In this document: positions 1 through 64,000 of the stretch, piece by piece
Layout: every line of letters starts with the position of its first letter
Position numbering within the stretch: the first letter of the stretch is position 1
From: Dehalococcoidales bacterium
GTDB lineage: Bacteria; Chloroflexota; Dehalococcoidia; Dehalococcoidales; RBG-16-60-22
Reading direction: 5' to 3'
DNA length: 64,000 bases
Assembly (NCBI GenBank): GCA_050018395.1
Contig: JBEKAC010000005.1
Coordinates: 4,794-68,793, forward strand
Made by a program: the position numbers and the translations under genes
The notes under the pieces: generated by a model
Seen by the model: only the letters and a program-made list of their open reading frames with translations
Database searches by the model: none
What the model was told of the DNA's origin: nothing

Positions 1-1
1 G

Positions 2-205
2 ATGAAACCTCTCGACTACCGGAAGATAATGCCCCGCCCGGAGATGATGTCCATGGCGCGTTACGGGCTGGAAAACCCCGGTAAAGTCACTGACTTACCT
101 AAACCTCCTCCCGCCCCGGTTGCAGCCTCTGCTCCTAAAGCGGCAGCCGGCCCGGCACCCGCCGGCGGCGCCCCCAAGGCAAATCCGGCTAAGGAGGTGA
201 AGTAA
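2..205 (+). CDS. 3' end of a CDS entering from upstream (Pro/Ala-rich tail); position suggests a MetF partner (MetV-like?) but no domain is visible
   Basis: Open frame from the window edge; stop is 2 nt before the metF ATG; only 67 aa visible, ending in the low-complexity stretch PAPVAASAPKAAAGPAPAGG. Confidence 0.3.
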   Translation: MKPLDYRKIMPRPEMMSMARYGLENPGKVTDLPKPPPAPVAASAPKAAAGPAPAGGAPKANPAKEVK

Positions 206-207
206 TC

Positions 208-1089
208 ATGAGCCTTCAATCTAAAATCGAGTCGGGCCAGTTTGCTATCTCCTGCGAGTTCGGGCCTGTCAAGGGCACTGATATCCATGAAATCAAGGAA
301 AACATCGAGATTCTGAAGGGCAAAGTAGACGCCGCCAACGTCACCGACCAGCAAAGCTCCGTGATGCGCATGTCCGGCCTGGCCACAGCAACCCTTTGCG
401 TGCAGGGCGGCCTCGAGCCTATCTACCAGATGACCTGCCGCGACCGCAACCGTATCGCCTTGCAGTCCGATCTCCTCGGGGCGTGGGTGATGGGTATTAA
501 AAATGTCCTGGCTTTGACCGGCGACCTGCCCTCGCTGGGTGACCATCCCCAGGCTAAAGGCGTCTTTGACCTCGATTCTGTTACTTTGCTTCAGGCGATC
601 ACTCGCCTCAACGAAGGCTTCGACCTTTCCGGCAATGAGCTTAAGGGCGCGCCCGCTTTCTTCCCCGGGGCGGTAGTCAAAGTGGAAAACAACACGGAGG
701 CTTCCTTCGAGCTGCAAATCGCCAAAATGCAGAAGAAAATCGCCGCCGGGGCGAAGTTCTTCCAGACCCAGGCCTGCTACGACGCCAAATCATTCGAGAA
801 GCTGATGCGGCGCGTCGAGAAATTCAAGGTCCCCGTGATGGTGGGTGTTATCCCGCTCAGAAATGCTGGCAGCGCCAGATATATGAACGCCAACGTGGCC
901 GGCATACACGTGCCGGAAGAACTGATCGACATCATGGCCAAAGCCGCCAAAGAAGACCGGGAAAAGGTGGGCATCCAGATGGCCGCCGATCTGATCAAGG
1001 CAATGAAGCCGATGTGCCAGGGCGTGCACATCATGGCGGTGGCCTGGGAAAAGAAAGTGCCGGAAATCATGGCGCTGGCCGGACTGTAG
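208..1089 (+). CDS. metF: 5,10-methylenetetrahydrofolate reductase
   Basis: 293 aa; FAISCEFGPVKG, QMTCRDRNRIALQSDLLG and VLALTGD motifs typical of the MetF TIM-barrel family; aaggagg RBS upstream. Confidence 0.85.
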   Translation: MSLQSKIESGQFAISCEFGPVKGTDIHEIKENIEILKGKVDAANVTDQQSSVMRMSGLATATLCVQGGLEPIYQMTCRDRNRIALQSDLLGAWVMGIKNVLALTGDLPSLGDHPQAKGVFDLDSVTLLQAITRLNEGFDLSGNELKGAPAFFPGAVVKVENNTEASFELQIAKMQKKIAAGAKFFQTQACYDAKSFEKLMRRVEKFKVPVMVGVIPLRNAGSARYMNANVAGIHVPEELIDIMAKAAKEDREKVGIQMAADLIKAMKPMCQGVHIMAVAWEKKVPEIMALAGL

Positions 1090-1123
1090 AAGCTATAAGC
1101 TCTAAGCTGTAAGATTTTAATGG

Positions 1124-1162
1124 AAAAATCCCCGACCCTGAAAAAGCCGGGGATTTTTGTTT
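1124..1162 (+). terminator. rho-independent terminator after metF
   Basis: atccccg...cggggat stem followed by tttttgttt. Confidence 0.65.
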
Positions 1163-1202
1163 CGGTTTATCTTTCGGTTAGATATATTTTGGGGTATTGG
1201 CG

Positions 1203-1238
1203 TCTCCCCTTCGTAAGGTGAGATAAGAGAGGGATTTT
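1203..1238. repeat. dispersed hairpin repeat, family A, copy 1
   Basis: tctccccttcgtaaggtgagataagagagggatttt; about 85 percent identical by eye to 19788-19825. Confidence 0.5.
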
Positions 1239-1296
1239 GCCCCTTCATCCCCGATCTTTAAAAAGTCTCAAAAAGTAGGGGATTTTTGTTTTATTT

Positions 1297-1806
1297 TTAC
1301 TTCTTCAGATTAACCACTATCTCTTTCGCCCACTTGTTTATCGCCTCCCAGTCGCGGAAATCACCCAATGATCCTCCTACCCTCTTGACTATCCATTTCT
1401 CAAAAGCGTTCATCTTTTCCGTATTCAGGCTGCCGCCGAATACAGTGATATCGCGGGGCTTTATCCGGTCGAGAAGCGGCTTGACGCCGCGCGGCACGAT
1501 AATGCCTTTCAGCAGTTCCGCGGGGTCGCCGTTGCCGGACGGCCCGGTGGAAAAGACCCACACCTTGATCTCCGCCAGGGCTGCCTCGTTTTTTTTCACG
1601 AAGCTGGTAGCTTCCTTGCGCCACATGCCCATGTACATGGCAGCGCCGATAACCACCCCGCTGTAGCCCGCCAGGCTTTTCACATCCTTAGCCGGCATCA
1701 CGTCCGCCGCCAGTCCCTCCTGCTTTAATACCTCCCCGATTTTCTCGGCGATTTCTCTGGTCGCCCCGTACTTGGACGCGTACGCGACAAGAACTCTCGT
1801 TGCCAT
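1297..1806 (-). CDS. flavodoxin-domain protein (HemG/flavodoxin-like)
   Basis: MATRVLVAYASKYGATREIAEKI N-terminus is a classic flavodoxin fold start; ATG at 1806 has a ggaggagaa RBS. The ORF-track extension to 1854 reads through a repeat hairpin. Confidence 0.7.
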   Translation of the reverse strand: MATRVLVAYASKYGATREIAEKIGEVLKQEGLAADVMPAKDVKSLAGYSGVVIGAAMYMGMWRKEATSFVKKNEAALAEIKVWVFSTGPSGNGDPAELLKGIIVPRGVKPLLDRIKPRDITVFGGSLNTEKMNAFEKWIVKRVGGSLGDFRDWEAINKWAKEIVVNLKK

Positions 1807-1818
1807 ATTCTTCTCCTC

Positions 1819-1851
1819 CCGCTCGTCCTTCGAAAGGCTCAGGATGAGCGG
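1819..1851. repeat. dispersed hairpin repeat, family B (TTCGAnAGGCTCA core)
   Basis: ccgctcgtccttcgaaaggctcaggatgagcgg; 9-bp stem with an 11-nt loop; related copies at 4563, 13023 and (inverted) 12945. Confidence 0.5.
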
Positions 1852-1874
1852 CAATTAAATCATGCTAATTTTCT

Positions 1875-2771
1875 CTAGTGGTCGTTGCCGAAGGGGTGAA
1901 TATCGCACATGATCATCGGCTTATCCAGCTTGACCACGCCGCCCGGCCAATGGGGCAGGAAGGGCGGCGTAAGGATGGCGGTGGACTTGGTGAAAGTATG
2001 TTTTTCCTGCTCTTTGCCCAGGCAGATCTCGAACTCCGCGCCGAGGTCTTCCATGTTATAGGGATCGGTGCCCATAAACATCATGATCTGGGTGGTGGGG
2101 TGGGCGTGGGGTTTTTCCGGCTCCGGGCAGAGGCGGTAAGGGCCGCGCTTCATGCTCTCGTACAGCATAACGAAGTCGAACCCCGCCACTTCTTTCGTCC
2201 GCACGAAAGCGAGGTGACCGCCGCCGTCGTCGCGGTTGGTGGGGCCGTAGACCCAGGCGCCCTTCCGCGTGAAAGCCAGGGGCATGACGTATTTCTTCAT
2301 CGGCGTCCGCATGCCGACAATCGGCCCCGGTTGCTTGCCTTCCAGGGCGGGTTTTTCGCTATATTCCGGCGTTAAAGAAATTTCGTAGTAGAAGAAGGGC
2401 TTGTTCAGGAAATTCACGGTGGCGGGGAAATGGGGCATGCCCTTAGGAATCGCTATCGCGGTGGTGGTGGTAATCATGTGCGTTTCCAGGTCATCGCCGA
2501 GGCAGAACTCCACCTCCGCGTGCAGGTCGCCGATGTCGTTCATGTCCGAACCGGCGAAAAGGAGCACCTGGTCGAAGTCGTGTACATGGGGGGTGTAGGG
2601 TTCCTTGCCCATTCTGCCGGCCAGCCAGTAGGTGCCGTACTTGACGTGGACATCGAACCCGAGCCATTTTTTATCCAGCACCGCGCCGCGGCGGAAGCCG
2701 TTCTCACTAAAGTCCTGGAACGGGACGGCCTTGGCGAAATTATCGTACTTCATCGCTGATGCTTTGGGCAT
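1875..2771 (-). CDS. hypothetical two-domain (bicupin-like) protein
   Basis: 298 aa with an internal duplication: PHVHDFDQVLLFAGSDMNDIGDLHAEVEFCLG versus PHAHPTTQIMMFMGTDPYNMEDLGAEFEICLG. Confidence 0.55.
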   Translation of the reverse strand: MPKASAMKYDNFAKAVPFQDFSENGFRRGAVLDKKWLGFDVHVKYGTYWLAGRMGKEPYTPHVHDFDQVLLFAGSDMNDIGDLHAEVEFCLGDDLETHMITTTTAIAIPKGMPHFPATVNFLNKPFFYYEISLTPEYSEKPALEGKQPGPIVGMRTPMKKYVMPLAFTRKGAWVYGPTNRDDGGGHLAFVRTKEVAGFDFVMLYESMKRGPYRLCPEPEKPHAHPTTQIMMFMGTDPYNMEDLGAEFEICLGKEQEKHTFTKSTAILTPPFLPHWPGGVVKLDKPMIMCDIHPFGNDH

Positions 2772-2895
2772 AACGCCTCCTTCTTTTTTGGTATTGTTTT
2801 ACAGCATTTTAACGGAAAAAGGAAAAAATTGCCAATATCGCACGATGATGCCGGTCAATTGCCTTTCCGGAGGCCAGACGCTATAGTGAAAAGGT

Positions 2896-3912
2896 ATGCA
2901 GACCAGCGACTTCGATTATGCTTTACCGCCGGAGCTCATCGCCCAGACGCCCATCGAGCCGAGGGACAGCTCCAGGCTGCTGGTGTTGGATCGAAAAGAC
3001 GGTTCTATCCGGCACCGCCGCTTTTTTGAAATTACCGAATACCTCAATGACGGCGATTTGATGGTTTTCAATGACAGCCGCGTCATCCCGGCGCGCCTCC
3101 AGGGGAAAAGGGAGGGGAGCGGGGGTATGGCGGAAATTCTGCTGCTGCGGCGGGCGGGGGAAAATACCTGGGAGGGGCTGGTAAAGCCGGCTAAAAGATT
3201 ACAAACCGGGGCGAAGATTGAAATCGGGGAGGAAATTACCGCGGAGATAATTGCCACGGGCAAGGAAGGGCTGCGGACGCTCCGTTTTTCCGATGAAACA
3301 CGCCTTTTTAGCGCCGGCGAGATGCCGCTGCCGCCCTATATTCACGAGCCGCTGCAAAACCCGGAAAGATACCAGACGGTCTATTCTAAAGTGGCGGGCA
3401 GCGCCGCCGCGCCGACGGCCGGGCTGCACTTTACGACGGAGCTATTGGAAAAGATAAAAGCCAAAGGCGTGCACTGCCTTTTTACCACGCTGCACGTGGG
3501 GCTGGACACCTTCCGGCCGGTCACCGAGGAAGACCCGGCCAAACATACTATCTATCGCGAATACGGCATGCTTAACGAAGCAACAGCCGTCGAATTAACG
3601 GCGGCGAAAAAAGAGGGGCGGCGCGTCATCTGCGTGGGCACGACCTCTGTCCGGCTGGTGGAGCAGGCCGCTTTGGTGAGCCCGCCGGGAGAAATCCGGC
3701 CTTTCCAGGACTGGGTGAGCCTCTTTATCCTACCGGGGCATCAATTCAAGGCGGTGGACGCCCTGGTCACCAACTTTCATTTGCCGAAATCGACGCTGCT
3801 GATGCTGGTGACGGCTTTCGCCGGCAAAGATAACATCATGCAAGCCTACCGGGCAGCGATCGATCAAAGATACCGTTTTTACAGCTTTGGCGATGCGATG
3901 TTGATTCTATAA
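2896..3912 (+). CDS. queA: S-adenosylmethionine:tRNA ribosyltransferase-isomerase
   Basis: 338 aa; the start MQTSDFDYALPPELIAQTPIEPRDSSRLLVL and the end NFHLPKSTLLMLV...RFYSFGDAMLI are QueA hallmarks. Confidence 0.9.
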   Translation: MQTSDFDYALPPELIAQTPIEPRDSSRLLVLDRKDGSIRHRRFFEITEYLNDGDLMVFNDSRVIPARLQGKREGSGGMAEILLLRRAGENTWEGLVKPAKRLQTGAKIEIGEEITAEIIATGKEGLRTLRFSDETRLFSAGEMPLPPYIHEPLQNPERYQTVYSKVAGSAAAPTAGLHFTTELLEKIKAKGVHCLFTTLHVGLDTFRPVTEEDPAKHTIYREYGMLNEATAVELTAAKKEGRRVICVGTTSVRLVEQAALVSPPGEIRPFQDWVSLFILPGHQFKAVDALVTNFHLPKSTLLMLVTAFAGKDNIMQAYRAAIDQRYRFYSFGDAMLIL

Positions 3913-4191
3913 AGAGTTCTCCGGATAAAAGAAAGGGCAGACTCCTTCAGCTTTACGCTTCAGAACGTCTGCCCTTAACCCCGTTCCATTACTCCTCCAC
4001 TTTGGTTACCCACGCCAAATGCCCGTAAGATTGCACCGGGCTTTTTATCGGCTTACGAGGAGCTTAGGAACCTCCCATGTGTTAATGCTTCTTTGTTAAC
4101 TGCACATCACCTTCTTTCTTTCCCGACTATCATCCACCCCACCACCTTTAATTATTTTAAGGATAAATGCAGGATAATACTGCGACTTTTC

Positions 4192-4419
4192 TCACCAGTC
4201 GCGGTAAATACGGCAGGGCTGCGTCGAGCCGCAATCGTGGTAGATGCTGTGCCCCGACTGGAAAAATTTGCGGGTGGGCATCAGGCGGCGGTCCTGGATA
4301 AAGACGCTCTGGATGGCCTTGCACTTGGGGCAGAAGACCATCGCCTCGCCCGACTGAATATTAGTGGCTAATTCGGGCAGGACGCCGGTTTTTTCTTTTT
4401 CGATGGTCGTTATCGTCAT
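4192..4419 (-). CDS. small Cys-containing hypothetical protein
   Basis: 75-aa ORF with CPKC...HDC...C; no family recognised. Confidence 0.35.
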   Translation of the reverse strand: MTITTIEKEKTGVLPELATNIQSGEAMVFCPKCKAIQSVFIQDRRLMPTRKFFQSGHSIYHDCGSTQPCRIYRDW

Positions 4420-4562
4420 CGTTATATCCTGAAAAGTTGTTACAAGAAAATTTTATAAGCCGGAGAGTGGACAAGTTATAAAATTCCCGCGAAAAATATA
4501 ACACTCTTATATCATTTTTAGGGGCAATCGGGTGGGGCTACAAAGCAATAAACGCGGTTAAT

Positions 4563-4591
4563 CTCACCCTTCGACAGGCTCAGGGTGAGCG
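4563..4591. repeat. dispersed hairpin repeat, family B
   Basis: ctcacccttcgacaggctcagggtgagcg; 8-bp stem with the same tcgaNaggctc loop as 1819-1851. Confidence 0.5.
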
Positions 4592-4616
4592 AGGCAGAGC
4601 GGGGGCTTAGCTGTAA

Positions 4617-5276
4617 CTACTTTTTATTAGGGCGGGGATAAGCTTTGCCGTCGCGCAATTCGATGTAGTTGACCTCCGCCAGTTCGTCCAGCATCAGCTG
4701 AACGTTGACGTCGTAAAGCGGGGGGTAAATATCGTCCTTTTCAAAATCAGAGAATTTGGCCAGGATTTCCGAGATAGTGATGCCGGGATTTTCTTTAATT
4801 TTTTCGTAAATGCTCATCTCGCGTTTGTAATAGGGGAGGGTATAGCCGCCGCTGGCCAGGTCGATGGGCTCAACCATAAAATAGGCGGAAGTCCGGCAGT
4901 CCGCGCAGCCGAAGCCGCTGCCGCCGCGCCGTCCATTGGGGCGTTCCGGCCGGGACACGATGGAGGATTTGCCGCCGGAGCCGGCCGGCGCTGCTTTAAG
5001 GGGGCGGAAACCGATACCATCATACTTTTTCATGGACGGGTCTTTGGCGCTCAAGCCGGAGTATTTAAAGATAATGCGTTCGTAGGCGCTCTTGCCGGCG
5101 AAGAAAGTTTGCCAGACTGTCGGCACCATAGTCAATAGTACGCCGGGGCAAATCCTGCCCTCGACGCGCTCGCCGTCATAGGTGAACTCCTCGCCGATTT
5201 TGTAGTCGAAGTGGCAGGGGAATTTATCCACGTCGTTCATAAACCCGATAAGCTTACCCCTAACTTTAAACGGCAT
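4617..5276 (-). CDS. hypothetical protein; N-terminal Cys motif region resembles TIGR04076-type proteins, C-terminus looks winged-helix-like
   Basis: 219 aa; FPCHFDYKIGEEF...GRICPGVLLTMVP, a Gly/Arg linker, then ITISEILAKFSD...LAEVNYIELRDG. Confidence 0.45.
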   Translation of the reverse strand: MPFKVRGKLIGFMNDVDKFPCHFDYKIGEEFTYDGERVEGRICPGVLLTMVPTVWQTFFAGKSAYERIIFKYSGLSAKDPSMKKYDGIGFRPLKAAPAGSGGKSSIVSRPERPNGRRGGSGFGCADCRTSAYFMVEPIDLASGGYTLPYYKREMSIYEKIKENPGITISEILAKFSDFEKDDIYPPLYDVNVQLMLDELAEVNYIELRDGKAYPRPNKK

Positions 5277-5321
5277 ATCAAACCCTCCTGTTTTATTTGG
5301 GAATCACGCTATTTTGATATT

Positions 5322-5657
5322 TCAAAGCGTTTTCTTTAAAGCTTCCAGCATTTCCCGCGTTCCGGGCCGAACAATTTTATCGCAGGGGCACTCGGGGCAA
5401 TGCACGCAGGTAAGATATCCCTTGTTTTGAGCGCAGGTGCGTATATTGCAGGTAGCGCAGTAGGTCACTATCCGGCCCCCCGCCCGGCAGCCATCGCATA
5501 ATATGTCTTCAACGGTATGTTTTGTCCCGGTAGCTTTATCCCATTTCTCCGCGACACGTTTTCTTTCCGCTTCGTCATTGCTTTGAGTGGCTTTGTAAGC
5601 CGGACAATTAGAGCAATCGAAGCCGCAAACGGCGATTAAATCACTTAACATAATCAT
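5322..5657 (-). CDS. Cys-rich DUF3795-like protein
   Basis: 111 aa; CGFDCSNCPAY start motif plus several further Cys pairs. Confidence 0.55.
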   Translation of the reverse strand: MIMLSDLIAVCGFDCSNCPAYKATQSNDEAERKRVAEKWDKATGTKHTVEDILCDGCRAGGRIVTYCATCNIRTCAQNKGYLTCVHCPECPCDKIVRPGTREMLEALKKTL

Positions 5658-5670
5658 GAACTATCTCCGT

Positions 5671-6030
5671 TTAATCTTTTACCGGCATGCCCGGCATTTT
5701 CCCCTCCACGAGCGGGACGACGCAAATGATGCGCAGCATTTCTTTACCGGCGTTGGCAAAGCTATGTTGTTCGTTGGGCAGTACCGTCACGGCATCGCCT
5801 GGCGCCAGCGGGGTCTCTTTGCCGCTACCCCTTAAGGCCCCCTTACCCTCCAGCACAAAAACCTCGTGCTCCCAGGGGTGGGTGTGTAAAGGGGTGGCGC
5901 TGCCCCTTTCTATTTCAAAGACGCGCATGACGAAGGTGGGCGCTTTTTCCGCCGGCCCCGCCACTACCCGCATGGTTACGCCGGGCGCCGCCGCTATGCC
6001 GTTGACTTGACGGTAGTTCTGTACTTTCAT
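5671..6030 (-). CDS. cupin domain protein
   Basis: 119 aa; HTHPWEHEVFVLEGKG ... GDAVTVLPNEQHSF two-motif cupin signature. Confidence 0.75.
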   Translation of the reverse strand: MKVQNYRQVNGIAAAPGVTMRVVAGPAEKAPTFVMRVFEIERGSATPLHTHPWEHEVFVLEGKGALRGSGKETPLAPGDAVTVLPNEQHSFANAGKEMLRIICVVPLVEGKMPGMPVKD

Positions 6031-6141
6031 CAGATCTCCTTAAAAAGGTAATTACAGCCAATTATCAGGCACAGTTTTCAGGTTGTCAAGAAATTGACCG
6101 CAAAATAGCCGTCTGTTATTCTATGATGGAAGGTAGAGCAT

Positions 6142-6642
6142 GTGGCAAACGACGAGCTGCAAATCAGGGAAATAACCGGTGAAAACCTGGATAAGAGTGT
6201 GAACATCATCCGTCGCGCCTTCGGTACGGTGGCGGAGGAAATGGGATATACGGAAGCCCTGGTGTCCGCCTTCCCGGCTTTCACCACCGTGGAAAAACTC
6301 AACGTGCTTAAGTCGCGCGGGGCGGTATTTTTCGGGGGGTTCATCGATGGGAAGCAGGCGGGCTTCGCTGCATTAGAGAAGGAACCGGACGGCAAGTATT
6401 ACATCAAAAGGATCTCGGTACTACCGGAATACCGGCATAGTGGCCTGGGCCGGGCGCTGGTGAATCACGTCATCGGATACGTTAGAAACAAAGGCGAAAC
6501 CAAACTTCACCTCACGATGGCCGATGAAAACCCGGTTTTAAGGAACTGGTACCTCGGGATGGGGTTCAAGGAAACATCGATAAAGAAATTCGAGCACCTG
6601 CCCTTTTATGTGAGTTTCATGGAGCGGGATATCAGGCAGTAG
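6142..6642 (+). CDS. GNAT family N-acetyltransferase
   Basis: 166 aa, GTG start; ISVLPEYRHSGLGRALVNHV acetyl-CoA binding motif. Confidence 0.75.
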   Translation: MANDELQIREITGENLDKSVNIIRRAFGTVAEEMGYTEALVSAFPAFTTVEKLNVLKSRGAVFFGGFIDGKQAGFAALEKEPDGKYYIKRISVLPEYRHSGLGRALVNHVIGYVRNKGETKLHLTMADENPVLRNWYLGMGFKETSIKKFEHLPFYVSFMERDIRQ

Positions 6643-6655
6643 CAAAGGGGATAAC

Positions 6656-7573
6656 ATGTTTGATTGGGATGCAATAATCATCGGCGGGGGGCCGGCCGGG
6701 CTTACGGCGGGGCTTTATTTGAGCCGGGCCAAGCGGCGGGTGTTGCTTTTGGATAAAGACGCCGCCGGAGGCTACCCGCGTAATATCGCGCTGATTGAGA
6801 ATTACCCAGGCTTTGCCGACGGCATCGCCGGGCCACAGCTGACTTCACAAATGGTGGCGCAGGCTGTGAAATACGGCCTCCAGACGGAAATTGCCGAGGT
6901 CACCAGCATCGAGCTGTTTTCCGGCACGCGTTATGTAGGGTGCGCCCGCGGCCAGGGCTACACCACCAACGTTGTCATCATCGCCGGAGGTTCGAAGAAC
7001 AAAAAACTGGGCGTCCCCGGTGAAGCCGAGTTGGCGGGTAAGGGCGTCTTCGAGTGCGCCTTCTGCGACGGCGGGCACTTCGCCGGCCGGGTGGTGGCGG
7101 TCTGCGGCGGGGGAGACGCTGGCGTGACCGAGGGGCTCTACATGTCTAAAATCGCCTCGAAGGTGATTCTCATCGAGGCGATGCTGGTAATGACCGCCGC
7201 GGCGGTATTACGGGAGAGAGTGGCGGCCAACCCCAAAATAGAGGTGCGCCTCGGCACCCGGGTGGAAGCAATCTTGGGTAAGGAAAAGGTGGAAGCGGTA
7301 GCGCTGGCGGCGGGGGATAGAAAAGAAACACTAAAGGTGGATGGCGTGCTGGTGCACATTGGCCTGGAGCCGAATACCGGCTATCTGGAAGGCATCGTAC
7401 CGCTGGACGCACAGGGGCAGATTATCGTTAACGGGAAAATGGAGAGCGAAGTGCCTTATATCTTCGCCGCGGGGGACATAAGGAGCGGCTCGCCCCGACA
7501 AGTTGTCGGGGCGGTGGGTGACGGCGCCATCGCGGCGATAACGGCGGAGAGATTGCTACAGCGAGAGGGATAA
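6656..7573 (+). CDS. thioredoxin-reductase-like FAD-dependent pyridine nucleotide-disulfide oxidoreductase
   Basis: 305 aa; IIIGGGPAGLTAGLY FAD motif, CAFC redox pair (canonical TrxB has CATC), second GGGDAG dinucleotide motif. Confidence 0.75.
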   Translation: MFDWDAIIIGGGPAGLTAGLYLSRAKRRVLLLDKDAAGGYPRNIALIENYPGFADGIAGPQLTSQMVAQAVKYGLQTEIAEVTSIELFSGTRYVGCARGQGYTTNVVIIAGGSKNKKLGVPGEAELAGKGVFECAFCDGGHFAGRVVAVCGGGDAGVTEGLYMSKIASKVILIEAMLVMTAAAVLRERVAANPKIEVRLGTRVEAILGKEKVEAVALAAGDRKETLKVDGVLVHIGLEPNTGYLEGIVPLDAQGQIIVNGKMESEVPYIFAAGDIRSGSPRQVVGAVGDGAIAAITAERLLQREG

Positions 7574-7578
7574 AGCTG

Positions 7579-9486
7579 CTAAAGCTCAGCAGCCGTGTCT
7601 GGTAATTTTGTTTCAGCCGCCTTCGTTTTGGCTTTCACCGGAATGGGCTTATCCGGCACATCCGGCTTCTCTCCGGAGACTTTCACGATGGCGCTGAATT
7701 TCTCCGGGCAAATCTCTAGGCAGTTGCCGCACTTGACGCATTTTTCCTGGTCGATAATATGGACCATCCGCTTGCCGCCCACGACGGCCCCGGCGGGGCA
7801 TTCGCGGGCGCAGATGCCGCAGCCCTCGCACTTGTCCGGCAGGATATAGTAGTGGATCAACTTGGGGCAGACGCCGGCGGGGCACCTTTTTTCCTCGATG
7901 TGCGCCTTGTATTCGTCCATGAAATAGCGGAGGGTGGTCAGGACGGGGTTAGGCGCCGTTTGCCCCAGGGCGCAGAGCGAACCGGCTTTGATCTCTTCCC
8001 CCAGCCTTTGCAAAAGGGCGATGTCTTCTTTAACGCCTTCGCCGCCGCAGATCCTTTCCAGGATGTCCAGCATCTGTTTGGTACCGATGCGGCAGGGAAC
8101 GCATTTGCCGCAGGACTCCGCCTGGGTGAAGGAGAGGAAATAGCGGGCGACGTCTACCATGCAGGTCTCTTCGTCCATGACGACCATTCCGCCCGAGCCC
8201 ATCATCGAGCCGGCGGCCGTGAGCGATTCGTAATCCACGGACTGGTCGAGGTAGGCTTCCGGCAAACAGCCGCCGGACGGCCCGCCGGTCTGGACGGCTT
8301 TGAATTTCTTGCCGCCGGGGATGCCCCCGCCGATTTCGTAGATAATCTCGCGTAGCTTTATGCCCATCGGCACTTCAATCAGGCCGCTGTTGGCGATTTT
8401 CCCCGTGAGCGCGAAGACGCAGGTGCCCTTGCTTTTATCGGTGCCGATACCGGCGTACCAGTCCGCCCCCCGGGCGATGATGACCGGCACGTAGGCCAGC
8501 GACTTTACATTGTTAATAGTTGTGGGCTTGCCCCACAGGCCGGAGACGGCGGGGTAGGGAGGGCGGGTGCGTGGCATGCCGCGTTTGCCCTCGATGGAGG
8601 CCATCAGCGCGGTCTCCTCACCGCAGACGAAAGCGCCGGCGCCTTCCTTGACGTGGATAGCGAAGCTGAAATTAGAGCCCAAAATATTCTGGCCGAGGTA
8701 CCCCTCTTTTTCCGCCTGCTGGATGGCCAGGCGGACGCGTTTAACCGCCAGCGGGTACTCGGCGCGGATGTAGACATAGCCTTCGGACGCGCCGATAGCG
8801 TAAGCCGCGATGGTCAGGCCCTCGATGACGGAATATGGGTCGCCCTCCATGATGCTGCGGTCCATAAAAGCGCCGGGATCGCCCTCGTCGGCATTGCAGA
8901 TCATGTATTTCTGGTCGCCCGGGACGTTGCGGCACAGCTCCCACTTGGTGCCGGTGGAAAACCCGGCCCCGCCCCGCCCGCGCAGCCCGGAACGCTTTAT
9001 TTCCGCGATGACCTGCTCCGGCGTCAGGCCTTGCAGGATTTTTTTCAGGGAGGCATAGCCGCCCGCGGCGGTGTAGTCCTCGAGTTTTTCCGGGTTAATG
9101 ACGCCGCAGTTGCGCAGGATGATGCGCTGCTGTTTGCTGTAAAACTTGATGTCCTTGTGGTTGGGGATAGCCTCGCCGGTAACCGGGTCTTTGTAAAAGA
9201 GGCGGGTGACGGGCTTACCGTCGCGGAGGTGGGAAGTAACGATTTCCGGCACATCCTCCACCGTGACGTGGGCATAGAAAATGCCTTCCGGCTCGACGAC
9301 GACCACCGGGCCCTGCTCGCAGAAACCGTGACAGCCGGTAAAATCAACCTTAACGCCGGCCAGGCCCTGCCTGGCGATGGCTTTAGATAGCGCCTCCGTA
9401 ATTTGCTGTGATTTGCCGGAGACGCAGCCAGTGCCCTGGCACACGTAGATGGTACGCCCGGCGCTAGCCGGTTTTTCCGCCGTCAC
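7579..9486 (-). CDS. NuoF-like NADH-binding FMN/Fe-S flavoprotein (HydB/HymB/FdhB-type), with N-terminal 2Fe-2S thioredoxin-like and C-terminal 2x[4Fe-4S] domains
   Basis: 635 aa; GRGGAGFSTGTKW, ESCGKCVPCRIG and C-terminal CEGCGICARECP / CVKCGNCLEICP ferredoxin motifs. Confidence 0.85.
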   Translation of the reverse strand: MTAEKPASAGRTIYVCQGTGCVSGKSQQITEALSKAIARQGLAGVKVDFTGCHGFCEQGPVVVVEPEGIFYAHVTVEDVPEIVTSHLRDGKPVTRLFYKDPVTGEAIPNHKDIKFYSKQQRIILRNCGVINPEKLEDYTAAGGYASLKKILQGLTPEQVIAEIKRSGLRGRGGAGFSTGTKWELCRNVPGDQKYMICNADEGDPGAFMDRSIMEGDPYSVIEGLTIAAYAIGASEGYVYIRAEYPLAVKRVRLAIQQAEKEGYLGQNILGSNFSFAIHVKEGAGAFVCGEETALMASIEGKRGMPRTRPPYPAVSGLWGKPTTINNVKSLAYVPVIIARGADWYAGIGTDKSKGTCVFALTGKIANSGLIEVPMGIKLREIIYEIGGGIPGGKKFKAVQTGGPSGGCLPEAYLDQSVDYESLTAAGSMMGSGGMVVMDEETCMVDVARYFLSFTQAESCGKCVPCRIGTKQMLDILERICGGEGVKEDIALLQRLGEEIKAGSLCALGQTAPNPVLTTLRYFMDEYKAHIEEKRCPAGVCPKLIHYYILPDKCEGCGICARECPAGAVVGGKRMVHIIDQEKCVKCGNCLEICPEKFSAIVKVSGEKPDVPDKPIPVKAKTKAAETKLPDTAAEL

Positions 9487-9961
9487 CCAGGACCTCCGTG
9501 ATTCTTTTAGGAGTCATTTTGCCGTAAGTCTCGCCGTCCACCGTCATGGTGGGCGCTAAAGCGCACGCGCCGATACAGGCCACCGTTTCCAGGGTATATT
9601 CCATATCGTCCGTGGTGCCCCCGGCCTTAACGCCGAGAGTCTTTTCTATTTCACCCAGGACTTTGCCCGCGCCGCGTACGTGACAGGCGGTGCCGCGGCA
9701 GACGCGTATGACCTTTTTACCTAGCGGCGTTAGTTTGAACTGGGCATAAAACGTGCTGACGCCGTAGACGGCGCTTTCCGTTAGATTTAAGAACCGGGCG
9801 ATTTCCCGGATGGCTGCGGCCGGCAGATAATGGAAGTGCTGCTGCGTTTCCTGCAGGATGGGGATGAGTTCATGCCGTTCCCCGGCGTGGTGGGAGAGGA
9901 TTCCCTTTAGTTTTTCGGCAACTTCGCTATCGGTCAAGTTATCCGTTACCAGTGGTGTCAC
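9464..9961 (-). CDS. NuoE-like [2Fe-2S] subunit (HydC/HymA-type)
   Basis: 165 aa; VCRGTACHVRGA ... VACIGACALAPTM motif; overlaps the nuoF-like start by 23 nt. Confidence 0.85.
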   Translation of the reverse strand: MTPLVTDNLTDSEVAEKLKGILSHHAGERHELIPILQETQQHFHYLPAAAIREIARFLNLTESAVYGVSTFYAQFKLTPLGKKVIRVCRGTACHVRGAGKVLGEIEKTLGVKAGGTTDDMEYTLETVACIGACALAPTMTVDGETYGKMTPKRITEVLGDGGKTG

Positions 9962-10616
9962 CTCCGGTCTTTGAAAGCCTGACGAGTTTCCAGGCGATTA
10001 CTTCACATAATATTATGATGTCTTCGGCGGGCAGGTAGTCCGGGAGCGAGCTATCGAACATGATGTTGCCGCCCGGCGGCGTCTCCTGATCGCCCCGCCA
10101 GAGCACTACGGTCAACGGCACAAAGGGGAAAGCATCGATGGTGACAGCAATATCGCCGTAGTCCGACCGGTGCCCGCCCAGCGTGGCCGCCGCTTCCAGT
10201 AATTTCTGGGGCTCTTCTTTAAAGGCGTTCACGATGGGGTCGATGGCCCTTTTAACGAAGGCGGGATAATTAGCCGTGCCTTCCTGAAGCTCGTTATACG
10301 CCACGATCTTGCCGGAGAGGGGTTTGCCGGAGGCATGGTTAAAATAGTGCAGTATCAGGATCTTATCGCGCAGCGGCACGGACTCGTCGTTGTTAATCGA
10401 GGCCACCTCGCAGCCCGGCAGGTTTATCCGGTAAAACCGGTTCAAATGGTCGATGACGACGGACTTTTCCGCCGGCAGATAGCGGGCGCCGCTTTTGCGG
10501 CACTGGAGCTCGATATCATTAAAGCCGGCCGTCCGCTCACAGGCGAGCTTGTAAGCCAGCTCGTGGGCATATTCGCTCACGGGTCTGGCGGCTAAAGGGG
10601 GGTTCTTTTTCATCAT
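9939..10616 (-). CDS. DUF3786-like protein (family commonly found next to CFeSP/ACS genes)
   Basis: About 225 aa. N-terminal pattern (...CRKSGARYLPAEKSVVIDHLNRFYRINL...) matches my memory of DUF3786. Start is ambiguous (TTG 10628 or ATG 10616/10613). Confidence 0.5.
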   Translation of the reverse strand: MMKKNPPLAARPVSEYAHELAYKLACERTAGFNDIELQCRKSGARYLPAEKSVVIDHLNRFYRINLPGCEVASINNDESVPLRDKILILHYFNHASGKPLSGKIVAYNELQEGTANYPAFVKRAIDPIVNAFKEEPQKLLEAAATLGGHRSDYGDIAVTIDAFPFVPLTVVLWRGDQETPPGGNIMFDSSLPDYLPAEDIIILCEVIAWKLVRLSKTGGDTTGNG

Positions 10617-10686
10617 TTTCCGTAACAAGTTTTATGCATGTATCTTATCATATTATAACTTATTATCGCTACAACGGTTTTTTGGC

Positions 10687-11565
10687 TCATACTTCCAGCC
10701 AGGAATGCGAATAAAGCGATTCTCCAGCCAGCACTCTGACCGTCCGGGCGTAATTCTGCATTTCTTCAGGTAGGGACACGATATCCGGTTTATCACCATC
10801 CATCATTTTATAAACGAGCTCAATGATGTCCGGCCGCCGTCCGCGAGCGATGGCCATCAGGTCCTGGTCAAAAGCATCGACGATAGCGGAATAAAGCCCG
10901 TAGCGCATAAGCATCACCAGGTAGGTGCGGTTGAGCCAGCCGCGAAGCTCCGCGGGGGCGCCGTTGGAGACATTGGAAAGCCCCACTGTGGACTTGCAGC
11001 CCGGCGCGATTTCCGCCAGCATCGCCAGGAATTCCAGGCAGGCCTTGACCTGGTTGATTTCCACGGAGACCGGGCTGGCGATGGGGTCGATCCAGATCCT
11101 TTCATTTGATATGCCGGCCTGGTTGGCCTGGTAAACGAAGTTGACGGTATGCATTGCCCTTTCGTTGGCGTCGCGCGGCATGCCGTCGTTGCTCCAGAGC
11201 AGGCCGATAAGATCGGCGTTATATTGTTGCGCCAACGCCAGCCCCCGGTCGATACGGCTGGTCTGGAGCGAGACCGAGTTGATTAGTACCTTGTTCCGGC
11301 TAGCTTTCAAGCCAGCTTCCATGGCATCGAGGTTGGCGGTATCCAGGGAAAGCGTTTTATCCGTCACGGTCTGGACGATGTTAACAACCCACGTCATCAG
11401 CTCGTCGCCGCCCTTACGCCCCGGACCGATAGCCAGGTCGATAGCGTCCATGCCAGTATTGGCTTCCGCGATGGCCATTGCCTGGAGCGGCGCGGCATTC
11501 CTTGCTTGAAACGCCGGCCCCAGCACCGGCGAGATAATATTCAGGTTCTCCCCGATGAGAATCAT
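10687..11565 (-). CDS. acsE: methyltetrahydrofolate:corrinoid/iron-sulfur protein methyltransferase (pterin-binding)
   Basis: 292 aa; MILIGENLN..., LDTANLDAMEAGLK, VGLSNVS and INRTYL-type motifs align with Moorella MeTr as I recall it. Confidence 0.85.
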   Translation of the reverse strand: MILIGENLNIISPVLGPAFQARNAAPLQAMAIAEANTGMDAIDLAIGPGRKGGDELMTWVVNIVQTVTDKTLSLDTANLDAMEAGLKASRNKVLINSVSLQTSRIDRGLALAQQYNADLIGLLWSNDGMPRDANERAMHTVNFVYQANQAGISNERIWIDPIASPVSVEINQVKACLEFLAMLAEIAPGCKSTVGLSNVSNGAPAELRGWLNRTYLVMLMRYGLYSAIVDAFDQDLMAIARGRRPDIIELVYKMMDGDKPDIVSLPEEMQNYARTVRVLAGESLYSHSWLEV

Positions 11566-11574
11566 ACCTGCTCC

Positions 11575-12918
11575 TTAAGGTTTCCAGGTCTTGAGATAAG
11601 CCGGAAGGTCGGCGGCGTCCCGCGGCCCCACCATGATTTTCCAGCCGGGCATTTCTTCAGCCAGACCGTCCCTTTCAGCGGCGACGTAGCCCGGAATAAT
11701 GAGCGTGCGGTGCCTGATTTTATCCGTGATGCCGCTTTTCAGGATGGCCGGGCCGATGATATCGGCGGAGAACTTGCCGGCCGCCCAGGAGGTCATCACG
11801 GAAAGCCCCTCGGTATCTTTTACGTAAAGCCAGCCGGGCACCTTGCTGTTCTCGATTTCACCGGAGACGATGAAGTAGGTGAGGGAGAAATTGGAAGTCA
11901 CCATCAGCGGCGAGTTCTCGCCGGGGCTATTGATTTCATAGATGCCCTGTTTGGTGGCCAGCGGGCGCTGCGGGTCGGTATAGAGGTTGAGGCGCGCCAC
12001 CAGCAGGGGGAAAAGGCTTTCGCCGTGAAAATCGGAGAGGACGATGATACCCGCGTACTTGGCGACGAACATGACGGCGATGGTTGCCTCCAGCATCGGG
12101 TCGGTTGTCATCTCGGCGGGGAAAACGATGGTGGGGTAGCCGAGGGGGCGGTATTTCTTGAGCGCGGCGCTGCGGATGATAACCTGGTCTTCCAGCGCCT
12201 GCCGCACGCTCCTCGAGCCCGGGTCCAGCACGATGTTTTTAACGCCGGCGGCGTTCAGTTTGGCGGTCAGAACGGCCAGATCTTCCAGGCCCGCGGCTTT
12301 AGCCACCAAAGGGCAGCCGGTCTCTTTAGCCAGAGCGGCCAAGGCATCCGCGTTATCTTTAGTGGCGGCGTAAAGCAGGGGCTTGCGTTCGGCGCAGGCT
12401 TTGGCGCCCGCCGCCAGGACGTCCACCGTATCGCTCATCAGGATGATGCCGGCGGCGCTCGCGGACTTAACTTTATTCACCAATGCGGCGAATTTAACGG
12501 CGTCGCCTGTCTCGGACTTAAGCGCGACCAGGTCAGCATGCAACATGAGGCCGACGCGTTCGTAAACTAGTGTTTTTAGCTTGTTCAGCCGGGCGTCCAC
12601 CTCGGCGCCGGACATTTTATCCGTGATAAGTATCGCAATTCCAGGTGGGTTCTCGAACCTTTTTTCGTGTCGGAACATCACCGTTTCTCCGCCGATTTTC
12701 AGGGCGGTATCGCCGGTGCCGATGGTGACGGGCAAAATGGGCGGGGCAGCCGCTTCCATCAGTTTTGCTTTAGCTTCCTCCGAGATATGGGGGCACTTAT
12801 TGATATCGGCTTTGCCGGCGGCCAGGCTCATGGCGAAAGCGAGGCAGGTAGGCACGCCGCAATCGCCGCAGTTGGTCTTGGGCAGCAGCTTAAATATCTC
12901 GATGCCGGTCAGCGCCAT
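11575..12918 (-). CDS. acsC: corrinoid iron-sulfur protein large subunit
   Basis: 447 aa; N-terminal LPKTNCGDCGVPTCLAFAMSLA [4Fe-4S] motif. Confidence 0.9.
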   Translation of the reverse strand: MALTGIEIFKLLPKTNCGDCGVPTCLAFAMSLAAGKADINKCPHISEEAKAKLMEAAAPPILPVTIGTGDTALKIGGETVMFRHEKRFENPPGIAILITDKMSGAEVDARLNKLKTLVYERVGLMLHADLVALKSETGDAVKFAALVNKVKSASAAGIILMSDTVDVLAAGAKACAERKPLLYAATKDNADALAALAKETGCPLVAKAAGLEDLAVLTAKLNAAGVKNIVLDPGSRSVRQALEDQVIIRSAALKKYRPLGYPTIVFPAEMTTDPMLEATIAVMFVAKYAGIIVLSDFHGESLFPLLVARLNLYTDPQRPLATKQGIYEINSPGENSPLMVTSNFSLTYFIVSGEIENSKVPGWLYVKDTEGLSVMTSWAAGKFSADIIGPAILKSGITDKIRHRTLIIPGYVAAERDGLAEEMPGWKIMVGPRDAADLPAYLKTWKP

Positions 12919-12944
12919 TTATTACTCCTGTAACAATGTTGTTT

Positions 12945-12971
12945 TGTCATCCTGAGCGCAGCGAAGGATCT
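12945..12971. repeat. dispersed hairpin repeat, family B (inverted orientation)
   Basis: gtcatcctgagcgcagcgaaggatctc; lies between acsC and the acsB-like gene. Confidence 0.4.
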
Positions 12972-13022
12972 CGGTGTGGGGGAAGGGGTTAATACCTCTC
13001 CCCGGGATTCTTCAGTCGCTAT

Positions 13023-13047
13023 GGTTCGACAGGCTCACCGTGAACGC
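13023..13047. repeat. dispersed hairpin repeat, family B (diverged)
   Basis: ggttcgacaggctcaccgtgaacgc shares the ttcgacaggctca core. Confidence 0.4.
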
Positions 13048-13079
13048 TCCTTCAGAATGACAATAAATATTTTACCTTC

Positions 13080-13823
13080 TTATTCCAGTATCGGCTTCAT
13101 GGTCAAAGCGGGATGCCCTTTTTCCCGGAGAAAGGGGAGGACCGTCTCTTCAGTGATGCCTGCTGTTTCATCGGCGATTTTAGCCGGCAGGTCGGGCACG
13201 CCGAGTGCTCTAGCACACGCTGTAATGCGCTCCCCGATTTCCTCCTTGAGCTTCCGGGGCATCCAGACCAGGCGCAGGAGGCCGCCCTCGGCTTTGAGGA
13301 AATTTTCCTGCGTGATGGCACTCACGGCGTGGCCGATGAAACCCGGCGTCTGTTCCCCGCCGCGCACTATTTCCAGTAATTTTCCATAGGTGAAGCCGCC
13401 CGGTGTTTCCCCTTTATACCCCCGGTTAACCGTCATTACCCCGTTGCAGCCGGGTAGGACGGCGGTTACCGCCTCGCTAAGGATACAGGCCGTCGGCGGT
13501 GCGTGCATCAGGCTGTACAGGTTCACCTGTTTAATTCGGCCGTAAGAAATTTTTCGGAAATACTCGTTAACGTCCCGCCATTGTCCCCGCCCCGCATCCA
13601 GCGGTTCGCCTTTGGTAATCGGTGAAAAAGGCCCGTAAGGCTCTCTTTCGCTGACGGCTCTGGCCGTGTGCCAGTTATAGTTGCCGCAGATTCCCGTCTG
13701 CTCGGGCGTGATAATACAGGCATGGCAAGGCGCCAGGGACTGGCATATCGCGCAGGCGTAAAAGGTGTCTGTGCCGGCGTCGGTCAGGGCCGAGGATCGT
13801 TTTTGTTCTACTATCTTGTTCAT
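13080..13823 (-). CDS. stand-alone acetyl-CoA synthase (AcsB/CdhC) C-terminal A-cluster domain, with a degenerate Ni-binding motif
   Basis: 247 aa; CAIC-x8-C-x9-C reproduces the AcsB [4Fe-4S] ligand spacing; GNYNW, QWRDVNEY, NLYSLM, LPGCNG and VWMPRKLKEE match the AcsB C-terminus; CIL replaces the CGC motif. Confidence 0.75.
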   Translation of the reverse strand: MNKIVEQKRSSALTDAGTDTFYACAICQSLAPCHACIITPEQTGICGNYNWHTARAVSEREPYGPFSPITKGEPLDAGRGQWRDVNEYFRKISYGRIKQVNLYSLMHAPPTACILSEAVTAVLPGCNGVMTVNRGYKGETPGGFTYGKLLEIVRGGEQTPGFIGHAVSAITQENFLKAEGGLLRLVWMPRKLKEEIGERITACARALGVPDLPAKIADETAGITEETVLPFLREKGHPALTMKPILE

Positions 13824-13825
13824 TT

Positions 13826-14770
13826 TTATATCGTGAGACCCGCGAGCATCTCTTTGACCAGCTTGACGGCCGCCGGGTGCCGCATGATTAAGACGTCGGC
13901 GCCGGCCAGCAGCAGCAGGGTGGCGGTCATCGCCTCCAGCAATATTCCCCGCTTTTTAGCATCACCCATTTTGGGGTCTTCTTTTGCGGTGATTTTAGCT
14001 TCCTTGGTCTTCCAGGTCTCTTTGGCCAGGTTGCAGATGATGGGCACCTGGAGCTTGGCATCGCCCTGCGTCAGCGCCGCCATGCGCGTCCTTTCCATGA
14101 CGGAGTAGCAGTACTCGATGCCGTAGCCGATGCCGCTGACGGACGTGTCCATGAGCAGCATATTGTCCGGGACGCCGAGGTTACCCAGTAAAATATTGAG
14201 TTGCTTGGCCAGGTTGATATCTATCGGCGTTGAGGCCACGACGATGTGGTTGTTGGCGATGGCCGCCGCCCCGATTTGCTTGTGGTTGGCTTCCACCACC
14301 GGGCCCAGGATAAGGCTCCTGCCCCGGCAGATTTCCGCCGCCGCTTTAAGGACTTCCGTGTCTTTTTCGAGGCTGGCGGTGCCCCAGACTATCAGCGGTA
14401 CGTCGATGGCGTCCGCTACACTTTTAACGATTTTAGCGGCTTCTGCTGCCGGTCGGTTTTTACCATTGGGGTCGGTGCTGGCCAATTGCAGGCAGATCAT
14501 CTCTGCCTGGTAGTCTTTCACGCATTTCCGCGCCCAGGCCACCGGGTCGCCGGTGACGCCGGCAAAGGGCTCGAGGGCGGCCGGCGGCCAGTCTTCCGGG
14601 GGAGAATCATAGACTTCCATGGCGATGCGCGGCAAGCGGGGCATCTTTCCCTCGAAGAGGTAGAACGGGAAGGCCGTCTCTCCCCCCACGGTGACTGCCT
14701 TTTCCCCCCGCCCCAGGGTCACCTCCCTGATTTTGCCGCTGTAAGCCGTCTTCGGCACCTCGAACGCCAT
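13826..14770 (-). CDS. acsD: corrinoid iron-sulfur protein small subunit
   Basis: 314 aa; MAFEVPKTAYSGKIREVTLG...GGETAFPFYLFEG is typical of AcsD; stop is 2 nt from the next start. Confidence 0.9.
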   Translation of the reverse strand: MAFEVPKTAYSGKIREVTLGRGEKAVTVGGETAFPFYLFEGKMPRLPRIAMEVYDSPPEDWPPAALEPFAGVTGDPVAWARKCVKDYQAEMICLQLASTDPNGKNRPAAEAAKIVKSVADAIDVPLIVWGTASLEKDTEVLKAAAEICRGRSLILGPVVEANHKQIGAAAIANNHIVVASTPIDINLAKQLNILLGNLGVPDNMLLMDTSVSGIGYGIEYCYSVMERTRMAALTQGDAKLQVPIICNLAKETWKTKEAKITAKEDPKMGDAKKRGILLEAMTATLLLLAGADVLIMRHPAAVKLVKEMLAGLTI

Positions 14771-14780
14771 CAGACTCCTT

Positions 14781-14830
14781 AAAAAGACAAATACAAAGGG
14801 GGCCGGGAGAACTATATCCCCCGACCCCCT
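14781..14830 (-). terminator. hairpin plus T-run between folD and acsD (terminator or attenuator)
   Basis: Minus strand reads gggggtcggggga...tcccggccccc followed by tttgtatttgtcttttt. Confidence 0.4.
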
Positions 14831-14864
14831 TATTATAGCGTATATTTGAGGTAATTTCAGGTAT

Positions 14865-15752
14865 CTATTTTAGGCCGGCGGCCATTTTGGCGGCTTTGAC
14901 GGTATTCATCATCAGCATGGTGATGGTCATGGGGCCGACGCCGCCCGGAACGGGGGTGATGGCTTTGGCTTTTTCCTTCACGCCCTCGAAATCGACGTCG
15001 CCGACGAGGATACGCTTGCCTTCGGCGGTCTTGCCTACTTCGTTCACGCCCACGTCGATGATGACGACGCCGGGTTTCACCATATCGCCGGTCACGGTCT
15101 TGGGTTTGCCGGCGGCGGCGATGATGATATCGGCGTGCCTGGTGTAAAATGCCAGGTCTTTGGTCCTGGTGTGGCACAGAGTTACCGTGGCGTTGGCGCC
15201 GGGGGCTTTCTGGAGCAGGATATTGGTGATGGGTTTACCCACCAGGTTGCTGCGGCCGATGACGACCACGTCAGCACCCTCTATCTGCGTGCCGGAGCGG
15301 ATGAGCAGCTGCTGGATGCCTTTAGGTGTGCAGGGCACGAAGTCCGCCTCGCCGATCATCAGCTTGCCCTGGTTGACCGGGTGCAGGCCGTCCACGTCTT
15401 TGTTAGGGTTAATATGGTAGACTACGTCTTCCTCGTTAAGGTGCTTGGGGAGAGGCAGTTGGCAGAGAATACCGTGAATCTTAGGGTTCTTGTTCAGCTT
15501 TTCTACCAGGGCTACCACTTCCGCCTGGGTTGAAGTGGCCGGTATATCATGCCGTTCCGAGTACATCCCCAGCTCTTTACAGGTCTTTTCCTTTTGCCCG
15601 ACGTACACCTGCGATGCCGGGTCCGCGCCGACGAGCATGGTGGCCAGGCCGGGCACGATGTTGTGCTTGGCTTTAAGGTCGGCGATTTCTTTCTTTAGTT
15701 CCTCGCGGATTTGGGCGGCGACTTCCGCGCCTTTAATTAATGTTGCGGTCAT
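14865..15752 (-). CDS. folD: bifunctional methylene-THF dehydrogenase / methenyl-THF cyclohydrolase
   Basis: 295 aa; LVGADPASQVYV, LPLPKHL, CTPKG, GRSNLVGKP and PVPGGVGPMT motifs. Confidence 0.92.
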   Translation of the reverse strand: MTATLIKGAEVAAQIREELKKEIADLKAKHNIVPGLATMLVGADPASQVYVGQKEKTCKELGMYSERHDIPATSTQAEVVALVEKLNKNPKIHGILCQLPLPKHLNEEDVVYHINPNKDVDGLHPVNQGKLMIGEADFVPCTPKGIQQLLIRSGTQIEGADVVVIGRSNLVGKPITNILLQKAPGANATVTLCHTRTKDLAFYTRHADIIIAAAGKPKTVTGDMVKPGVVIIDVGVNEVGKTAEGKRILVGDVDFEGVKEKAKAITPVPGGVGPMTITMLMMNTVKAAKMAAGLK

Positions 15753-15819
15753 TTTATTTAACCCCCTTTAAGAGATTTACTCCTATGTTGAGAGTAGCTT
15801 GACCTCACCCCCTTAATTT

Positions 15820-15892
15820 CCCCCTCTCCGCTAGCAGAGAGGGGGCGGGATGGGGAGTTTCCTCTCTATTGCCTCTCCCATCGAGGGAGAGG
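15820..15892. repeat. two GC-rich CTCCC/GGGAG hairpins between fhs and folD
   Basis: ccccctctccgctagcagagaggggg (15820-15845) and cctctcccatcgagggagagg (15872-15892). Confidence 0.45.
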
Positions 15893-15901
15893 TATATATT
15901 A

Positions 15902-17677
15902 TTAGCCTACATCGTGCAGTCCGTGGATCTTACCGGTCGTAACATCCACATCTACTTTCTTGAATGCCGGGTCGGAACTGGTGGCGGGCATCAGGCTGAT
16001 ATCCCCGGCCACCGGGCAGAGGAACCTGGCGCCGGAGTAGATAAGGACATCGCGGATGGGCAGCGTCCAGCCCTTGGGCACGCCTTTAAGGGTCGGGTCG
16101 TGGGTCAGGGAGAGGTGCGTCTTGACCATCATCGTGGCATAGTCGTTGTATTTCGGGTCGGCCTCGAAGGCCTTGGCTTTATCCGCCGCTGTTGCCGACC
16201 AGGAGACGCCATCGGCGCCATAGACGACCTTGGCAATCTGGTTCACGCGGTCGCGCAATTTCATCTCGTTGGGATAAAGGAATTTAAAATTTACCTTTTC
16301 GTTGCAGGCTTCCTTGACTGCATCGGTCAACTCCTGGGCGCCGGCGCCGCCTTTGGCATAGTGGAACGATATGGCGCAGCGGGCACCCGCTTTTTCGGCC
16401 GCCTTGCGGATAATTTCTTCTTCTTCCTTGGTGTCGGTCGGGAAGCTGTTAACGCAGACTACCGGGTTGATGCCGGAGGCGCGGATGATGTTGATGTGGT
16501 GGATCAGGTTTTCGCAGCCTTTCTCCACCAGGCCGGGCGCCGCTTTCTTATAGGCATCCGGCAGGGGCACACCGGGAGTGACCTTGGGGCCACCGCCGTG
16601 CATCTTAAGAGAGCGCACAGTGGCTACCAGCACCGAGACATTGGGTTTGAGGCCACTGTAGCGACACTTGACGTTCCAGAACTTCTCGAAGCCGATATCA
16701 GAGGCGAAGCCGCTCTCGGTGACATGATAATCAAACATTTTAAGCCCGACACGGTCGGCGATGATGGACGACTGGCCGATGGCGATATTGGCGAACGGGC
16801 CGGCATGGACAAAGCACGGCTGGTATTCCGCGGTCGAGCAGAGGGTGGGATTAATCGTGTTGCGCATCCAGGCCGTCATGGCGCCGGCTACCTGTAGGTC
16901 TTCGGTAGTGATAGGCTTGCCTTTTTTATCATAGGCGACGGTGATTTCACCGAGCCGTTTGCGCAGGTCGGCCAGGTCGGTGACGATGGAGAGGATGGCC
17001 ATCAGCTCGGAGCTGACGGCAATGCCGAACTTGCTCTGCATCATGTAGCCGTCAGTCTTCTGGGTGCCCATGCCGATGATGATGTTCCGCAAGGACTGGG
17101 CGCAGAAATCCATAATCCAGCCCATTTCCACCCGTAGCGGGTCGATGTCCAGGCGGCGCATGTGGCTAAGGCGGGCCAGTTGCTCGTCATCGTAGTTGCG
17201 TTCATGCTGCATCCTGGAGGTCACGGCGACCATCGCCAGGTTGTGGGCGTTCATAATATCGTTGATATCGCCTGTAAGACCCATGGAAAATTCTGTATGG
17301 GGGATAAGCAAAGCATTACCGCCGCCGGCCGCGGTGCCTTTAATGTTCATCGTCGGACCGCCGGAAGGCTGGCGGATAGCTCCGCCGACGCTTTCCTTCT
17401 GGTAGCCGAGGCCCTCGATCAGGCCCATGGTGGTGGTGGTCTTGCCCTCGCCCAGCGGGGTGGGGGTGACGGCCGTCACCTCGATGTACTTGCCGTCCGG
17501 TTTGTCCTTGAGCCGTTCCATGACTTTCAGGAAGTCAACTTTGCCGACTTTCCCGTAAGCCAGGATTTCGTCTTTTTTCAGGCCGAGTTTTTGCTGCCAT
17601 TCGGCGGGGGTGGGCATGTGTTCGCAGGCGGCTTCAGCTATCTGCCAGTCCGCCATCTTTGATGTGTCGTAAGCCAC
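15902..17677 (-). CDS. fhs: formate--tetrahydrofolate ligase
   Basis: 591 aa; [14 protein letters not shown]-loop and full-length FTHFS-like sequence. Confidence 0.95.
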
Positions 17678-17713
17678 TGATATATCCTCCTGATTTATTT
17701 CGTTTTCCTATTT

Positions 17714-18298
17714 TTATACATGCGCTTGGCCAGGCATGTGGAATAAAGGGGATAGAAGGTTCGAAATTTGAAATACTTTCCTATTTTCGTATTTTAGCTT
17801 ACTTAACGATAAAGGGCAATGGGGGAAATTACGCTCTTTTTTAGGTAAATGGATATAGCACCCTGTGAGGTTTTCTCCGGGATGGCTCTGCGTTGCTTGG
17901 CGGGGAGGTATAAGCCCCAGTTGCTGCATGAGGTCCAGCCGGTCGTAGTGTTCCCAGGTTTCCAGGATTTTACCGTCTTTAAAGCGGTCGAGGATGGCGC
18001 CGCTCATAGTGACCTTTTTACCGGCAGAAGTGAACGTGCAGAACGTGCGCGTAGCCACCAGGTCGGCCTCCGCCAGGATGTCCTCGATCGTTACCTGAAT
18101 ATCGGGATAAGCGGCGCGCAACCAGGCGAGGAATTTTTTATAGTCGGCGATGCCTTTGACATCCGCCCCGCCCGGCCCGTGGTAAACAAAATCCGGGCGG
18201 AGGCATTCATCCAAAACGGCTAGATTCCCTTCATTGAGCACTTCCGCTACGATACGGCGTTCGATGGTTTTTTGGCGCTTTAACGATGTCGCGTCCAT
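17714..18298 (-). CDS. SnoaL-like / ester cyclase family protein with an unusual ~60-aa C-terminal extension
   Basis: ATG at 18298 with a ggaggtggag RBS; the core (NEGNLAVLDECL...FVYHGPGG...KVTMSGAILDRFKDGKILETWEHYD) is SnoaL-like; the tail runs over the fhs promoter region. Confidence 0.6.
   Translation of the reverse strand: MDATSLKRQKTIERRIVAEVLNEGNLAVLDECLRPDFVYHGPGGADVKGIADYKKFLAWLRAAYPDIQVTIEDILAEADLVATRTFCTFTSAGKKVTMSGAILDRFKDGKILETWEHYDRLDLMQQLGLIPPRQATQSHPGENLTGCYIHLPKKERNFPHCPLSLSKLKYENRKVFQISNLLSPLFHMPGQAHV
17791..17819 (-). promoter_or_regulatory. candidate sigma70-type promoter for fhs
   Basis: Minus strand reads ttgccc-17 nt-taaaat, about 115 nt upstream of the fhs ATG. Confidence 0.3.
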
Positions 18299-18337
18299 TT
18301 TCTCCACCTCCACGCCAGAGTGGGGATCCTGATGAGA

Positions 18338-18526
18338 TTACCAGACCTTCAATGATCTCTGTTTAGGCTCGATCGTAAAGATGATCCGCAGCTGTTGATT
18401 AGTTACCATCTGGTCGAATATTTCGCCTTGACCGATAATTTTGCCGTTTACCCAGCGGTCCAGAACACTGCCCGTCAGGATCTGGGATTCTCTTTCTCTG
18501 TTCCGTGTGTTATACATCCCTGTCAC
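18338..18526 (-). pseudogene. C-terminal remnant of a second SnoaL-like paralog
   Basis: ILTGSVLDRWVNGKIIGQGEIFDQMVTNQQL parallels TMSGAILDRFKDGKILETWEHYDRLDLMQQL of the neighbour; the N-terminal two-thirds are absent. Confidence 0.45.
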
Positions 18527-18710
18527 TTCCCTTCACATATTTGTCCTCTATTCTCACTATAGCGGAAAAAGGGCAACAATTAATCAGTAAAAACTCTCTT
18601 TCTGTATTGGCGGTTATGCCTATTTATTGTTGCCCGTTATACCTATTTTCATTTGTCTTTTAGCGGAAGGGAACCTAGAATAGCATTAGGATGCCGAAAG
18701 GAGCGGAAAG

Positions 18711-19409
18711 ATGGCTGGAAAAACCTATCCCAGGTGCGCGCACTGTTCTACCAGGGAGTGTGAAAACCGGGGGAGCCAGGCAGGTTCGGCTCCTTCCCTG
18801 CAAAAAACGCCGGCGTTCTGCCCGATGAAACTGATGCCGGAGGCCTATGCCGCCGCCATGGCGGAATATGATAAGCCCGAAGTAAAAGAGTTCGCACGGC
18901 TGGCGTCGGTGCAGGAATTCCAGTGCTACGAGCGCCTGCCGGACGGCCTGAAGACCAAACTGCCGCGCATCGAGGAGACGATACAATTTGCCAGGAAGAA
19001 CGGCTTTAAGAGACTGGGGCTGGCGCACTGTGCTGGACTGGCCTATGAAGCCGGACTGCTGACCGGCATCCTCGAGAATAACGGGTTCGAAGTGGTATCC
19101 GTCCAGTGCAAGACCGGGGCCGTGCCCAAGGAGATGATAGGCATTAAACCGGAGGAGAAGATCGCCGGGCCGGAGATGTGGGAAACGATGTGCAACCCCA
19201 TCGTCCAGGCAATGGTTATCAACGAATCTAAAGTGGATATGGCCATCATGCTGGGGCTGTGCATCGGGCACGATACCCTTTTCATCAAGTACTGCAAGGT
19301 GCCGATGACGGTGCTGGCGGTAAAGGACAGGGTACTGGGCCACAACCCGCTGGCGGCGCTATATGCCGGCAACACGTATTATCAGAGACTGAAAAACAGA
19401 ATCGATTAG
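18711..19409 (+). CDS. DUF1847 metal-binding protein
   Basis: 232 aa; N-terminal CAHCSTREC, GLAHCAGL, MCNPI, LGLCIGHD and VKDRVLGHNP match the DUF1847 pattern as I recall it. Confidence 0.7.
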   Translation: MAGKTYPRCAHCSTRECENRGSQAGSAPSLQKTPAFCPMKLMPEAYAAAMAEYDKPEVKEFARLASVQEFQCYERLPDGLKTKLPRIEETIQFARKNGFKRLGLAHCAGLAYEAGLLTGILENNGFEVVSVQCKTGAVPKEMIGIKPEEKIAGPEMWETMCNPIVQAMVINESKVDMAIMLGLCIGHDTLFIKYCKVPMTVLAVKDRVLGHNPLAALYAGNTYYQRLKNRID

Positions 19410-19437
19410 AGCGCTGACGTTTCAGGAGGTAGGCAAA

Positions 19438-19743
19438 ATGGCAATGATGGACATCAGCGTGGTGCCGGTGGGGACGGGCAAACCTTCGGTCAGCGAATAT
19501 GTCGCCGGGGCGGTACGGCTGTTACAGAACGAGCCAGGTATCAAATATGAACTCACCGCGATGAACACGATTATCGAAGGCGACCTGGAAAAGCTGATGG
19601 TGCTGGCGCAGCGGATGCACCGTTCCGCTTTCGACGCCGGCGCTAAAAGGGTGGTAACGACCATCCGCATCGACGAGCGTTGTGACAAGCCGCTCACCAT
19701 CGAGGGCAAGATAAAAGCAGTAAAAGATAAGCTGGGGAAGTGA
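19438..19743 (+). CDS. MTH1187/YkoF-family (thiamine-binding-like) protein
   Basis: 101 aa; ISVVPVGTGKPSVSEYVA...TAMNTIIEGDL...TIRIDER pattern. Confidence 0.75.
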   Translation: MAMMDISVVPVGTGKPSVSEYVAGAVRLLQNEPGIKYELTAMNTIIEGDLEKLMVLAQRMHRSAFDAGAKRVVTTIRIDERCDKPLTIEGKIKAVKDKLGK

Positions 19744-19787
19744 GTAAAATCTCCCTTATTCCCTCCTTACGAAGGAGGGAAACTCAT

Positions 19788-19825
19788 CCTCTCCCTTTCG
19801 TAAAGGGAGAGTGAGAGAGGGATTT
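19788..19825. repeat. dispersed hairpin repeat, family A, copy 2 (adjacent extra hairpin at 19760-19780)
   Basis: tcctctccctttcgtaaagggagagtgagagagggattt; compare 1203-1238. Confidence 0.5.
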
Positions 19826-19868
19826 AACAAAGGGGTTGAGACTAATTTGGGAAGAGAAGGGGACTAAT

Positions 19869-20708
19869 ATGGAAATCAAGATAACCACACTGGCGGAAAA
19901 CACCGCGGAAATGGGCTACCTGGCGGAGTGGGGTTTGAGCATGTTCGTGGAAGCGGACGGGGCCAAAGTGTTGTTCGATACAGGCATGGGCATTGCAGCC
20001 GTGCATAACGCCCAGCTATTAGGCATAGATTTGAGCACAATTGATCGTATCGTTTTAAGCCACGGCCACCGTGACCATACCGGCGGGCTGCGGGAAGTGC
20101 TGATGCTGATGAAAAAAGAGGTAGAAGTCATCGCCCACCCGGATATCTGGGCGCTCAAGTATACCCGCTGGCGCAAGAAATCGGAGCACTATAGCGGCGT
20201 GCCTTTCCGGCGGGAGCTTTTGGAGAACCTGGGGGCGCGCTTCAATCTGACGAAAAAGCCGGTACGCATTACCGACCATTTTATGACGACCGGTGAAATC
20301 CCGATGCTTTCCGATTACGAGGAGATCGATAGCGGCCTTTACGATAAGGAAACCGGCGAAATGCTGCCGGACGAACTTAAAGACGACCTCGGGCTGGTCA
20401 TCGACGCCGAATACGGGCTGGTGGTGATACTGGGGTGCGCCCATCACGGCGTCGTCAACACGCTGAAGCAGGCACAGCAGGTGACGGGCAAAGAGCTGAT
20501 CTATGCAGCCATCGGCGGGACCCATCTGCTCAACGCGGAGCGCCCGCGGTGGGAAAAGACGGCGGCGGACCTCAAGGAAATGGGCGTGCAGTACCTGGGC
20601 GTCTCCCACTGCACCGGCTTCGAGGCTTCCGCCTACCTGGCGCAGGAGTTCGGGGAGAGATTTTTCCTGAATAACTCGGGGTCACGCTGGACTTTGCCTT
20701 TTAAGTAG
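19869..20708 (+). CDS. MBL-fold metallo-hydrolase (MJ0301/dihydropterin-type family)
   Basis: MEIKITTLAENT...VLFDTG...LSHGHRDHTGGL; ATG at 19869 with a purine-rich RBS. Confidence 0.75.
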   Translation: MEIKITTLAENTAEMGYLAEWGLSMFVEADGAKVLFDTGMGIAAVHNAQLLGIDLSTIDRIVLSHGHRDHTGGLREVLMLMKKEVEVIAHPDIWALKYTRWRKKSEHYSGVPFRRELLENLGARFNLTKKPVRITDHFMTTGEIPMLSDYEEIDSGLYDKETGEMLPDELKDDLGLVIDAEYGLVVILGCAHHGVVNTLKQAQQVTGKELIYAAIGGTHLLNAERPRWEKTAADLKEMGVQYLGVSHCTGFEASAYLAQEFGERFFLNNSGSRWTLPFK

Positions 20709-20765
20709 TCCGGCTCAAGACCCCGATTGAATTCTCGTCCACATTCGATTATAATTTAAGAACAG

Positions 20766-20914
20766 TATCCGCTAGGGGTGCTCTGGCTGAGATGTCCCGA
20801 TATTATCGGGACGACCCTTGGAACCTGACCTCGGTAATACGAGCGTAGGGAAGCGGCGTAAACCAGAACCAGGGTTCGAGCGCTTCTAGCCGATATCCCT
20901 GGTTTTATTATTTT
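20766..20914 (+). promoter_or_regulatory. TPP (THI-box) riboswitch with a terminator-type expression platform
   Basis: ctaggggtgctctggctgagat...acccttggaacctgacctcggtaatacgagcgtagggaagcgg matches the THI-box consensus; then the aaccaggg/ccctggtt stem plus ttttattatttt, directly upstream of thiC. Confidence 0.9.
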
Positions 20915-20929
20915 AAGGGGGTCGCTGCG

Positions 20930-22225
20930 ATGACACAACTGGAAATCGCCAGAAAAGGCAATATCTCTCCGGAGATGAAGAAAGTCGCCGCTGCGGAGGG
21001 CAAGGACGTTGCATTCATCAGAGAGGGTGTATCTAAAGGGAAAATCGTCATTCCGGCCAATCCAGCGCACGTCAAACTGGTGACCTGCGGGGTGGGCGAG
21101 GGGCTTTCCACTAAAGTCAATGCGAATATCGGCACGTCATCGGATTTCGGCGATGAGCAGACGGAACTCGCCAAGCTGCGGGTAGCCATCGCGGCCGGGG
21201 CGGACTCGGTGATGGATTTGAGCACCGGCGGAGACATCCCGGCCATCCGGCGGGCGCTTATCACCGCCAGTGAAAAGACCATCGGCACGGTGCCGGTTTA
21301 CCAGGCGGGCATCGGCGCCATCGAAAGACACGGCGCCATCGTCAAGATGACCGCCGACGATATTTTTAATGCCATCGAGGACAACGCGCGGGACGGCGTG
21401 GACTTTATTACGGTGCACTGCGGCGTGACGCAGGGCGCCATCGCCCGCCTCAAACAGCAGGGCAGGGTGACGGACGTGGTCTCCCGGGGCGGGGCTTTCA
21501 TGGTGGGCTGGATGCTCCACAACGATTGCGAGAACCCGCTTTACGAGCAGTACGACCGCCTGCTGGACATCGCGCGTGAGTATGACGTTACTTTGAGCCT
21601 GGGGGACGGCATGCGCCCCGGCAGCCTGGCGGATGCCACGGACCGGACACAGATTGAAGAGCTGATAACGCTGGGAGAGCTGGTGCAGCGGGCGCAGGCG
21701 GCGGGCGTCCAGGTGATGGTGGAAGGGCCGGGGCACATTCCTTTAGACCAGATCGAGACCAACGTGAAGCTGCAAAAAGCCCTGTGCCAGGGTGCGCCTT
21801 TTTATGTGCTGGGGCCGCTGGTCACGGACATCGCGGCGGGGTACGACCATATTACCAGCGCCATCGGTGGGGCGATCGCCGCCATGGCCGGGGCGGACTT
21901 TCTGTGCTACGTGACGCCGTCGGAACACCTGGCTATCCCGGACATCGATGACGTGCGGGAGGGGGTCATGGCGGCCCGCATCGCGGCGCACGCTGCCGAT
22001 ATCGTTAAGGGGATAAAAGGGGCGGCGGAAAGAGACCGGCAAATGTCTCAGGCGCGCAAACGGCTGGACTGGGCGGAACAATCCAGGCTCGCGCTCGACC
22101 CCGAAAAAGTGGCCAGGGTACACCGCCAGCGCTCGACCACCGGGTCGGCGTGCAGCATGTGCGGGCAGTATTGCGCCATGGAGCTGGTGGGCAAGTACCT
22201 GGGCGTAAATGCCACCAAGTGCTGA
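20930..22225 (+). CDS. thiC: phosphomethylpyrimidine synthase
   Basis: 431 aa; full-length ThiC-like, including the C-terminal CSMCGQYCA radical-SAM cluster motif. Confidence 0.95.
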
Positions 22226-22246
22226 AAAAACAGCCGGCTGAAGACT

Positions 22247-22286
22247 AAAAACAAAGACCCCGGGGAAAATCGGGGTCTTTTTGTTT
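22247..22286. terminator. bidirectional rho-independent terminator (thiC and focA converge)
   Basis: aaaaacaa-agaccccg...cggggtct-ttttgttt. Confidence 0.7.
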
Positions 22287-22307
22287 AATTTATAGCTTAA
22301 AGCTGGA

Positions 22308-23213
22308 CTAGGCTGGTTTCCAACCTTTATTACGTAAATAAATCACCCAGTAAACCAGAGCGACGAAGAACACGCCGCCGATAATGTTGCCGATGGTCAC
22401 CGGAATCAGGTTCTTTACAAAGAAATTGGCCCAGGTAAGATGGCTATAGGTGGCGACCGTGACATTGGCGGAGGTAACACCCGAGCTTTGCCAGAAAGTG
22501 TCTGACGCGCCGGCTTTGACCAGGATGGAATAGGGGATGAAATACATGTTCGCTACGCAGTGCTCGAACCCGGCGGCCACGAAACCCGCGATGGGGAAGA
22601 TGATGGCGGAAATCCGGCCCAGCACGGTACGGGCGCTGTAGGTAAGCCAGACCGCCATGCAGACCATAGCGTTACACAGAATACCCAGGATTAGCGCCTG
22701 CGCGAACCCCAGGTTAACCTTGCCGAGGCCGATGTTCAGCGCGGTCACGCCCACGGCGCCCTTATCCATGGTGTAGTGCTGGCTCCAGAAAACGAACAAA
22801 GCGGTAGCCACCGCGCCGCACAGGTTCCCCAGGTACACGATTCCCCAGTTGCGCACCACGCGAAACGTAGAAAGCTTGCGGCTGGCCCAGGCCATGATGA
22901 TCAGGTTGTTGCCGGTGAACAGCTCGGCGCCGCCGACGATGACCAGGATCAGGCCGAGGCTGAAGGCGATGCCCCCGATGACGCGCATAACGCCCCAGGG
23001 CATACTAACGCCGCCGGTGGTCTGGGAGATCGTGAAAAAGATACAACCGAGCGCGATAAAAGCGCCGGCCAGCACGGCCAGGGCAAAAGTGCTCAGGAAA
23101 TCAAGGTTGGCTTTTCTAATACCTATCGACTGCGCTTTGGCGGCCATTTCCGCCGGTAACAGCTCATCGAAGGCACTGGTAGGTTCATTGTTATTCTCTT
23201 CCGGTTCTACCAT
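22308..23213 (-). CDS. focA: formate/nitrite transporter family channel
   Basis: About 301 aa; FNT-family TM pattern (LAGAFIALG..., GAELFTGN, FEHCVANMYF); ATG at 23213 is favoured over GTG at 23219 by RBS spacing. Confidence 0.85.
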   Translation of the reverse strand: MVEPEENNNEPTSAFDELLPAEMAAKAQSIGIRKANLDFLSTFALAVLAGAFIALGCIFFTISQTTGGVSMPWGVMRVIGGIAFSLGLILVIVGGAELFTGNNLIIMAWASRKLSTFRVVRNWGIVYLGNLCGAVATALFVFWSQHYTMDKGAVGVTALNIGLGKVNLGFAQALILGILCNAMVCMAVWLTYSARTVLGRISAIIFPIAGFVAAGFEHCVANMYFIPYSILVKAGASDTFWQSSGVTSANVTVATYSHLTWANFFVKNLIPVTIGNIIGGVFFVALVYWVIYLRNKGWKPA

Positions 23214-23422
23214 AAACACCCCCTTTCAGAGTCAATTATATGATATTTAACTGTCACCAACAATACGCCGTAAGTTATAGCACCCTCTACGGCGGGACGG
23301 AGAGTCCGGTAGGCAGATTTATGTATCTACCGGGCGGGCGGGACAATCCGTCGCCAGGGCACAGTAACTATTCTTTGCAGCCGGCCTTTTTTTGCGTTAA
23401 CATTTAAATAGAGGTGTTAAAG

Positions 23423-24472
23423 ATGTTTATTAAAGATTTACCGCAATACTCATACGATTTTGTTAACTACTCTCCGGCCGCCGGCGCGGAAGGCGTGGGC
23501 GATCAAGCCCCCCAGGACGATGCTGCGTTGCTTGACGCATATTCGATTACGATAAGCGGCGTCGTTACCAGGGTAAGCCCGGCGGTGGTGCATATCCGCG
23601 TCAAGAAAAAGTCGCACCGCCGCCCCGGCGCCCCTTCGGAACTGGCCGGCAGCGGCTCCGGGTTCGTCATTACGCCCGATGGCTACATCGTGACCAACTG
23701 CCACGTGGTCGAAGACACGGACGCCGTCGAGGTGAGCCTGGCGGACGGTAATACGTGCGGGGCGGAGGTCATCGGGAAAGACCCGGCGACGGATATCGCT
23801 TTGCTGCGCATCTCCGGCTCGCGGCTGCCCATGGTTAATCTGGGAGACTCCGACAGGTTGCGGGTAGGGCAGGTGGCTATCGCCGTGGGTAATCCCCTCG
23901 GCTTCCAGAGCACGGTTACGGCGGGAGTCATCAGCGCGCTGGGGCGTTCGTTGCGGAGCCAGAGCGGCCGCCTTATCGAGAACGTTATCCAGACGGATGC
24001 GGCCTTGAACCCGGGTAACAGCGGCGGGCCGCTGCTGGATTCCAGGGGGTGCGTTATCGGTATCAATACGGCCATTATCCAGCACGCGCAGGGCATCTGC
24101 TTCGCGATACCGGTCAATACCATGCGCTGGGTGGTGACGCAGCTTATCCGGGAAGGCAAAGTGGTGCGCGGTTTCCTGGGTATTTCCGGGCAGACGGTAC
24201 CATTGCCGGTGCGGGTGGTCCGGTACTTCCAGCTCACGCACGATGCCGGCGTGCAGGTCATCGACGTTACGGCAGGCAGCCCGGCTGACCGGGCGGGGTT
24301 GAAGGAAGGGGACATCGTCATCGAGATGGACGGCCATGCCGTCAACAGCGTAGATGACATACACCGCCGTCTTCCTGGTGAATCTATCGGCAAGAGCAAA
24401 AAAATAGTACTCTTACGCGGCTGGACCAGGCGGCTGGAGAAGGACATCGTGCCGGCGGAAAGTCAGGGTTAG
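23423..24472 (+). CDS. HtrA/DegP-family serine protease with a PDZ domain
   Basis: TNCHVV (His), DIALL (Asp), GNSGGPLL (Ser) catalytic triad motifs plus a C-terminal PDZ-like GLKEGDIVIEMDG. Confidence 0.85.
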   Translation: MFIKDLPQYSYDFVNYSPAAGAEGVGDQAPQDDAALLDAYSITISGVVTRVSPAVVHIRVKKKSHRRPGAPSELAGSGSGFVITPDGYIVTNCHVVEDTDAVEVSLADGNTCGAEVIGKDPATDIALLRISGSRLPMVNLGDSDRLRVGQVAIAVGNPLGFQSTVTAGVISALGRSLRSQSGRLIENVIQTDAALNPGNSGGPLLDSRGCVIGINTAIIQHAQGICFAIPVNTMRWVVTQLIREGKVVRGFLGISGQTVPLPVRVVRYFQLTHDAGVQVIDVTAGSPADRAGLKEGDIVIEMDGHAVNSVDDIHRRLPGESIGKSKKIVLLRGWTRRLEKDIVPAESQG

Positions 24473-24515
24473 CTTTTATTGACATTTGACCTCAACGTAG
24501 TAGAATGAATGTATT

Positions 24516-25817
24516 ATGAAGCTATTCGGCTCATCCGGCATACGTACGGTTTACGATAGAAATTTGCTGGACATTGCCTTTAAAGTAGGGCTGGCGGTAG
24601 GCAAAGACCATAAAAGAGTTATCGTCGGCCGGGACACGCGGACTTCCGGAGACGCCATGAAGCATACCGTCATGGCCGGGCTGCTGGCGGCCGGCGCGCA
24701 GTGCAGCGATGCCGGCATTACTCCCACTCCCACGCTCGCTTACGTTACCCGGGATTTTACCGCCGGCGTCATGATTACCGCCTCCCATAATCCCCCCGAA
24801 TACAACGGTCTCAAGCTGTTAAATCCGGACGGTTCTTCATTTGATGCCACACAGCAAACGCAGGTAGAAAATATCATGGCGGAAGAATCGTTAAAGATAG
24901 CCGGCTGGGAGGATGTCAAACAGGGGGATACGTACCAGAGTGCCATCGAAATCCATATCGCGGCGATTATGGCGGACTTTCCGTCCGCGTTGAATGTTAA
25001 AGTGGTGGTGGATGCCGGCTGCGGCGCCGCGGCGGAAGTCACGCCGCGCCTGCTGGAGCGGCTGGGCTGTGATGTAGTGGCGTTGAACTGCTATAACAGC
25101 GGTTTTTTCCCGCGCGGCATCGAGCCGAGCGAAGAAAACTTGCAAGAGCTTTGCCGGAAAGTGAAAGAGTCCGGCGCGGCGGTGGGCATCGCCCACGACG
25201 GCGACGCCGACCGCATGATGGCGGTGGATGAAAAGGGGAGGTTTATCTCCGGGGACAAGCTGCTGGCCATCCTGGCTAAAGCGGTGGGGGCCAAAGACCT
25301 GGTGACCACGCTGGATGCTTCGATGGTGATTGACGAGATGGGAATTAAAGTACGCCGCACGAAAATCGGCGATACCTGGGTCTCCGAGGAGTTGCGGAAG
25401 GGCGGGGACTTCGGCGGGGAAACGGCCGGGGCGTGGATTTTCCCCTCGTTTTCTTTATGCCCGGACGGCATCTATGCCGCGGCGCAAATTGCGGCGCTGG
25501 CCGGCAAATCCAGCTTGGCGGAGATGGCGGACGCGGTGCCGGTTTATCCGCTCCTGCGCGGCAGTGTTAGCAGCGCCGGCCTGGTAATGTCCCGGCTGGA
25601 AGCCGAGTTGCTGAAACTAAAACCGCTCCAGGTGAGCAAAATCGACGGTCTGAAACTGGACTTTAAAGACGGCTGGCTGCTGGTCCGGCCCTCCGGCACG
25701 GAACCCAAGATAAGGCTGACCGCCGAGGCGAAAACGGAAACAGCCGTGCGCCAGCTTTTCGATAAGGGTATGGAAGCGGTTAAAAGCTCAATAAAAATCG
25801 GGGTGAAAGCAAGTTGA
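24516..25817 (+). CDS. glmM: phosphoglucosamine/phosphohexose mutase (archaeal-type GlmM)
   Basis: 433 aa; MITASHNPPEYNGLK active-site Ser loop and AHDGDADR metal loop. Confidence 0.8.
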   Translation: MKLFGSSGIRTVYDRNLLDIAFKVGLAVGKDHKRVIVGRDTRTSGDAMKHTVMAGLLAAGAQCSDAGITPTPTLAYVTRDFTAGVMITASHNPPEYNGLKLLNPDGSSFDATQQTQVENIMAEESLKIAGWEDVKQGDTYQSAIEIHIAAIMADFPSALNVKVVVDAGCGAAAEVTPRLLERLGCDVVALNCYNSGFFPRGIEPSEENLQELCRKVKESGAAVGIAHDGDADRMMAVDEKGRFISGDKLLAILAKAVGAKDLVTTLDASMVIDEMGIKVRRTKIGDTWVSEELRKGGDFGGETAGAWIFPSFSLCPDGIYAAAQIAALAGKSSLAEMADAVPVYPLLRGSVSSAGLVMSRLEAELLKLKPLQVSKIDGLKLDFKDGWLLVRPSGTEPKIRLTAEAKTETAVRQLFDKGMEAVKSSIKIGVKAS

Positions 25818-27016
25818 AAGCAGTTATTTTAGCGGCGGGCGAGGGGCAGCGCATGCGCCCGCTGACGACCAACCGGCCCAAGGTCATGCTGCCGGTCGCC
25901 AGCCGGCCCATTCTGGAGCACCTCCTAATCGAGGTGAAAGCCGCGGGCATAGAGGAAATCGTCCTCGTGGTGGGCTATTGCGATAAGCAGGTACGTAGCT
26001 ACTTCGGGGATGGGGAGAGGTGGGGGGTAAAAATCAGCTATTCCGAACAGCGTAAACAGCTGGGCACGGCGGATGCCATCCGGATGGCCGCGGGCGTTAC
26101 CGATGGGAATTTCCTGGTCATTAACGGCGATATCGTGGTCAGCCGGGTGGACATCAAACACCTGATGAAAAGCGCCCATGATACGATGAGCGTCACCGAG
26201 GTTAAAGACCCGCGGGGACTGGGAATCGTAGAGCTTGCCGGCAACAAAGTGGTCAGTATCCACGAAAAATCCAAAAACCCGCCCACTTTGATGGCCAACG
26301 CCGGCCTGTATTTGTTTACACCGGAGATATTCGACGTGATTGCCAAAACGGAAAAATCCCCGCGCGGCGAGTATGAAATCACCGATTCGCTCCAGATACT
26401 TATCGGCCGCCCGAACGGCCTACACTTTGTGGAAATAAAGTCGTGGCTGGACTTGAGCTACCCGTGGGACCTGCTTAAAGCCAACGAGGCCATGATGGCC
26501 GATCTGCAAGCCGAAAATCTCGGCGAGGTAGAGCCGAACGTTACGCTTAAAGGCGCGGTGGTCATCGGCAGGAACACGGTGGTCAGGTCCGGCGCCTATA
26601 TCGTAGGGCCGGTAATCATCGGGGAGGGGTGTGAGATAGGCCCCAACTGCTTTATCCGCCCGTCCACCACCATCGGGGACAAATGCCACGTCGGGGCGGC
26701 CGTGGAGGTAAAAAACTCCATTATCATGAATGGCACCAAAGTGCCCCATTTGAACTACGTCGGCGATAGCGTCATCGGCCAGGGGTGCAACCTGGGGGCG
26801 GGCACGAAAATCGCCAATTTAAGGCTGGACAAACAGAACATCCACGTCGGCGGCATCGATACCAAACGTCGCAAGCTTGGGGCGATTATCGGGGATGACG
26901 TGGAGACCGGCATCAATGCCTCGATCAACGTGGGCAGCGTGATCGGCAACAACACGTTCATCGGGCCGGGGGCAAAGGCCAGCGGTATTATCGCGCCTAA
27001 CTCAAAGATATTATGA
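25814..27016 (+). CDS. bifunctional sugar-1-phosphate nucleotidylyltransferase / left-handed beta-helix acetyltransferase (archaeal-type GlmU-like), paralog 1
   Basis: 400 aa; MKAVILAAGEGQRMRPLT NTP-transferase start; hexapeptide repeats in the C-terminal half; TTG start overlaps the glmM stop. Confidence 0.75.
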   Translation: MKAVILAAGEGQRMRPLTTNRPKVMLPVASRPILEHLLIEVKAAGIEEIVLVVGYCDKQVRSYFGDGERWGVKISYSEQRKQLGTADAIRMAAGVTDGNFLVINGDIVVSRVDIKHLMKSAHDTMSVTEVKDPRGLGIVELAGNKVVSIHEKSKNPPTLMANAGLYLFTPEIFDVIAKTEKSPRGEYEITDSLQILIGRPNGLHFVEIKSWLDLSYPWDLLKANEAMMADLQAENLGEVEPNVTLKGAVVIGRNTVVRSGAYIVGPVIIGEGCEIGPNCFIRPSTTIGDKCHVGAAVEVKNSIIMNGTKVPHLNYVGDSVIGQGCNLGAGTKIANLRLDKQNIHVGGIDTKRRKLGAIIGDDVETGINASINVGSVIGNNTFIGPGAKASGIIAPNSKIL

Positions 27017-27026
27017 GGGGTGGACT

Positions 27027-28202
27027 ATGAAACAGGCAGTGATTCTGGCGGCGGGCGAAGGACAGCGGCTGCGCCCGTTTACCGTTACCAGACCCAAGGC
27101 GATGATTTCCATCGCCGATAAGCCGATACTACAATTTATCATCGATTCACTGGCGCGCAACGGCATCCGCGATATCATTTTCGTGGTGGGCTACCGTAAA
27201 GAGCAGGTCTATGACTACATGGGTTCGGGCGAGAAATTCGGCGTCAAGATTACCTATGTCACGCAGGAAACGCAGCTGGGCACCGCCCATGCTTTGTCTC
27301 ACGCTAAAGACCTGGTGGGCAAGGAGTTCCTGGTACTGCCGGGCGATAACCTGATCGAAGCCCCGACTCTGGCTGATTTTGTGGATACCCAGCCTCAAGC
27401 GATTCTGGTGAAAAGGGTAAAATCGCCGTCGACCTACGGCGTGGTGAATGCCGAGGGCGGCGAGGTAAAGCAAATTGTCGAAAAGCCCAAGGAAGCGGGC
27501 ACTAACCTGGTCAATACTGGTATTTATGCCTTCACCAAAGATGTGTTCAAGTATACGGAGGCGGTGCTGGATATACCGGATGCTTTGAACAATATGATCA
27601 AAGACGGCTATACTTTCAAAGCGCAGGAGACCGACGCCACCTGGCTCGATATCGCCTATCCCTGGGATATTATCAGCCTGAACAACGAAATCCTCAAGAA
27701 CCTGGAAAATAGATTAGGCGGCACCATCGAGGACGGCGCTTTCATCAAGGGCAAGGTGGTCATCGGGGAGGGTACCGTCATTAGGTCCGGTTCCATCATT
27801 TACGGACCGGCGGTCATCGGTAGCGGCTGCGAGATAGGTCCGCAGGCCTGCATTATGCCGTCCACCAGCATCGGCGATAATGTGGCAATATCCTCGTTTA
27901 CCCAGGTGCGGAACAGCGTCATCGGGGACGATGTGACCCTGGGGCCGGGGTGCATTATCAGCGACTCGATCATCGATAAGGGTACGGTGATCAAAGGGAG
28001 ATTTACGGCGCTCGGCGGGCCGAGCGAGGTTAAAATCAACGATATCAGCCCGTCCATTAACATCGGGGCGATCATGGGGGAGGGCTGTAAGGTGGAAAGC
28101 AACGTCACCGTGCAGCCGGGCGCCATCATTGGCAACGGCTGCCAGATACAGATTTCCCGGCTGTTAAGCGGCCGCTTTCCGGATAAAAGCTTGGTGTATT
28201 GA
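27027..28202 (+). CDS. bifunctional sugar-1-phosphate nucleotidylyltransferase / acetyltransferase (GlmU-like), paralog 2
   Basis: 391 aa; MKQAVILAAGEGQRLRPFT start and C-terminal hexapeptide repeats; same architecture as 25814-27016. Confidence 0.75.
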   Translation: MKQAVILAAGEGQRLRPFTVTRPKAMISIADKPILQFIIDSLARNGIRDIIFVVGYRKEQVYDYMGSGEKFGVKITYVTQETQLGTAHALSHAKDLVGKEFLVLPGDNLIEAPTLADFVDTQPQAILVKRVKSPSTYGVVNAEGGEVKQIVEKPKEAGTNLVNTGIYAFTKDVFKYTEAVLDIPDALNNMIKDGYTFKAQETDATWLDIAYPWDIISLNNEILKNLENRLGGTIEDGAFIKGKVVIGEGTVIRSGSIIYGPAVIGSGCEIGPQACIMPSTSIGDNVAISSFTQVRNSVIGDDVTLGPGCIISDSIIDKGTVIKGRFTALGGPSEVKINDISPSINIGAIMGEGCKVESNVTVQPGAIIGNGCQIQISRLLSGRFPDKSLVY

Positions 28203-28310
28203 GATGTCATTGCGAGCCATCCTTCGGTAGAAAGAGGCGTGGCAATCTCATTGATTTGCTTCTTCTCTTTCAAAGGAAGAAGTGTAAAGAGTAAGGAAAC
28301 AGGATAATCT

Positions 28311-30092
28311 ATGTGCGGCATCGTCGGATATATAGGAGATAAAAAGGCCCAGCCTGTGCTGCTTAACTGCTTGAGCAAGCTGGAATACCGCGGCTATGAT
28401 TCCTGCGGCATCGCCCTCGCCAACGGCAAAATCGAGGTCTATAAGGACGCCGTCCGCGTAAAGGTGCTCGCTAAAAACCTGGCGGAGCACGATGGCGTGG
28501 TGGGCATCGGGCATACGCGCTGGGCCACCCACGGCGAACCGTCCCAGAAAAACGCCCATCCCCATTGCGATTGTACCGGCCGGATAGCCGTGGTACATAA
28601 CGGGACCATCAATAATTTCCTGCAATTAAGGCAGCAGCTGACCGCGGAAGGGCACAACATCGTCTCGGATACCGATACCGAGGTCATTCCTCACCTGATA
28701 GAAAAGTATTATGACGGCGACTTTGAAAAGGCCGTGGACATGGCTCTGCAGGACCTCGAAGGGGCTTACACCATGATCGCGCTGATGGCCGGCGAACCCA
28801 AACTTATCGCCGCCCGCAAAGACAGCCCGCTGATCATCGGCGTCGGCGACCGCGAAAACCTGCTCGCCTCCGATGTGCCGGCCTTGCTGGACTATACCAG
28901 CCGCGTGATTTACCTGGAAGACGGGGATGTAGCCGTGATTACCGCTGGGAACGTGAGCATCAAGCGGGACGGCTGCGCCATCACGCCGGAAGTACACAAG
29001 ATAACCTGGAGCATGGAGGACGCCCAGAAGGGCGGCTACGAGCACTTCATGCTTAAAGAGATCCACGAGCAGCCCAAGGTCATCCGGGATACGCTGGCGG
29101 AATACATCTCTACAGCGGCGCCTGTGGCGGACCTCGTCGGCGGTGAGGAGGGCACCGAAGAGCTACTAATCATGGCCTGCGGCACCTCTTACCACGCCGG
29201 CCTGATAGGCAAAAACATCATCGAAAATCTCGTAAATATCCCGGTGCGGGTGGAAATCGCTGATGAATTTTGTTACACCGGACAGGCATCGCCGATGAAC
29301 CGGGCGATCGTCATCACCCAGTCCGGCGAGACCAGCGATGTCCTGAAAGCGGTCAAAAAACTCAAGGAAAAAGGCGCTTACACCATCGCTATTACAAACG
29401 TGGTGGGCAGCACCATCAGCCGGGTCGCCGATAAAACGATATACACCCGGGCGGGGCCGGAGATAAGCGTGGCGGCCACCAAGACATTCATCGCCCAGCT
29501 CATTGCGCTGTACTGGCTGGCGCTGCCGTACTCGAGGGTGGAGACAGGCAAACTGGACGCCCTGGTGCTGGAGCTAAGGCAGTTGCCGGCAAAAGTGCAG
29601 CAGGTGCTGGATAACGAGGCCAAAATTGCGGCGGTAGCCAAAAAGCTGGCCGCTTATAATAGCGTGTTCTTTATCGGGAAGGGGTTCAATTACCCCGTTG
29701 CCCTGGAGGGCGCCCTCAAGCTCAAGGAAATTTCCTACATCCACGCGGAAGGCTACGCCGCCGGGGAGTTGAAGCATGGACCCTTCGCGCTGCTCGGCAA
29801 CGAAGCGCCGGTGGTCGCGGTGGTAGCCGAAGACAATACTTATGATCCGATCGTCACCAGCATCAAAGAAATCAAAGCCAGGCGTTCTCCGGTTATCGCC
29901 GTCGTCAGCGAGGAGGACGAGACCATGCCCGGTCTGGCGGACATGGTGATCACCCGGCCTAAAATCGAGCCGCTGTTTTCGCCGGTGATAAACTCGGTTA
30001 TTTTACAGTTGCTGGCTTACTTCGTGGCGAAGGAGCGGGGTTGTCCGATCGACTTCCCGCGAAACCTGGCCAAAAGCGTTACCGTGGAATAG
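28311..30092 (+). CDS. glmS: glutamine--fructose-6-phosphate aminotransferase
   Basis: 593 aa; MCGIVGYIG Ntn start, two SIS domains, C-terminal ...NLAKSVTVE. Confidence 0.95.
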   Translation: MCGIVGYIGDKKAQPVLLNCLSKLEYRGYDSCGIALANGKIEVYKDAVRVKVLAKNLAEHDGVVGIGHTRWATHGEPSQKNAHPHCDCTGRIAVVHNGTINNFLQLRQQLTAEGHNIVSDTDTEVIPHLIEKYYDGDFEKAVDMALQDLEGAYTMIALMAGEPKLIAARKDSPLIIGVGDRENLLASDVPALLDYTSRVIYLEDGDVAVITAGNVSIKRDGCAITPEVHKITWSMEDAQKGGYEHFMLKEIHEQPKVIRDTLAEYISTAAPVADLVGGEEGTEELLIMACGTSYHAGLIGKNIIENLVNIPVRVEIADEFCYTGQASPMNRAIVITQSGETSDVLKAVKKLKEKGAYTIAITNVVGSTISRVADKTIYTRAGPEISVAATKTFIAQLIALYWLALPYSRVETGKLDALVLELRQLPAKVQQVLDNEAKIAAVAKKLAAYNSVFFIGKGFNYPVALEGALKLKEISYIHAEGYAAGELKHGPFALLGNEAPVVAVVAEDNTYDPIVTSIKEIKARRSPVIAVVSEEDETMPGLADMVITRPKIEPLFSPVINSVILQLLAYFVAKERGCPIDFPRNLAKSVTVE

Positions 30093-30170
30093 GATTCCGA
30101 TGCCGTTACCCCTAAAATATTTTCTTTTCCTGCCATGGCACTTTTCCCGATGTGGTAAAATCTAAATGGT

Positions 30171-30620
30171 ATGAATATTAAAACGGTAGCGAACAACCGC
30201 AAGGTTTTCCACAATTATTACGTGGGAGAGACGTTCGAGGCCGGCATCGCCCTGCTTGGTTCGGAAATAAAGTCTATCCGGGACGTGCGGGTGAGCCTTA
30301 GTGATGCTTACGTCAAACCGGAAAAGGGTGAGATGTGGCTGGTGAATGCGCATATCGCCCGGTACGCGGCGTCCAGCTATATGGGACATGATCCCACACG
30401 GCCGCGTAAGCTGCTGCTGCACCGGAAAGAAATTTTGAACCTCACCGGCAAGGTGGCGGAAAAGGGGTTGACGCTGGTAGCTACTAAAGTGTATCTCAAG
30501 GGAGGCCGGGCCAAAGTGGAAATAGCGCTGGCCAGGGGCAAAAAGCTCTATGATAAGCGTGAGGCCATCAGCCGCCGCGAGACGGACAGGGAGATGGAAC
30601 GGGCGATTAAAAGCCGCTAG
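30171..30620 (+). CDS. smpB: SsrA-binding protein
   Basis: 149 aa; NRKVFHNYYV...GSEIKSIR...LLLHRKEI...KLYDKRE pattern. Confidence 0.95.
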   Translation: MNIKTVANNRKVFHNYYVGETFEAGIALLGSEIKSIRDVRVSLSDAYVKPEKGEMWLVNAHIARYAASSYMGHDPTRPRKLLLHRKEILNLTGKVAEKGLTLVATKVYLKGGRAKVEIALARGKKLYDKREAISRRETDREMERAIKSR

Positions 30621-30639
30621 CACTTTATTAATCAAATAT

Positions 30640-30989
30640 GGGGACGCGTGGTTTCGACAGGGGAAGTGCGCTATAGGAACGCAAGCAGAGGTGCCGCTCC
30701 CTCTTTAAACCGGTGGCAAAAAACAACTGCCGAACCAGTAATGGTTGCAGCCTAATTAACTAGGTTGCCATCCAACCTGACCTCACCCCGACGGGTCAGG
30801 ATTGGGTGCCGCAAAGTGGGGGTGCCGCTGCCCTGATGCCGGTATGGGCAGTGAAAGATTATCGGCTGGCCCGGCCCAACTCGGTCGGTTGAGGTGGGCG
30901 GGGCGAGACAAAAAGAGCCGACTAAGCTTGTAGTAAGTCCTGGACAGCTTCTTCTGGACGGGGAGTTCGACTCTCCCCCGTCTCCACCA
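30640..30989 (+). ncRNA. ssrA: tmRNA (ssrA), one-piece
   Basis: 5' ggggacgcgtggtttcgacagggg and 3' ggacggggagttcgactctcccccgtctccacca tRNA-like ends; candidate tag frame at 30729-30755 (GCC GAA CCA GTA ATG GTT GCA GCC TAA = AEPVMVAA). Confidence 0.9.
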
Positions 30990-31001
30990 GAAACACAGAT
31001 G

Positions 31002-31031
31002 AGCCTCCGGCGTAGAACCGGGGGCTTTTTC
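31002..31031 (+). terminator. terminator after ssrA
   Basis: agcctccgg...ccgggggct stem followed by ttttt. Confidence 0.6.
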
Positions 31032-31230
31032 ATAAAATCAGAACGTAAATTTCAGGCGCCTCATAAATGGGCTTCTGCCAGCTTTGGTTAAGGGTCACAA
31101 CCTCAATTTCCTTTGTGATAATTCTGTGAGTCTTTAACCAACCCTCGTGATAGTCCTGTGACAATGCCTCCGTAGGATATTTATGTGTCAAAAAATCCTC
31201 AAATGCAACGAAAGCTTCACCATATAACAA
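31030..31230 (-). CDS. doubtful small ORF in the AT-rich spacer after ssrA
   Basis: 66-aa ORF with no recognisable family and no clear RBS. Confidence 0.15.
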   Translation of the reverse strand: MLYGEAFVAFEDFLTHKYPTEALSQDYHEGWLKTHRIITKEIEVVTLNQSWQKPIYEAPEIYVLIL

Positions 31231-31361
31231 TTATCCCAAATGGATATTTTGGTAAGCTTTCGGAGTGAATTTGGACCTCGCAGTGCTAAGAAAAGGAGCC
31301 TACGTGACAGGACACTGCCATCTTCTTTACTTACTTATTGGCGCGTAGCGTTTTCAGACCT

Positions 31362-31583
31362 ATGCATAAACGTATCAAAATAAAAGATGTTGCCGAGTAT
31401 TGTATGGTGAGCAGGACTACTGTACGCAGATGGATTGACGGCGGGAAATTGCAGGCGCTCAGGCTGCCCAGTGGTCATTATCGAATCAGACAAGTGGATT
31501 ACAGGCATTTTCTTGAGAACTGTGGGATTCCTCTTAAGGAAAGCGCCTTTGCGTCCAAATATGAAAGAAAGGAGAAAAACTAA
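31362..31583 (+). CDS. excisionase/MerR-type helix-turn-helix DNA-binding protein at the head of the gvp cluster
   Basis: [38 protein letters not shown] is the excisionase-family HTH pattern; stop is 2 nt before the gvpA ATG. Confidence 0.65.
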
Positions 31584-31585
31584 AA

Positions 31586-31792
31586 ATGGCAGTACAGACT
31601 TCGATGGCGTCATCGGGACTGGCTGAGGTCCTGGACCGGATACTGGACAAGGGCCTCGTACTCGATGCCTGGGTCAGGGTTTCCCTGCTTGGCCTGGAAA
31701 TCCTTACTATTGAAGCCAGGGTTGTCCTGGCTGGCGTCGAGACCTACCTGAAGTATGCTGAAGCTATTGGCCTTACGGCTACAGCCGCCTAA
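31586..31792 (+). CDS. gvpA: gas vesicle major structural protein
   Basis: 68 aa; [54 protein letters not shown] is canonical GvpA. Confidence 0.95.
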
Positions 31793-31880
31793 AAATTTGG
31801 GAGCGATTTTGCCAAGGTACCCTTGGCTAACGAAGTGCACCTTGCCAACGTCTCTCCCCTGGCTTAATGAGGATAAAAAT

Positions 31881-32552
31881 ATGGAACCAGTTTTAAACCT
31901 TATCACCTCTTATGAAAACAGAATTGCCACGGTGGAAGAATTGATGACAACGGCTTACCAGGCCACGATGACTTCCGATGGTAGCTTCGATGTTCTCGAT
32001 GGGGAGAGAGAAAGACTGAAAATCGGTCTGCAGAAAACATTGACAAAAAACTGCTCTTTACGCAGAAAGGACTTTACCCGGCTTATGGAAAGAGTACTTT
32101 CTGATTCAGATAAGAAAAAGATCGCCATCCAGGAAGAGCAAATTCGGGTTAGAGAAAAAGTCAGAGAATACCTGGATGAACAAAAACAGCTCTCGAAATA
32201 CCTGCGGCAGAAGTTAGTCGAATTAGCACAAGAAAAGGCGGATAAAAGTAGTCTCGACACAGTTATCACTAACATCAGGGACATGTATGAGAATAAGGGC
32301 CAGCAGCTCTTTGTAATATTTCGTGAATTCCAACAGCGTTTAAAAATCTTTCAGAGGGAGCAAGAGGAAATCAATTTCAAACTGCAGAGACTTGTGGATA
32401 GAGGCGAATCCTTGAGTCTGGAAGACCTGAGGCAGCTGGAAACAACTGAAGCTCTCCAGAAGAGAACGACAGAACGAGAGTTGCGGCGTGGAGAAGTGGA
32501 AAGGTTACTGTCTCATTTTAAGCAGCAACGGCAGGAAAGCCGCCGCCATTAG
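31881..32552 (+). CDS. coiled-coil hypothetical protein (gvp cluster, no known family)
   Basis: 223 aa from ATG 31881 (gagga RBS); charged heptad-rich sequence. Confidence 0.5.
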   Translation: MEPVLNLITSYENRIATVEELMTTAYQATMTSDGSFDVLDGERERLKIGLQKTLTKNCSLRRKDFTRLMERVLSDSDKKKIAIQEEQIRVREKVREYLDEQKQLSKYLRQKLVELAQEKADKSSLDTVITNIRDMYENKGQQLFVIFREFQQRLKIFQREQEEINFKLQRLVDRGESLSLEDLRQLETTEALQKRTTERELRRGEVERLLSHFKQQRQESRRH

Positions 32553-32588
32553 CGGTAAAAATATTACATTTTAGGCAGGAGGACAAAG

Positions 32589-33530
32589 ATGGGGATTGCT
32601 TACGAGATGAAAAAACTTACCCGTGACATTGCTTCTTCCCATAAAGATCGGACGAAAAATATCCATCAAATAGGAGAAGAGGTAAAACGGACCAGGGTTC
32701 ATGCCCGGAATCTGGTCCATGGCTTTAAGAGCTCTCGACAGGAGACCAGCCGGCAGCTGATAAGAGATTTAGCCCGGGATAAAACAGGTAGAACGTCTGA
32801 AGTCAAAGCTATTTTAAAGGATTCTCAAGTTTTCCTGAAAGACTTTAAAGACTCTCAGAAAATTACTAATGCCCGTTTGAGAAAAGATTTATCTGCGGGT
32901 ACGGCCAAAAGACTGTCTGAAGTGCAAATGACCTTGGAAGACGTCCACAAACTAATAAGAAGATTCCACTCATCTCTTCAGGAAGTGAGTTATCAATTAA
33001 AGAAAGACCTGGGTGAGAACCGGGCAGAAGTCAAGTCCGAGGTAGAAAAACTGATTGGGGATGCCCAAAATCTGGTAACAGATTTCCACACCGCCCGTAA
33101 ACAGGCGGGTGGACAACTGAGGGAAGGCATGGCTCAGGACAGAGCTCATTTGGGGTCAGAGGTAAAACAGATGAGAAGTGACTTCCGTGAAGCTTGTGGA
33201 AGTTTGAGAGCCGATCTTAAAGAAGTAAGAGATGCATGGCAGGGTTTAGCGGCCATGATACAAACCAGGATGGGCGTGACGGCACGTCCCCCGGCGGCAA
33301 TCCTCCCGGAGGCGAAGGCGCCTGCAGCCAAACAGGGAAACTCAGACCTGGAGACAAAGTTGCTGGCGACCGTCAACGGGTACCCTGCAGGAGGAATATC
33401 CCTGGCTGATTTATCCGGTATCCTCAGGGTAGCTCCTGTCGTATTGGGACGGGCTTCAAAGGGGCTCATTAATAAGCGAACAATCCGTAAAAAGGGAAAA
33501 CTCTACTTTCCGGTTTCCAGCGGAAACTAG
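32589..33530 (+). CDS. 40-aa tandem-repeat protein with a C-terminal winged-helix-like domain; candidate GvpC-type shell-binding protein
   Basis: 313 aa; four clear repeats plus one degenerate 40-residue repeat (aa 28-227); C-terminal LLATVNGYPAGGISLADLSGILRVAPVVLGRASKGLINKRTIRKKGKLYFP. Confidence 0.55.
   Translation: MGIAYEMKKLTRDIASSHKDRTKNIHQIGEEVKRTRVHARNLVHGFKSSRQETSRQLIRDLARDKTGRTSEVKAILKDSQVFLKDFKDSQKITNARLRKDLSAGTAKRLSEVQMTLEDVHKLIRRFHSSLQEVSYQLKKDLGENRAEVKSEVEKLIGDAQNLVTDFHTARKQAGGQLREGMAQDRAHLGSEVKQMRSDFREACGSLRADLKEVRDAWQGLAAMIQTRMGVTARPPAAILPEAKAPAAKQGNSDLETKLLATVNGYPAGGISLADLSGILRVAPVVLGRASKGLINKRTIRKKGKLYFPVSSGN
32670..33269 (+). repeat. 5 x 120-nt (40-aa) in-frame tandem repeats inside the 32589-33530 CDS
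   Basis: Units: IGEEVKRTRVHARNLVHGFKSSRQETSRQLIRDLARDKTG / RTSEVKAILKDSQVFLKDFKDSQKITNARLRKDLSAGTAK / RLSEVQMTLEDVHKLIRRFHSSLQEVSYQLKKDLGENRAE / VKSEVEKLIGDAQNLVTDFHTARKQAGGQLREGMAQDRAH / LGSEVKQMRSDFREACGSLRADLKEVRDAWQGLAAMIQTR. Confidence 0.7.
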
Positions 33531-33598
33531 GCGGCCCAGGGATTAAATAGCGGCCTCTGCGGCAGGCGAGGAGGCTATTAAAAACAGCGAGGGATATT

Positions 33599-34036
33599 AT
33601 GCCGAGCGAAGCTCTGAGAAACATCAGAACGATGCGTCAGATTAAGTCCAGTCTTGAACTGGTTAAAAACCGGAGAGTCAGGACCACTAACTCGCTGTCT
33701 AAAACGGACGGCGAAATATCGCACCTGAAATCTTTGACTGACGGGCAGGTGGAACAGGTTCTGGCCAAAGAGAGAAAACGCTTTGCGGCCCGCGAGGCAG
33801 CGGTTGATAAATCACGGCAGCGGTTGCTTAAGGCAAGGGATAAACTGGCGGCGACCATCAATAAGAACCGAGCACTGACCGAATTGAGACATCAGCTGCA
33901 GCAGGTGCCTATAGAAAGAAAGAGCCTCGTACCGGAAAAGGCGTTGGTGCCAGCTCAAAAACCGAAACCTCCGACTCGTAAGAAAATAGTGCGAACTCGA
34001 AAACCGAAACTACGCCAGGTAAAGCTTAAATATTAA
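33599..34036 (+). CDS. coiled-coil protein with a Lys/Arg/Pro-rich tail (gvp cluster, no known family)
   Basis: 145 aa; C-terminal KPKPPTRKKIVRTRKPKLRQVKLKY. Confidence 0.45.
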   Translation: MPSEALRNIRTMRQIKSSLELVKNRRVRTTNSLSKTDGEISHLKSLTDGQVEQVLAKERKRFAAREAAVDKSRQRLLKARDKLAATINKNRALTELRHQLQQVPIERKSLVPEKALVPAQKPKPPTRKKIVRTRKPKLRQVKLKY

Positions 34037-34112
34037 ACCGCAGTATATACTCGTTGATTATTGAACGAAACGTTGCAGGCGAGTGACGCCAGCTAATTAA
34101 GAAGGCAGATAG

Positions 34113-35054
34113 ATGACTACGATGCAGGGAGAACCCGCCACGGTGCTCAGCACTCAACCGAGCATTGATTTTGTGGAAACGCCCTATATCACGAATCTTA
34201 CCAACCGGGCGCTCGATTACATCAGAGCGGGTTTCCCCATCCATCTCAGTGGACCGGCGGGGGTCGGTAAAACGACTCTGGCCATGCACATCGCCGCCCG
34301 GCTGGAGCGTCCTGTAGTGCTGGTCTGCGGCGACCATGAATTCGGCAGCTCCGACCTGATTGGCGGGCTTTCCGGCTATCATAAGAAATTTTTAAGGGAT
34401 AACTATATCCACTCGGTGCTCAGGACTGACGAGAGTATGACCTCGCAATGGGTGGACAGCCGGCTCACCACTGCCTGTCAATACGGGCTCACTCTCATCT
34501 ACGACGAGTTTACCCGCTCACGGCCGGAAGCCAATAACGTGCTGCTTTCCGTATTGGAAGAAAAGCTCCTGCCACTGCCTACCACCCGGGGCGGCGAGAA
34601 TTATTTAAAAGTGCATCCCGATTTTACCGCTATCTTCACATCTAATCCCGAGGAATACGCCGGGGTTTTTAAAAGTCCGGACGCGCTACGCGATAGGATG
34701 GTGACCATCGAACTGGGCAACTTCGACGAAGAAACGGAAATCGCAATTACTCGGTCCAAGGCCAAACTTTCTGCGGAGCAGGCACAATTTGTCGTCAGCC
34801 TGGTGAGGAAGGTAAGGGAGGCTAAGTCTGATAACCGGCTTATCCCCACCGTCCGGGGCTGTATTATCATCGGCAAGATACTAAACCAAAAAGGCGGGGC
34901 CACTAATAACGGCTTTAAACAAATTTGTCTTGATGTTTTAATGCCCGAAGTTTCCATAAAAGACAGGGAAAAGGTCAGTCAGGTAATAGATGAAGCTCTG
35001 CCTGGCTCTCCCCGGATGGAGGTAAATTATGCCCAAAAAAGAAAAAAACGGTAA
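34113..35054 (+). CDS. gvpN: gas vesicle AAA+ ATPase
   Basis: 313 aa; LSGPAGVGKTTLAMHIA Walker A, LIYDEFTRS Walker B; MoxR/GvpN-like. Confidence 0.85.
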   Translation: MTTMQGEPATVLSTQPSIDFVETPYITNLTNRALDYIRAGFPIHLSGPAGVGKTTLAMHIAARLERPVVLVCGDHEFGSSDLIGGLSGYHKKFLRDNYIHSVLRTDESMTSQWVDSRLTTACQYGLTLIYDEFTRSRPEANNVLLSVLEEKLLPLPTTRGGENYLKVHPDFTAIFTSNPEEYAGVFKSPDALRDRMVTIELGNFDEETEIAITRSKAKLSAEQAQFVVSLVRKVREAKSDNRLIPTVRGCIIIGKILNQKGGATNNGFKQICLDVLMPEVSIKDREKVSQVIDEALPGSPRMEVNYAQKRKKR

Positions 35055-35544
35055 GGTTGATGTTGATTTCGGCATGGGCCAGATAAGCCTGGGGGGATTG
35101 TTCAAGGGGCTGGGCAATTTCATGGACCTTGCCTCCAAATTAAGCGAAGAAGGGTATGAGAAAAAGGGTGAGATCAGCGGCTTGCCTAAAGGGGCTAAAG
35201 GGGTTTATGGCTTTAGTATCAGGACGCTGGCAGGTAAGCCGGTAATCGAGAGCTTTGGGAACATTAAGGAAACGGCCAGGGGGCCGGTGGTGGAAGAGGT
35301 CCGGGAACCGATGGTTGATATTTTTAATGAAAAAGACCGCATCCTAGTTATTGCCGAGTTACCCGGCATAGCGGAGAGCGAAATTAAAATCGAGGTAAAC
35401 GGGGATATCCTTAATCTGTCGGCGGCCGGTAGAGACCGGAAATACGCCAGGGAAGTCCTCCTCCCCGCCAGGGTTAAACCGGACTCACTAAAGAGTTCCT
35501 ATAAGAATGGGATTTTAGAAATCACCCTGGAAAAAGAAAAATAG
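35029..35544 (+). CDS. Hsp20/alpha-crystallin-domain protein (GvpH-like), paralog 1
   Basis: 171 aa; [27 protein letters not shown]...[14 protein letters not shown]; overlaps the gvpN end by 26 nt. Confidence 0.8.
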
Positions 35545-35561
35545 CCGGAGGAGATATTTTC

Positions 35562-37700
35562 GTGAGTGTTGCTATTGCGGTCGTGACTCTGCGCGTGGCT
35601 GAAGCAAAACCCCGGGACGTGGGGCGGGGTATCGCCCGGATTGACCCCCGGGACCTGGAAAAACTGGGCGCCGAGGTGGGCGATATTATTCAGGTGGAAG
35701 GCAAACGGAAGACGGCCGCCAAGGTCATGCCGGCCTATGCGGAAGACCGGGGAAAGTCGCTCATCCAGATAGACGGGCTTTTGCGGGGTAATGCCCAGGT
35801 CTCTCTGGATGAAAAGGTCACGGTGCAAAAGGCCAGCTTTTTACCGGCTGAAAAGATAGTACTCAACCCGCTGACTCTGGTGAGGTCCATCAGCCAGGAG
35901 AGAGACGCTAAGTATATCGGCACTTTATTGGACGGGCTGCCGCTGGTAGAGGGGGACACTATCAGGGCCAACCTCTTCGGCACCCGGAGCCAGGATTTTA
36001 CCGTGATCAGCTCTATCCCCAGGGGCCTGGTGCTGGTGCATGCCCGGACCAAAATAGAGGTTAAAGAGAAGACTGAACCTAGGGTTAAAGACTCCAAAAT
36101 ATCCTACGAAGATATCGGCGGTCTGGGAAAAGAATTGCACCGGATAAGAGAGATGGTTGAGCTGCCTCTCAAGTATCCTCAGATATTTGAACGTCTAGGA
36201 ATAGACCCTCCCAAGGGAGTGCTCCTTCATGGCCCTCCCGGGTGCGGCAAAACGCTGATTGCCCGCGCCGTGGCCAATGAAACAGCGGCTTATTTTACCC
36301 ATATCACCGGCCCGGAGATAATGGGCAAGTTTTACGGGGAGAGTGAAGGGCGGCTCCGGGCTGTCTTTGAAGAAGCCAAAAACAACGCCCCCGCCATTCT
36401 TTTCATTGATGAAATCGACGCCATTGCCCCCAAAAGGGAAGAGATGGGCGGCGAGAAGCAGGTGGAAAGAAGGGTGGTGGCCCAGCTGCTGGCCCTCATG
36501 GACGGACTGGAATCAAGGGGCGAGGTAATTGTCATCGGGGCCACCAATATCCCCAACTCTCTCGACCCGGCGCTGCGGCGGCCCGGCCGGTTCGACCGCG
36601 AGATCGCCATCAGCATCCCCGACCATAAAGGGCGCCTGGATATCCTCCAGATTCACACCCGGGGCATGCCCCTGGCGCAGGATGTCGACCTGGAAAGGCT
36701 TTCCCAGATTACTCATGGCTTTGTCGGGGCCGACCTGGAAGCCTTAAGCCGCGAGGCGGCGATGAATGCCCTCAGAAAAATAATGCCCAACATCGATTTT
36801 CAGCTGGACGAGATTCCGTATGAAACTCTCTTGAAACTGGAAGTAACGATGAATGACTTCACCGAGGCGCTTAAAGAGGTGGAACCCTCGGCGATTCGTG
36901 AGGTCTTTGTCGAGGTCCCCAACGTAAGATGGGAGGATGTCGGCGGCCTGGACGAAATGAAACAAAAATTAGTTGAGGCCGTGGAATGGCCGCTACGCTA
37001 TCCTCACCTGTTCCAGGAGGCCAACGTCAATCCTCCTAAAGGTATTCTCCTTTCCGGCTCACCGGGGACGGGAAAGACCCTGGTCGCCAAAGCGCTGGCC
37101 CATGAAAGCGAGGTAAATTTCATCTCGATAAAAGGCCCCGAGCTGATATCAAAATATATCGGCGAATCGGAAAGGGGCGTGAGAGAGATATTCCGGAAAG
37201 CCAAGCAGGCCAGCCCCTGCATTATCTTCTTCGATGAGTTTGATTCACTGGTGCCGGAACGCGGGACCAGCGATAATTCACAGGTTACCGAGAGAGTTAT
37301 CAGCCAGTTCCTCACCGAGCTCGATGGGCTGGAAGAGCTTAAAGGTGTACTGGTCCTGGCGGCTACCAACAGAAAGGACCTCATCGATTCCGCCATCGTG
37401 AGGACGGGCCGGTTTGATTTCACCCTGGAGTTCTCCTTACCTGATGAAAAGGCCCGTCGGGAAATATTTGGCATTCATGCCAGGGGCAAACCCCTCGCTC
37501 CTGACATCAATCTGGAAGTCATGGCCCAGAAAACAGAAGGTCTGGCGGGTTCGGATATCGAGGTCATCTGCCGCGAAGCCGCCATGATAGCTATCAGGAC
37601 GTTTATCAAAAATGAAGACAAGAAAGGCAAACTCAAAATTACCAGGCAGCATTTTGAAATGGCCATTGATTGGTTAAAAGCACAGAAAGGGGAAGAATAA
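35562..37700 (+). CDS. CDC48/VCP/VAT-type double-ring AAA+ ATPase
   Basis: 712 aa, GTG start. N-domain is [37 protein letters not shown]. Two AAA modules: [25 protein letters not shown] and [25 protein letters not shown]. Confidence 0.9.
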
Positions 37701-38456
37701 GTGTCCGGGCAAAGAAAATATATTTATGGAATTGTTCGGGAACACCAATTCAGGAGATTCGGCTTCACGGGGGTGGGAGAAGCTGATGTCTATACCATCA
37801 ACTGGCAAAAAATAGCTGCCATCGTCAGTGATACCGAGTTTTCGGAGATAGACCCGACCCGCAAGAACGTGCAGGCTCATACCATTGTCCAGGATGAGCT
37901 GTTGAAAGAGTACACCCTGCTCCCCATGAGCTTCGGCATGATTGCTGCCGGCGAAGATGAAGTTACAGGACTGCTGGAGAAGAATTACCAGGGTCTTACC
38001 GGCGAACTGGACCGCCTCGCCGATATGATAGAAGTTGAGCTGAAGCTCTACTGGGAACCGGAGACCATCATTAAAGAGCTGCAAGGTGAGAACCAGGAAC
38101 TATCCAAGATTAAGGCTAAAATAAATACGGCATCGTCGCTCGGGGAAAAACGGAATCTGTTAATCGAAGCCGGCAAACTGGTAGATGACATCGTTCTGGA
38201 CTGGAAGACCAGGTATGCCGGTATGGTTTACAGCGTTCTCTCAGAGCTATCTTCTCAGGCTAAAATGAATAATCCGGTGGGATTAAAGAACCTCCTTAAT
38301 GCCTCGTTCTTGATAGATAAGTCCGGTGAAAGTGAATTTAAAGAACAGGTCTACAAATTGGATGCAAACTTCCTGGGAAAAGTCAATTTTAAATATGTCG
38401 GGCCGATGCCTGCTTATAACTTCATTAATTTAAAGCTGGAGCCGGTAAAGTGTTAA
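37701..38456 (+). CDS. gvpF: GvpF/GvpL-family gas vesicle protein
   Basis: 251 aa; YIYGIV......VYTINWQKIAAIVSD...HTIVQDELLKEYTLLPMSFG pattern; GTG abuts the CDC48 stop. Confidence 0.85.
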   Translation: MSGQRKYIYGIVREHQFRRFGFTGVGEADVYTINWQKIAAIVSDTEFSEIDPTRKNVQAHTIVQDELLKEYTLLPMSFGMIAAGEDEVTGLLEKNYQGLTGELDRLADMIEVELKLYWEPETIIKELQGENQELSKIKAKINTASSLGEKRNLLIEAGKLVDDIVLDWKTRYAGMVYSVLSELSSQAKMNNPVGLKNLLNASFLIDKSGESEFKEQVYKLDANFLGKVNFKYVGPMPAYNFINLKLEPVKC

Positions 38457-38704
38457 CCGGATTACTATTTTCTGTCCTCGGTGTCCCCGTCACTCTTGCC
38501 AAGGAGATAATGGGCAAGCTTAGAGACGAGATTGACAAAGAACGCCTGATTACTGAAGAGTCGATTAAACAGAGACTCCAGCAGCTGCAACTACTGCTGC
38601 GGGACGGCGAGTTGAATGAAGAGGAATACGAAGGCATAGAGGAACAGCTTATAGCCAGGTTGAAGGCAGTAAGGGAATACCAAAAGAGCCAGGAGGTTAA
38701 ATAA
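38450..38704 (+). CDS. gvpG: gas vesicle protein G
   Basis: 84 aa; hydrophobic N-terminus then EEEYEGIEEQLIARLKAV, typical of GvpG; overlaps gvpF by 7 nt. Confidence 0.75.
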   Translation: MLTGLLFSVLGVPVTLAKEIMGKLRDEIDKERLITEESIKQRLQQLQLLLRDGELNEEEYEGIEEQLIARLKAVREYQKSQEVK

Positions 38705-39079
38705 ATGCCATTACAGGCGACGAAGGACGGGGGTAACACACTTGCGGACGTCATCGACCGCGTACTGGACAAGGGACTGATTATCAATGCCGATATCTGT
38801 GTTTCCATAGCCGGCGTTGAACTCCTGGGAATCAAGATACGGGCCGCCCTGGCATCTTTTGAGACAGCTGCCAAATATGGTCTGGAGTTCCCCAGTGGCA
38901 CCAACTATGAAAAAGCCGCCTGGAGGGAAACAGATGTCAGCAGGGAGATATGTCCGCAGTGCAGTAAAAAAGTCGTTACTGAAGAGCTTCTCAATGAGGG
39001 GTGTCCCTGGTGCGGGTGGATCAGCGCTAAGGCTAAAAAAGTTGAAGACAGAATAACACCCAAAATCGTGGCAGAGTAA
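38705..39079 (+). CDS. GvpA/J/M-family protein with a C-terminal CxxC...CxxC zinc ribbon
   Basis: 124 aa; LADVIDRVLDKGLIINADICVSIAGVELLGIKIRAALASFETAAKYG core, then CPQCSKK...GCPWCG. Confidence 0.8.
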   Translation: MPLQATKDGGNTLADVIDRVLDKGLIINADICVSIAGVELLGIKIRAALASFETAAKYGLEFPSGTNYEKAAWRETDVSREICPQCSKKVVTEELLNEGCPWCGWISAKAKKVEDRITPKIVAE

Positions 39080-39097
39080 AAAGGCGGGAACGTTAAA

Positions 39098-39613
39098 ATG
39101 AGCGCCGTGACGGTTAAAACTAAAAAAGGGCTGGACCAGCTCCTTCAGGTTCTGGATGAAAAGAGCCGGGCTATGTTGTGGCATCTGTGGTGGCACCGGC
39201 ATGCCGGTATCTCGGAATTAAGAGAGCTCATTGACGCTGCCAATGATTTTGAAGTTCTTTACCGGTTGAGAGAGGTCATCAACGAACAATCACTGAAGCT
39301 CTGGGGGAGACCGATAGTGAGCTTCGAACAGTCAAGGCTGGACTCCTCAAATGGGGCTATGGTTTTGTTTAGCTGGTGGTTTCTGGATGAAGAGAATGTT
39401 CCCATATCGGGTGGGAACAAACCGCTGGTAGACATATTCTATGAGAAAGACAGCATTTCCATCATCACTCAGGTGCCGACCTCGGTTGACCAGTCGCAAC
39501 GTGAAATATTGTATAAAAACGGTATCTTGAAGGTCCGGCTGGGAAAAAGGAAGAATAGTGGGACAGACAAAGGGAAAAAGCGGGAGGGGAGATTACACCC
39601 GGAACCCGCGTGA
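39098..39613 (+). CDS. hypothetical protein with a shortened Hsp20-like C-terminus (paralog 2)
   Basis: 171 aa; LVDIFYEKDSISIITQVP...ILYKNGILKVRLGK resembles the ends of an alpha-crystallin domain, with the middle missing. Confidence 0.5.
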   Translation: MSAVTVKTKKGLDQLLQVLDEKSRAMLWHLWWHRHAGISELRELIDAANDFEVLYRLREVINEQSLKLWGRPIVSFEQSRLDSSNGAMVLFSWWFLDEENVPISGGNKPLVDIFYEKDSISIITQVPTSVDQSQREILYKNGILKVRLGKRKNSGTDKGKKREGRLHPEPA

Positions 39614-40124
39614 AAAACAGTCGGAAGGCCCGGTGGAAGGCGTCCTTCGCGGTCTGGATGAGGTTATTCCCGGCTTCGGCGAGGTGGTAAAGGGGCTGGA
39701 AAAATCGGAAGCCTTTCAAAAAAGACTGGAAACCGCCAATGCCGAGGTGGAGCGCCGCCTGGGAAAAGCCCCTCTATCAAGCGGGGCGGTTAGCTCGAGA
39801 AGAGCTCCCTTTCAGGCCGGAAGAGCTTTGAAAATAAACCGGTCCGCGCCCGGTAAAGAATCACCGGTGCCATCATCGCCACGGGATGTGAATGCAGATA
39901 TATTTGACGAAGGTGACAACCTCGTAATCATCGCCGAGTTGCCCGGTGTAGATGAAAAGGACATCAAGATCGCGGTCAAAGAGAACCGGCTTAAGCTCTT
40001 TGCCCGGAGCCAGAGCCGCCAGTATAACAGGGAAATAGTCTTGCCTTGTAGCGTCAAAGAAAAACCGGGTTTGACTTATAAAAACGGGATTTTGAAAATC
40101 AGCCTGGAAAAGGAACCGAAATAG
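39558..40124 (+). CDS. Hsp20/alpha-crystallin-domain protein (GvpH-like), paralog 3
   Basis: DIFDEGDNLVIIAELPGVDEKDIKIAV...LTYKNGILKISLEK; the true start may be GTG 39633 (ggaagg RBS) rather than GTG 39558. Confidence 0.7.
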   Translation: MGQTKGKSGRGDYTRNPREKQSEGPVEGVLRGLDEVIPGFGEVVKGLEKSEAFQKRLETANAEVERRLGKAPLSSGAVSSRRAPFQAGRALKINRSAPGKESPVPSSPRDVNADIFDEGDNLVIIAELPGVDEKDIKIAVKENRLKLFARSQSRQYNREIVLPCSVKEKPGLTYKNGILKISLEKEPK

Positions 40125-40130
40125 GAGCCT

Positions 40131-40457
40131 ATGGCTATTAATATCGATGAGAATAACCTGAAACAAGGCGTACTGGGGCTGGTCATAGCCCTGGTGGAGG
40201 TAATCAAAGACACCCTGAAAATCCAGGCATTTAAAAGGATGGAGGGCGGAAGCTTAAGCGAGGAAGAATGCGAGCGGCTGGGAAAAGCTTTGATGGACCT
40301 GGATAACGCCCTGGAAGAAATCAAGACCGAACAGGGCATCATCGAATCGGTTCAGTCCGTGAGAGATGGGCTGGATGAGATTGTGGATGGCGTTATCGAT
40401 AGGATAGTAAATCCGGAAAAATGGCGGGATGAAGCCAAAAAAAGCCTGCCGGTTTAA
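40131..40457 (+). CDS. gvpK: gas vesicle protein K
   Basis: 108 aa; LKQGVLGLVIALVEVIKDTLKIQAFKRMEGGSLSEEECERLGKALMDLD is GvpK-like. Confidence 0.85.
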   Translation: MAINIDENNLKQGVLGLVIALVEVIKDTLKIQAFKRMEGGSLSEEECERLGKALMDLDNALEEIKTEQGIIESVQSVRDGLDEIVDGVIDRIVNPEKWRDEAKKSLPV

Positions 40458-40489
40458 TCGGGGAAAAGAACCTCTTGGGAGGCATATAA

Positions 40490-41656
40490 ATGGAAGAGAT
40501 ATTCTACGCTGTACTGGCACTGCGCACCGCCGGTAAGCCGGTCAATAAAGCGACAATACAGGCCGTGCTAAACCAGGCCGGCAAACAGGTTGACGAGACA
40601 GCCCTTGATGCTATGGCCGCCTTTGTTGAATCTTTAGCGAATGCCAGCGAGGGAAAAGAAGGAGCCATGGACCCCAGAATTATTAAGTTTCTGACCAGCG
40701 AACTAACGGGACATAAAGTGGAAACAACGCAGCTGGAGGCGCTTCTTGCCAAACTCAGCACGGCCGCTGCATCAGTTCCGGAGACTCTGAACGGTCACCT
40801 TGATACAGCACCGGAGGCGCAGGCCGGAGCCGCGGATGTGGAGTCTGAATCCCGCATTCACAGTAAAGGACGGTATGTCTATGGCGTGGCGATGGGGGAT
40901 AAGGAGGTCCGGCTGGGGCCGATAGGTATAGGGGGCAGCGAGGTTTACACTATCCCTTATAAAGACATCAGAGCGATCGTTCACAATTGCTCTACTGAGC
41001 CGTATCAGTCTACAGATGGCGCAACGGTAAAGGACTGGGTGAATATCCACGAAGGCGTTCTCGAAGCGGCCGGTGAACGACTTGGTATCGTTGTCCCCCT
41101 GGGCTTCGATACAATATTACAGTCAAAAGATGGCAGCACTTCCCCGGAAAATGTGGTAAACGACTGGCTCAAGGAGGATTATGACCGCCTTCGGGAGGTG
41201 ATGAGAAAGATAGAGGGTAAAGCTGAGTATGGAGTTCAGGTTTCCTATAAACTAAGTTTAGTCATTGAGCAGATATCGGAAAAGAGCGAAGAAATTAGAA
41301 GAATCAAGGAAGAGATAGCCACCAAATCCCCGGGTGTGGCTTATATGTATAAACAAAAGCTGGAAAGAGCCGTTAAGGCAGAGACCGAGCAGCTGGCCAA
41401 TGCCTGGTTCACCGATTTCTACACCAGGATTAAACCGCACACCGAGGATATCATCGTCGAGAAGACTAAAAAGCTGAATGATGGCAAAACAATGCTGCTT
41501 AACCTCTCCTGCCTGGTAGCCAGGGATAAAGTCGATAGCCTGGGTAAGGAATTGGAGGCTATCAATAATATGAACGGCTTCTCCGTTCACTTTTCCGGGC
41601 CCTGGCCGCCCTACAGCTTTGTGGCCAAACCCGTTGTTTTAGTTAAAGGAGAATAA
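40490..41656 (+). CDS. gvpL: GvpF/GvpL-family protein with an N-terminal archaeal ribosomal stalk P1/L12-like domain
   Basis: 388 aa; the N-terminal MEEIFYAVLALRTAGKPVNKATIQAVLNQAGKQVDETALDAMAAFVESL resembles archaeal L12/P1; from about aa 125 GRYVYGVA...VYTIPYKDIRAIVHN... is GvpF/L-like. Confidence 0.8.
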   Translation: MEEIFYAVLALRTAGKPVNKATIQAVLNQAGKQVDETALDAMAAFVESLANASEGKEGAMDPRIIKFLTSELTGHKVETTQLEALLAKLSTAAASVPETLNGHLDTAPEAQAGAADVESESRIHSKGRYVYGVAMGDKEVRLGPIGIGGSEVYTIPYKDIRAIVHNCSTEPYQSTDGATVKDWVNIHEGVLEAAGERLGIVVPLGFDTILQSKDGSTSPENVVNDWLKEDYDRLREVMRKIEGKAEYGVQVSYKLSLVIEQISEKSEEIRRIKEEIATKSPGVAYMYKQKLERAVKAETEQLANAWFTDFYTRIKPHTEDIIVEKTKKLNDGKTMLLNLSCLVARDKVDSLGKELEAINNMNGFSVHFSGPWPPYSFVAKPVVLVKGE

Positions 41657-41657
41657 A

Positions 41658-42014
41658 ATGCAGCCTACCCGGGACACTCATGCCACACTGGTAGACCTAC
41701 TCGATAGGGTACTGGAAAAGGGGCTGGTCCTTAATGCTGACCTGCTTATTAATGTCGCCGGCATTCCCCTCCTGGGGGTTAATTTGAGGGCCTGCCTGGC
41801 CGGGGTAGAGACCATGCTGAAATACGGCGTCTGGCAGGACTGGGATGCAGCCCAAAGGTCAATCGCCAACAAGGAGCGACAGCCTAAAAGGGCCAAAGAA
41901 CCAATAAGTGTTTCAGAATTGATACCGGAGCAAAATACTCCGTCTTCTCTATACAGGAAAACAGCCGCGGAATTTATAATAAATGAGGAGGCGAAAATCC
42001 AAGATGAACGCTAA
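41658..42014 (+). CDS. GvpA/J/M-family gas vesicle protein
   Basis: 118 aa; LVDLLDRVLEKGLVLNADLLINVAGIPLLGVNLRACLAGVETMLKYG. Confidence 0.8.
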   Translation: MQPTRDTHATLVDLLDRVLEKGLVLNADLLINVAGIPLLGVNLRACLAGVETMLKYGVWQDWDAAQRSIANKERQPKRAKEPISVSELIPEQNTPSSLYRKTAAEFIINEEAKIQDER

Positions 42015-42258
42015 TCAGGTAGTAGAAAAAGCGCGTAAAGAGTTTATCGGACTGGGTAAGAAGCCGACCGATGGGATTACCGGCCTTGCCAAGACGAAGG
42101 AAGGGTGGTCCATCCAGATAGAGTCACTGGAAAGGAAGGCCATTCCTGATACCATGGATGTGCTGGGTTTGTATGAACTCCGCATGGATGACGAAGGCCA
42201 TCTTCTCGGCCTTGACAGGAAGAAGCTGCGCAAGCGCGGCGAAACACATGAAGAGTGA
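42004..42258 (+). CDS. gvpO: gas vesicle protein O
   Basis: 84 aa from ATG 42004; GITGLAKTKEGWSIQIESLERKAIPDTMDVLGLYELRMDDEGHLLGLDRKKLRKRG fits the GvpO pattern. Confidence 0.75.
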   Translation: MNANQVVEKARKEFIGLGKKPTDGITGLAKTKEGWSIQIESLERKAIPDTMDVLGLYELRMDDEGHLLGLDRKKLRKRGETHEE

Positions 42259-42272
42259 AAGGAAAGTGCCAG

Positions 42273-42473
42273 ATGACAGAATGGAACAAGTGCCCGGGAT
42301 GCGGAAGCACTATCAGCGGTGACTCTGATTTCTGCCCGAATTGCGGAGAACCGTGGACCATCAAGTGTCCGGGTTGTGGCATGATACAGCGTTTCTGGAA
42401 AATGCATAAATTTTGTCACAATTGTGGCACGCGGATGGAATTGCATGGCGTCGTTAAGAGCCACCGGAAGTAG
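42273..42473 (+). CDS. double zinc-ribbon protein
   Basis: 66 aa; CPGCG...CPNCG...CPGCG...CHNCG; gaaaggaaag RBS; start could be GTG 42255. Confidence 0.55.
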   Translation: MTEWNKCPGCGSTISGDSDFCPNCGEPWTIKCPGCGMIQRFWKMHKFCHNCGTRMELHGVVKSHRK

Positions 42474-42520
42474 CTTGGTTTTGTGACGGATCTCATGCCC
42501 GAATATGCACCGGATAAGTG

Positions 42521-43210
42521 ATGAAAAAACTGTTTATTATTCCTATCATCCATATGAGTGCCGATATGGGTTCGGTGGCTTTAGCTCTGGATGAAGCGGC
42601 AGGTGCCAGGCTGACGCCGGAACTGTGGCAGAAGCACAAAGAAATCGTATCCGTTTTCTGGGATTCCATCGGACGATTTTTCGATTCTCTACAAGTCAGC
42701 GGTTTTAAAGTCTATCAGGATGGGGTCTTCGTTGACGGCGAAGAAGGAAATAGAATCATCAGGGAGGGCATCAAGCAGGGGAGTAAAAATTACGAGATTG
42801 TGGGCAGGCTTCTGGATAGAGGCGCCGTCCTGGTAAAAACCGAGTCTCTCCCCCTGGTAAAACAAGAATACAGCTATATCACCAAAATGACCCGCTCTAA
42901 ATCGTTAAAAGAAAAGGAAGTCGCTGCTCTCAGGTACAAACTGGCCCGGGGTAAACTGTTAAAGCAAAGGGATGAATTCATCGCCGGAAGAATCAATGAG
43001 ACCCTGGCTAAAGGTGAAACCGGTATCCTTTTCATCGGGGCATATCACGATGTTATCCGCAAACTGGCTTCTGAAATAAAAGTATCTCAGGTTAAAGAGG
43101 TTGCCCGGGTTAAGGACTACTATAATCAACTAATAAAAGCCAGGCGGTATGACAAATACCTCCAAAATCTCGGGGAGTATCTCACCTCGCCCGTTTCCGG
43201 CGTGTCATAA
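42521..43210 (+). CDS. hypothetical protein, last gene of the gvp cluster; weak TraB/Tiki-like GxxH pattern
   Basis: 229 aa; LFIIPIIHMS near the N-terminus and ILFIGAYHDV near the C-terminus. Confidence 0.45.
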   Translation: MKKLFIIPIIHMSADMGSVALALDEAAGARLTPELWQKHKEIVSVFWDSIGRFFDSLQVSGFKVYQDGVFVDGEEGNRIIREGIKQGSKNYEIVGRLLDRGAVLVKTESLPLVKQEYSYITKMTRSKSLKEKEVAALRYKLARGKLLKQRDEFIAGRINETLAKGETGILFIGAYHDVIRKLASEIKVSQVKEVARVKDYYNQLIKARRYDKYLQNLGEYLTSPVSGVS

Positions 43211-43233
43211 GCACGCAAATACCTGCAACGTTC

Positions 43234-44970
43234 CTAGTCCTTTTTACTTGTCGATAAATTCTCCTCGACTATGCCTTGTGCCGGCTGTTCGTAGACATAC
43301 CTCTTGCCCCGCACCCAGGAAACCGCCGCCGCGATCAAACAGATTATCAGCGAAAACATCAATACTAACGTCAAACCATGGTGGAAGGGCGCCATGATGA
43401 GTTGAGGGAAAAAGGAGCGGCTCGTCAATTGTTGCGCCGCACCGGCGGGCAGCGAATTCAAAACCTGTGGACCCAGCAGGGTGCCCATGGGATTGTAACC
43501 CAGGAGCGCGGCAAAAAGGTAACCCATCGGTGGCATGTGGGCGATCTGTGACGCCGCCGCAGTGGGAACACTGTGTTGTACTAAACCGGAATACATCACC
43601 GCCGGCAGGGTGGCACTGAGTCCGACGGTCATTAAGGAGAAAAACACGCCGTTGGAGAGCGGCTGACCGGAATTCCAGAAAGCGCTCCGCATGCCGGAAC
43701 CCACGCCGCGGCAATCGGCCGGCAGGCTATTCATGACGGCGGCGTTATTCGGCGCGCCAAAAAGACCGTTCCCTAACCCCATGAGAACCAATATAAGCGC
43801 AAACTGCCAGTAAACAAAATTGACCGGTAAAAATATGAAGAGTGCGAAGCCTATGGTCACTAATATCATTCCCCCCATGGTAAACAGCCGGGCGCCAAAC
43901 CGGTCGGAAAGATAACCGGCGAGGGGGCCGGCAATCAAAAAACCGGCAGTTTGCGGCAACATGCAAATGCCGGCCCAGAGCGGAGTAACCTCAAAACTAA
44001 AGCCGTGAAGCGGCAGCCAGATACCCTGCAACCAGATGCTCACCATGAATTGCATGCCGCCGCTGGCCATCGCAGAAAGCAAACCCGCGATGCTGCCGGT
44101 GGTAAAAGCCCGGATACGGAAGAGGTCTATCTTAAACATCGGGTCTTTGACACGTTGTTCGATAATCACAAAAAGCGCTAAAACCGCGATACCGCCGAGG
44201 AGCATGGCTAAAACGAAAGGCGTGTCCCATGATGTGCTGGAAGTGTGCGAGGGTTGAATTCCGTAGGTGACGCCGATAAGGATCATCGTCAAACCGGCCG
44301 CGAACGTAAGATTGCCTAGCCAGTCGATTTTAGATTTCTTATGAATGCCAATTTCACGTAGCTGGAGATAAGCCCAGATCGTGCCGGCCACGGCGACCGG
44401 TATACTGGCGCGGAAAACCCAGCGCCAGCCAACCTCGGCCAGCAGACCGCCGGCGACGATGCCGATCATACTGCCGCCGATGAAGGCGATTTGATTGATG
44501 CCCATGGCAAAACCGCGCTGGTTGGGGGGAAAGGCATCGGTCAGAATGGCCATCGAATTCGCAAAAAGGCAGGCCCCCCCGATCGCCTGGACGGCCCGAA
44601 AGATAATCAGCTGCATCGCTCCCGCCGGCCCTGTGCTCCAGGTAAATGAAAGCAGAATCGAGCCCACGCTGAAGATGACAAAACCGAGGTTATAAATCCG
44701 GACACGGCCGAACATATCGCCGATACGCCCCAGCGTCACGATGAGCACTGCCAGGACGAGCGTATAACCTGTGATTATCCAGAGTAGGTAAGCCGAACTC
44801 TCGGGAGATAGTGGATTTAGATTAATGCCCCGGAATATCGCCGGGAGAGCAATCATGACGCAGGTGCCGTCGAGGGCGACCATGAATCCACCGAGTGTCG
44901 TATTCGATAAAGCGATCCATTTATAATTCTTTCCTACTGGTTTCTTCTGAATCGAAGTCAGGATAGACAT
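43234..44970 (-). CDS. MFS transporter, 14-TMS DHA2/EmrB-like
   Basis: 578 aa; GRIGDMFGRVRIY motif A-like loop; many TM segments. Confidence 0.85.
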   Translation of the reverse strand: MSILTSIQKKPVGKNYKWIALSNTTLGGFMVALDGTCVMIALPAIFRGINLNPLSPESSAYLLWIITGYTLVLAVLIVTLGRIGDMFGRVRIYNLGFVIFSVGSILLSFTWSTGPAGAMQLIIFRAVQAIGGACLFANSMAILTDAFPPNQRGFAMGINQIAFIGGSMIGIVAGGLLAEVGWRWVFRASIPVAVAGTIWAYLQLREIGIHKKSKIDWLGNLTFAAGLTMILIGVTYGIQPSHTSSTSWDTPFVLAMLLGGIAVLALFVIIEQRVKDPMFKIDLFRIRAFTTGSIAGLLSAMASGGMQFMVSIWLQGIWLPLHGFSFEVTPLWAGICMLPQTAGFLIAGPLAGYLSDRFGARLFTMGGMILVTIGFALFIFLPVNFVYWQFALILVLMGLGNGLFGAPNNAAVMNSLPADCRGVGSGMRSAFWNSGQPLSNGVFFSLMTVGLSATLPAVMYSGLVQHSVPTAAASQIAHMPPMGYLFAALLGYNPMGTLLGPQVLNSLPAGAAQQLTSRSFFPQLIMAPFHHGLTLVLMFSLIICLIAAAVSWVRGKRYVYEQPAQGIVEENLSTSKKD

Positions 44971-45113
44971 GATTTGAAAAACTTCTCATACCACATAAAC
45001 TTCTGCTGGAAACTACATTCTCCTTCCGCGCTGCATTCGTGCTATTCTTGAAAATTATACCCCTTTATGGCGTACAACAACAAAAACAGGATTTAAGTAA
45101 GGACTCACGCTTT

Positions 45114-45153
45114 CTCCCAAAAAGGAAAGCCTCCCGAAATTGAGAGGCTTTCC
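45114..45153 (-). terminator. rho-independent terminator after the ABC-2 permease
   Basis: Minus strand reads ggaaagcctc...gaggctttcc followed by tttttggg. Confidence 0.6.
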
Positions 45154-45180
45154 TATCATTACATCCGAGCAAAAAGTTGT

Positions 45181-45924
45181 TTATTCCCAGCGGAAGACTT
45201 TGAGGGATATCAGGTAACTCACTACTACCCAGAGCGCGATGACCACCAGGTGTCGCCACACATCCCCGATGCCGGCGTGCTCGTAAAGCACCTGCCGCAG
45301 AGCGGTGCTCATCTGGGCCGATGGTAAAGCGTTAGCGATGGGTTCCAACGCTTTAGGCAGCATGCTATTCGGGAAAAAGACCCCGCCCAGGAACATCATG
45401 ATGAAATAGGTCATCTGGGTAACGGGCGTTGAAGTTCGCGCCGTCTTCATCAGCCCGGTTAAGGCGAATCCAATACTCATAAAACATAACGCGCCGGCGC
45501 TTAAAATCAGCCAGAAGAGAAGCGGGTTGCCGGATATTTTTACATTGAAAATATAAATTCCCACGCCCACCAGCAGCAGTGTCTGCACGATAATTACCAG
45601 GTAGTGCTGCAGCAGGTGGCTGGCGATGAGCGTCTCTCTTTTCAGCGGCGTCAGCGACAGGCGGCGGTAAATCCCTTTCTCCCGCTCCTGGACAAAGCCG
45701 GTAGACGTGCGCATGATGCCGGTGACCATCGCTCCCATGACGATGATGCCCGGCATGAGAAAGTCCACCGACCTCATATTCATGCCGCTCCAGCTGGAGT
45801 TGCCGTAAATTACTCCGAAGAGCACCATGAAGAGAATCGGGAAAGCCAGCGTCCACAATAGCTCATCTTTTCTTCTAAGGAATAGTTTGGTCTCGATGGC
45901 GGTCTGTCTCAATAATGCGGTCAT
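45181..45924 (-). CDS. ABC-2 type transporter permease
   Basis: 247 aa with 6 predicted TM segments; follows the ATPase with a 9-nt gap. Confidence 0.8.
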   Translation of the reverse strand: MTALLRQTAIETKLFLRRKDELLWTLAFPILFMVLFGVIYGNSSWSGMNMRSVDFLMPGIIVMGAMVTGIMRTSTGFVQEREKGIYRRLSLTPLKRETLIASHLLQHYLVIIVQTLLLVGVGIYIFNVKISGNPLLFWLILSAGALCFMSIGFALTGLMKTARTSTPVTQMTYFIMMFLGGVFFPNSMLPKALEPIANALPSAQMSTALRQVLYEHAGIGDVWRHLVVIALWVVVSYLISLKVFRWE

Positions 45925-45933
45925 TGTTCACTC

Positions 45934-46851
45934 CTACTCTCTTAATTTCCGGCCCGTCATGGCGAGGAAAACATCTTCCAGCGTCACTTTGCGGACAGCG
46001 ATATTTTCCAGCTCGATGTTGTTTTCAAAGCAAAGGTTGGTAAGGTCTTTCAGTATCGATGCTACCTTGTGGGATTTTACCTCGTACTTATGGGCGCCGC
46101 CGTTGGCTACTTCCTTTAAGCCGGGTATACAGCTGCCGATGCCGTTCAGCCGCCGCGAGGTGGAAAATTCGATTGAAGTATCCAGTCCGGCCTGGTTTAT
46201 CAGGTTTTCCGGCGTGTCCATGGCGATGATTTTTCCGGCATCGATGATAGCCAGACGCTGGCAAAGGTGCTCCGCCTCTTCCATGTAATGCGTGGTCATT
46301 ACGATGGTTTTGCCGCGTTCCTGCAGCTTTTCCACGATGTTCCAGATGTTGTGCCGGGCCTGCGGGTCCAGGCCGGTGGTCGGCTCGTCCAGGAACAGCA
46401 CTTCAGGGTCGTTCACCAGCGCCAGTCCCACGCTCAAACGCTGTTTCTGCCCGCCGGAAAGTGCGCTTACGCGGCTTTCGCTCTTATCCGTAAGTGAAAT
46501 TTCTTCTAAAATCTCGGCCGTGGGCACGGATTTCCGGTAATACCCGCCGAAGAGGTCGATGGCTTCCCTCACGTGGATATTATCGTAGATACTGGTTGCC
46601 TGAAGCTGCACACCGATGACCTGTTTGATGCGGTCGGCTTCTTTCAACGCATCGATATTGCAGACTTTAATGCTCCCGCTGTCGGGCCTGCGGAGCCCCT
46701 CGATCATTTCCACGGTGGTGGTCTTGCCGGCGCCGTTTGGCCCCAGTATGCCGAACACCTCGCCCCGCGCCACGGCAAAACTAACACCGTTGACGGCGGT
46801 GACGTCGCCGTACTTTTTCGTAAGGTTGTCTACCTGGATAATATTCTGCAT
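45934..46851 (-). CDS. ABC transporter ATP-binding protein (DrrA/CcmA-like)
   Basis: GPNGAGKTTT Walker A, LSGGQKQRL signature, LFLDEPTTGLD Walker B; ATG 46851 with an aggagggg RBS. Confidence 0.9.
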   Translation of the reverse strand: MQNIIQVDNLTKKYGDVTAVNGVSFAVARGEVFGILGPNGAGKTTTVEMIEGLRRPDSGSIKVCNIDALKEADRIKQVIGVQLQATSIYDNIHVREAIDLFGGYYRKSVPTAEILEEISLTDKSESRVSALSGGQKQRLSVGLALVNDPEVLFLDEPTTGLDPQARHNIWNIVEKLQERGKTIVMTTHYMEEAEHLCQRLAIIDAGKIIAMDTPENLINQAGLDTSIEFSTSRRLNGIGSCIPGLKEVANGGAHKYEVKSHKVASILKDLTNLCFENNIELENIAVRKVTLEDVFLAMTGRKLRE

Positions 46852-46885
46852 GTGCCCCTCCTGTTTAATATTCATCTCCAGTATA

Positions 46886-46925
46886 AAAAGAAATCCCCCC
46901 GGTTTCGCCGTGCACCCGGGGGGAT
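46886..46925 (-). terminator. hairpin plus T-run between the response regulator and the ABC operon
   Basis: atccccccgg...ccggggggat stem; the minus strand is followed by tttcttttt. Confidence 0.5.
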
Positions 46926-46958
46926 TTTGGGCTGTTGAAGTAGATAGATTAAAACTGG

Positions 46959-47600
46959 TCAGCTGACCAGGTGGTGTTTGACGGCCAGCGCTACCGCTTC
47001 CGTCCGGCCCGTAACGCCGAGCTTGGAGAGGACGTTGCTGACGTGGAATTTTACCGTTGACTGGCTCACGAAGAGCCGCTCCGCGATTTCGGTATTCGAA
47101 AAGCCCTGCACCATTAAAGCCAGGATTTCTCTTTCACGTCCGGTCATGTCCTGGCCGGGTGGGGGCGGCTCGTTGACTTTTTGGATCAGCACCTGCGCCG
47201 CTTCCGGCGAAAGGCTCGGTTGCCCCGCCGCCGCCCGCCGGATAGCATTTACCAGCTCATCGGCGGAGACATTTTTAAGGAGGTAGCCGCTGGCCCCTGC
47301 CTTCAGCGCCCCTTCTACATATTCCTTTTCTTTGAAGCTGGTGAGAGCGATGACCTGGACGCGCGGCCAGCGCTCTTTAATGGTCCTGGTGGCCGTGACA
47401 CCGTCCATTTTAGGCATTACCAGGTCCATCAGCACGATGTCCGGCTGTAAATGCTCGCAGAGGCGGATGGCTTCCTCCCCGTCTCCCGCTTCGCCTACAA
47501 GTTGCATGTCGTCGTAAACCGCCAGGACGGTGCTCAAACCGCTGCGGACTACCATGTGATCGTCTACCAGCATAATGCGTATCGGCGTTGGTTGCGTCAT
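46959..47600 (-). CDS. NarL/LuxR-family response regulator
   Basis: IRIMLVDDH, DIVLMDLVMPKMDG, and a C-terminal LTGREREILALM...STVKFHVSNVLSKLG HTH; ATGA overlap with the kinase stop. Confidence 0.9.
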   Translation of the reverse strand: MTQPTPIRIMLVDDHMVVRSGLSTVLAVYDDMQLVGEAGDGEEAIRLCEHLQPDIVLMDLVMPKMDGVTATRTIKERWPRVQVIALTSFKEKEYVEGALKAGASGYLLKNVSADELVNAIRRAAAGQPSLSPEAAQVLIQKVNEPPPPGQDMTGREREILALMVQGFSNTEIAERLFVSQSTVKFHVSNVLSKLGVTGRTEAVALAVKHHLVS

Positions 47601-49120
47601 TGTTTGGCCTCCCCGGCATGATCGTGCCATGCCACGGTAATTTCCGTGCCCTGGTCTAGATTACTGCTAATATTTAACGCCGCGCCTATCTGGGCGGCGC
47701 GCTCTTTCATGTTATTCAACCCGAAGCTTCCCGTAGCTTCCCGGTTCATATCAAAACCATGCCCGTTATCGATGATATCCAGTGCGATTCCGTCCGACCG
47801 GCAATGTAACGTGACCTTTGCCCGGCTGGCACCGGACTGTTTGGCGATGTTATTCAGAGCTTCCTGGGCAATCCGGTATAGGGCGATTTTCACGTCGGTG
47901 GGGACTTCGCATGCGCCGTCTACCTCCAGCGCTACCGGCACCCGTGCTCGCCCGGTGACCGATTCCGCCAGCTGGCGCAGCAAATCGTTAAGGTCGGCAT
48001 CGGCTAAAGCCGCTGGCCGCAGCTCGAAAAGCAGGGTGCGCATCTCCGCCAGGGCGCCTCGCGTCTGTTGCCGCACTTCCTCGAGCTTTTTCAGTCCGTC
48101 CTCTTTGTTCCGCTCCCATACCCGCGGCAGTACCTCGGCAATGAGGCTGGTGGAAAAGAGCGTCTGGCTCACGGCGTCGTGCAGGTCGCGGGCAAGCCGC
48201 GTACGCTCCTCGACGGCTGTTTTTTCCTTTATCTCGTTGGCGGCTATTTCTTCCGCTTTCTTCTGCTGCGTACGGTCGATGCCGGTGCACAAAATTTCTT
48301 TCAGGTTATTTTCCTCATCCATTATGGGCTTGTAAGCCCAGGCTATCCAGACTTTCCGGCCGTCTTTGCGCACATTTTCGGTTTCACTATGCAGGTAGCT
48401 TTCCGGCGCGGTCAGGATGTTGCGCATCATGTTTTCCAGGTCGACGGCGGCCGCCGCTTCGGGCGCCACAATTGTCCCCACGGCATTATGTCCCAGTATC
48501 TCCCCCTCCTGAAACCCGAAAAAGTTCAACGCGAATTTATTGATGAAAGTGATGTTGCCTGTGGTGCCCATTTCCATGATAACGCTGTTGGCGTTATCGA
48601 TAATATGGCGGTATTTGACCTCGCTCTCGCGCAGGGTTTCCTGGGTAAGACGCCGCCTCGTGATCTCCCGCTGTAAAAATACAGAAATAAAGATTACGGC
48701 CACGCCGGCCAGGACCAGTGTTAGCGGCCACCATGAGTTTAAGTTGAAAAAGAATCCCAACCCGACGAACAGCAAAATGAATCCGGGTATAATCCTGCCG
48801 ATGATATGGGGACGCAGGGAGGGAGAGAAATAGTAGACCCCTGCCTGGATGATGAAAATTATCCCCAGCCCCAGCACGAACCCTTTCCATAGCTCGTCGG
48901 TAGCCAAATGGTGCTGCTGGTAAAGGAAAATCAGGATCGCCCAGAGGATCAATATCAGTCCCCAGAACAGGTACCGCATCGGCGGGGTCTGGATTTTTCT
49001 CCGGGCTTTTCTCTGGCGCCTCAGTTCCAGGCGTACCCGCCGCAGTTCACGGTACGTGTGGCGGGTATATCTGTCTTCGGAATCTTCTTCCGGATTATTG
49101 ATGTACTTGTCTTCAGGCAT
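47597..49120 (-). CDS. sensor histidine kinase (4-TM sensor, PAS, HisKA_3, HATPase)
   Basis: 507 aa; LARDLHDAVSQTL H-box, EALNNIAKQS N-box, DNGHGF/GSFGLNNMKERA G-boxes. Confidence 0.85.
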   Translation of the reverse strand: MPEDKYINNPEEDSEDRYTRHTYRELRRVRLELRRQRKARRKIQTPPMRYLFWGLILILWAILIFLYQQHHLATDELWKGFVLGLGIIFIIQAGVYYFSPSLRPHIIGRIIPGFILLFVGLGFFFNLNSWWPLTLVLAGVAVIFISVFLQREITRRRLTQETLRESEVKYRHIIDNANSVIMEMGTTGNITFINKFALNFFGFQEGEILGHNAVGTIVAPEAAAAVDLENMMRNILTAPESYLHSETENVRKDGRKVWIAWAYKPIMDEENNLKEILCTGIDRTQQKKAEEIAANEIKEKTAVEERTRLARDLHDAVSQTLFSTSLIAEVLPRVWERNKEDGLKKLEEVRQQTRGALAEMRTLLFELRPAALADADLNDLLRQLAESVTGRARVPVALEVDGACEVPTDVKIALYRIAQEALNNIAKQSGASRAKVTLHCRSDGIALDIIDNGHGFDMNREATGSFGLNNMKERAAQIGAALNISSNLDQGTEITVAWHDHAGEAKQ

Positions 49121-49171
49121 TTCAGGCCACCAATTTCTCTTTCCGGCAAGGTAATTATAACATCTAGAGAT

Positions 49172-49630
49172 TTAGGATGACACACTCTGCCAGCGCCAGA
49201 AGAAACGCAGCAGGAAAGCCCCGCCGGCCACTATCAATACCACTGGCCACCATTGGCTGACTCCGGCGAGCAATAGCGCCCCGATAAGGATAAGGATTGT
49301 GCCGCAGACGAACTTTCCCCAGCTGGCCCATCTATAGGCCGGGTGGCGATAATGCATGATCCCGTTCAATATCGAGATTGCGCCTAACCCGATGAGCAGG
49401 GACTGCCACCAGGCATCTCCGGTGAGGTGCCCCGTCTGGTTGAGCAGGAACAAAACGCCCAGCAGGACGAGTGTCATGCCCATGAAAAAACCGTGGAACG
49501 GCCACCGGTGTCTTTGTTCTCTCATTTCCTGCCGCATTCTCCAGCGTTCCTCCCGCCAGTCATGGTAAGCAGAGTCTTGATTTTGCTGCTTCTTTTCTCC
49601 GGCTGTATTTTCCTGACGATTGTTTTCCAT
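49172..49630 (-). CDS. membrane protein paralogous to the kinase sensor domain (LiaF/LiaI-like role?)
   Basis: 152 aa; LNQTGHLTGDAWWQSLLIGLGAISILNG...WWPVVLIVAGGAFL aligns with kinase residues ~55-150. Confidence 0.6.
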   Translation of the reverse strand: MENNRQENTAGEKKQQNQDSAYHDWREERWRMRQEMREQRHRWPFHGFFMGMTLVLLGVLFLLNQTGHLTGDAWWQSLLIGLGAISILNGIMHYRHPAYRWASWGKFVCGTILILIGALLLAGVSQWWPVVLIVAGGAFLLRFFWRWQSVSS

Positions 49631-50051
49631 TTTCGCCTCCTTTTTCTGAGTTTGGTTGACTCTTTAATTTAAGTTTATAAGGCATTACGTCAAAATACGC
49701 TGGGCATCAGGGTGAATAATTATTGGTTAGTAGTTGGGTTTTTTACTGGTCAGGTGGGCAGGAAGATTGGCGTTTTAAGACTGTTATGAAGAACAATTAC
49801 GATCAAGGCGTAAAATGTAAGTTCTTTCTTCCGGCATGGTCAGGCCGTGAGTTTATTGGAACTTGGAATAAAGGATATAAAATTCCCTTCAATAAAAATC
49901 TATTGGGATCTCGAATTAACCGGAGCTTACAGACCATGGGAGAGCTTAGAAAGCAAGCGTTCGTTTTTCAAAGAGCTCAATGAACTCCGGAAGCCTGGTC
50001 CTTTGAGGTAAAAGCATCTAGGTGATATTTCCTTTTTAGGTGTTTAGAGTG

Positions 50052-51287
50052 CTACTGGCTGGGTGAGAACTGCGCCGTCCAGAGCATCTGCCTCGCCGTG
50101 GGGTTGGCTGCCGAGGGGGTTGACATTATTGAGATATAGTCACCGGCGGTAAAGCTCACCGAGTGAGTGAGGTCGGAGCCCGTGGTATTTGTGCCCGAGA
50201 TAGTGCAGGTCACGGTTGTATCGGCGCCATTCTTGCGGACAACGAAAGTATACCAATGATTAGTACCGGGGCTTCCATTCAGAGTGACATAGAAGTTAGA
50301 CAAGGTGCCGGCTACTGGCATGAGCTGCTGATTCTCCCCCTCAACAGTGCTTCGATTGGACTCGAACATGGGCACGTAGTTGATCGAAGACCCTTGAAGG
50401 TTGACGCTGCCGGTGCCGCCGCCGATGATTAATACTGGCGCAGAAACGTACTCGGTACTTAACCGGATCATACCAGCATACAAAGCATCCGTGATTACTT
50501 CTCCCCCGGGAAAGTATATTTGCCTTGTTGCCGTGCTTGTTATTATAATCTTGCTTTGCGTCTGGTTAACCGATACCGATGTCGCCGCGGTGCCCGTCCC
50601 GGCCAGAAGCTTTGCCCAGACTGCCGGATAAAGCGTATCCATGGTAATTACAACTGATTTAACCCTGGAGGAGCCCGGAGATTGGGAGAGCGGTTTTAAC
50701 GCTATCGCCTCCGTTTCCATAGATGAAGATGCCGTCAAATAACCGGTCAAAACCGGTAAATAAATCTCATCGCCTACGATTAGCGATTGCTCGTCCGTGG
50801 TGGCACTAGCGTTCCCGTAATCCCTGATTATTATTCCGTGTTCATAGACCAGCCTGGGGCTGTCAATAGTGCCCTGCACCTCATAACTTATACGGTTGGA
50901 GGTATAATTCTGGGTAATCACCGGGTTCCCGGGGGCGTCGATAGTATATGCGATACTAACCGCCACATTATCCGAGGTCAGTGAGCCGGCCACCCCGGTG
51001 CCCGGATTCGCCAGGAACACCCGGTTGGGATATCGTACTCCCATATGGATATTGCTGGACTTTGGTTCTCCAGATAAAGCTACATCCTCCACGTCGGATT
51101 TGAAGGTCATCATGTCATCGTGGGCCGCGTTGAGATGCGCATATTCTACATCCTTATTCCAGTCAGGCACGAGGAAAACCTGCAAAGTGCCCCATATTGC
51201 CGCCGCAACCAGCAACAATATCATGGCGCCGATAACCTCAGAGACCCCTCTTTCCTCTCGGCACCGGCGGCTAATTCCAGTTCTCAT
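50052..51287 (-). CDS. large pilin-like protein with an archaeal class III signal peptide
   Basis: N-terminus ...RCREERGVSEVIGAMILLLVAAAIWG; ATGA overlap with the upstream gene favours ATG 51287 (ORF-track TTG at 51296). Confidence 0.6.
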   Translation of the reverse strand: MRTGISRRCREERGVSEVIGAMILLLVAAAIWGTLQVFLVPDWNKDVEYAHLNAAHDDMMTFKSDVEDVALSGEPKSSNIHMGVRYPNRVFLANPGTGVAGSLTSDNVAVSIAYTIDAPGNPVITQNYTSNRISYEVQGTIDSPRLVYEHGIIIRDYGNASATTDEQSLIVGDEIYLPVLTGYLTASSSMETEAIALKPLSQSPGSSRVKSVVITMDTLYPAVWAKLLAGTGTAATSVSVNQTQSKIIITSTATRQIYFPGGEVITDALYAGMIRLSTEYVSAPVLIIGGGTGSVNLQGSSINYVPMFESNRSTVEGENQQLMPVAGTLSNFYVTLNGSPGTNHWYTFVVRKNGADTTVTCTISGTNTTGSDLTHSVSFTAGDYISIMSTPSAANPTARQMLWTAQFSPSQ

Positions 51288-52063
51288 CCTGGCCAAGCCT
51301 CCCGGAGCACTCTAACCAATCTGCCAAGCATATTCTCTTCCCGGCTGCGGAATATGAAATCAGCAAAAAGAGCCACCACTCCCGCCAGGAAGACGGCATC
51401 CAGGACACTACCGCCGCCTACTGACACCATGGTAGGCTTCCCCCAATCATGGTTGGCCAGCTTGTGCAGGTTAAGGAGGTCGGCTCCAATCAGCACCCCG
51501 ATTGTGGCTCCGGCGTAGGCCAGAAGAGCCGTATTTAGATTGCCCAGCCCTTTCATTCTCCGGAACATGAAGGCAATCCCCGACGCCAGAATCGGCGGGA
51601 TGGTAAAAAGGAAGACTACCACGCCCAGCCCGGGCTGAATAAAGGTATAGAGATAGGTTACCGCCGCAATAATGACCGCAAGGAGGCAAAACTGCTTCCA
51701 CGGGATACGCTTATATACCAGCATATTCAGCGTAATCATGGCGGGGATGAAAAAGCCCACCGCGTTGACCCCGATGACGATGTGACCGAGTTGAAAGATT
51801 GGCACATCGAACACCTTTGCCGTGTTGAACACAGCGCCGAATATGCCACCCGTAACCCCGTTGATAGCGCTGCCCACCACGGGCAGGGCGGCGAAATATG
51901 TAAATAGCGGAAAGACCACCAGCAATATCACCTCTACCAGTGTGAATCCGGCCACATGAAGGTAGAATCCCAGTAGTGCAGCCAGGATAAAAATAAAAAA
52001 TATCAGGACGAAGATAAGAACGCCGATACCGAATAGCCCCACCATCTCCTCCGGTGTGAACAA
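51284..52063 (-). CDS. polytopic membrane protein (DUF1614-like?) in the pilus locus
   Basis: 259 aa with about 7 TM segments; start is ambiguous (TTG 52063 or ATG 52045). Confidence 0.5.
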   Translation of the reverse strand: MFTPEEMVGLFGIGVLIFVLIFFIFILAALLGFYLHVAGFTLVEVILLVVFPLFTYFAALPVVGSAINGVTGGIFGAVFNTAKVFDVPIFQLGHIVIGVNAVGFFIPAMITLNMLVYKRIPWKQFCLLAVIIAAVTYLYTFIQPGLGVVVFLFTIPPILASGIAFMFRRMKGLGNLNTALLAYAGATIGVLIGADLLNLHKLANHDWGKPTMVSVGGGSVLDAVFLAGVVALFADFIFRSREENMLGRLVRVLREAWPG

Positions 52064-52064
52064 C

Positions 52065-52985
52065 TTACATCAACAAGGTATAGGCAATGACTGCCACAAT
52101 GATAAACAAAACCGAGTGCTTGAGGCCGGCCACAACTTTTCCTTCAGCCATCTTTCCGGTAACAATACCGGCAAAAAAGCCCTGTATCACCAGCGCATGG
52201 AAGAATAGCATATTATATCGGGATAAATCTGCATCGGAAACGGCAAACTTATTCATCCCACTCGGCAGGGCTGTGCCGGAAGTGACTATAGACGCCTGCT
52301 TCATCATGGGCAGAAAGACGTAGCTCATAATCATTATCACCGCCAGGAAAACGAAGTAGCTGACATAACAGACCATAAGGTACGGCTTGGTTTCCGAGTT
52401 TCTTCTCTTTTCCAGGGCTTTTGTCTCCTCCACGTCGGTGGCAACACCCTCCAGTATCTGACTTAACTGGCCACCCATCCTGGATGCCTCGATGAGGGTA
52501 AACACTGTTCTGCGGATAAGCACCGTGGGGTATTTCTTGGCGAATTGAATCAAAGCATCATCAAAAGAAATACCCCATGAAATAGAATTATCCATCTGCT
52601 TGATAGCCCTGGTAAGCGCGCCATACTGCCCTCCCGCAGCCATGCTCATCGCCCCCTTTAGAGTCATCCCGGATTTTACGGATAGGCTGATATCGCGTAT
52701 CATGGCCGGAAACTCTGCCTCCAGCTTGCTTATTTTTCTCGTATCATAGAAGCTGAAAAAACCGGGAGGAATGATAATCAGGAGAAAGGCCAGAATCACG
52801 ATGTTCATCGGGTTCATGCCCATGTAGAAGGCAATAACGGCACAAACCATAGCAATCACGCCCGAGATAACATACAGCAAATACCGTCTTTCTCTTATTG
52901 TAGGCAGTGGAGATTCAAGGAACTGCTGCCAGGTGGACTTACTTCGGCGGCGTTCCAGTATATCAAGAACCATATCCCTGTTCAT
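52065..52985 (-). CDS. type II secretion system F-domain membrane protein (FlaJ/TadC-like half)
   Basis: 306 aa; T2SSF-like cytoplasmic domain flanked by TM segments. Confidence 0.75.
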   Translation of the reverse strand: MNRDMVLDILERRRSKSTWQQFLESPLPTIRERRYLLYVISGVIAMVCAVIAFYMGMNPMNIVILAFLLIIIPPGFFSFYDTRKISKLEAEFPAMIRDISLSVKSGMTLKGAMSMAAGGQYGALTRAIKQMDNSISWGISFDDALIQFAKKYPTVLIRRTVFTLIEASRMGGQLSQILEGVATDVEETKALEKRRNSETKPYLMVCYVSYFVFLAVIMIMSYVFLPMMKQASIVTSGTALPSGMNKFAVSDADLSRYNMLFFHALVIQGFFAGIVTGKMAEGKVVAGLKHSVLFIIVAVIAYTLLM

Positions 52986-52986
52986 A

Positions 52987-53907
52987 CTATTTTATCCCCT
53001 GCGGCGTCATCATATCGGTAACCAGCACAAACGCTATCGAGCCCAGTGGGATATACCCGTAAATAATCACCATCAAAATCATCGGGCTTGCGCCTCCCAT
53101 CATCATCATGGCAGCGAACATGACGATAACCAGGAGCGGCGCTGCCACCAGCCCGATGATATAGACCTCGGAAATCAGGCCCAGAGTCGTAATGAATTCA
53201 GTAAACTTCTTCCGGTTTTCTTCCATGGTTTCCCGGGATTTGCTGACAAAGTAGGTCCCCATTTCGCCTCCGGAGAGGGCATTTGTAATCGCCCCCTGGA
53301 TGAATGTCCTCAGGTGTGTGGAAGGAGTAGCGGAGGCCAGGTTACGCAAAGCGCTGACAAAATCAAAGCCGAGCAGTTCAACGTCCTTGGCCACCAGCTT
53401 CGCTTCCTGGCTTATCTCGCCGAAGAATTCCTCTGTCTCGGCAAGCTTCCTGAAAATCAGGTAGGGAATGACACCCGTGGTAGCCATGAACGACATCCAG
53501 CAGATGGCATAGGGCAGATGGCCGTCAATCTTCCCTTTCCTCTCCCAGCTCTTAACCCGGGGATAGAGGATAAAGAGGAGGAACAGGGCCAGGCAGCAAG
53601 CCAGTGTTACGAAGACAATCAGGCTGAAGTCAGCGACAAGCCCCGGCATGTCGGTTATGGCTATGTCTCTTGCGAAGATGAATCGCCAGATCGGCACATA
53701 GTTAAAGAGGAGAGCTGATACCGCCAGCCCCATGGTGACGCAGACGGATGACAGTACAAGCGAATACAGGGTAGCCAGGGATAGCAATTTTTCTACGGTG
53801 ATATACATCCGCGCCTTTACCAGGTCGTTGGTCAGGAAGGAGAAACGAGTTCGCCTTTCCCGGTAGTAACTACCAAAGAGAGACAGGGCTATAGTACCAG
53901 TGTTCAC
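52987..53907 (-). CDS. type II secretion system F-domain membrane protein (FlaJ/TadB-like half)
   Basis: 306 aa; same architecture as 52065-52985; GTG start overlaps the ATPase stop. Confidence 0.75.
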   Translation of the reverse strand: MNTGTIALSLFGSYYRERRTRFSFLTNDLVKARMYITVEKLLSLATLYSLVLSSVCVTMGLAVSALLFNYVPIWRFIFARDIAITDMPGLVADFSLIVFVTLACCLALFLLFILYPRVKSWERKGKIDGHLPYAICWMSFMATTGVIPYLIFRKLAETEEFFGEISQEAKLVAKDVELLGFDFVSALRNLASATPSTHLRTFIQGAITNALSGGEMGTYFVSKSRETMEENRKKFTEFITTLGLISEVYIIGLVAAPLLVIVMFAAMMMMGGASPMILMVIIYGYIPLGSIAFVLVTDMMTPQGIK

Positions 53908-55664
53908 CGTACTTCTCCCTGCACTAAACTCTTTTCGACCTCATCCGGGCGGACACTGTAGTCAAACAAAAGTCGGCTCAGTCTATAAAAGTCATTGACC
54001 TTATTTTTACATAGCAAATTCATAATTCTCAGCCGCCGGGCATACTCTGCGGCCAATTGTTCCTCGGTTATGTTTAGTTTTTCCATAGTCTCCAGAAATA
54101 CCTTGGACTCTCCGCTGAATTGAAAGTTTCCGGTAGCAAGTCGGAAGACCACATTCGTCTTGAGTGTTCCGGTCTCAAAATCGACACCGGTCACCTCGGT
54201 CACGTTAGTACATCTCCTGGTCCTGACATCGCCTTCCTTTATCATACTGACCTGGGCGATGATGTCGATGCTGTCAAGCAGCATTAGCGGCACATCTATG
54301 GGTGGTTTCGTCAACCTTTTTACCAACGAATCTACGGAGTCCGCGTGAACTGTGGAGAAGGTGATATGGCCGGTGGCCATCGCCTGGAAAAGGGTTGAGG
54401 CTTCCCGTCCCCGCACTTCTCCAACCAGCAGATATTCGGGCCGCTGCCTGAGCGCTGTCCGGAGCAAGTCAAACATCTCAATTGAGCCGCGCTCTTCGGT
54501 TTCCATGGTGACGGAGGGTATCCAGTTCTGGTGAGTAAGGTTTATTTCCCGGGTATCTTCAATGCTTACTACCTTGCAACTTGGCGGTATGAACATGGAG
54601 ATGGTATTGAGGAAAGTAGTCTTCCCTGATGCCGTGCCGCCGATAATAAGGATGTTAAACCCGTTTTCTACCGCCATCCATAAATAGACAGCCATCTCTA
54701 CTGATATAGTTCCGAGGTTTATCAGGTCTATCGGGGTAAAGGGGGTCTCCCGGAATTTCCGAATTGTAAAAGTAGAGCCTCTAGTGGTAACCTGACTACC
54801 TATGCTCAGTTGTAGCCGGTCATGGTTAGGCAATGAGGCATCGAGCAGCGGTTTGGCCATCGAGATGTGCCTGCCTGATCTCTGCGCCAGCTTGTAGATG
54901 GTGGAGTCCAGCTCTTCCTGGGTAAAGGTAACGTTGGTTTCCAACGACCCATACTTCTGGTGGTAGACAAACGCCGGAATCCCGGGGCCGTTAGATGAAA
55001 TATCTTCCGCTCTTTTATCTCTCAGTATCGGGTCAAGCTTGCCGTAACCTATCAGGTCTCTCACCACGTAGTACATTATCTTTTCCATGCTCAAAGGACT
55101 CAGGCGGATGCCGAATTCCCTGGTTATTTCCTGAATCTTCTGCCTCAGGAAGTCCTCAGGTTTATCCAGCGAGGCAAAATCCAGGTTGATTACCTCGTAG
55201 AGCCACAACCTTATCTCCTTTAGCAGCTCTTCCTCACCTCTGGTCAGTCTGACCTCGCATACCTGATAAGTGTGAGGATGGCTGGCGGCAATGCCAATGC
55301 AGGCGTAGGGTTCGTTCACCGGATACACCTCCAGGAATTTATCCTTATCTATCTCCAGTGCTAGCCTTGGCTCAGAGGCAGCCTCTATCTCTAAAGACTT
55401 GCTCTCTTTGGTTTTTTTTATTTTCTTTTGTTTACGCGGTCTCTGTTCAGCAAGTACTGCCTTTAAGGTTTCCTGAGCCTTTATTTTTCCCTCTTCTTTG
55501 GCCGACAACTGCGCCGCATTTGAGCCTACCTCCCCGCTGCGCTTGAGCAGCGCAGAGCCGCACCATTCACAGTGGTTAACACCACCGGATATCCGGCCGC
55601 AGTGGGGACAGACTATCCCTTTGCCTGAAAGTCGGTCTTGTTGCTCCGTGGTCAAAGCCTTCAT
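53904..55664 (-). CDS. archaeal FlaI/PilB-type type IV filament assembly ATPase with an N-terminal zinc ribbon
   Basis: 586 aa; CPHCG...CEWCG; YPVNEPYACIGI...YQVCEVRL (FlaI-type N-domain); GGTASGKTTFLN Walker A; LLVGEVRGREA. Confidence 0.9.
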   Translation of the reverse strand: MKALTTEQQDRLSGKGIVCPHCGRISGGVNHCEWCGSALLKRSGEVGSNAAQLSAKEEGKIKAQETLKAVLAEQRPRKQKKIKKTKESKSLEIEAASEPRLALEIDKDKFLEVYPVNEPYACIGIAASHPHTYQVCEVRLTRGEEELLKEIRLWLYEVINLDFASLDKPEDFLRQKIQEITREFGIRLSPLSMEKIMYYVVRDLIGYGKLDPILRDKRAEDISSNGPGIPAFVYHQKYGSLETNVTFTQEELDSTIYKLAQRSGRHISMAKPLLDASLPNHDRLQLSIGSQVTTRGSTFTIRKFRETPFTPIDLINLGTISVEMAVYLWMAVENGFNILIIGGTASGKTTFLNTISMFIPPSCKVVSIEDTREINLTHQNWIPSVTMETEERGSIEMFDLLRTALRQRPEYLLVGEVRGREASTLFQAMATGHITFSTVHADSVDSLVKRLTKPPIDVPLMLLDSIDIIAQVSMIKEGDVRTRRCTNVTEVTGVDFETGTLKTNVVFRLATGNFQFSGESKVFLETMEKLNITEEQLAAEYARRLRIMNLLCKNKVNDFYRLSRLLFDYSVRPDEVEKSLVQGEVR

Positions 55665-55835
55665 TCATCCTTCCAAAGCGAATGCCGGTGGCTACAGGTA
55701 AGTAATTCTCTGCAGCCGGTCGCAAACACATGGGGCTCCCCCGTCTGGTCACAGACCGGCCGGCCGAGGTGCCTTCCTGCGCCCAGGCCGATTCAGTATT
55801 CGGGGGCAAATTCGCCGCGTGTTTGGCAATTACCC

Positions 55836-56282
55836 CTAGCGTACCAGCACATTGGTATCTAATAAAATAGCATTACTGCCAGTATCGATGGCGACGAAGT
55901 GATACCATCCCGTGGTTATGGCAACATTGTTCGTGTCCGTTGTCACCCGTAGAGTTGTGCCGGTCGATAGAGCATTTACGCCTAGCTGGGTCTGGATTGT
56001 GAAGTTGGCGCTACTCTCCTGTCCCCCTGTTAACGAGCCCTTCCACGCATTAGCCAATATACTGTCCCCACCATCGTCCTTCACCAGCAACGAGGTATTG
56101 TCGGTCGGGGTATCAATCACCGATAGCGAGACATTGGGCGCCTTTGAAGTGTGCCCGAGGAATCCATAGACGTAACCGGCTACCACCGCCCCCATGACTA
56201 CGGTTATAGCAACCATCAATATCACGCCGATTACCGGGGATACTCCCCTCTGATCTCTCTGAAAAATATTTAAGTGTTTCAT
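55836..56282 (-). CDS. archaeal-type type IV pilin (class III signal peptide)
   Basis: 148 aa; QRDQRGVSPVIGVILMVAITVVMGAVVAGYVYG is the archaeal pilin/flagellin N-terminal domain. Confidence 0.8.
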   Translation of the reverse strand: MKHLNIFQRDQRGVSPVIGVILMVAITVVMGAVVAGYVYGFLGHTSKAPNVSLSVIDTPTDNTSLLVKDDGGDSILANAWKGSLTGGQESSANFTIQTQLGVNALSTGTTLRVTTDTNNVAITTGWYHFVAIDTGSNAILLDTNVLVR

Positions 56283-56405
56283 CTCCTTTACCTCCCGTTT
56301 TTACTCAAACCCTTAGAGTTATTCCATCATTACTCCCCTTTGGTTACATAGGCTGCCCCCTCATTCTTGACCCGAGCATCTGTCGGGCATCACCCTGGCA
56401 CCATC

Positions 56406-56843
56406 TCATACGCCTGCCATAGCCATTACCGTATCCAGAATCACCGTCGGATCTGACCCTTTGTTGAGAAAAAGAACCGACTTGGTAAAGTAACCATCGG
56501 CCCCGTGCTGATAGGTACTGATAATATCGCTTTTATTATCTGAGGCGGTAAGTATCACTACCGGGATTTCTTTCAGTTTTTCATCGCTTTTTACATGTTC
56601 CAGTACCTCCAGCCCGCTAACCTTAGGGAGCTTGAGGTCAAGGAGGATTAAATCCGGCCGGGGATTAGCTTCTCTTTCGGCATAAACGCCGCGGTTATGC
56701 AGGAAATCGAGCGCCGCTTGACCATCTTTAATCCAGGACAATCGTGATTTCAGGGTTGCTTTCTCCAGAGCCCGTTTCATGAGAACGCCGTGCTCCTGGG
56801 TATCCTCCACCATTAAAACATTAATCTCTCTTGGCATAGTCAC
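56406..56843 (-). CDS. single-domain response regulator (CheY-like)
   Basis: 145 aa; NVLMVEDT, DLILLDLKLPKVSG, VVILTAS, ADGYFTKS. Confidence 0.85.
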   Translation of the reverse strand: MTMPREINVLMVEDTQEHGVLMKRALEKATLKSRLSWIKDGQAALDFLHNRGVYAEREANPRPDLILLDLKLPKVSGLEVLEHVKSDEKLKEIPVVILTASDNKSDIISTYQHGADGYFTKSVLFLNKGSDPTVILDTVMAMAGV

Positions 56844-57136
56844 TATTCCGCCCTCCTTCCTGCAAATTTGTTTAATCGTCTTTGAAATAAGCTACTTGAT
56901 GTGGGTTTTTTTATATAAGCTTTGGCTCCCGCTTTGACGGCTGCAACAATTACATTAGGGTCGGTCATATACGCCGGTATGAGCAAGGCAATAATTGCTG
57001 AAGGGTCATTTTCTCTTAATTCGTGTAATGCGGCTATCACGTTGCTTTCTTCAACTGCCAGATTCAGCAACGTAATATTCACGATGCTTTCACCCGTTTC
57101 TTGTATAATCATCACGTGAGTTTCTTCTGATGTCAT
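56843..57136 (-). CDS. truncated pseudo-receiver, tandem paralog of 57136-57519
   Basis: 97 aa; the C-terminal 60 aa are near-identical in pattern to the neighbour; the phospho-Asp position reads LLNLAV and the acidic pocket is lost. Confidence 0.6.
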   Translation of the reverse strand: MTSEETHVMIIQETGESIVNITLLNLAVEESNVIAALHELRENDPSAIIALLIPAYMTDPNVIVAAVKAGAKAYIKKPTSSSLFQRRLNKFAGRRAE

Positions 57137-57519
57137 TACTCTGCCCTCTTTCCCGCTAGCTTGTTCAATCGTCCTTTTAAATCTTCACCTGATGTCGGCT
57201 TCTTCATATAGGCTTTAGCCCCCGCTCTCACGGCTTCAATTATTATATCCGGGTCATCTATGTTCTCCGGCATCAGCAGGGCAACCGCCGCGGAAGGATT
57301 ATCCTGGGTTAAGGCGCGTACCACATCGATACCACCGGCTCCGTCGAGTTTCAAGTCGATCAAGGTGATATCAGGGAGGTACTTAGCAAACATTTCCAGG
57401 GCCTCGACGCCGTTTTTAGCGACGGCAACGACATTAAATCCAAGCGATTCCAGCGCATTGGAAAGGAGGATGCGCGTAAAGGTGGAGCTATCGGCCAGGA
57501 GTACCTTAATCTTTGCCAT
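57136..57519 (-). CDS. single-domain response regulator (CheY-like)
   Basis: 127 aa from ATG 57519 (aagggga RBS); KVLLADSS, ITLIDLKLDGAGG, AKAYMKKP. Confidence 0.8.
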   Translation of the reverse strand: MAKIKVLLADSSTFTRILLSNALESLGFNVVAVAKNGVEALEMFAKYLPDITLIDLKLDGAGGIDVVRALTQDNPSAAVALLMPENIDDPDIIIEAVRAGAKAYMKKPTSGEDLKGRLNKLAGKRAE

Positions 57520-59296
57520 GGTTATCCCCTTGGTTTGTATCGTCCGACCCAGGCAATGTAAAGCACATAGTGGTTCCCTTCCCCGATTGACCGTCTTCCA
57601 CCCATATCCTGCCCCCGTGGGCTTCAATAATTTTTTTCACAATCGCCAGGCCGATGCCGCTCCCTTCACCTTCCGCTGTCCCCCGATAGAAGAGAGTGAA
57701 GAGTTTTCCTTTCGAATTGGGATCAATCCCGGTACCGTTGTCGCGCACAAAGAAGACGGTTTCGTTCCCTGAAACATAGTGACCTATCTCAATTTTTAGA
57801 GGGACGGTTTTATCCCGGTATTTAATGCTGTTCTGGACAAGGTTGTCCATCATCTGCTTTATCCTGGACCTGTCCACACAAATTATTGGGAATATCTTCG
57901 CGAGGGAAACGGTAGCCCCGATCGCGTTAATCTGTTCGTTAAACTCTGTAATCACTTCCTTGACTATTTCGTCAAAATGAACATCCTGGGTCCGCTTTAT
58001 CATGTGTCCGGAACGGGAATATGCCAGGGTGCTGGTCAAGAAAACCTGCATCTTCCTGACCCCGGACTCAAGCAGGCGGATATCCTCGGCGACGCTTTCC
58101 ATTTTCTGGCTTTTTAAGTCCTCCCGGAGCAGACGGCTGAAGCCTTCAATGCTTACCATCGGGCTTCTTAAATCGTGAGCGATACCATAGCTAAACGTCT
58201 CCAGCTCGCTGACCTGTGCCTGAAGCTGCCGGGTAAGTTTTTCCCGTAACTGCTGGCCCTTTTTACGCTCCGTAATATCCCGAATGTTGCACTGGATTAC
58301 TTTTCTGTGGTCAACGTCGTAGACATTGCTGACAAATTCCACATCAGCCAGCCTGCCATTCTTCGTCTGGAGCGGCAGGTCTTCGTAACGGATGTAATTC
58401 TCGCTTTGCAGTGTTTTTAAAGCTGTCTTAGCCAGTTCAATGTCTTTGAATGCTCCCATTTCCCATAGTTTCTTACCTAAAAGCTCCTCGTTAGAATACC
58501 CCAGCATATCCGTGAGAAACGGATTAACATCAGTGATTTGCCCTGTGGCTGCATCGAGAATCAATATCCCGTCCTGGGCCGCTTCGAAAAGTCGTCTGTA
58601 TTTAACCTCGGAATATTCCAGCGCATGCTCTGCCTGTTGTCGCTCGGTGATTTCCAGTTTTAGCTCTTCATTGGTTTTGACCAGTTGTGCGGTACGCGCT
58701 TTAACGTGCTGCTCCAGCTGTTCATTCAGCCTTTTCAACTCGCCTTGCGCCTGTACAAGCTCCGTGTTCTTACTAACCGCAGCTTCATAGGTGGAGAGCA
58801 GGAGGTTGAGAATCTGCAGGCGGTCCGAAGTAATGAGATATTTCTGCCCGCTGAACGTTATCTCTACGCCTATCTGCACTTGTTTGATTTCTGGTAACCT
58901 ACAGTTCAGCCGGAGGTCTTCAATTCGGGAGAAAAGAACTCGTTCATCATAGGGCTTGGTTAAAAAGTTATCGGCGCCACACTCCAGGCCTTTAATGACA
59001 TCGGCTGGATCAGCAAGGGCGGTCAAAAGTAAAACCGGAATATCTTTGAGTTTCACATCCGTTTTGATTTGCTTGCACAGCTCGTAGCCATCCATTTCCG
59101 GCATCACGATGTCGCTGATGACAACATTTGGCTTGTCCGATCTGAGAAGCCCGAGCGCTTCTTTGCCATTACTGGCGGCTATCACCTGGTAGCCGTGTGT
59201 CTCAAGAATGTCTTTGAGTTGTTCCCTTTGCGTGGGGCTGTCTTCGACAATAATAATTTTCCACTCATCGTTATCGCTCTTTTTTTTCGAGCTCAT
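57506..59296 (-). CDS. hybrid sensor kinase (N-terminal receiver, coiled coil, PAS, HisKA, HATPase)
   Basis: KIIIVEDS...VVISDIVMPEMDG receiver; FSYGIAHDLRSP H-box; VRDNGTGI...GSGIGLAIVKKI. Confidence 0.85.
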   Translation of the reverse strand: MSSKKKSDNDEWKIIIVEDSPTQREQLKDILETHGYQVIAASNGKEALGLLRSDKPNVVISDIVMPEMDGYELCKQIKTDVKLKDIPVLLLTALADPADVIKGLECGADNFLTKPYDERVLFSRIEDLRLNCRLPEIKQVQIGVEITFSGQKYLITSDRLQILNLLLSTYEAAVSKNTELVQAQGELKRLNEQLEQHVKARTAQLVKTNEELKLEITERQQAEHALEYSEVKYRRLFEAAQDGILILDAATGQITDVNPFLTDMLGYSNEELLGKKLWEMGAFKDIELAKTALKTLQSENYIRYEDLPLQTKNGRLADVEFVSNVYDVDHRKVIQCNIRDITERKKGQQLREKLTRQLQAQVSELETFSYGIAHDLRSPMVSIEGFSRLLREDLKSQKMESVAEDIRLLESGVRKMQVFLTSTLAYSRSGHMIKRTQDVHFDEIVKEVITEFNEQINAIGATVSLAKIFPIICVDRSRIKQMMDNLVQNSIKYRDKTVPLKIEIGHYVSGNETVFFVRDNGTGIDPNSKGKLFTLFYRGTAEGEGSGIGLAIVKKIIEAHGGRIWVEDGQSGKGTTMCFTLPGSDDTNQGDNHGKD

Positions 59297-59414
59297 TTTA
59301 ATTCGCCACCTCATTTTCCTTTCCCCCGACTAGCTAACAATGCGTCGATTCTCTCCGGGGGCAGCGCTGAAAACACTACAGCCATTTTTCTACCTTGTTT
59401 AGCATATTATTGTC

Positions 59415-59645
59415 TTATTCTTCTTTAACCGGAGATGGTATTTCTTCAACATTTATCCTTTCGGTTTCTGCTTTAAGCGCACTCAGGTCTTCCTCGGTAA
59501 ACAGCCTGAATCCTCTTCTGTCTCTCCGTATTTTGTGCAGCACACCCTTTTTTATCCACCGCTGGAGAGTAGCTCTACTGATACCGGTTCTTACACAAGT
59601 CTCGGTCGCACTGTAGAAAAGATGATGGTCTATATTTTGGGGCAT
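59415..59645 (-). CDS. excisionase/MerR-type HTH DNA-binding protein
   Basis: TETCVRTGISRATLQRWIKKGVLHKIR; ATG 59645 with a gaggtga RBS. Confidence 0.6.
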   Translation of the reverse strand: MPQNIDHHLFYSATETCVRTGISRATLQRWIKKGVLHKIRRDRRGFRLFTEEDLSALKAETERINVEEIPSPVKEE

Positions 59646-60085
59646 GATACGAGTCACCTCGATATAAGCCGATTCGATGCAAATTGTAGATTCAATTTAG
59701 CAGTTTGGAGTCACCGCGGTGTCACAAAAATCGGCAGTAATCTCTCAGACTTATCACAATTGTTTGTATTTTCATGAGTGACTTGCTTATGCCGCCAAAC
59801 GGTTAAGTTATTTAAATATGGCTCGGAGGCTGAGTGTGGTGAAGTAACAAAATACTGATGATAAAAGAAGATTTAAAGTCACAGGGGTGAAGAAAGGTAT
59901 TGAGGAACTAATATTTTATGCGCAACAAATAACCAGAAGAAAAAAGGACCTTTTGATGTTTTGAATATTAGTCTGACGAACGGCTGAAGCTCCCCACATA
60001 AACGGCATCCAGCATAGTGAGAAGCAATGATCTTCCTTACCCAGCCTATCGGCTTTGGCCGGTGCGAACTATCCTGGCCTTAACT

Positions 60086-60841
60086 TTAGTCAACTGGCTT
60101 CGGATCAGTTTGGGGTCCAATGACATCGGCAAGTCCGTTGATAGGATTGCCTACGATACCTGCCTGGGCCGCGATAATAGCCGCGTGGGTGCGGCTGCGG
60201 GCCTGCAGCTTGTCGATAACATTCCGGACGTGTTTCTTGGCAGTGTCCAGAGATATTTTAAGAGTATCGGCGATTATTTTGTTCGAGTCCCCGTTGCCCA
60301 TGAGCCGCAGCACATCGACTTCTCTCTCGGTGAGGTGGGCGGCTTCAGCCGTGCGCTCGGCCAGCGTCTTGCGGCCGTTTTGAATCAGATTTTCCACGGC
60401 GGTGTGCAGCAATTCCGTCTTCATCTGCATGCCGCCCTCGACCGCACGATGGATGCTTTGCAGCAATATTTCCGGTGACATGTCCTTGAGAAAGATGTAT
60501 CCCCCCGCGCCCGCATGGATGGCGTCAATAACATAAGAATCGTTGATGTTCTCCGTTAGCACCAGGACGGCTACCTTCGGGAATTCATCTTTGATAAGCC
60601 TCGTGGCTTGCACGCCGTCCACTTTGCCGCTGCGTGTCTCGGTTAGTACAACGTGGACCGGCCGTCCCCGGTCATCGGCCCGCTTTATATGCTGAAGGGC
60701 TTCATGCCCATCCGGAACATCTCCAACCACTTCAATTCCGGCGTCTTTTGTCAGGATAGCCTGCAGACCCTCACGAACAACCGGACTGAAATCAATCATC
60801 AAGACTCCCAACGTTTCAGATTCACGTTGCTTGATAGTCAT
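60086..60841 (-). CDS. atypical LuxR-family response regulator (phospho-acceptor Asp replaced by Glu)
   Basis: 251 aa; the receiver reads VHVVLTETRSGKVDG where NarL-type proteins have LLDLxMPxMxG; C-terminal LTEREVDVLRLM...DTAKKHVRNVIDKL HTH. Confidence 0.8.
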   Translation of the reverse strand: MTIKQRESETLGVLMIDFSPVVREGLQAILTKDAGIEVVGDVPDGHEALQHIKRADDRGRPVHVVLTETRSGKVDGVQATRLIKDEFPKVAVLVLTENINDSYVIDAIHAGAGGYIFLKDMSPEILLQSIHRAVEGGMQMKTELLHTAVENLIQNGRKTLAERTAEAAHLTEREVDVLRLMGNGDSNKIIADTLKISLDTAKKHVRNVIDKLQARSRTHAAIIAAQAGIVGNPINGLADVIGPQTDPKPVD

Positions 60842-60858
60842 CGTAGGCCTCCTCCTCG

Positions 60859-60896
60859 GTACACTTAAGTGTACCAGTAATTAGCACTTTAGTGCA
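60859..60896. promoter_or_regulatory. two CACTTnAGTG palindromes just upstream of the atypical regulator
   Basis: ggtacacttaagtgtacc (60859-60876, perfect 18-bp palindrome) and gcactttagtgc (60885-60896); centres about 23 bp apart. Confidence 0.35.
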
Positions 60897-61123
60897 TCTT
60901 TAGATTACCATTTTACCCCCCCCCAACACACCTGTCAAGAGATATCAGTTACCCTCGTTTAGATTAGCCGGCCGGCACTATTAAGCCCGTACTATACCCG
61001 CCGCAGAGGTTTGTGGCCCCGAGACTAAATGCACATACTCATATTAGTGGTGGAACTATACCTATCTCTTAATCCACAGGATAAGTTCAACCAAATTGGG
61101 CGCAAGAATAAGGGGTGAATACT

Positions 61124-61288
61124 ATGACAGGTAAGTTTGAAATTTACCAGGACAAGTCCGGGAAGTACCGCTGGAGACTAAGCCATGTGAATGGAATAGT
61201 CATTGCGAAATCGGGTAAAAGCCACAGCACTAAAGTAAACGCAATCAAGGACATCTGGAGTGCATTGGCTGTTACAAGCAGCAATTAG
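61124..61288 (+). CDS. YegP/DUF1508-domain small protein (below the ORF-track cutoff)
   Basis: 54 aa; MTGKFEIYQDKSGKYRWRLSHVNGIVIAKSGKSHSTKVNAIKDI; aagggg RBS. Confidence 0.6.
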   Translation: MTGKFEIYQDKSGKYRWRLSHVNGIVIAKSGKSHSTKVNAIKDIWSALAVTSSN

Positions 61289-61406
61289 ATTCTATTCTGC
61301 TAAAGATAAGGCCGCCCGGGTATCCCAGACTGTGTTGTCTCAATCATATTGGCAATTAATATTACGAGTAATGAAAAAAGGAAAAATACAGTAAGGAGGA
61401 AATGCA

Positions 61407-61595
61407 ATGGCAGCTAAATTCGAAATCTACAAGGACAAAAGTGGGGGTTTCCGCTGGCGGCTAATCCACACCAACGGTAACATCATCGCGGACTCCGGGC
61501 AAGGCTACAAAGCTAAACAAGACGCCGTCAAGGGCATCAGTTCGCTCAAGGAAAATGTTCCCAACGCGGCTACCGAAGACAAGACAGCCGCTTAG
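61407..61595 (+). CDS. YegP/DUF1508-domain small protein
   Basis: 62 aa; AAKFEIYKDKSGGFRWRLIHTNGNIIADSGQGYKAKQDAVKGISSLK; aaggagg RBS. Confidence 0.75.
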   Translation: MAAKFEIYKDKSGGFRWRLIHTNGNIIADSGQGYKAKQDAVKGISSLKENVPNAATEDKTAA

Positions 61596-61646
61596 TAACC
61601 CTGATTATCGGCGGTAAATTATAAGGAGTAAGGAAGGAATGTTCTG

Positions 61647-61796
61647 ATGTTGCAGGTAAACGGTTTGTTGTGGGGCATAATTTCTCTTGTTTTCGGTGTC
61701 ATTGTCATGATTTTCCCCAAGATACTTAACTACCTCGTAGGGATTTATCTCATCATCATTGGCATATTGGCTATTATCGCGCACTTCAACGGGTAG
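61647..61796 (+). CDS. DUF3096-like two-TM small membrane protein (below the ORF-track cutoff)
   Basis: 49 aa; MLQVNGLLWGIISLVFGVIVMIFPKILNYLVGIYLIIIGILAIIAHFNG; aaggaagg RBS. Confidence 0.5.
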   Translation: MLQVNGLLWGIISLVFGVIVMIFPKILNYLVGIYLIIIGILAIIAHFNG

Positions 61797-61842
61797 ATAT
61801 GCCTCTGGGGGCGCTAGAGAACAGGAAAGGGAGGAAAGGCAA

Positions 61843-61968
61843 ATGGCTATTCAGGACAAATCGATCGAATATGCAGCCCATGGGAAAATGAAGTGGTGGT
61901 ACTGGCTGATGCTGATTTCAGGCTCGGCGATGGTTATCGGGGGCATTATCAGCGTAATTGTCTTATAG
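61843..61968 (+). CDS. small single-TM protein
   Basis: 41 aa from ATG 61843 (gggaggaaagg RBS); KWWYWLMLISGSAMVIGGIISVIVL. Confidence 0.35.
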   Translation: MAIQDKSIEYAAHGKMKWWYWLMLISGSAMVIGGIISVIVL

Positions 61969-61998
61969 AAAAGTAAAAATAAATAAAAAGAGGTCAAT

Positions 61999-62157
61999 AT
62001 GCCCAATTGGTTCTGGATCATTATTATTATCCTGTTGATTTTATGGTTGCTGGGTCTGATTACCCATTTCCTGGGCGGGCTAATCTATATCGCACTTGTC
62101 ATTGCTTTGATTCTGGCAATTATCTGGTTGGTACAGCGAATAAGAATTAAAAAGTAA
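61999..62157 (+). CDS. lmo0937-like small two-TM membrane protein (below the ORF-track cutoff)
   Basis: 52 aa; MPNWFWIIIIILLILWLLGLITHFLGGLIYIALVIALILAIIWLVQRIRIKK. Confidence 0.5.
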   Translation: MPNWFWIIIIILLILWLLGLITHFLGGLIYIALVIALILAIIWLVQRIRIKK

Positions 62158-62209
62158 AGTCGCTGAAATAGAAATAAAAATAAAAATAACGGAAAGGAGG
62201 GCTTAAAAC

Positions 62210-62356
62210 ATGCCAAGAAAAATAAGGAGCGATAAAACGGTCGGCACAGTGGAAAAAGACCTGGGTCTGGCCACTGGTGCCATCAGGAATAAGGATGGAA
62301 GAGATACACGGTCTGACAAGGAAATCGGGACCATAAGAAAAGAACAAGGTAAATAG
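62210..62356 (+). CDS. small basic protein with an internal duplication
   Basis: 48 aa; RSDKTVGTVEKDLG / RSDKEIGTIRKEQG; aaaggaggg RBS. Confidence 0.35.
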   Translation: MPRKIRSDKTVGTVEKDLGLATGAIRNKDGRDTRSDKEIGTIRKEQGK

Positions 62357-62460
62357 AAAGTGAATTCTTGCGGAGTTTCATTTTCAAACGGTTTGGCGGC
62401 TAAATTTTCTGGCAGTCATGCCAGATAGCCGCTAAAAAAGGAATTACGAGGAGGTATGCA

Positions 62461-63060
62461 ATGGGTAGTAAATCGGCAAGGTTCATACCAAGCACCAGAT
62501 TGGCAGAATACGATGTGATTAATAAAAAGGGCGAAGACATGGGCCAGGTACAGAACTTCATCATCGACATGCATGAGGGTCTGATTGCGTTTGTACTGGT
62601 CGCCTTCGGAGGCTTTCTGGGCATTACCGACAAGTGGTTTGCCCTGCCATGGATCGCTTTAGAATGGCATCCGCAGACGAAGAAATTCATTCTGGATATG
62701 CCGGAAGAAGTTCTTAAGAATGCTCCGGGTATGCACAAGGATAAGTGGCTGGAAGAGATTGACAAGTGGCAGGAAGGTAAAGACCTGGAATTGGTTGACC
62801 ACTATTACACTTACTACGGGTATGATTCATACCTGGGCATAGTACAAAAGATGGTGGAAAAAAGAGGCCGGCGCAAAGTGGCCGCCAAGTTTGAGATAAA
62901 CAAGGACGTGGCCGGTGAATTCAGGTTCAAGCTGGTCGCGGTAAACGGAGAGATCATCGCGGTCTCCGAGGGTTATAAAAACAAAGATGGCGTGATGAAT
63001 GGTATTGCATCCGTCAAAACGAACGCGCCTGTAGCTGTGATTGACGACACGACTGTTTAA
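62461..63060 (+). CDS. PRC-barrel domain fused to a YegP/DUF1508 domain
   Basis: 199 aa; N-terminal LAEYDVINKKGEDMGQVQNFIIDMHEGLIAFVLVAFGG... (PRC barrel); C-terminal AAKFEINKDVAGEFRFKLVAVNGEIIAVSEGYKNKDGVMNGIASVK. Confidence 0.75.
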   Translation: MGSKSARFIPSTRLAEYDVINKKGEDMGQVQNFIIDMHEGLIAFVLVAFGGFLGITDKWFALPWIALEWHPQTKKFILDMPEEVLKNAPGMHKDKWLEEIDKWQEGKDLELVDHYYTYYGYDSYLGIVQKMVEKRGRRKVAAKFEINKDVAGEFRFKLVAVNGEIIAVSEGYKNKDGVMNGIASVKTNAPVAVIDDTTV

Positions 63061-63211
63061 CATCTTTAAGTCAAACAGCTGGGCCAATAATTGGGATATC
63101 CCGGTGAGCCGGTTATTTGGGCCGGCTCACCATATCCTGATTATCCCCGGTTGAACAGTCGAGATACCTTAGGTGGAAACTGGCGAATACTAAATTGAGA
63201 GGAAATATTAG

Positions 63212-63430
63212 ATGCCAAAGAAAATACTAAAAATAACTTCGCATTTACCGGCTATCCCGGAATGGCTGAAGATCAATAATTCCATCACTTTTCCCCTGCC
63301 GTTAAAAAGTGCCAAGGAACTGGCAAGCAAGCTCTTAGAAATTAATGAAGATGTAGAAATAGAGCTCAATTTTGCCTCCGGCAAGAAGGCTACTGTAGAA
63401 ATTAATTACGAGCTAAAGAAAAAGGAATAG
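63212..63430 (+). CDS. hypothetical protein
   Basis: 72-aa ORF with a gagagga RBS; no family recognised. Confidence 0.3.
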   Translation: MPKKILKITSHLPAIPEWLKINNSITFPLPLKSAKELASKLLEINEDVEIELNFASGKKATVEINYELKKKE

Positions 63431-63584
63431 ATTCCTCTTTATTTAATTAACAGGAAGCATTATTTAATAGCTATACTGCCGGCTTCAACTCGTCAGAACC
63501 AGAAAAATAGAAAAATAGACGAAACTAAAGATGTGCTCAATATTTCACGAACAGTAGCATTCATACTCCCGGAGGACACAACCG

Positions 63585-64000
63585 ATGACCTTATTTAAGA
63601 AAGATGAACCTCAATATCCACCACCCAAAACCACTACCGATATTGATGGACAGAACGATATAACCAAGGGAGAATTAACTAAAGGTATTTCGAAGAGAGC
63701 GGCCCGCCTCAAGGAACTGGAGTCGCTGCCGCACCGCAATGCAGCCCTGCACTGGGCCGCTTTTGTCCTGTCCCTGTTTTCGTTGGTGCTGCTGGCAGTC
63801 TGGACCTTTAGCTCGAAGGGGGCTGTGCCCCGAGCCTGGATATGGGTTGATATCGGGCTCGGCGTCGTTTTCGCGGTTGAGTTCTTTACCCGCAGCGGAT
63901 TCCGCTGGGGCCGGACAGCATATTTGCGTACCCGCTTTTTCGATTTCATCGCCATCGTTCCGGCGCTGGCGCTCGTCCACCACGGATTCGTCATCGAGGG
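63585..64000 (+). CDS. ion-transport (voltage-gated-channel-like) membrane protein, 5' part; runs off the window
   Basis: ATG 63585 with a ggagga RBS; no stop to the window end; WIWVDIGLGVVFAVEFFTRSGFRW...RFFDFIAIVPAL resembles S1-S3 of ion_trans proteins; not in the ORF track. Confidence 0.55.
   Translation, partial: MTLFKKDEPQYPPPKTTTDIDGQNDITKGELTKGISKRAARLKELESLPHRNAALHWAAFVLSLFSLVLLAVWTFSSKGAVPRAWIWVDIGLGVVFAVEFFTRSGFRWGRTAYLRTRFFDFIAIVPALALVHHGFVIE

Follow-up and report, generated by a model that had tools for sequence, protein, structure and literature searches.

A Dehalococcoidales operon encodes a stand-alone acetyl-CoA synthase A3 domain without its nickel site, a candidate accessory protein of CFeSP

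Acetyl-CoA synthase (ACS) is among the oldest metalloenzymes. In the canonical enzyme C509, C595 and C597 ligate the proximal nickel, to which the methyl group is transferred (structures such as 1OAO and 1MJG). The bacterial AcsB of Moorella thermoacetica, Carboxydothermus hydrogenoformans and Clostridium autoethanogenum (1OAO, 1MJG, 1RU3 and 6YTT) combines an A1 domain, which docks CODH and holds the CO tunnel, an A2 domain, which binds CoA and acetyl-CoA, and a C-terminal A3 domain. The protein described here shares with bacterial AcsB the A3 fold, the identical spacing of the cubane cysteines and the place between the CFeSP genes, but about 480 residues comprising A1 and A2 are absent from it, as are Phe512 and the Gly-Cys pair at the nickel site. 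Trp405, Arg383 and His386 are the acetyl-CoA-binding residues of A2 (C. autoethanogenum numbering; bioRxiv 10.1101/2024.08.05.606187), and the role of the flexible Phe512 at the proximal nickel has been described (PMC12289521; bioRxiv 10.1101/2024.08.05.606187). According to cryo-EM and cross-linking papers, CoFeSP is anchored at three points, two of which lie on A3, one for the small subunit and one for the large-subunit [4Fe-4S] domain; hydrogen bonds between B12 and residues of ACS are also reported for the state with CoFeSP bound.

The full-length AcsB of Dehalococcoides mccartyi belongs to the same order (Dehalococcoidales) and the same kind of operon (fhs, folD, acsD, acsB, acsC), and keeps both Cys-Gly-Cys and the three domains, whereas the window protein has neither. 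The findings on the incomplete Wood-Ljungdahl pathway of D. mccartyi reportedly go back to Zhuang et al. 2014. Unlike that of D. mccartyi, the operon analysed here has an AcsE-like methyltransferase and a nearby methylene-THF reductase (MTHFR). PMC7005905 and PMC7857596 present D. mccartyi as lacking CODH and having an incomplete Wood-Ljungdahl pathway, with an AcsB reported to cleave acetyl-CoA for methyl groups. Loss of the N-terminal domain is tolerated in the two-domain A2-A3 ACS of archaeal CdhC and Chloroflexota CdhC-like clades (PMC13370988), a preprint that finds ACS domain architecture plastic in Chloroflexota and makes no mention of A3-only or Ni-less forms. These A2-A3 proteins keep A2, work with CODH and, as far as described, have a functional A-cluster, whereas the window protein is A3 only and Ni-less. 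Engineered C-terminal ACS constructs (PMC5298270; 3GIT, 3S2X and 5GOL) indicate that the isolated domain folds and carries the A-cluster, but these laboratory proteins retain Cys-Gly-Cys, where the natural gene reads Cys-Ile-Leu. No description of A3-only or Ni-less ACS proteins was found in the searchable literature, and searches on AcsB-like, CdhC-like, truncated AcsB and DUF3786 returned nothing relevant.

The window, which is the whole stretch of 64,000 nucleotides analysed, contains between acsD and acsC an ORF of 247 aa with an ATG start (Table 1). [quoted passage not shown] Full-length NCBIfam ACS models matched with only their last ~240 positions and remained below their equivalog cut-offs (NF040764, 318.7 against 800 bits; TIGR00316, 197 against 356 bits). 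The Pfam search gave no match to the A2 domain CdhC (PF03598), and the three acetyl-CoA-binding residues of A2 have no counterpart in the 247-aa protein, which begins at the A2-A3 linker of full-length relatives. Relative to full-length acsB, about 480 codons are missing, comprising the CODH-docking A1, whose loss had also been claimed, and the CoA-binding A2, and tblastn found no coding remnant of either in any frame of the 64-kb window. A conserved internal Met at the truncation point was considered and rejected, full-length relatives having Val (GTG) there, within the A2-A3 linker. The AF2 model of the protein (pLDDT 92.3) superposes on solved ACS A3 domains with a TM of 0.93-0.94 and an rmsd of about 1.0 Å, at 44-49% identity. 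The junction of acsD and the A3 gene is without the 25-45 nt that separate the two genes in canonical operons and that include an AAGGAGG ribosome-binding site.

Table 1 Coordinates of the A3-domain gene, its motifs and the associated C1 genes in the window
Feature	Position	Strand	Basis
MTHFR (methylene-THF reductase), apart from the operon	208..1089	+	
NuoE-like flavin/Fe-S subunit, operon end	9464-9961	-	family search and synteny
NuoF-like flavin/Fe-S subunit, operon end	7579-9486	-	family search and synteny
DUF3786 protein, conserved operon member	9939..10628	-	family search and synteny
Pterin-binding methyltransferase, AcsE-like (MeTr), 292 aa	10687..11565	-	PF00809
acsC, CFeSP large subunit, 447 aa, N-terminal Fe-S domain	11575..12918	-	PF04060 and PF03599
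Stand-alone gene for the ACS A3 domain, 247 aa, with cubane ligands but no Ni site	13080..13823	-	Pfam, PDB alignment, AF2 model
Codons 113-115, TGT ATC CTT (Cys-Ile-Leu), replacing Cys-Gly-Cys (Moorella 595-597)	13479..13487	-	alignment
Cys24, Cys27, Cys36 and Cys46, four [4Fe-4S] ligands (Moorella 506/509/518/528)	13686..13754	-	alignment
Codon 30, Leu at the position of flexible Phe512 beside the proximal Ni	13734..13736	-	alignment
Junction: acsD stop TAA, 2 nt, ATG of the short gene	13821..13828	-	sequence
acsD, CFeSP small subunit, 314 aa	13826..14770	-	PF03599
folD	14865-15752	-	family search
fhs, with folD the first genes of the operon	15902-17677	-	family search
Formate/nitrite transporter, FocA type	22308..23219	-	

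The cysteines of the 247-aa protein are spaced 3/9/10, with C113 following 67 residues after C46. A phmmer search against the PDB matched query residues 8-246 with chain 490-729 of the Moorella enzyme (1MJG and 1OAO) at an offset of 482, which pairs C24/27/36/46/113 with C506/509/518/528/595 and assumes a single indel near query residue 210, its place in the displayed alignment. The alignment to C. hydrogenoformans ACS is gapless through the motif and sets T-A-C113-I-L opposite T-S-C-G-C. Both the cubane spacing and the position of Cys-Ile-Leu at the Ni-binding Cys-Gly-Cys, as read in the preliminary description, are borne out by these structures, while its count of 223 aa from the first Cys to the C-terminus is right but the equality with Moorella is partly coincidental, since the alignment contains one indel. 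An alignment of 121 sequences (120 homologues and the query) agrees that the cubane site and the first bridging Cys are kept and the Gly-Cys pair is lost: all four cubane cysteines are invariant in every homologue, the Ni-site columns read CGC in 110 of the 121, and no CGC occurs elsewhere in the 247-aa protein. The position of Phe512 is Phe in 100% of the 110 canonical sequences, Leu30 in the window protein, and replaced in most of the Ni-site-degenerate forms seen. The protein most probably still takes the A3 fold and carries an ordinary four-cysteine [4Fe-4S] cluster in it. An additional cysteine, C33, shows no conservation.

Four relatives at 63-70% identity have an ORF of 247-257 aa with the motif C-[I/L/V]-L in the same gene order, giving a clade of five lineages (63-77% mutual identity) that keep ORF length and synteny and in which Leu115 is invariant. 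No further members were found, the genome-contig scan and the metagenome matches listed yielding canonical proteins at 51-59% identity. A profile search of 1.84 billion cluster representatives recovered no separate deep family, the clade merging into the canonical cluster at 50% identity.

The canonical Dehalococcoidales order, fhs-folD-acsD-acsB (735 aa, CGC)-acsC-MeTr-DUF3786-nuoE-nuoF, is complete in at least 23 relatives and partial in many more, and in this synteny the A3-only gene occupies the place of full-length acsB, of which it is the positional ortholog. Synteny and rates were derived from loci obtained by single-protein contig scans. Among the matches listed, most flanking proteins reach about 80-88% identity with their counterparts in canonical operons, with values of up to 82% for acsC and a median of 73.5% for acsD. 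The window A3 is only 52-59% identical to that of canonical operons whose AcsC is about 80% identical, whereas pairs of canonical operons with AcsC 80-85% identical have A3 domains 87% identical, with a minimum of 80% (again among the matches listed). Measured against its flanking genes, the A3 of the window gene has diverged about 3.5-fold faster than would be expected, an acceleration that was followed by constraint.

In at least 38 relatives MTHFR lies shortly downstream of MeTr, unlike in the window, and at least 13 of those loci also carry DUF3786 and NuoE/NuoF. Substitution of DUF3786-NuoE-NuoF for a missing MTHFR was rejected, as the window has an MTHFR of its own. No CODH was present among the ORFs of at least 500 aa in the 64-kb window, seven of which were assigned by Pfam, while one of 578 aa (43234-44970) was read as a membrane transporter from its translation.

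Loss of the nickel site is broad: among 50%-identity cluster representatives, 42 of 140 ACS C-terminal domains covering the motif lack at least one of the two Ni-site cysteines; the four cubane cysteines are all present in 40 of these 42. Such loss with the cubane kept occurs in other lineages, beside CFeSP genes wherever context was available, with the motifs GNC (P0030), CSY (P0100), CGF (L094), CNQ (P0060) and SNL (P0167); the first Ni-site Cys is also lost in many degenerate forms (SSL, SPL, SNL and GNC). These proteins form a staged natural series of reductive metalloenzyme evolution in which the place in the operon is conserved and the cubane is never lost, running from full-length CGC forms through those with A1 lost and a degenerate Ni site (L094, P0030 and P0100) to those that are A3 only and Ni-less (the window clade, P0060 and P0167). 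Two further candidates were rejected, the 568-aa AcsB L013 as an intermediate, overlapping ORFs indicating a frameshift in a long-read MAG, and L149 (256-aa ORF, CGC) as a truncated Ni-binding stage, A2 continuing upstream in another frame.

The evolution of the A3-only gene would have involved a deletion in a Dehalococcoidales lineage that removed A1 and A2 of acsB, and the replacement of the two-nickel site of the remaining A3 by a hydrophobic Cys-[Ile/Leu/Val]-Leu. With these losses the protein would be unable to bind CO, CoA or the nickel pair, and therefore almost certainly cannot make or split acetyl-CoA. On balance, and with some reserve, it would appear to be a non-catalytic Fe-S pseudoenzyme, a remnant of acsB that docks CFeSP as an accessory subunit. 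The remnant probably still docks onto AcsC and AcsD, encoded on both sides, and was probably retained for this, possibly stabilising or positioning the mobile corrinoid domain. Docking is plausible because two of the three known CoFeSP anchor points sit on A3, although the third, on A1, is gone, and the invariant C113 of the clade is not readily accounted for by structure alone. Selection on A3 after the loss of nickel chemistry suggests that the domain contributes to CFeSP function beyond catalysis. It is conceivable, though doubtful, that Ni-less, cubane-retaining A3 domains are not scattered remains but a class of Fe-S proteins accessory to CFeSP that arose repeatedly, has gone unrecognised and has its own function. 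They might gate or park the corrinoid domain, or pass the methyl group of CFeSP on to an acceptor other than ACS, such as the MesB-type core methionine synthase. If so, A3 would have a nickel-independent function that is latent in canonical ACS too.

An unlikely alternative is that the protein acts as a cubane-only redox partner, its [4Fe-4S] cluster passing electrons to the corrinoid for the reduction of Co(II) to Co(I), a role in which the NuoE/NuoF-like module might be the electron source and which might in part make up for RACo, the ATP-dependent activator. Strict retention of the four cubane ligands in degenerate forms (the 40 of 42 representatives above) would agree with electron transfer, as would the close approach, to a few angstroms, of cobalt and the A-cluster face of A3 in known complexes (6.7 Å Co-Ni). 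The NuoE/F-like genes share the operon with the remnant, but the same genes occur in canonical relatives with full AcsB, so the module is not remnant-specific. Likewise, no RACo gene is present in the 64-kb window, as against at least 24 related loci that have one (in at least 17 it precedes the C1 genes, about 1.3-1.7 kb into the locus), but the gene could lie in another part of the genome and the P0030 operon combines a degenerate ACS with RACo. Reduction of Co(II) at about -500 mV from NADH would also require energy coupling, for which no ATPase domain is present.

Somewhat less probable again is a non-canonical site in which the bridging Cys27 and Cys113 hold a single metal by the cubane and transfer the methyl group of methyl-CFeSP to an acceptor other than CO or CoA. 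Such a site could account for C113 being shared without exception by the five clade members and P0060 despite the loss of Gly and Cys, and being kept though synonymous divergence exceeds 1 substitution per site. However, only two of the three proximal-site thiolates are left, positions 114 and 115 carry bulky aliphatic residues throughout, which would fill the site rather than open it, and no new conserved Cys or His is found among the clade-specific fixed substitutions. The loss of the first Cys in many degenerate forms further argues that this residue is not generally needed.

That the gene is a truncated, functionless acsB drifting towards deletion is very improbable, although the lost catalytic domains and ligands, the accelerated divergence of A3 and a dN/dS above that of acsD could all be read in this way. 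The dN/dS of the A3-only gene is about 0.25 at a dS of about 1.1, which is far from neutral, and since it is about twice that of the adjacent acsD (about 0.12) it implies weaker constraint. Intact ORFs with the same length and start position persist in five lineages (six with P0060), and the clade retains 69 of 120 near-invariant canonical positions together with all cubane cysteines, has 132 of 247 positions invariant, and departs from the canonical residue at 37 positions, 11 of which carry one and the same new residue in all five lineages. By these comparisons the A3-only gene is a pseudoenzyme kept under selection, with its catalytic residues lost and its fold, ORF and purifying selection kept across lineages. 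Of the functions raised in the preliminary description, a cubane-only scaffold or partner of CFeSP is thus favoured, a single-metal site is possible but unsupported, and simple decay is disfavoured because of the low dN/dS and the intact ORF in five lineages.

A sequencing or assembly artefact hiding a full-length acsB with CGC can be dismissed with near certainty, as nothing was found in its favour beyond the similar-looking L149, which is indeed a frameshifted canonical gene, and as the gene is identical at every nucleotide, motif codons included, in six independently assembled contigs (from different JGI, ENA and Logan samples), the exact protein is on record on nine contigs, and the gene has its own start 2 nt past the acsD stop with no remnant of A1 or A2 in any frame of the window.

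If the remnant is a non-catalytic accessory subunit of CFeSP, the operon would run only the methyl branch between formate and methyl-CFeSP, involving FocA, Fhs, FolD, MTHFR, MeTr and CFeSP. The methyl group would go to or come from a partner other than acetyl-CoA, such as a CFeSP-dependent MesB-type core methionine synthase; this consequence for the pathway is uncertain. The JGI annotation names the A3-only protein 'acetyl-CoA synthase', so metabolic reconstructions would credit its host with the carbonyl branch of the Wood-Ljungdahl pathway or with acetyl-CoA cleavage, either of which is almost certainly impossible with this gene. Should Ni-less A3 domains indeed form a class of accessory proteins, many genes called 'acetyl-CoA synthase' in metagenomic genomes, those of Dehalococcoidia included, would be no sign of a working acetyl-CoA pathway.

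A second 247-aa ORF in the window (45181-45924) and its 313-aa neighbour were considered as a paralogous pair and rejected; their translations read as an ABC-transporter permease and ATPase, so the equal length is a coincidence.

[quoted passage not shown] In phmmer searches against PDB sequences, residues 8/9-246 aligned to the A-cluster domain (A3) of the C. hydrogenoformans, Moorella and C. autoethanogenum enzymes (E ~1e-69 to 1e-66), gap-free up to query residue 210, with T-S-C-G-C opposite T111-A-C113-I-L115. In the Moorella rows (offset 482), C24, C27, C36 and C46 correspond to the [4Fe-4S] cubane ligands C506, C509, C518 and C528, and C113-I114-L115 to the Ni-site residues C595-G596-C597 (CGC); codons 113-115 (nt 13487-13479, minus strand) read TGT ATC CTT. 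Pfam, phmmer and the codons thus bear out in every particular the preliminary description of an ORF confined to A3, with the cubane cysteines kept and Cys-Ile-Leu replacing Cys-Gly-Cys. The protein is a member of the PF19436 domain family, lacking features that define the ACS enzyme family: the CGC motif, the CoA-binding domain (A2), Phe512 and scores above equivalog cut-offs.

Features of the C1 operon and of other loci in the window
Feature	Position	Strand	Remark
MTHFR	208-1089	+	~6.5 kb from operon end
DUF3786, NuoE-like and NuoF-like genes	7579-10628	-	end of C1 operon
acsC	11575-12918	-	one flank of short gene
Stand-alone A3-domain gene	13080-13823	-	ATG start, 247 residues
acsD	13826-14770	-	other flank of short gene
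SnoaL-like protein	17714-18313	-	immediately upstream of fhs
DUF1847 protein	18711-19409	+	adjoins SnoaL-like gene
FocA-type formate transporter	22308-23219		
Gas-vesicle gene cluster	34113-41656	+	
GvpN-like AAA_5 ATPase	34113-35054	+	
Hsp20-like genes (two)	35029-35544, 39558-40124	+	
CDC48-type double AAA ATPase	35562-37700	+	
GvpL/GvpF genes (two)	37701-38456, 40490-41656	+	
Archaeal-type type IV pilus locus	50052-56282	-	
DUF7289 protein	50052-51296	-	
T2SSF/FlaJ-like membrane proteins (two)	52065-53907	-	
T2SSE/FlaI-like ATPase	53904-55664	-	
Pilin with archaeal Pilin_N signal	55836-56282	-	

Mapping of the window's operon proteins onto the 165 related loci listed gave the canonical Dehalococcoidales order Fhs-FolD-AcsD-AcsB-AcsC-MeTr-DUF3786-NuoE-NuoF, with an AcsB of 735 aa carrying CGC. 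The window has exactly this order, and the short gene is acsB by position. Among the matches listed, 119 of 129 complete ACS ORFs are 700-760 aa long and 160 of 165 ACS matches carry CGC. The N-terminus of the short protein (MNKIVEQK) aligns to the A2-A3 linker of full-length relatives (VNKILEKA), the acsD-acsB spacer of canonical operons, AAGGAGG site included, is missing, and 2 nt separate the acsD stop codon from the ATG; the gene is apparently translationally coupled to acsD.

CGC is read by 110 of 121 aligned sequences (120 homologues and the query). In the four nearest non-identical homologues (63-70% identity, 247-257 aa) the motif is C-V-L or C-L-L and no cubane cysteine is lost; together with the window protein they form one clade on a long branch, and the two of known context share the window's gene order. 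The C-[V/L/I]-L form is not peculiar to one protein and has been conserved. Identity between the window's flanking proteins and their canonical counterparts reaches 82-88% (medians 64-77%), compared with a maximum of 59% for A3 (median 54%). No part of the operon normally evolves more slowly than A3: canonical pairs with AcsC 80-85% identical have A3 87% identical and never below 80%. Calibrated in this way, the change of A3 in the window's lineage was ~3.5 times the expected amount, after which the domain settled under a new constraint. Of 120 canonical positions at least 95% conserved, 69 are retained in all five clade members and 37 are altered in at least four; at 11 of these 37 all five share a single new residue, among them C597L, T594A, K627T and K656N (Moorella numbering). 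Phe512 is replaced by L or Q.

The AlphaFold2 model (41-sequence alignment) has a mean pLDDT of 92.3, with disorder only at residues 1-10, and superposes on solved A3 domains with TM 0.93-0.94 and rmsd 1.0-1.1 A over 235-238 columns. ACS chemistry requires a Ni pair held by C595-G596-C597 and C509, Phe512 plus the alcove and tunnel of the N-terminal domain (A1) for CO, the A2 CoA residues Trp405, Arg383 and His386 (C. autoethanogenum numbering), and large A1-A2-A3 domain motions (PMC12289521; bioRxiv 10.1101/2024.08.05.606187). The window protein keeps only the C509 and C595 equivalents, and therefore acetyl-CoA synthase/decarbonylase activity has very likely been lost.

The corrinoid iron-sulfur protein (CFeSP or CoFeSP; AcsC and AcsD) is reported to dock on ACS mainly through A3: its small subunit touches A1 and A3, the [4Fe-4S] domain of its large subunit touches A3, and the B12 ring hydrogen-bonds ACS residues while swinging towards the A-cluster (PMC12289521; bioRxiv 10.1101/2024.08.05.606187; archaeal ACDS preprint PMC13370988). 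An A3-only protein thus retains two of three anchor points. The reading we favour, with some reserve, is that the remnant, encoded wedged between acsD and acsC, serves as an Fe-S subunit without catalytic activity and still binds CFeSP. It is unlikely to be instead a redox partner for corrinoid reactivation. In favour of that rival, no homologue of the corrinoid activator RACo occurs anywhere in the window, and among the matches listed RACo is present in 24 related loci, in 17 of them ahead of the C1 genes, ~1.3-1.7 kb from the start of the locus. Slightly weaker still as a candidate is a single metal site left for methyl transfer, formed by C27 and the invariant C113.

That the gene is decaying is improbable. 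Clade members agree at 132 of 247 positions, and comparison with L001, the sole member with readable DNA, gave dN = 0.27, dS = 1.11 and an approximate dN/dS of ~0.25, dS being near saturation; the adjacent acsD fragment gave ~0.12. The short gene is under purifying selection, weaker than on acsD. Nor is it an artefact, a reading with next to no probability: nine contigs assembled from separate JGI, ENA and Logan samples encode the exact protein, which databases also list for a Dehalococcoidales MAG (NCBI 'hypothetical protein ABR886_02215', JGI 'acetyl-CoA synthase'), and checks for read error and assembly truncation found zero nucleotide differences over the gene in all six contigs compared and no A1/A2 remnant in any frame of the window (tblastn with a full-length relative, only residues 475-734 of which matched). 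In one contig with the identical gene (L170, 2101-4316), acsC is replaced downstream by a 207-aa opposite-strand gene and a 464-aa gene, which suggests strain-level rearrangement or chimeric assembly.

The window encodes a complete methyl branch linking formate with methyl-CFeSP (MTHFR, FocA-type transporter, Fhs, FolD, MeTr and CFeSP), and neither CODH, among the window's large ORFs, nor mesB, in the window, was found. In D. mccartyi, canonical AcsB is reported to cleave acetyl-CoA, with methyl groups passing via CFeSP to MesB, the core methionine synthase (PMC7005905; PMC7857596). From the gene content of the 64-kb window, the methyl supply in this lineage could be fed by formate: the methyl group would come by the folate route in place of acetyl-CoA, making Ni chemistry dispensable and leaving CFeSP essential. 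In 38 related loci among the matches listed (L028, L029, L042 and others), the methyltransferase gene is followed at a short distance by an MTHFR homologue (47-67% identical). DUF3786-NuoE-NuoF also end 23 related Dehalococcoidales operons with the full order (e.g. L009, L014 and L067), and partial versions occur in more of the matches listed; they might serve MTHFR or CFeSP as an NAD(P)H-linked redox module. In the searchable literature a single paper mentions DUF3786, in an unrelated context. The contig of homologue P0002 has a similarly placed SnoaL-like gene (143 aa), separated from fhs by a 92-aa gene.

Other Ni-site-degenerate forms were found, every one beside CFeSP genes: a 430-aa protein with CGF and A1 lost (locus L094, 3042-4301), 82% identical to canonical AcsB and with flanks ~80% identical to the window's; a 423-aa protein with GNC (P0030), with RACo and MTHFR also in the operon; a 421-aa protein with CSY (P0100), between acsD and acsC; a 246-aa protein with CNQ (P0060), directly after acsD and possibly sister to the five-member clade; and a 275-aa protein with SNL (P0167; L172, 2412-3239), only 40% identical to the window protein. 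A profile search of ~15 billion proteins (one representative per 50%-identity cluster) gave 150 tabulated best hits, 140 covering the motif. C-x-C is present in 98 (81 CGC, 11 CSC, 4 CRC, 1 CAC, 1 CHC), and the other 42 lack one or both Ni-site cysteines, some assignments being automatic alignments of divergent or partial sequences; 40 of the 42 retain the complete set of four cubane cysteines, and Phe512, too, has usually been replaced. Nonetheless, Ni-site loss with cubane retention clearly recurs and is polyphyletic.

The L094 protein lacks A1 only, matching residues 316-735 of a canonical relative with Val at Phe512; its gene, flanked by acsD and acsC 78-83% identical to the window's, seems to have entered the same reductive course only recently. 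P0167 is an independent stand-alone A3 domain with intact cubane cysteines, encoded after acsC and a CooC/CbiA-type ATPase gene and before an FTCD_C folate enzyme; a Ni-insertion-type ATPase beside a Ni-less domain is odd. Two further short or mid-sized candidates from public assemblies (L149, 2-1137; L013, 8524-10732) were rejected as frameshifted canonical genes, a caution for MAG-based surveys of ACS domain architecture.

No described ACS form appears to work as the window protein does. A preprint of July 2026 (PMC13370988) described two-domain CdhC-like forms in Chloroflexota, but its text does not mention A3-only or Ni-less forms; no description of such forms was found in the searchable literature. 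We rate the protein a natural, selected pseudoenzyme derived from ACS, whatever role the remnant may serve; the structural facts are solid and bear on annotation and on the evolution of ACS.

Elsewhere in the window, this Dehalococcoidales genome carries a gas-vesicle gene cluster and, in a bacterium, an archaeal-type type IV pilus locus.

Follow-up and report, generated by a model that had tools for sequence, protein, structure and literature searches.

Analysis of a 64,000-nt stretch (the window) of a contig from the metagenome-assembled genome of an uncultured Dehalococcoidales bacterium revealed that positions 31107-43210 form a complete, intact gas-vesicle (gvp) operon, in which the core genes A, F, G, J/M, K, L, N and O are all present. 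In our view this is, with a probability of about 0.6, an old operon typical of the class Dehalococcoidia, maintained by selection and behaving as a relocating module, and not a recent import from a distant source.

A complete gas-vesicle operon downstream of ssrA

Protein families were assigned by Pfam and NCBIfam profile scans, the tmRNA was identified with ARAGORN and Rfam, and the gvpO start was taken from JGI gene calls. As shown in Table 1, the module (12.1 kb) comprises 19 genes, all on the plus strand. Its left end lies 117 nt 3' of the tmRNA, which is followed by a hairpin and a T-run (approximately 31003-31030). The ATG of the first gene (31362) is 372 nt from the ssrA 3' end, matching the distance of about 370 nt given in the earlier note, whose coordinate 30640 is the tmRNA start itself; the stop codon of the last gene ends at 43210. 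The gas-vesicle array of 19 genes described there was borne out, since the profile scans confirmed every named gene; GvpA, N, F, L, G, J, K, O, Hsp20 and CDC48 all exceeded their curated cut-offs. GvpA, 97% identical in relatives, aligned over its full length with the structure of the Anabaena shell protein (PDB 8GBS, E 1e-27).

DNA homology with at least four other contigs starts exactly at 31107, homology with other contigs ends at 43208, and these ends are sharp and identical across five different genomic contexts. The gene count is independently supported, because all 19 genes occur in the same order in independent contigs and the homology begins and ends exactly around this set. Both junctions were recovered in independent assemblies (99.99-100% identity). 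All 19 genes are intact, and their dN/dS values (0.04-0.32; 0.04 for gvpA) indicate purifying selection.

Table 1. Features of the gas-vesicle module and its flanks (positions in the window).
Feature	Position	Strand	Evidence
glmS, upstream of smpB	28311-30092		Pfam SIS + GATase
smpB, left chromosomal flank	30171-30620	+	72-83% identical to same-genus SmpB; JGI PF01668
tmRNA (ssrA), intact, CCA end	30640-30989	+	ARAGORN; Rfam RF00023, 169.3 bits, full length
Conserved non-coding leader	31107-31361	+	Alignment; start of homology to other contigs
HTH_17 (excisionase/BldC-like) small DNA-binding protein	31362-31583	+	PF12728, 43 bits; TIGR01764, 33.7 bits, above cut-off
gvpA, shell protein	31586-31792	+	PF00741; PRK09371, 120.5 bits
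Helical protein, 223 aa, unnamed family, adjoins gvpA	31881-32552	+	Conserved
313-aa protein, five tandem 40-residue amphipathic repeats + 80-aa C-terminal domain	32589-33530	+	
Coiled-coil protein, 145 aa, very basic tail	33599-34036	+	Translation
gvpN, AAA+ ATPase	34113-35054	+	TIGR02640, 327 bits (cut-off 267); PF07728
Hsp20 small heat-shock protein	35029-35544	+	PF00011; NF041800 'archaeal Hsp20', 148 bits (cut-off 140)
CDC48/VAT-type double AAA+ unfoldase, N + D1 + D2	35562-37700	+	TIGR01243, 962 bits
gvpF	37701-38456	+	PF06386, 196 bits; PDB 6L5D, E 4e-14
gvpG	38450-38704	+	PF05120, 38 bits
GvpJ-like, C-terminal CxxC...CxxC zinc ribbon	38705-39079	+	PF00741, 59 bits; cysteines in translation
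171-aa protein, new N-terminal region + truncated Hsp20-like C-terminus	39098-39613	+	BLASTP vs the two Hsp20 genes
Second Hsp20/GvpH-like	39558-40124	+	PF00011, 25.6 bits; weak GvpH match
gvpK	40131-40457	+	PF05121, 64 bits
GvpL with N-terminal P1/P2-like domain (residues ~1-55) and linker	40490-41656	+	PF06386, 201 bits, residues 127-378
GvpJ/M-like (gvpJ2)	41658-42014	+	PF00741, 56 bits
gvpO	42004-42258	+	PF05800, 72 bits; JGI-called start
Double zinc-ribbon protein, 72 aa	42255-42473	+	PF12773, 37.6 bits
230-aa protein, unnamed family, last module gene	42518-43210	+	AF2 pLDDT 92.5
MFS transporter, right flank, outside module	43234-44970	-	PF07690

Many genes abut or overlap. The TAA-GTG junction at 37698-37703 and the overlaps of 7 nt (gvpF/gvpG) and 11 nt (gvpJ2/gvpO, with the JGI-called gvpO start) had been given correctly before, and a further overlap of 4 nt joins gvpO to the zinc-ribbon gene; Shine-Dalgarno sequences are found at most module genes. 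Judged from these junctions, the operon looks translationally coupled, as had been proposed. The leader carries two TGTGA-N6-TGTGA direct repeats (31114-31129 and 31146-31161; two in the window vs 0.12 expected), which are candidate operator sites. A scan for consensus promoters and terminators detected no excess of sites over shuffled sequence. The HTH_17 gene is a conserved first gene of Dehalococcoidia-type modules (dN/dS 0.21-0.27), and its product is likely to be the operon regulator.

The CDC48-Hsp20 set and the accessory proteins

The best PDB match of the unfoldase was VAT of Thermoplasma (5G4F, E 7e-220). Walker A and B motifs are intact in each ring and pore loops are present. The HbYX motif is absent from the C-terminus, so the protein probably works independently of the 20S proteasome. 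We surveyed the neighbourhoods of its 80 nearest homologues in named genomes, from approximately 20 phyla: nearly all contigs that reach past the gene carry an adjacent gvpN, hsp20 or gvpF. The embedded Hsp20-CDC48 set recurs in gvp clusters of approximately 20 phyla, and our literature search found neither a published description of it nor any paper tying CDC48 to bacterial gvp clusters.

Two more Hsp20-like genes had been listed in the earlier note. One is indeed a second Hsp20, for which an alternative start (GTG 39633) is possible and the JGI call is 163 aa long; the other, encoding the 171-aa protein, retains only a truncated Hsp20-fold remnant. BLASTP of this protein against both Hsp20s aligned the first and last strands only, with a gap of approximately 34 residues, and its NCBIfam Hsp20 score (27 bits) was under the cut-off. 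The P1-GvpL fusion is backed by both a sequence match and a modelled fold match to the ribosomal stalk protein P1: residues 3-49 match aP1 (PDB 3A1Y, E 3e-4), and P1/P2 N-domains head the fold matches of the AF2 model (45 columns, rmsd 1.0 A). The best 120 of the 894 homologues of this protein are all full-length (55-75% identity).

The 313-aa protein displayed self-similarity at an offset of 40 (z = 10.6; dN/dS 0.24-0.32), and in the Pfam scan it gave weak matches only, to amphipathic-helix families. In gvpA-C-N clusters the equivalent position is occupied by gvpC, and the protein is a candidate GvpC-like outer scaffold. The 223-aa helical protein has no match in Pfam or NCBIfam, and its identity is 58-78% in close modules, falling to 25-30% in other phyla (dN/dS 0.09-0.14); the coiled-coil protein is conserved at 56-72% (dN/dS 0.13-0.15) and the double zinc-ribbon protein at 90-94% in relatives (dN/dS 0.05-0.09). 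Neither a Pfam/NCBIfam match nor, for its AF2 model, a PDB fold match was found for the last gene product. Its family is present in 49 of the 80 CDC48-type gvp loci, forms 1356 clusters at 50% identity and has the invariant residues H12, H40, D68, N91, E109, E117, R151, D152 and H177; the protein is probably an enzyme.

Distribution, origin and function of the module

GvpF/L was detected in none of the 17 same-genus genomes and in 34 of the 401 genomes of the class Dehalococcoidia, a patchy occurrence (32 of 219 genera). Close relatives carry the module at other loci, and for two of these modules the flanks show synteny to other contigs of the present genome; in one relative (G012), smpB and the orthologue of the flanking MFS transporter are 212 kb apart. 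In 5 of approximately 11 contexts, a module end has a tRNA or tmRNA gene, or a fragment of one, no more than 1 kb away (binomial tail ~3e-5), and in one of the loci (L063) the left end directly adjoins a partial tRNA-Val. The flanks of the relatives' modules contain mostly housekeeping genes; the only mobility genes nearby are one serine recombinase and one IS110 transposase, and none travels with the module.

A classic genomic island that came fairly recently from a foreign donor, by site-specific integration at the ssrA 3' end, would account for the position directly 3' of ssrA and for the absence from the same-genus genomes. It also agrees with the use of ssrA as an attachment site in a relative of the same genus (G008), where a 28-nt ssrA repeat bounds a 5.2-kb insert, a real island, with contig C16, where the ssrA 3' end recurs as a 24/28 copy, and with the somewhat low GC content (49.8% vs 53.4% for the genome; 43-47% in the first 2 kb). 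We nevertheless regard such an origin as very unlikely. As noted earlier, there is no integrase, here on the whole 69-kb contig, and the ssrA 3' end is not repeated in the window, i.e. within 33 kb downstream; the genes next to the C16 fragment showed no link to the relatives' ssrA neighbourhoods. GC and GC3 of the module lie at the 9th and 14th percentile, a mild deviation and no outlier; spot counts had suggested a far stronger GC contrast. In the CDC48 tree the window sequence falls within a Dehalococcoidia clade (support 99) and its closest relatives are all Dehalococcoidia. The same-genus genomes share no synteny 3' of ssrA, and the missing synteny at this place is therefore weak evidence for an island. 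The dS of the module (0.74-0.85), near that of flanking chromosomal genes (0.93-1.12), likewise argues against a recent foreign origin, and vertical descent with loss and rearrangement fits it equally. A purely vertical history, with an ancestral cluster lost in most species, rearranged surroundings and a chance adjacency to ssrA, is also in line with the nesting in the Dehalococcoidia clade, the generally poor synteny of the genus and the lack of module-linked mobility genes. We consider it possible but fairly unlikely, as it accords poorly with the identical homology ends in five contexts, the significant excess of tRNA/tmRNA genes or fragments at module ends, the partial tRNA-Val, the patchy distribution, and the near-identical architecture in contigs from bins of Acetothermia, Atribacterota and Clostridia. 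The island at the tmRNA gene proposed in the earlier note is supported only in part: absence from 17 of 17 congeners, differing loci, ends next to tRNA/tmRNA genes and the ssrA island of the relative favour it, but not as a recent foreign acquisition. We infer that the old Dehalococcoidia operon moved within the lineage, probably as cargo of integrative elements targeting tRNA/tmRNA genes; the ssrA-adjacent copy would be old, its integrase and att repeat having since decayed.

That the cluster is retained here without buoyant gas vesicles, as a cryptic locus or in another role, appears unlikely. Cryptic or other roles have been discussed for gvp clusters of soil actinomycetes, and for Dehalococcoidia the literature searched contained mentions of gene presence only, with no vesicle observations, in agreement with the earlier note, according to which gas vesicles are not known to have been studied experimentally in such organisms. 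Many native clusters also gave no vesicles in heterologous expression (Hurt et al., PMC10344784). However, the strong purifying selection on every gene, the very low gvpA ratio and the complete core set speak against this reading, as does a related module (L067) from a lake water-column sample, according to the contig label.

For a functional operon we propose that a single long transcript is controlled by the small HTH protein, which would bind to the leader at the paired TGTGA repeats. GvpA would form the ribbed shell, nucleated and extended by the two GvpJ/M-like proteins with GvpF, GvpL, GvpG, GvpK and GvpO, its growth being driven by GvpN; the stalk-P1-like domain most likely dimerises GvpL. 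The Hsp20 proteins may hold the very hydrophobic shell subunits, and the CDC48/VAT-type unfoldase may extract these subunits from aggregates or chaperones for assembly or recycling. The 40-residue-repeat protein would cover the outer surface in the manner of GvpC, and the last gene would provide an enzyme of unassigned kind. The vesicles would confer buoyancy on a planktonic anaerobe.

Comparison with known systems

Genomic islands integrated at the 3' ends of ssrA or tRNA genes are a known class of elements. The module resembles them in adjoining the ssrA 3' end, in its absence from congeners and in the location of related copies by tRNA genes or a tRNA fragment; unlike them, it has no integrase or flanking direct repeat and deviates only mildly in composition.

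The canonical clusters used for comparison were gvpACNO/gvpDEFGHIJKLM of Halobacterium, the cyanobacterial gvpA-C-N-J-K-F-G-V-W, gvpB-U of Bacillus megaterium and the cluster of Serratia 39006. Shared with these are GvpA, GvpF/L, G, J/M, K, N and O, an Hsp20-fold GvpH-like protein and a repeat protein at the place of gvpC. In contrast, the present module contains a CDC48/VAT double-ring unfoldase, two Hsp20 genes and a third in truncated form, a GvpL-stalk-P1-like fusion, a GvpJ with a zinc ribbon, a separate double zinc-ribbon protein, and a last gene from a conserved unnamed family. Its 40-residue repeat unit has no Pfam/NCBIfam match, with no GvpC family reported for it, and the regulator is of the HTH_17 type instead of GvpD/E or GvrA.

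Castillo and Saier (2010; PMC2963123) described gvp clusters of several phyla that carry Hsp20 and an ArsA/Get3-like ATPase, proposed to energise a step of biogenesis. The present operon likewise combines a chaperone-type ATPase with Hsp20, but the ATPase is a CDC48/VAT unfoldase and the module contains no ArsA homologue. This unfoldase differs from VAT of Thermoplasma acidophilum and archaeal Cdc48 in being bacterial, dedicated to a gvp cluster and devoid of HbYX, and shares with them the N domain, the D1 and D2 rings, the Walker motifs and the pore loops.

Gene content, borders and selection of the module

The tmRNA gene of the window was found intact by both ARAGORN and Rfam, and from its end to position 43210 all long open frames lie on the plus strand (coordinates are listed in the table). 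The gene upstream of smpB, also considered as RNase R, was identified as glmS and the former assignment was rejected. According to a single ARAGORN reading, the tag peptide encoded by the tmRNA is AEPVMVAA, which is unusually short.

Comparison with the Pfam and NCBIfam models placed the Gvp families above their curated cut-offs. The matches at this level comprised (i) GvpA, GvpN (TIGR02640), GvpF, GvpG, GvpK, GvpL, GvpO, a GvpJ-like protein with a CxxC...CxxC tail and a GvpJ/M-like protein, (ii) two Hsp20 proteins and a CDC48-family double AAA+ ATPase, (iii) an HTH_17/excisionase-type protein, and (iv) a double zinc ribbon. GvpA reached 54 bits with PF00741 and 120.5 with PRK09371 (cut-off 100), and its residues 1-68 align over the full length with the Anabaena shell structure (PDB 8GBS, E 1e-27); GvpF aligns with 6L5D. 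The core accessory set, i.e. GvpF/L, G, J/M, K and O (Pfam) plus GvpN (TIGR02640), scored above the cut-offs and all of its frames are open. The family models and open frames thus support the functional annotation of an earlier note, made from the sequence alone, which had described a gvp cluster with the core set A, F, G, J/M, K, L, N and O. A Shine-Dalgarno sequence precedes most of the genes, and 9 of the 18 junctions are overlaps or gaps of at most 6 nt; the abutting and overlapping junctions quoted in that note are correct. Five genes matched no family in Pfam or NCBIfam at this level.

Features of the window and of the compared contigs
Feature	Sequence	Coordinates	Strand	Remarks
TPP riboswitch	window	20764-20868		Rfam RF00059, 70 bits; upstream of the 431-aa open frame
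431-aa open frame	window	20930-22225		
glmS	window	28311-30092		upstream of ssrA
smpB	window	30171-30620		between glmS and ssrA
tmRNA gene (ssrA)	window	30640-30989		
TGTGA-N6-TGTGA direct repeat	window	31114-31129		shared non-coding leader
TGTGA-N6-TGTGA direct repeat	window	31146-31161		shared non-coding leader
HTH_17/excisionase-type gene	window	31362-31583	+	PF12728 43.4 (cut-off 27); TIGR01764 33.7 (cut-off 28.8)
Gene without family	window	31881-32552	+	
Gene without family	window	32589-33530	+	313 aa, repeats
Gene without family	window	33599-34036	+	
Gene without family	window	39098-39613	+	third Hsp20 gene
Gene without family, last gene	window	42518-43210	+	230 aa
Copy of ssrA 3' end	C16, source genome	7671-7698		24/28 identical
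ssrA-repeat site	L054, same-genus genome G008 (contig C6)	621-648 and 5866-6209		
Large serine recombinase	L058, close relative	13632-14951		830 nt after module
gvpN, split	L059	3355-4292		frames of 167 and 145 aa
gvpN, intact	L060	3197-4135		312 aa
tRNA-Val(tac)-like fragment	L063, Dehalococcoidia MAG	833-907		abuts left module end

The exact GvpL protein is present on nine contigs, and the six of these that were examined, each from a separate sample, are 99.99-100% identical to the window. One independent contig covers smpB, ssrA, the entire cluster and the genes to its right, and another covers the right junction. Since independent assemblies reproduce both junctions, neither is an assembly artefact.

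A search with the extended GvpL yielded 894 homologues, the best 120 of which are full-length and 55-75% identical; the few of these 120 that carry a source name are from Dehalococcoidia or Chloroflexota. The gene order from the HTH gene to that of the 230-aa protein is the same in four metagenome contigs and in several named MAG contigs. Nucleotide homology to these contigs starts at 31107, i.e. 117 nt after ssrA, and ends at 43208, in the stop codon of the last gene, the sequences outside being unrelated; the left end shared among the relatives lies approximately 64 nt outside that of the window. In comparison with three relatives, every one of the 19 genes had a dN/dS of 0.04-0.32; this covers the five lacking a family as well as a small zinc-ribbon gene left uncalled by JGI. 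The 19 genes counted in the earlier note therefore form a real evolutionary unit, as reflected in the shared order, the sharp borders and the dN/dS values.

Two TGTGA-N6-TGTGA direct repeats stand 32 nt apart in the shared leader and are conserved in the relatives; the pattern is absent elsewhere in the window (0.12 occurrences expected). These repeats are likely candidates for the binding sites of the adjacent HTH protein, whose regulatory role is suggested by its position, the 2-nt gap to gvpA (near-coupling) and the conserved repeats. This protein belongs, by its sequence scores, to the broad excisionase/HTH_17 family and falls outside BldC proper (35 with the BldC subfamily model vs. a cut-off of 77). 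A consensus scan for promoters and terminators gave no enrichment over shuffled sequence.

The CDC48 unfoldase and other unusual components

The CDC48 ATPase (TIGR01243, 962 bits vs. a cut-off of 803) consists of an N-domain and two complete AAA rings (PF02359, PF02933 and two PF00004 domains) with the Walker motifs GPPGCGKT/DEID and GSPGTGKT/DEFD. Its closest similarity is to Thermoplasma VAT (E 7e-220); it ends without the HbYX motif, which docks such motors on proteasomes. We surveyed the neighbourhoods of its 80 closest homologues in one-genome-per-species contigs (64-92% identical). Their hosts span approximately 20 phyla and include Dehalococcoidia, Atribacterota, Desulfobacterota (among them the cultured Desulfoluna spongiiphila), Nitrospirota, anammox Planctomycetota, Omnitrophota and Aminicenantes. 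Where a contig reaches far enough to reveal adjacent genes, the CDC48 gene is nearly always joined by gvpN, hsp20 and gvpF, and this lineage is therefore dedicated to gas-vesicle clusters. Our literature search found no paper linking Cdc48 to bacterial gvp clusters, the nearest published case being the Hsp20 proteins and ArsA-type ATPases encoded in such clusters (Castillo and Saier 2010, PMC2963123). Two of the Hsp20 genes of the module are regular, and the third lacks all strands of the fold except the first and the last.

GvpL carries an N-terminal extension of 125 residues. Residues 3-49 match the N-terminal dimerisation domain of the archaeal ribosomal stalk protein P1 (PDB 3A1Y, E 3e-4). 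AlphaFold modelled residues 1-55 of the extension with confidence, and the top Foldseek matches of the model, at a probability of 0.99-1.0 and an rmsd of 1.0 A over 45 columns, are P1/P2 domains; the E-values are poor, the domain being short. With PF00428 the extension scored 19.4 bits, below the cut-off of 28.1, so that membership is unproven; "P1-GvpL fusion", the term used in the earlier note, is nevertheless the best description in view of the sequence and fold matches. The stalk-P1-like domain is confined to modules of the Dehalococcoidia type. Two of the compared contigs, L059 and L060, encode identical GvpL proteins; gvpN is intact in L060 and split in L059, which reflects either a frameshift variant or an assembly error.

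The 313-aa protein contains five 40-residue repeats (z = 10.6 for that offset), and neither Pfam nor NCBIfam reported a GvpC family for it. Cyanobacterial GvpC has 33-residue repeats, and the resemblance of the two proteins is limited to architecture and gene position, the gene occupying the place of gvpC in other clusters. The family of the last gene's product comprises at least 1356 clusters at 50% identity, and members are encoded in 49 of the 80 CDC48-type loci. Nine residues of the protein, each His, Asp, Asn, Glu or Arg, are invariant, and its confident structural model (pLDDT 92.5) found no fold match in the PDB; a TraB/GumN-like fold, also considered, was not supported. This protein is a candidate for a new enzyme tied to gas-vesicle clusters.

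Distribution of the module and its history at ssrA

The source genome is a MAG of 2.5 Mb in 85 contigs, and the names on the closest homologues agree with Dehalococcoidia as the host. A GvpF/L gene was found in none of 17 same-genus genomes, and in 34 of the 401 sampled genomes of the class (approximately 8%), representing 32 of 219 genera. It was absent from the complete genomes of one family of the same order, which we take to include the cultured organohalide respirers. Within the literature searched, papers naming gas vesicles together with Dehalococcoidia report gene presence only or concern other Chloroflexota, and the remark in the earlier note that vesicles are unstudied in such organisms holds to that extent. 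To our knowledge, there is no report of a cultured member of the Dehalococcoidia that floats. Modules of the Dehalococcoidia type were also observed on three contigs (L065, L069 and L076) binned as Acetothermia, Atribacterota and Clostridia, with CDC48 71-83% identical and, in L076, the one contig on which it was captured, gvpA 90% identical; this reflects either inter-phylum transfer or mis-binning.

The earlier note had proposed that the cluster might be an island integrated at ssrA. In two relatives, the genes flanking the module are 72-93% identical to genes on contigs C45 and C2 of the source genome, and close relatives therefore hold the module at different chromosomal sites. At the C45 site the source genome has an unrelated 411-aa membrane-protein ORF beside tRNA-Glu, and the module is absent there. 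A tRNA or tmRNA gene or fragment lies less than 1 kb from a module end in 5 of approximately 11 contexts, i.e. ssrA in the window, tRNA-Glu (L057), tRNA-Gly (L068), tRNA-Leu (L062) and a partial tRNA-Val (L063); the expected rate is approximately 4% per context (48 such genes in 2.5 Mb), and the binomial tail is near 3e-5. The L063 fragment comprises the 3' two-thirds of the tRNA gene, with CCA kept and no matching 5' acceptor strand, which is the signature of an attachment-site fragment. In G008, a genome of the same genus, a 28-nt stretch identical to the ssrA 3' end recurs 5.2 kb downstream of the gene, so that ssrA is a used attachment site in the genus; the intervening DNA encodes part of a methyltransferase, a P-type cation ATPase and CorA, and has the appearance of an ssrA-integrated island that has decayed and retains no integrase.

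No tyrosine integrase (Phage_integrase match) lies on the 69-kb contig containing the window, and the window holds no second copy of the ssrA 3' end, even with up to 3 mismatches allowed; the earlier note had likewise seen neither an integrase nor an ssrA 3' repeat. Pfam detected no recombinase domain in the 19 module genes or in the four genes that follow them on the right (through 49120), and no integrase was found after ssrA in the relatives when the recombinases of the source genome served as queries. The only other copy of the ssrA 3' end in this genome, on contig C16, has its last 17 nt exact; it lies 490 nt after tRNA-Val(tac), was not called as a tRNA by ARAGORN, and may be what is left of an old att site. 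We considered an island extending over this contig and that of the window, which would exceed 40 kb, and dropped it, the neighbouring genes on C16 being unlike those found after ssrA in the relatives. No mobility gene is consistently linked to the module in the relatives, where housekeeping genes make up most of the flanks. One close relative has a gene for a large serine recombinase after the module, and the homologue of this recombinase in the source genome (85% identical) is located on contig C41 beside a tyrosine-integrase fragment.

Further results speak against a recent foreign island. The CDC48 tree places the window as sister to a Dehalococcoidia MAG from a peat bog, both within a Dehalococcoidia clade of good support, and dS between the module and the relatives (0.74-0.85) is only slightly below that of flanking chromosomal genes (0.93-1.12). 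With a GC content of 49.8% the module ranks at the 9th percentile (genome mean 53.4%, sd 2.7% in windows of equal size) and with its GC3 at the 14th; its codon-usage score falls inside the range of the genome. Synteny failed as a guide to island limits: the genes after ssrA differ in every same-genus genome, and the right-hand region of the window is a patchwork, so that missing synteny says little here. In favour of the island idea are the position at the ssrA 3' end, the absence from congeners, the varied sites and the tRNA proximity; against it, no tyrosine integrase was found on the contig and no ssrA repeat in the window, and the composition deviates only mildly. In our reading, the module entered the lineage roughly when the compared species began to diverge and has moved, or been moved, between sites adjacent to tRNA or tmRNA genes, and whatever brought it to ssrA has decayed; a purely vertical history with losses is a serious rival. 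The proposal of an island is partly supported and is better restated in terms of an old module that relocates and is typical of the class.

Proposed working and comparison with known systems

The 3-nm wall of gas vesicles is built from an extremely aggregation-prone protein. For GvpA, F, L, G, J, M, K, N and O, the roles expected here are those established in haloarchaeal and bacterial systems (e.g. PMC6107691). The Hsp20 proteins may act as holdases, an idea that fits because in Haloferax the aggregation of GvpM is prevented by GvpH (PMC6107691), and the CDC48 motor, judging from its family and its strict gvp linkage, might extract or recycle shell subunits. We give a probability of roughly one in three to the possibility that the Hsp20 proteins, the CDC48/VAT unfoldase, the zinc-ribbon proteins and the enzyme-like 230-aa protein constitute a dedicated, previously undescribed machine for shell assembly and quality control, in which the unfoldase would feed or recycle GvpA and the stalk-P1-like domain of GvpL would organise the nucleation complex. 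If this is true, such a machine would be a new client-specific use of the Cdc48 motor in bacteria and would explain the failure of many native clusters in heterologous hosts. Acoustic reporter genes are being sought among gas-vesicle clusters, many of which do not work in foreign hosts (PMC10344784); the cluster of Desulfobacterium vacuolatum gave vesicles in E. coli (Hurt et al., PMC10344784).

The gene content of the module would predict buoyancy control in the Dehalococcoidia, an abundant anaerobic group. The module is compact, intact and sharply bounded, and contains its own predicted holdases, an unfolding motor and two unexplained conserved parts, namely the stalk-P1-like domain of GvpL and the enzyme-like product of the last gene; it is therefore a convenient 12-kb test object for the roles of these parts. 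The island aspect itself is ordinary; the interest of the cluster, a variant of the known gas-vesicle systems, lies in the embedded chaperone/unfoldase set and the unexplained conserved parts.

Follow-up and report, generated by a model that had tools for sequence, protein, structure and literature searches.

A CDC48/VAT-type AAA+ ATPase encoded with a small heat-shock protein in bacterial gas vesicle gene clusters

A gas vesicle (gvp) gene cluster of a Dehalococcoidales bacterium encodes, between gvpN and gvpF, a small heat-shock protein (Hsp20a) and a double-ring AAA+ ATPase of the CDC48/VAT type, and this gene neighborhood is conserved in related clusters across many bacterial phyla. The conserved neighborhood supports a dedicated gas vesicle role for the ATPase, and the association points to a built-in chaperone system for gas vesicles. 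We consider it on balance probable that Hsp20a and CDC48 together constitute a proteostasis module of the gvp cluster, which travels with the cluster and handles aggregation-prone shell proteins.

The window analyzed here is a 64,000-nt stretch of DNA from this bacterium. The gvp cluster within it consists of 19 genes on the same strand (31338-43210), in which the largest intergenic gap does not exceed 85 bp:

31338..31583, plus strand: small HTH_17/MerR-like DNA-binding protein (Pfam HTH_17, E = 4e-11), immediately 5' of gvpA
31586..31792, plus strand: gvpA, major shell protein (Pfam Gas_vesicle, 54.3 bits)
31878-32552, 32589-33530 and 33599-34036, plus strand: three coiled-coil ORFs of no family, with weak coiled-coil-type Pfam matches
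34113..35054, plus strand: gvpN, MoxR/AAA_5-type AAA+ ATPase (TIGR02640 GvpN, 327 bits, cut-off 267)
35029-35544, plus strand: Hsp20a, small heat-shock protein of 171 aa, alpha-crystallin domain at about aa 86-170
35562..37700, plus strand: CDC48/VAT-type double-ring AAA+ ATPase of 712 aa (Pfam, NCBIfam and PDB matches)
37701..38456, plus strand: gvpF (Pfam GvpL_GvpF, 196 bits)
38450-38704, plus strand: gvpG (profile search)
38705-39079, plus strand: gvpJ-like gene with a Cys-rich C-terminal tail (profile search)
39098..39613, plus strand: Hsp20b, degenerate Hsp20-like protein, crystallin edge strands only
39558..40124, plus strand: Hsp20c, second full crystallin-domain protein, in a GvpH-like position
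40131-40457, plus strand: gvpK (profile search)
40490-41656, plus strand: gvpL with an N-terminal extension (profile search)
41658-42014, plus strand: gvpJ/M (profile search)
41983-42258, plus strand: gvpO (profile search)
42255..42473, plus strand: small double-zinc-ribbon protein (Pfam DZR), conserved in many related loci
42518..43210, plus strand: conserved 230-aa protein (unk230), last gene of the cluster, no Pfam or NCBIfam match

The flanks of the CDC48 gene hold genuine gvpA, N, F, G, J, K, L, J/M and O genes. The Hsp20a gene begins within gvpN, overlapping its 3' end by 26 nt, and the Hsp20a ATG codon is preceded, 7 nt upstream, by the Shine-Dalgarno sequence GGAGGT; the CDC48 gene starts with GTG, with GGAGGAG 9 nt upstream, and its TAA stop codon (37698-37700) directly abuts the GTG start codon of gvpF at 37701. 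The HTH_17/MerR-like gene also precedes gvpA in two related loci (L001 and L002), and its product is a candidate regulator of the gvp cluster. The three coiled-coil ORFs occupy the usual position of gvpC and are kept in related loci. Promoter and terminator scans of the window gave counts at chance expectation and so are uninformative on transcription units. A tmRNA gene immediately precedes the cluster, and island insertion at this gene was considered, but neither an integrase nor an att-like direct repeat was detected.

The domains and motifs of the 712-aa protein are arranged as follows:

35562-36086, plus strand: N domain
36087-36926, plus strand: D1 domain
36231..36419, plus strand: D1 motifs, with Walker A GPPGCGKT (36231-36254), pore loop 1 KFYGES (36327-36344) and Walker B FIDEID (36402-36419)
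36927-37697, plus strand: D2 domain, followed by the stop codon
37056..37244, plus strand: D2 motifs, with Walker A GSPGTGKT (37056-37079), pore loop 1 KYIGES (37152-37169) and Walker B FFDEFD (37227-37244)

The N-terminal part matches Pfam CDC48_N (residues 9-92, 101.9 bits, cut-off 35.1) and CDC48_2 (residues 115-170, 33.6 bits, cut-off 22.4), and is followed by two AAA and two AAA_lid_3 domains. The full-length NCBIfam model TIGR01243, "CDC48 family AAA ATPase", is matched with 961.6 bits (cut-off 802.65), and the best relative of solved structure is the Thermoplasma VAT protein (5g4f, 735 bits); models of PAN match single AAA modules only. The FtsH model scores 503 (cut-off 600) and the ClpX model about 40 (cut-off about 359), and neither an M41-type peptidase nor a ClpX zinc domain is among the Pfam matches, so that neither family fits. 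These profile scores place the protein in the CDC48/VAT-type family. The initial annotation, made from the sequence of the window, had described a full CDC48 architecture with intact Walker motifs, preceded by an Hsp20 gene overlapping gvpN and set within a translationally coupled gvp operon. It is upheld on all three points by the family scores, the overlap, and the abutting genes with good ribosome-binding sites; the misreading of an FtsH- or ClpX-type protein, which it had allowed for, is contradicted by the curated scores.

Walker A and B motifs, sensor-1, arginine fingers and aromatic pore loops are intact in both D1 and D2 in all 83 family members (the window CDC48 and 82 relatives). The residues of the D1 pore loop decide unfolding ability, as summarized in PMC6017811. 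In 82 of the 83 members this loop reads K[FYW]YG[EQ]S; KFYGES of the window protein aligns with KYYGQS of VAT, while the plant Cdc48A has KLAGES. In sequence, the D1 pore loop is VAT-like, not p97-like. VAT from Thermoplasma acidophilum and other archaeal Cdc48 proteins share with the window protein the double-psi-barrel N domain plus beta-clam followed by D1 and D2, and the aromatic pore loops in both rings. The window protein differs from them in being bacterial, in lying within a gas vesicle operon, in belonging to a clade of its own, and in having no conserved HbYX motif for the 20S proteasome: it ends in ...KAQKGEE, and among the 82 relatives the C-termini vary and show no pattern of Tyr as the penultimate residue. 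A proteasome-coupled unfoldase was rejected on this ground.

The C-terminus also bears on the idea that the ATPase unfolds a regulator or surplus Gvp proteins for a host protease or for unk230, and thereby sets vesicle number. A loose precedent is GvpD of haloarchaea, an NTP-binding repressor in whose presence GvpE is degraded (PMC9501494). In unk230, some His, Asp and Glu residues are invariant; the protein is present in 52 of the 82 loci and may be a partner of CDC48, whose gene it adjoins in nine loci, this adjacency being often seen in other phyla. We regard such a regulatory role as quite unlikely, as the cluster encodes no protease domain, the ATPase carries no HbYX motif, and unk230 has no detectable hydrolase similarity by profile or by fold. 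Its His-containing end motifs had suggested a TIKI/TraB/ChaN-like hydrolase, which would make CDC48 and unk230 an unfoldase-protease pair, and this found no support: the PDB profile search was empty, and a confident AF2 model (pLDDT 85) gave no significant PDB fold match in Foldseek (best E = 0.2; HopBA1, TM only 0.25).

Hsp20a matches Pfam HSP20 (40.2 bits, cut-off 20.8, E = 4e-10) and NCBIfam NF041800, "archaeal heat shock protein Hsp20" (148.1 bits, cut-off 140), and its top PDB match is the crystallin domain of an Hsp20-family protein (4rzk, E = 1.8e-17); an oligomeric holdase activity is predicted. Two further Hsp20-related genes, absent from the initial annotation, are located downstream of the gvpJ-like gene. 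Hsp20c, with matches to Pfam HSP20 and ArsA_HSP20 and a weak match to GvpH, is 48% identical to Hsp20a over the crystallin domain. Hsp20b has a partial NF041800 match, a weak BLASTP match to Hsp20c, and a share in the repeated coding segment for YKNGIL (repeat family D1).

The gene neighborhood was surveyed in 80 species-level genomes containing 82 loci, with CDC48 proteins 64-92% identical to that of the window. Core gvp genes flank CDC48 in 77 of the 80 genomes (79 of the 82 loci), every core gvp match is on the CDC48 strand with gene orders rearranged, and an Hsp20 gene is found no more than 2 kb from CDC48 in 66 loci. About 15 bacterial phylum labels are represented among the genomes; some of these labels may be wrong where they belong to metagenome bins. 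The clade is abundant in anaerobic bacteria. When loci were sampled from GvpN instead, a CDC48 of this clade was present in 18 of the 22 loci with 6 kb or more of sequence downstream of gvpN. Six of the nearest CDC48 proteins outside the clade (three bacterial and three archaeal) were checked as controls, and none of the six has gvp or Hsp20 neighbors. The initial annotation had named a neighborhood restricted to this one cluster as evidence against its proposal, and the survey found the opposite; its statement that bacterial homologs come mainly from Actinobacteria is outdated for this clade, given the range of phylum labels. A homolog search seeded with a Desulfobacteraceae CDC48 returned no named protein of Desulfobacterium vacuolatum, whose cluster was expressed by Hurt et al.

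By neighbor joining, a simple method giving moderate support here, the gvp-linked CDC48 proteins form one clade (bootstrap 74/100) with internal identity of at least 64%. The nearest relatives outside it, at 53-56% identity, are from Dadabacteria and Archaea, and are largely archaeal. Sporadic, non-actinobacterial CDC48 homologs of bacteria have been reported to group with archaeal Cdc48 (PMC6017811), and the clade fits among these, outside the actinobacterial Cpa lineage. Divergence across the loci correlates with that of CDC48 for GvpF (rho 0.74), Hsp20 (0.67) and GvpK (0.63), which argues for joint descent of CDC48, the gvp genes and Hsp20. One member of the clade, P0167, has no gvp link; it lies beside transposases, has lost its D2 domain matches, and is a decaying copy.

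These data bear on whether the two genes could be a general heat-shock pair that was inserted into the cluster by chance and provides general stress tolerance with no gas vesicle-specific role. In Euryarchaeota, a small heat-shock protein and an AAA+ ATPase do make up a general heat-shock pair (PMC10653856), and Hsp20a scores as an archaeal Hsp20. We hold chance insertion to be very improbable: the linkage has been kept across the phylum labels with rearranged but co-directional gene orders and correlated divergence, one metagenome bin with two gvp loci (L024 and L046) has a CDC48 gene in each, the one copy away from gvp genes is decaying, and the six CDC48 genes checked outside the clade lack gvp linkage. 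In the euryarchaeal systems, under Phr (Pyrococcus) or HSR1 (Archaeoglobus), the heat-shock protein is co-expressed with a CDC48-like ATPase (PMC10653856), but the window pair is part of an organelle-biogenesis operon and not of a stress regulon, and no Phr or HSR1 homolog was seen. The idea that an Hsp20-CDC48 pair came ready-made from archaea was set aside, as the three nearest archaeal homologs examined have no Hsp20 neighbor; common descent with the euryarchaeal-type pair is thus unproven and the likeness is one of functional analogy.

Aggregation of GvpA/J/M proteins and their need for chaperones are described in the gas vesicle literature (PMC9501494, PMC11445434). In the module that we propose, the small heat-shock protein would bind non-native, aggregation-prone shell proteins of the GvpA/J/M family, and a CDC48 hexamer would grip them by the aromatic pore loops of both rings. 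ATP-driven threading would then extract them from off-pathway aggregates or a mis-assembled shell, and the polypeptides would leave in an unfolded, assembly-competent state; GvpF/G/L would then take them over, and GvpN would assist their insertion. The hexameric ring and the ATP-driven unfolding are predicted, their sequence prerequisites being present, and the ATPase would act alone, undocked from a proteasome; the substrate, the direction (assembly quality control or dismantling) and the cooperation with Hsp20 are what we infer. In the opposite direction, CDC48 might be a segregase, extracting GvpA subunits from vesicles that have collapsed or are in surplus, with Hsp20 holding the released hydrophobic subunits. 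Collapsed vesicles are not re-inflatable, and their dismantling would clear cell volume and recover protein. CDC48/p97 is classically known for extracting subunits from highly stable assemblies, and the VAT-type domains, motifs and pore loops serve this explanation as well as the first. The gas vesicle literature examined describes no disassembly factor, and PMC11445434 is silent on disassembly and recycling. We nevertheless consider dismantling rather unlikely, as the CDC48 gene sits in mid-operon among biogenesis genes and its translational coupling to gvpN and gvpF implies that the enzyme is made during vesicle building; co-transcription with structural genes fits assembly help and turnover alike and does not separate them, nor does the sequence tell dismantling from assembly quality control.

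GvpN, which is needed for vesicle enlargement, is the only ATPase discussed in current gas vesicle models (PMC11445434, PMC9501494). Like CDC48 it is an AAA+ ATPase encoded in gvp clusters, but it consists of a single MoxR/AAA_5 module and lacks both the N domain of CDC48 and classical aromatic pore loops. CDC48 invariably occurs alongside GvpN without replacing it, and the two are therefore not substitutes. This constant company, and the position of CDC48 between gvpN and gvpF, could suggest a second motor of shell growth that brings GvpA to the growing rib or inserts it there, working alongside GvpN, and the ArsA/Get3-type ATPase that sister clusters carry serves in the targeting of hydrophobic proteins (PMC2963123). 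We give this little credence: processive threading through two rings unfolds substrates and does not place folded ones, and some related gvp clusters have no CDC48 but only ArsA, with or without Hsp20 (L111, L114, L122 and L132). To our knowledge, CDC48 is also absent from the well-studied gvp clusters of Halobacterium, Anabaena, Bacillus megaterium and Serratia. The enzyme is thus not universally required.

The proteostasis module favored here resembles several known systems. Castillo and Saier (2010; PMC2963123) described gvp clusters of several phyla with an ArsA homolog and Hsp20, and proposed that these energize or chaperone biogenesis. An extra ATPase with Hsp20 in gvp clusters is already known; a CDC48-type ATPase is not mentioned in that paper. 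ArsA is a dimeric P-loop ATPase of another class, CDC48 is a ring translocase, and the window cluster has no ArsA gene, whereas about 19 of the loci have an ArsA/Get3-type ATPase gene between Hsp20 and CDC48. No link between CDC48 and gvp clusters was found in the open-access literature searched, and an earlier mention elsewhere is possible. Cpa of Actinobacteria is likewise a bacterial double-ring CDC48-family ATPase without HbYX, but it forms a separate actinobacterial cluster, is encoded in an operon with psd and pssA, and binds the proteasome (PMC6017811). The window protein, with gvp neighbors and no evident proteasome link, is set apart from Cpa by context and by this published grouping. 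The functional logic is also shared with a more general pair. Small heat-shock proteins acting with Hsp100 proteins (ClpB/Hsp104) keep clients extractable by a ring-shaped AAA+ threading motor; the window pair differs in its ATPase family, and the cluster encodes no Hsp70 partner. Sister clusters also encode DnaJ-type zinc-finger proteins and a GvpF fused to a J-domain (L044).

More tentatively, the gvp clusters of anaerobes may be self-contained, horizontally mobile organelle cassettes with their own archaeal-type proteostasis, namely the small heat-shock protein and CDC48, variably joined by the Get3/ArsA-type ATPase, the J-domain-GvpF fusion and unk230. CDC48 would then be organelle-specific, and either needed for shell assembly in hosts without suitable chaperones or the first known gas vesicle dismantler. 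The field has asked how the hydrophobic, amyloid-like GvpA stays soluble, enters the growing shell and is later removed. A VAT-type unfoldase that is conserved and encoded in the clusters, paired with a small heat-shock protein, offers a concrete and testable component of an answer. Heterologous gas vesicle clusters mostly fail in E. coli, with vesicles obtained from about 5 of 15 tested (PMC10344784), and gas vesicle expression is reported to cause proteotoxic stress (PMC12848028); acoustic-reporter constructs might benefit from a portable chaperone module. The sporadic bacterial CDC48 homologs have so far had no role assigned (PMC6017811), and the gvp linkage gives them a likely physiological context. 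If the proposal is true, the physiological substrate of a bacterial CDC48 would be defined, and the module would show how proteostasis genes can travel between phyla within the gene cluster of an organelle.

The gvp cluster of the window comprises 19 same-strand genes at 31338-43210, with intergenic gaps of 85 bp or less throughout in the ORF listing, and the gvp genes were assigned by Pfam and NCBIfam model scores exceeding the curated cut-offs. The genes are arranged in the order HTH gene, gvpA, three coiled-coil ORFs, gvpN, Hsp20, CDC48, gvpF, gvpG, gvpJ-like, two Hsp20-related genes, gvpK, gvpL, gvpJ/M, gvpO, a zinc-ribbon gene and the gene for a 230-aa protein. Four of them, all on the same strand, are:

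31586-31792, gvpA (Pfam/NCBIfam)
34113-35054, gvpN (Pfam/NCBIfam)
35029-35544, Hsp20a gene (alpha-crystallin domain)
35562-37700, gene for the 712-aa CDC48 ATPase (TIGR01243, Pfam)

The initial annotation had placed the CDC48 and Hsp20 genes inside the gvp operon, with Hsp20 overlapping gvpN, and the ORF listing, domain models and gene junctions agree with that description. The Hsp20a ATG, preceded by GGAGGT, lies 26 nt within gvpN, the CDC48 GTG start has GGAGGAG 9 nt upstream, and the gvpF GTG immediately abuts the CDC48 TAA stop. Because of this overlap, the GGAGGAG and the abutting stop, translational coupling across the gvpN/Hsp20a/CDC48/gvpF junctions is plausible. The precise position of the CDC48 start could shift by some six codons, since one homologue has been called at 706 aa.

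Several other features of the cluster were recorded. Three successive coiled-coil proteins without a family (31878-34036) occupy the position of gvpC in other clusters and are kept in the Dehalococcoidia relatives, more weakly elsewhere. The GvpJ-like protein (38705-39079) has a Cys-rich C-terminal tail (CPQC...CPWCGW), and a separate 72-aa double-zinc-ribbon protein is encoded at 42255-42473; zinc-ribbon genes recur across many related clusters. GvpL carries an N-terminal extension of ~125 aa (40490-40870), the first ~50 residues of which match the domain through which P1, a protein of the archaeal ribosomal stalk, dimerises (PDB 3a1y, E = 3e-4), which is odd for a bacterial protein; the 272-aa GvpL homologue of the close relative L001 is without the extension. 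Directly upstream of the cluster are smpB (30171-30620) and a tmRNA gene (30640-30989, tag AEPVMVAA). G+C falls from ~0.55-0.60 to ~0.48-0.53 across the cluster, and in L001 and L002, another close relative, the cluster lies in differing genomic contexts. An att-like repeat or integrase was looked for by the tmRNA gene and gvp cluster of the window and none was found; insertion of the cluster as an island at the tmRNA locus is only suggested. A TPP riboswitch at 20764-20868 on the + strand (Rfam RF00059, 70.3 bits) is unrelated to the gvp finding.

The 712-aa ATPase contains CDC48_N, CDC48_2, two AAA and two AAA_lid_3 domains in Pfam and scores 961.6 bits against TIGR01243 "CDC48 family AAA ATPase" (cut-off 802.65), while it falls under the cut-off of the FtsH model and far under that of the ClpX model. 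The full CDC48 architecture proposed earlier, as opposed to a misread FtsH or ClpX, is thus borne out. A Cpa identity was also rejected. Among solved structures, the VAT unfoldase of Thermoplasma matches best (5g4f, 735 bits), and Cdc48/p97 of plants and animals come next. All sequence criteria tested place the protein in the CDC48/VAT family, and the label "CDC48 family AAA ATPase" is already used for these proteins by automated annotations. The window protein falls among the bacterial CDC48s from outside the Actinobacteria, which in the description of Ziemski et al. (PMC6017811) occur sporadically, cluster with archaeal sequences, were probably acquired from Archaea and have no known role.

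A survey of public genomes, as called for by the initial annotation, showed the gvp-CDC48 neighbourhood to be conserved. A protein search returned more than 100 clusters at 81-91% identity to the window CDC48, the named ones being Chloroflexota or Dehalococcoidales. Two long contigs (CDC48 88% and 82% identical) share with the window the order HTH, gvpA, three unknowns, gvpN, Hsp20, CDC48, gvpF, gvpG and onwards, and differ in the flanks outside the cluster. A species-level scan with one genome per species yielded 389 CDC48 relatives, of which the best 80 (64-92% identity) were analysed. These were bacterial without exception, and their taxon labels, which derive from metagenome bins, include Dehalococcoidia, Acetothermia, Atribacterota, Clostridia, Aerophobetes, Latescibacterota, Brocadiaceae/Scalindua and other Planctomycetes, Nitrospirota, Sumerlaeota, Cloacimonetes, Desulfobacteraceae, Syntrophales, Desulfatiglandales, Syntrophorhabdus, Actinomycetota, Aminicenantes, Omnitrophota and one Patescibacteria bin; Desulfoluna spongiiphila AA1 (NZ_FMUX01000003, locus L077) is a cultured member. 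When the window Gvp proteins were searched by tblastn against 82 CDC48 loci, core gvp genes were present in 79, all matches being on the CDC48 strand, and a Hsp20a-like gene lay within 2 kb of CDC48 in 66 of the 82 (and no more than 150 bp away in 34). The three gvp-less loci are uninformative rather than contrary: the L027 contig ends 428 bp from the CDC48 start, the whole L080 contig is 3.8 kb, and that of L031 stops 1.5 kb downstream of CDC48, which is still adjoined by a 230-aa protein gene and a Hsp20-like gene. In the metagenome bin CSMAG_1143 there are two separate gvp loci, L024 and L046; both have a Hsp20 and a CDC48 of their own, and the two CDC48s share 71% and 67% identity with that of the window.

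The association was also approached from GvpN: an alignment of this protein was used to scan metagenomes, giving 80 loci, a sample still biased to GvpN resembling that of the window. In 22 of them the sequence extends 6 kb or more beyond gvpN on its downstream side. CDC48 of the gvp-linked clade (62-92% identity) was found in 18/22, and in the remaining four (L111, L114, L122 and L132) its place is taken by an ArsA-type ATPase, in some cases accompanied by Hsp20. CDC48 is therefore common, not obligatory, in this branch of gvp clusters, and the clusters that have ArsA but no CDC48 suggest interchangeable or modular chaperone sets. GvpN of these four loci is 54-56% identical to that of the window, and L114, although flanked by 10 kb on each side, has no CDC48.

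When representatives were searched exhaustively, the next-best proteins beyond the clade proved just 44-56% identical and came from Dadabacteria/Thermodesulfobacteriota, Halobacteria, Thermoplasmatota and one Asgard archaeon; at the six such loci inspected (three bacterial, three archaeal) neither gvp genes nor Hsp20 were found nearby. A neighbour-joining tree, distance-based and of moderate support, was built from 80 gvp-linked sequences plus 92 representatives, and the gvp-linked set together with P0167, a representative protein at locus L084 (10001-12139), formed one clade (bootstrap 74/100). P0167 is not gvp-linked, the sole such case found in the clade. With two transposase genes next to it and its D2 AAA hits no longer detectable, it is probably a relocated copy in decay. 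Across loci, CDC48 identity to its window counterpart correlated with that of GvpF (rho 0.74), Hsp20 (0.67), GvpK (0.63), the 230-aa protein (0.62) and GvpN (0.55), a correlated divergence that would fit genes descending, or being transferred, together. In the heat-shock regulons of Euryarchaeota, genes for a sHSP and an AAA+ ATPase occur as a pair (PMC10653856). A stress module merely hitch-hiking in the gvp cluster would fit poorly with the conserved, clade-specific gvp linkage, and we regard it as very improbable.

Motifs were surveyed in an alignment of all 83 CDC48 family members. Both rings keep Walker A, Walker B, sensor-1 and the arginine fingers in every member. Conservation is highest in D1, which shares on average 82% identity with the window protein (66% for D2 and 58% for the N domain) and contains an invariant RRPGRFDRE. 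Pore loop 1 of D1 is K[FYW]YG[EQ]S in 82/83 members, and the D2 pore-loop variants listed all retain an aromatic residue, e.g. K[YWF][VIL]GES. The D1 loop of the window protein aligns with KYYGQS of VAT, whereas plant Cdc48A differs from both with KLAGES; according to literature summarised in PMC6017811, D1 loop residues determine whether the enzyme alone engages and unfolds substrate. Docking to the 20S proteasome has been demonstrated for archaeal Cdc48. In the gvp-linked family, however, the C-termini are variable and lack the hydrophobic-Tyr-X motif, so that such docking appears unlikely, and Pfam detected no protease gene in the window gvp cluster. A regulatory unfoldase supplying a protease is accordingly an improbable role.

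Sister gvp clusters are rich in chaperone parts. The window cluster has three Hsp20-related genes sharing a repeated C-terminal coding segment. Hsp20a scores 148.1 against NF041800 "archaeal heat shock protein Hsp20" (cut-off 140), with 4rzk, the crystallin domain of a Hsp20 family protein, as best match. Hsp20c, in a GvpH-like position, has a full crystallin domain, 48% identical to Hsp20a across it, and Hsp20b is degenerate, retaining only the outer strands. The ORFs of Hsp20b (39098-39613) and Hsp20c (39558-40124) overlap by 56 nt as listed. In ~19 loci an ArsA/Get3-type single-domain ATPase is encoded between Hsp20 and CDC48. Locus L044 (Latescibacter anaerobius) has one, and further parts:

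9045-9980, ArsA/Get3-type ATPase between Hsp20 and CDC48 (Pfam ArsA_ATPase, 277 bits)
12683-13708, GvpF-DnaJ J-domain fusion
5742-6065 and 8098-8478, two small DnaJ-type CXXCXGXG zinc-finger proteins
16951-17598, GvpJ-GvpK fusion

The 230-aa protein, last in the window cluster (42518-43210), was found in 52/82 CDC48 loci, in other phyla often as the direct neighbour of CDC48 (nine loci), and may be a CDC48 partner. Its gene lies between Hsp20 and CDC48 in L019, L021 and L022 (Atribacterota/Aerophobetes), and was also noted in L018, L027, L031, L039, L045, L054, L070 and L073. All 671 homologues are annotated "hypothetical", with no family assignment; invariant residues include H12, D16, H40, Q67-D68-G69, E109, E117, R151-D152 and H177. 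The AF2 model is a confident alpha/beta structure (pLDDT 85) with no significant fold match in the PDB.

GvpA, GvpJ and GvpM aggregate when unchaperoned, GvpF, GvpG and GvpH are the suspected chaperones, and GvpN is the sole ATPase considered for gas vesicles (PMC9501494, PMC11445434, PMC6107691). That CDC48 would act as an insertion motor beside GvpN seems a slim prospect. The gvp cluster of D. vacuolatum DSM 3385 (FWXY01000008:1268-24724) has been expressed experimentally and yields vesicles in E. coli (PMC10344784). A 2010 paper described ArsA homologues and Hsp20 from gvp clusters and suggested that they power biogenesis or act in it as chaperones, CDC48 being unmentioned (PMC2963123). The CDC48 machine and the gvp organelle cluster are known singly; open-access literature searched for gas vesicles together with names of this ATPase gave no paper on their association, and the conserved combination seems undescribed there.

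Judged from comparative evidence throughout, the Hsp20/CDC48 pair is probably dedicated functionally to gas vesicles. The main alternative for its task, in which it would actively take apart vesicles that are collapsed or surplus, is rather unlikely, although the sequence is compatible with this as well as with the reading that follows. The best-supported reading, which we hold with moderate confidence, is a cluster-borne holdase/unfoldase pair that would rescue shell proteins for re-assembly: the sHSP would take up non-native shell proteins, the CDC48 ring would pull them from aggregates or faulty assemblies by threading, and the threaded proteins, once let go, could make a renewed attempt at assembly.
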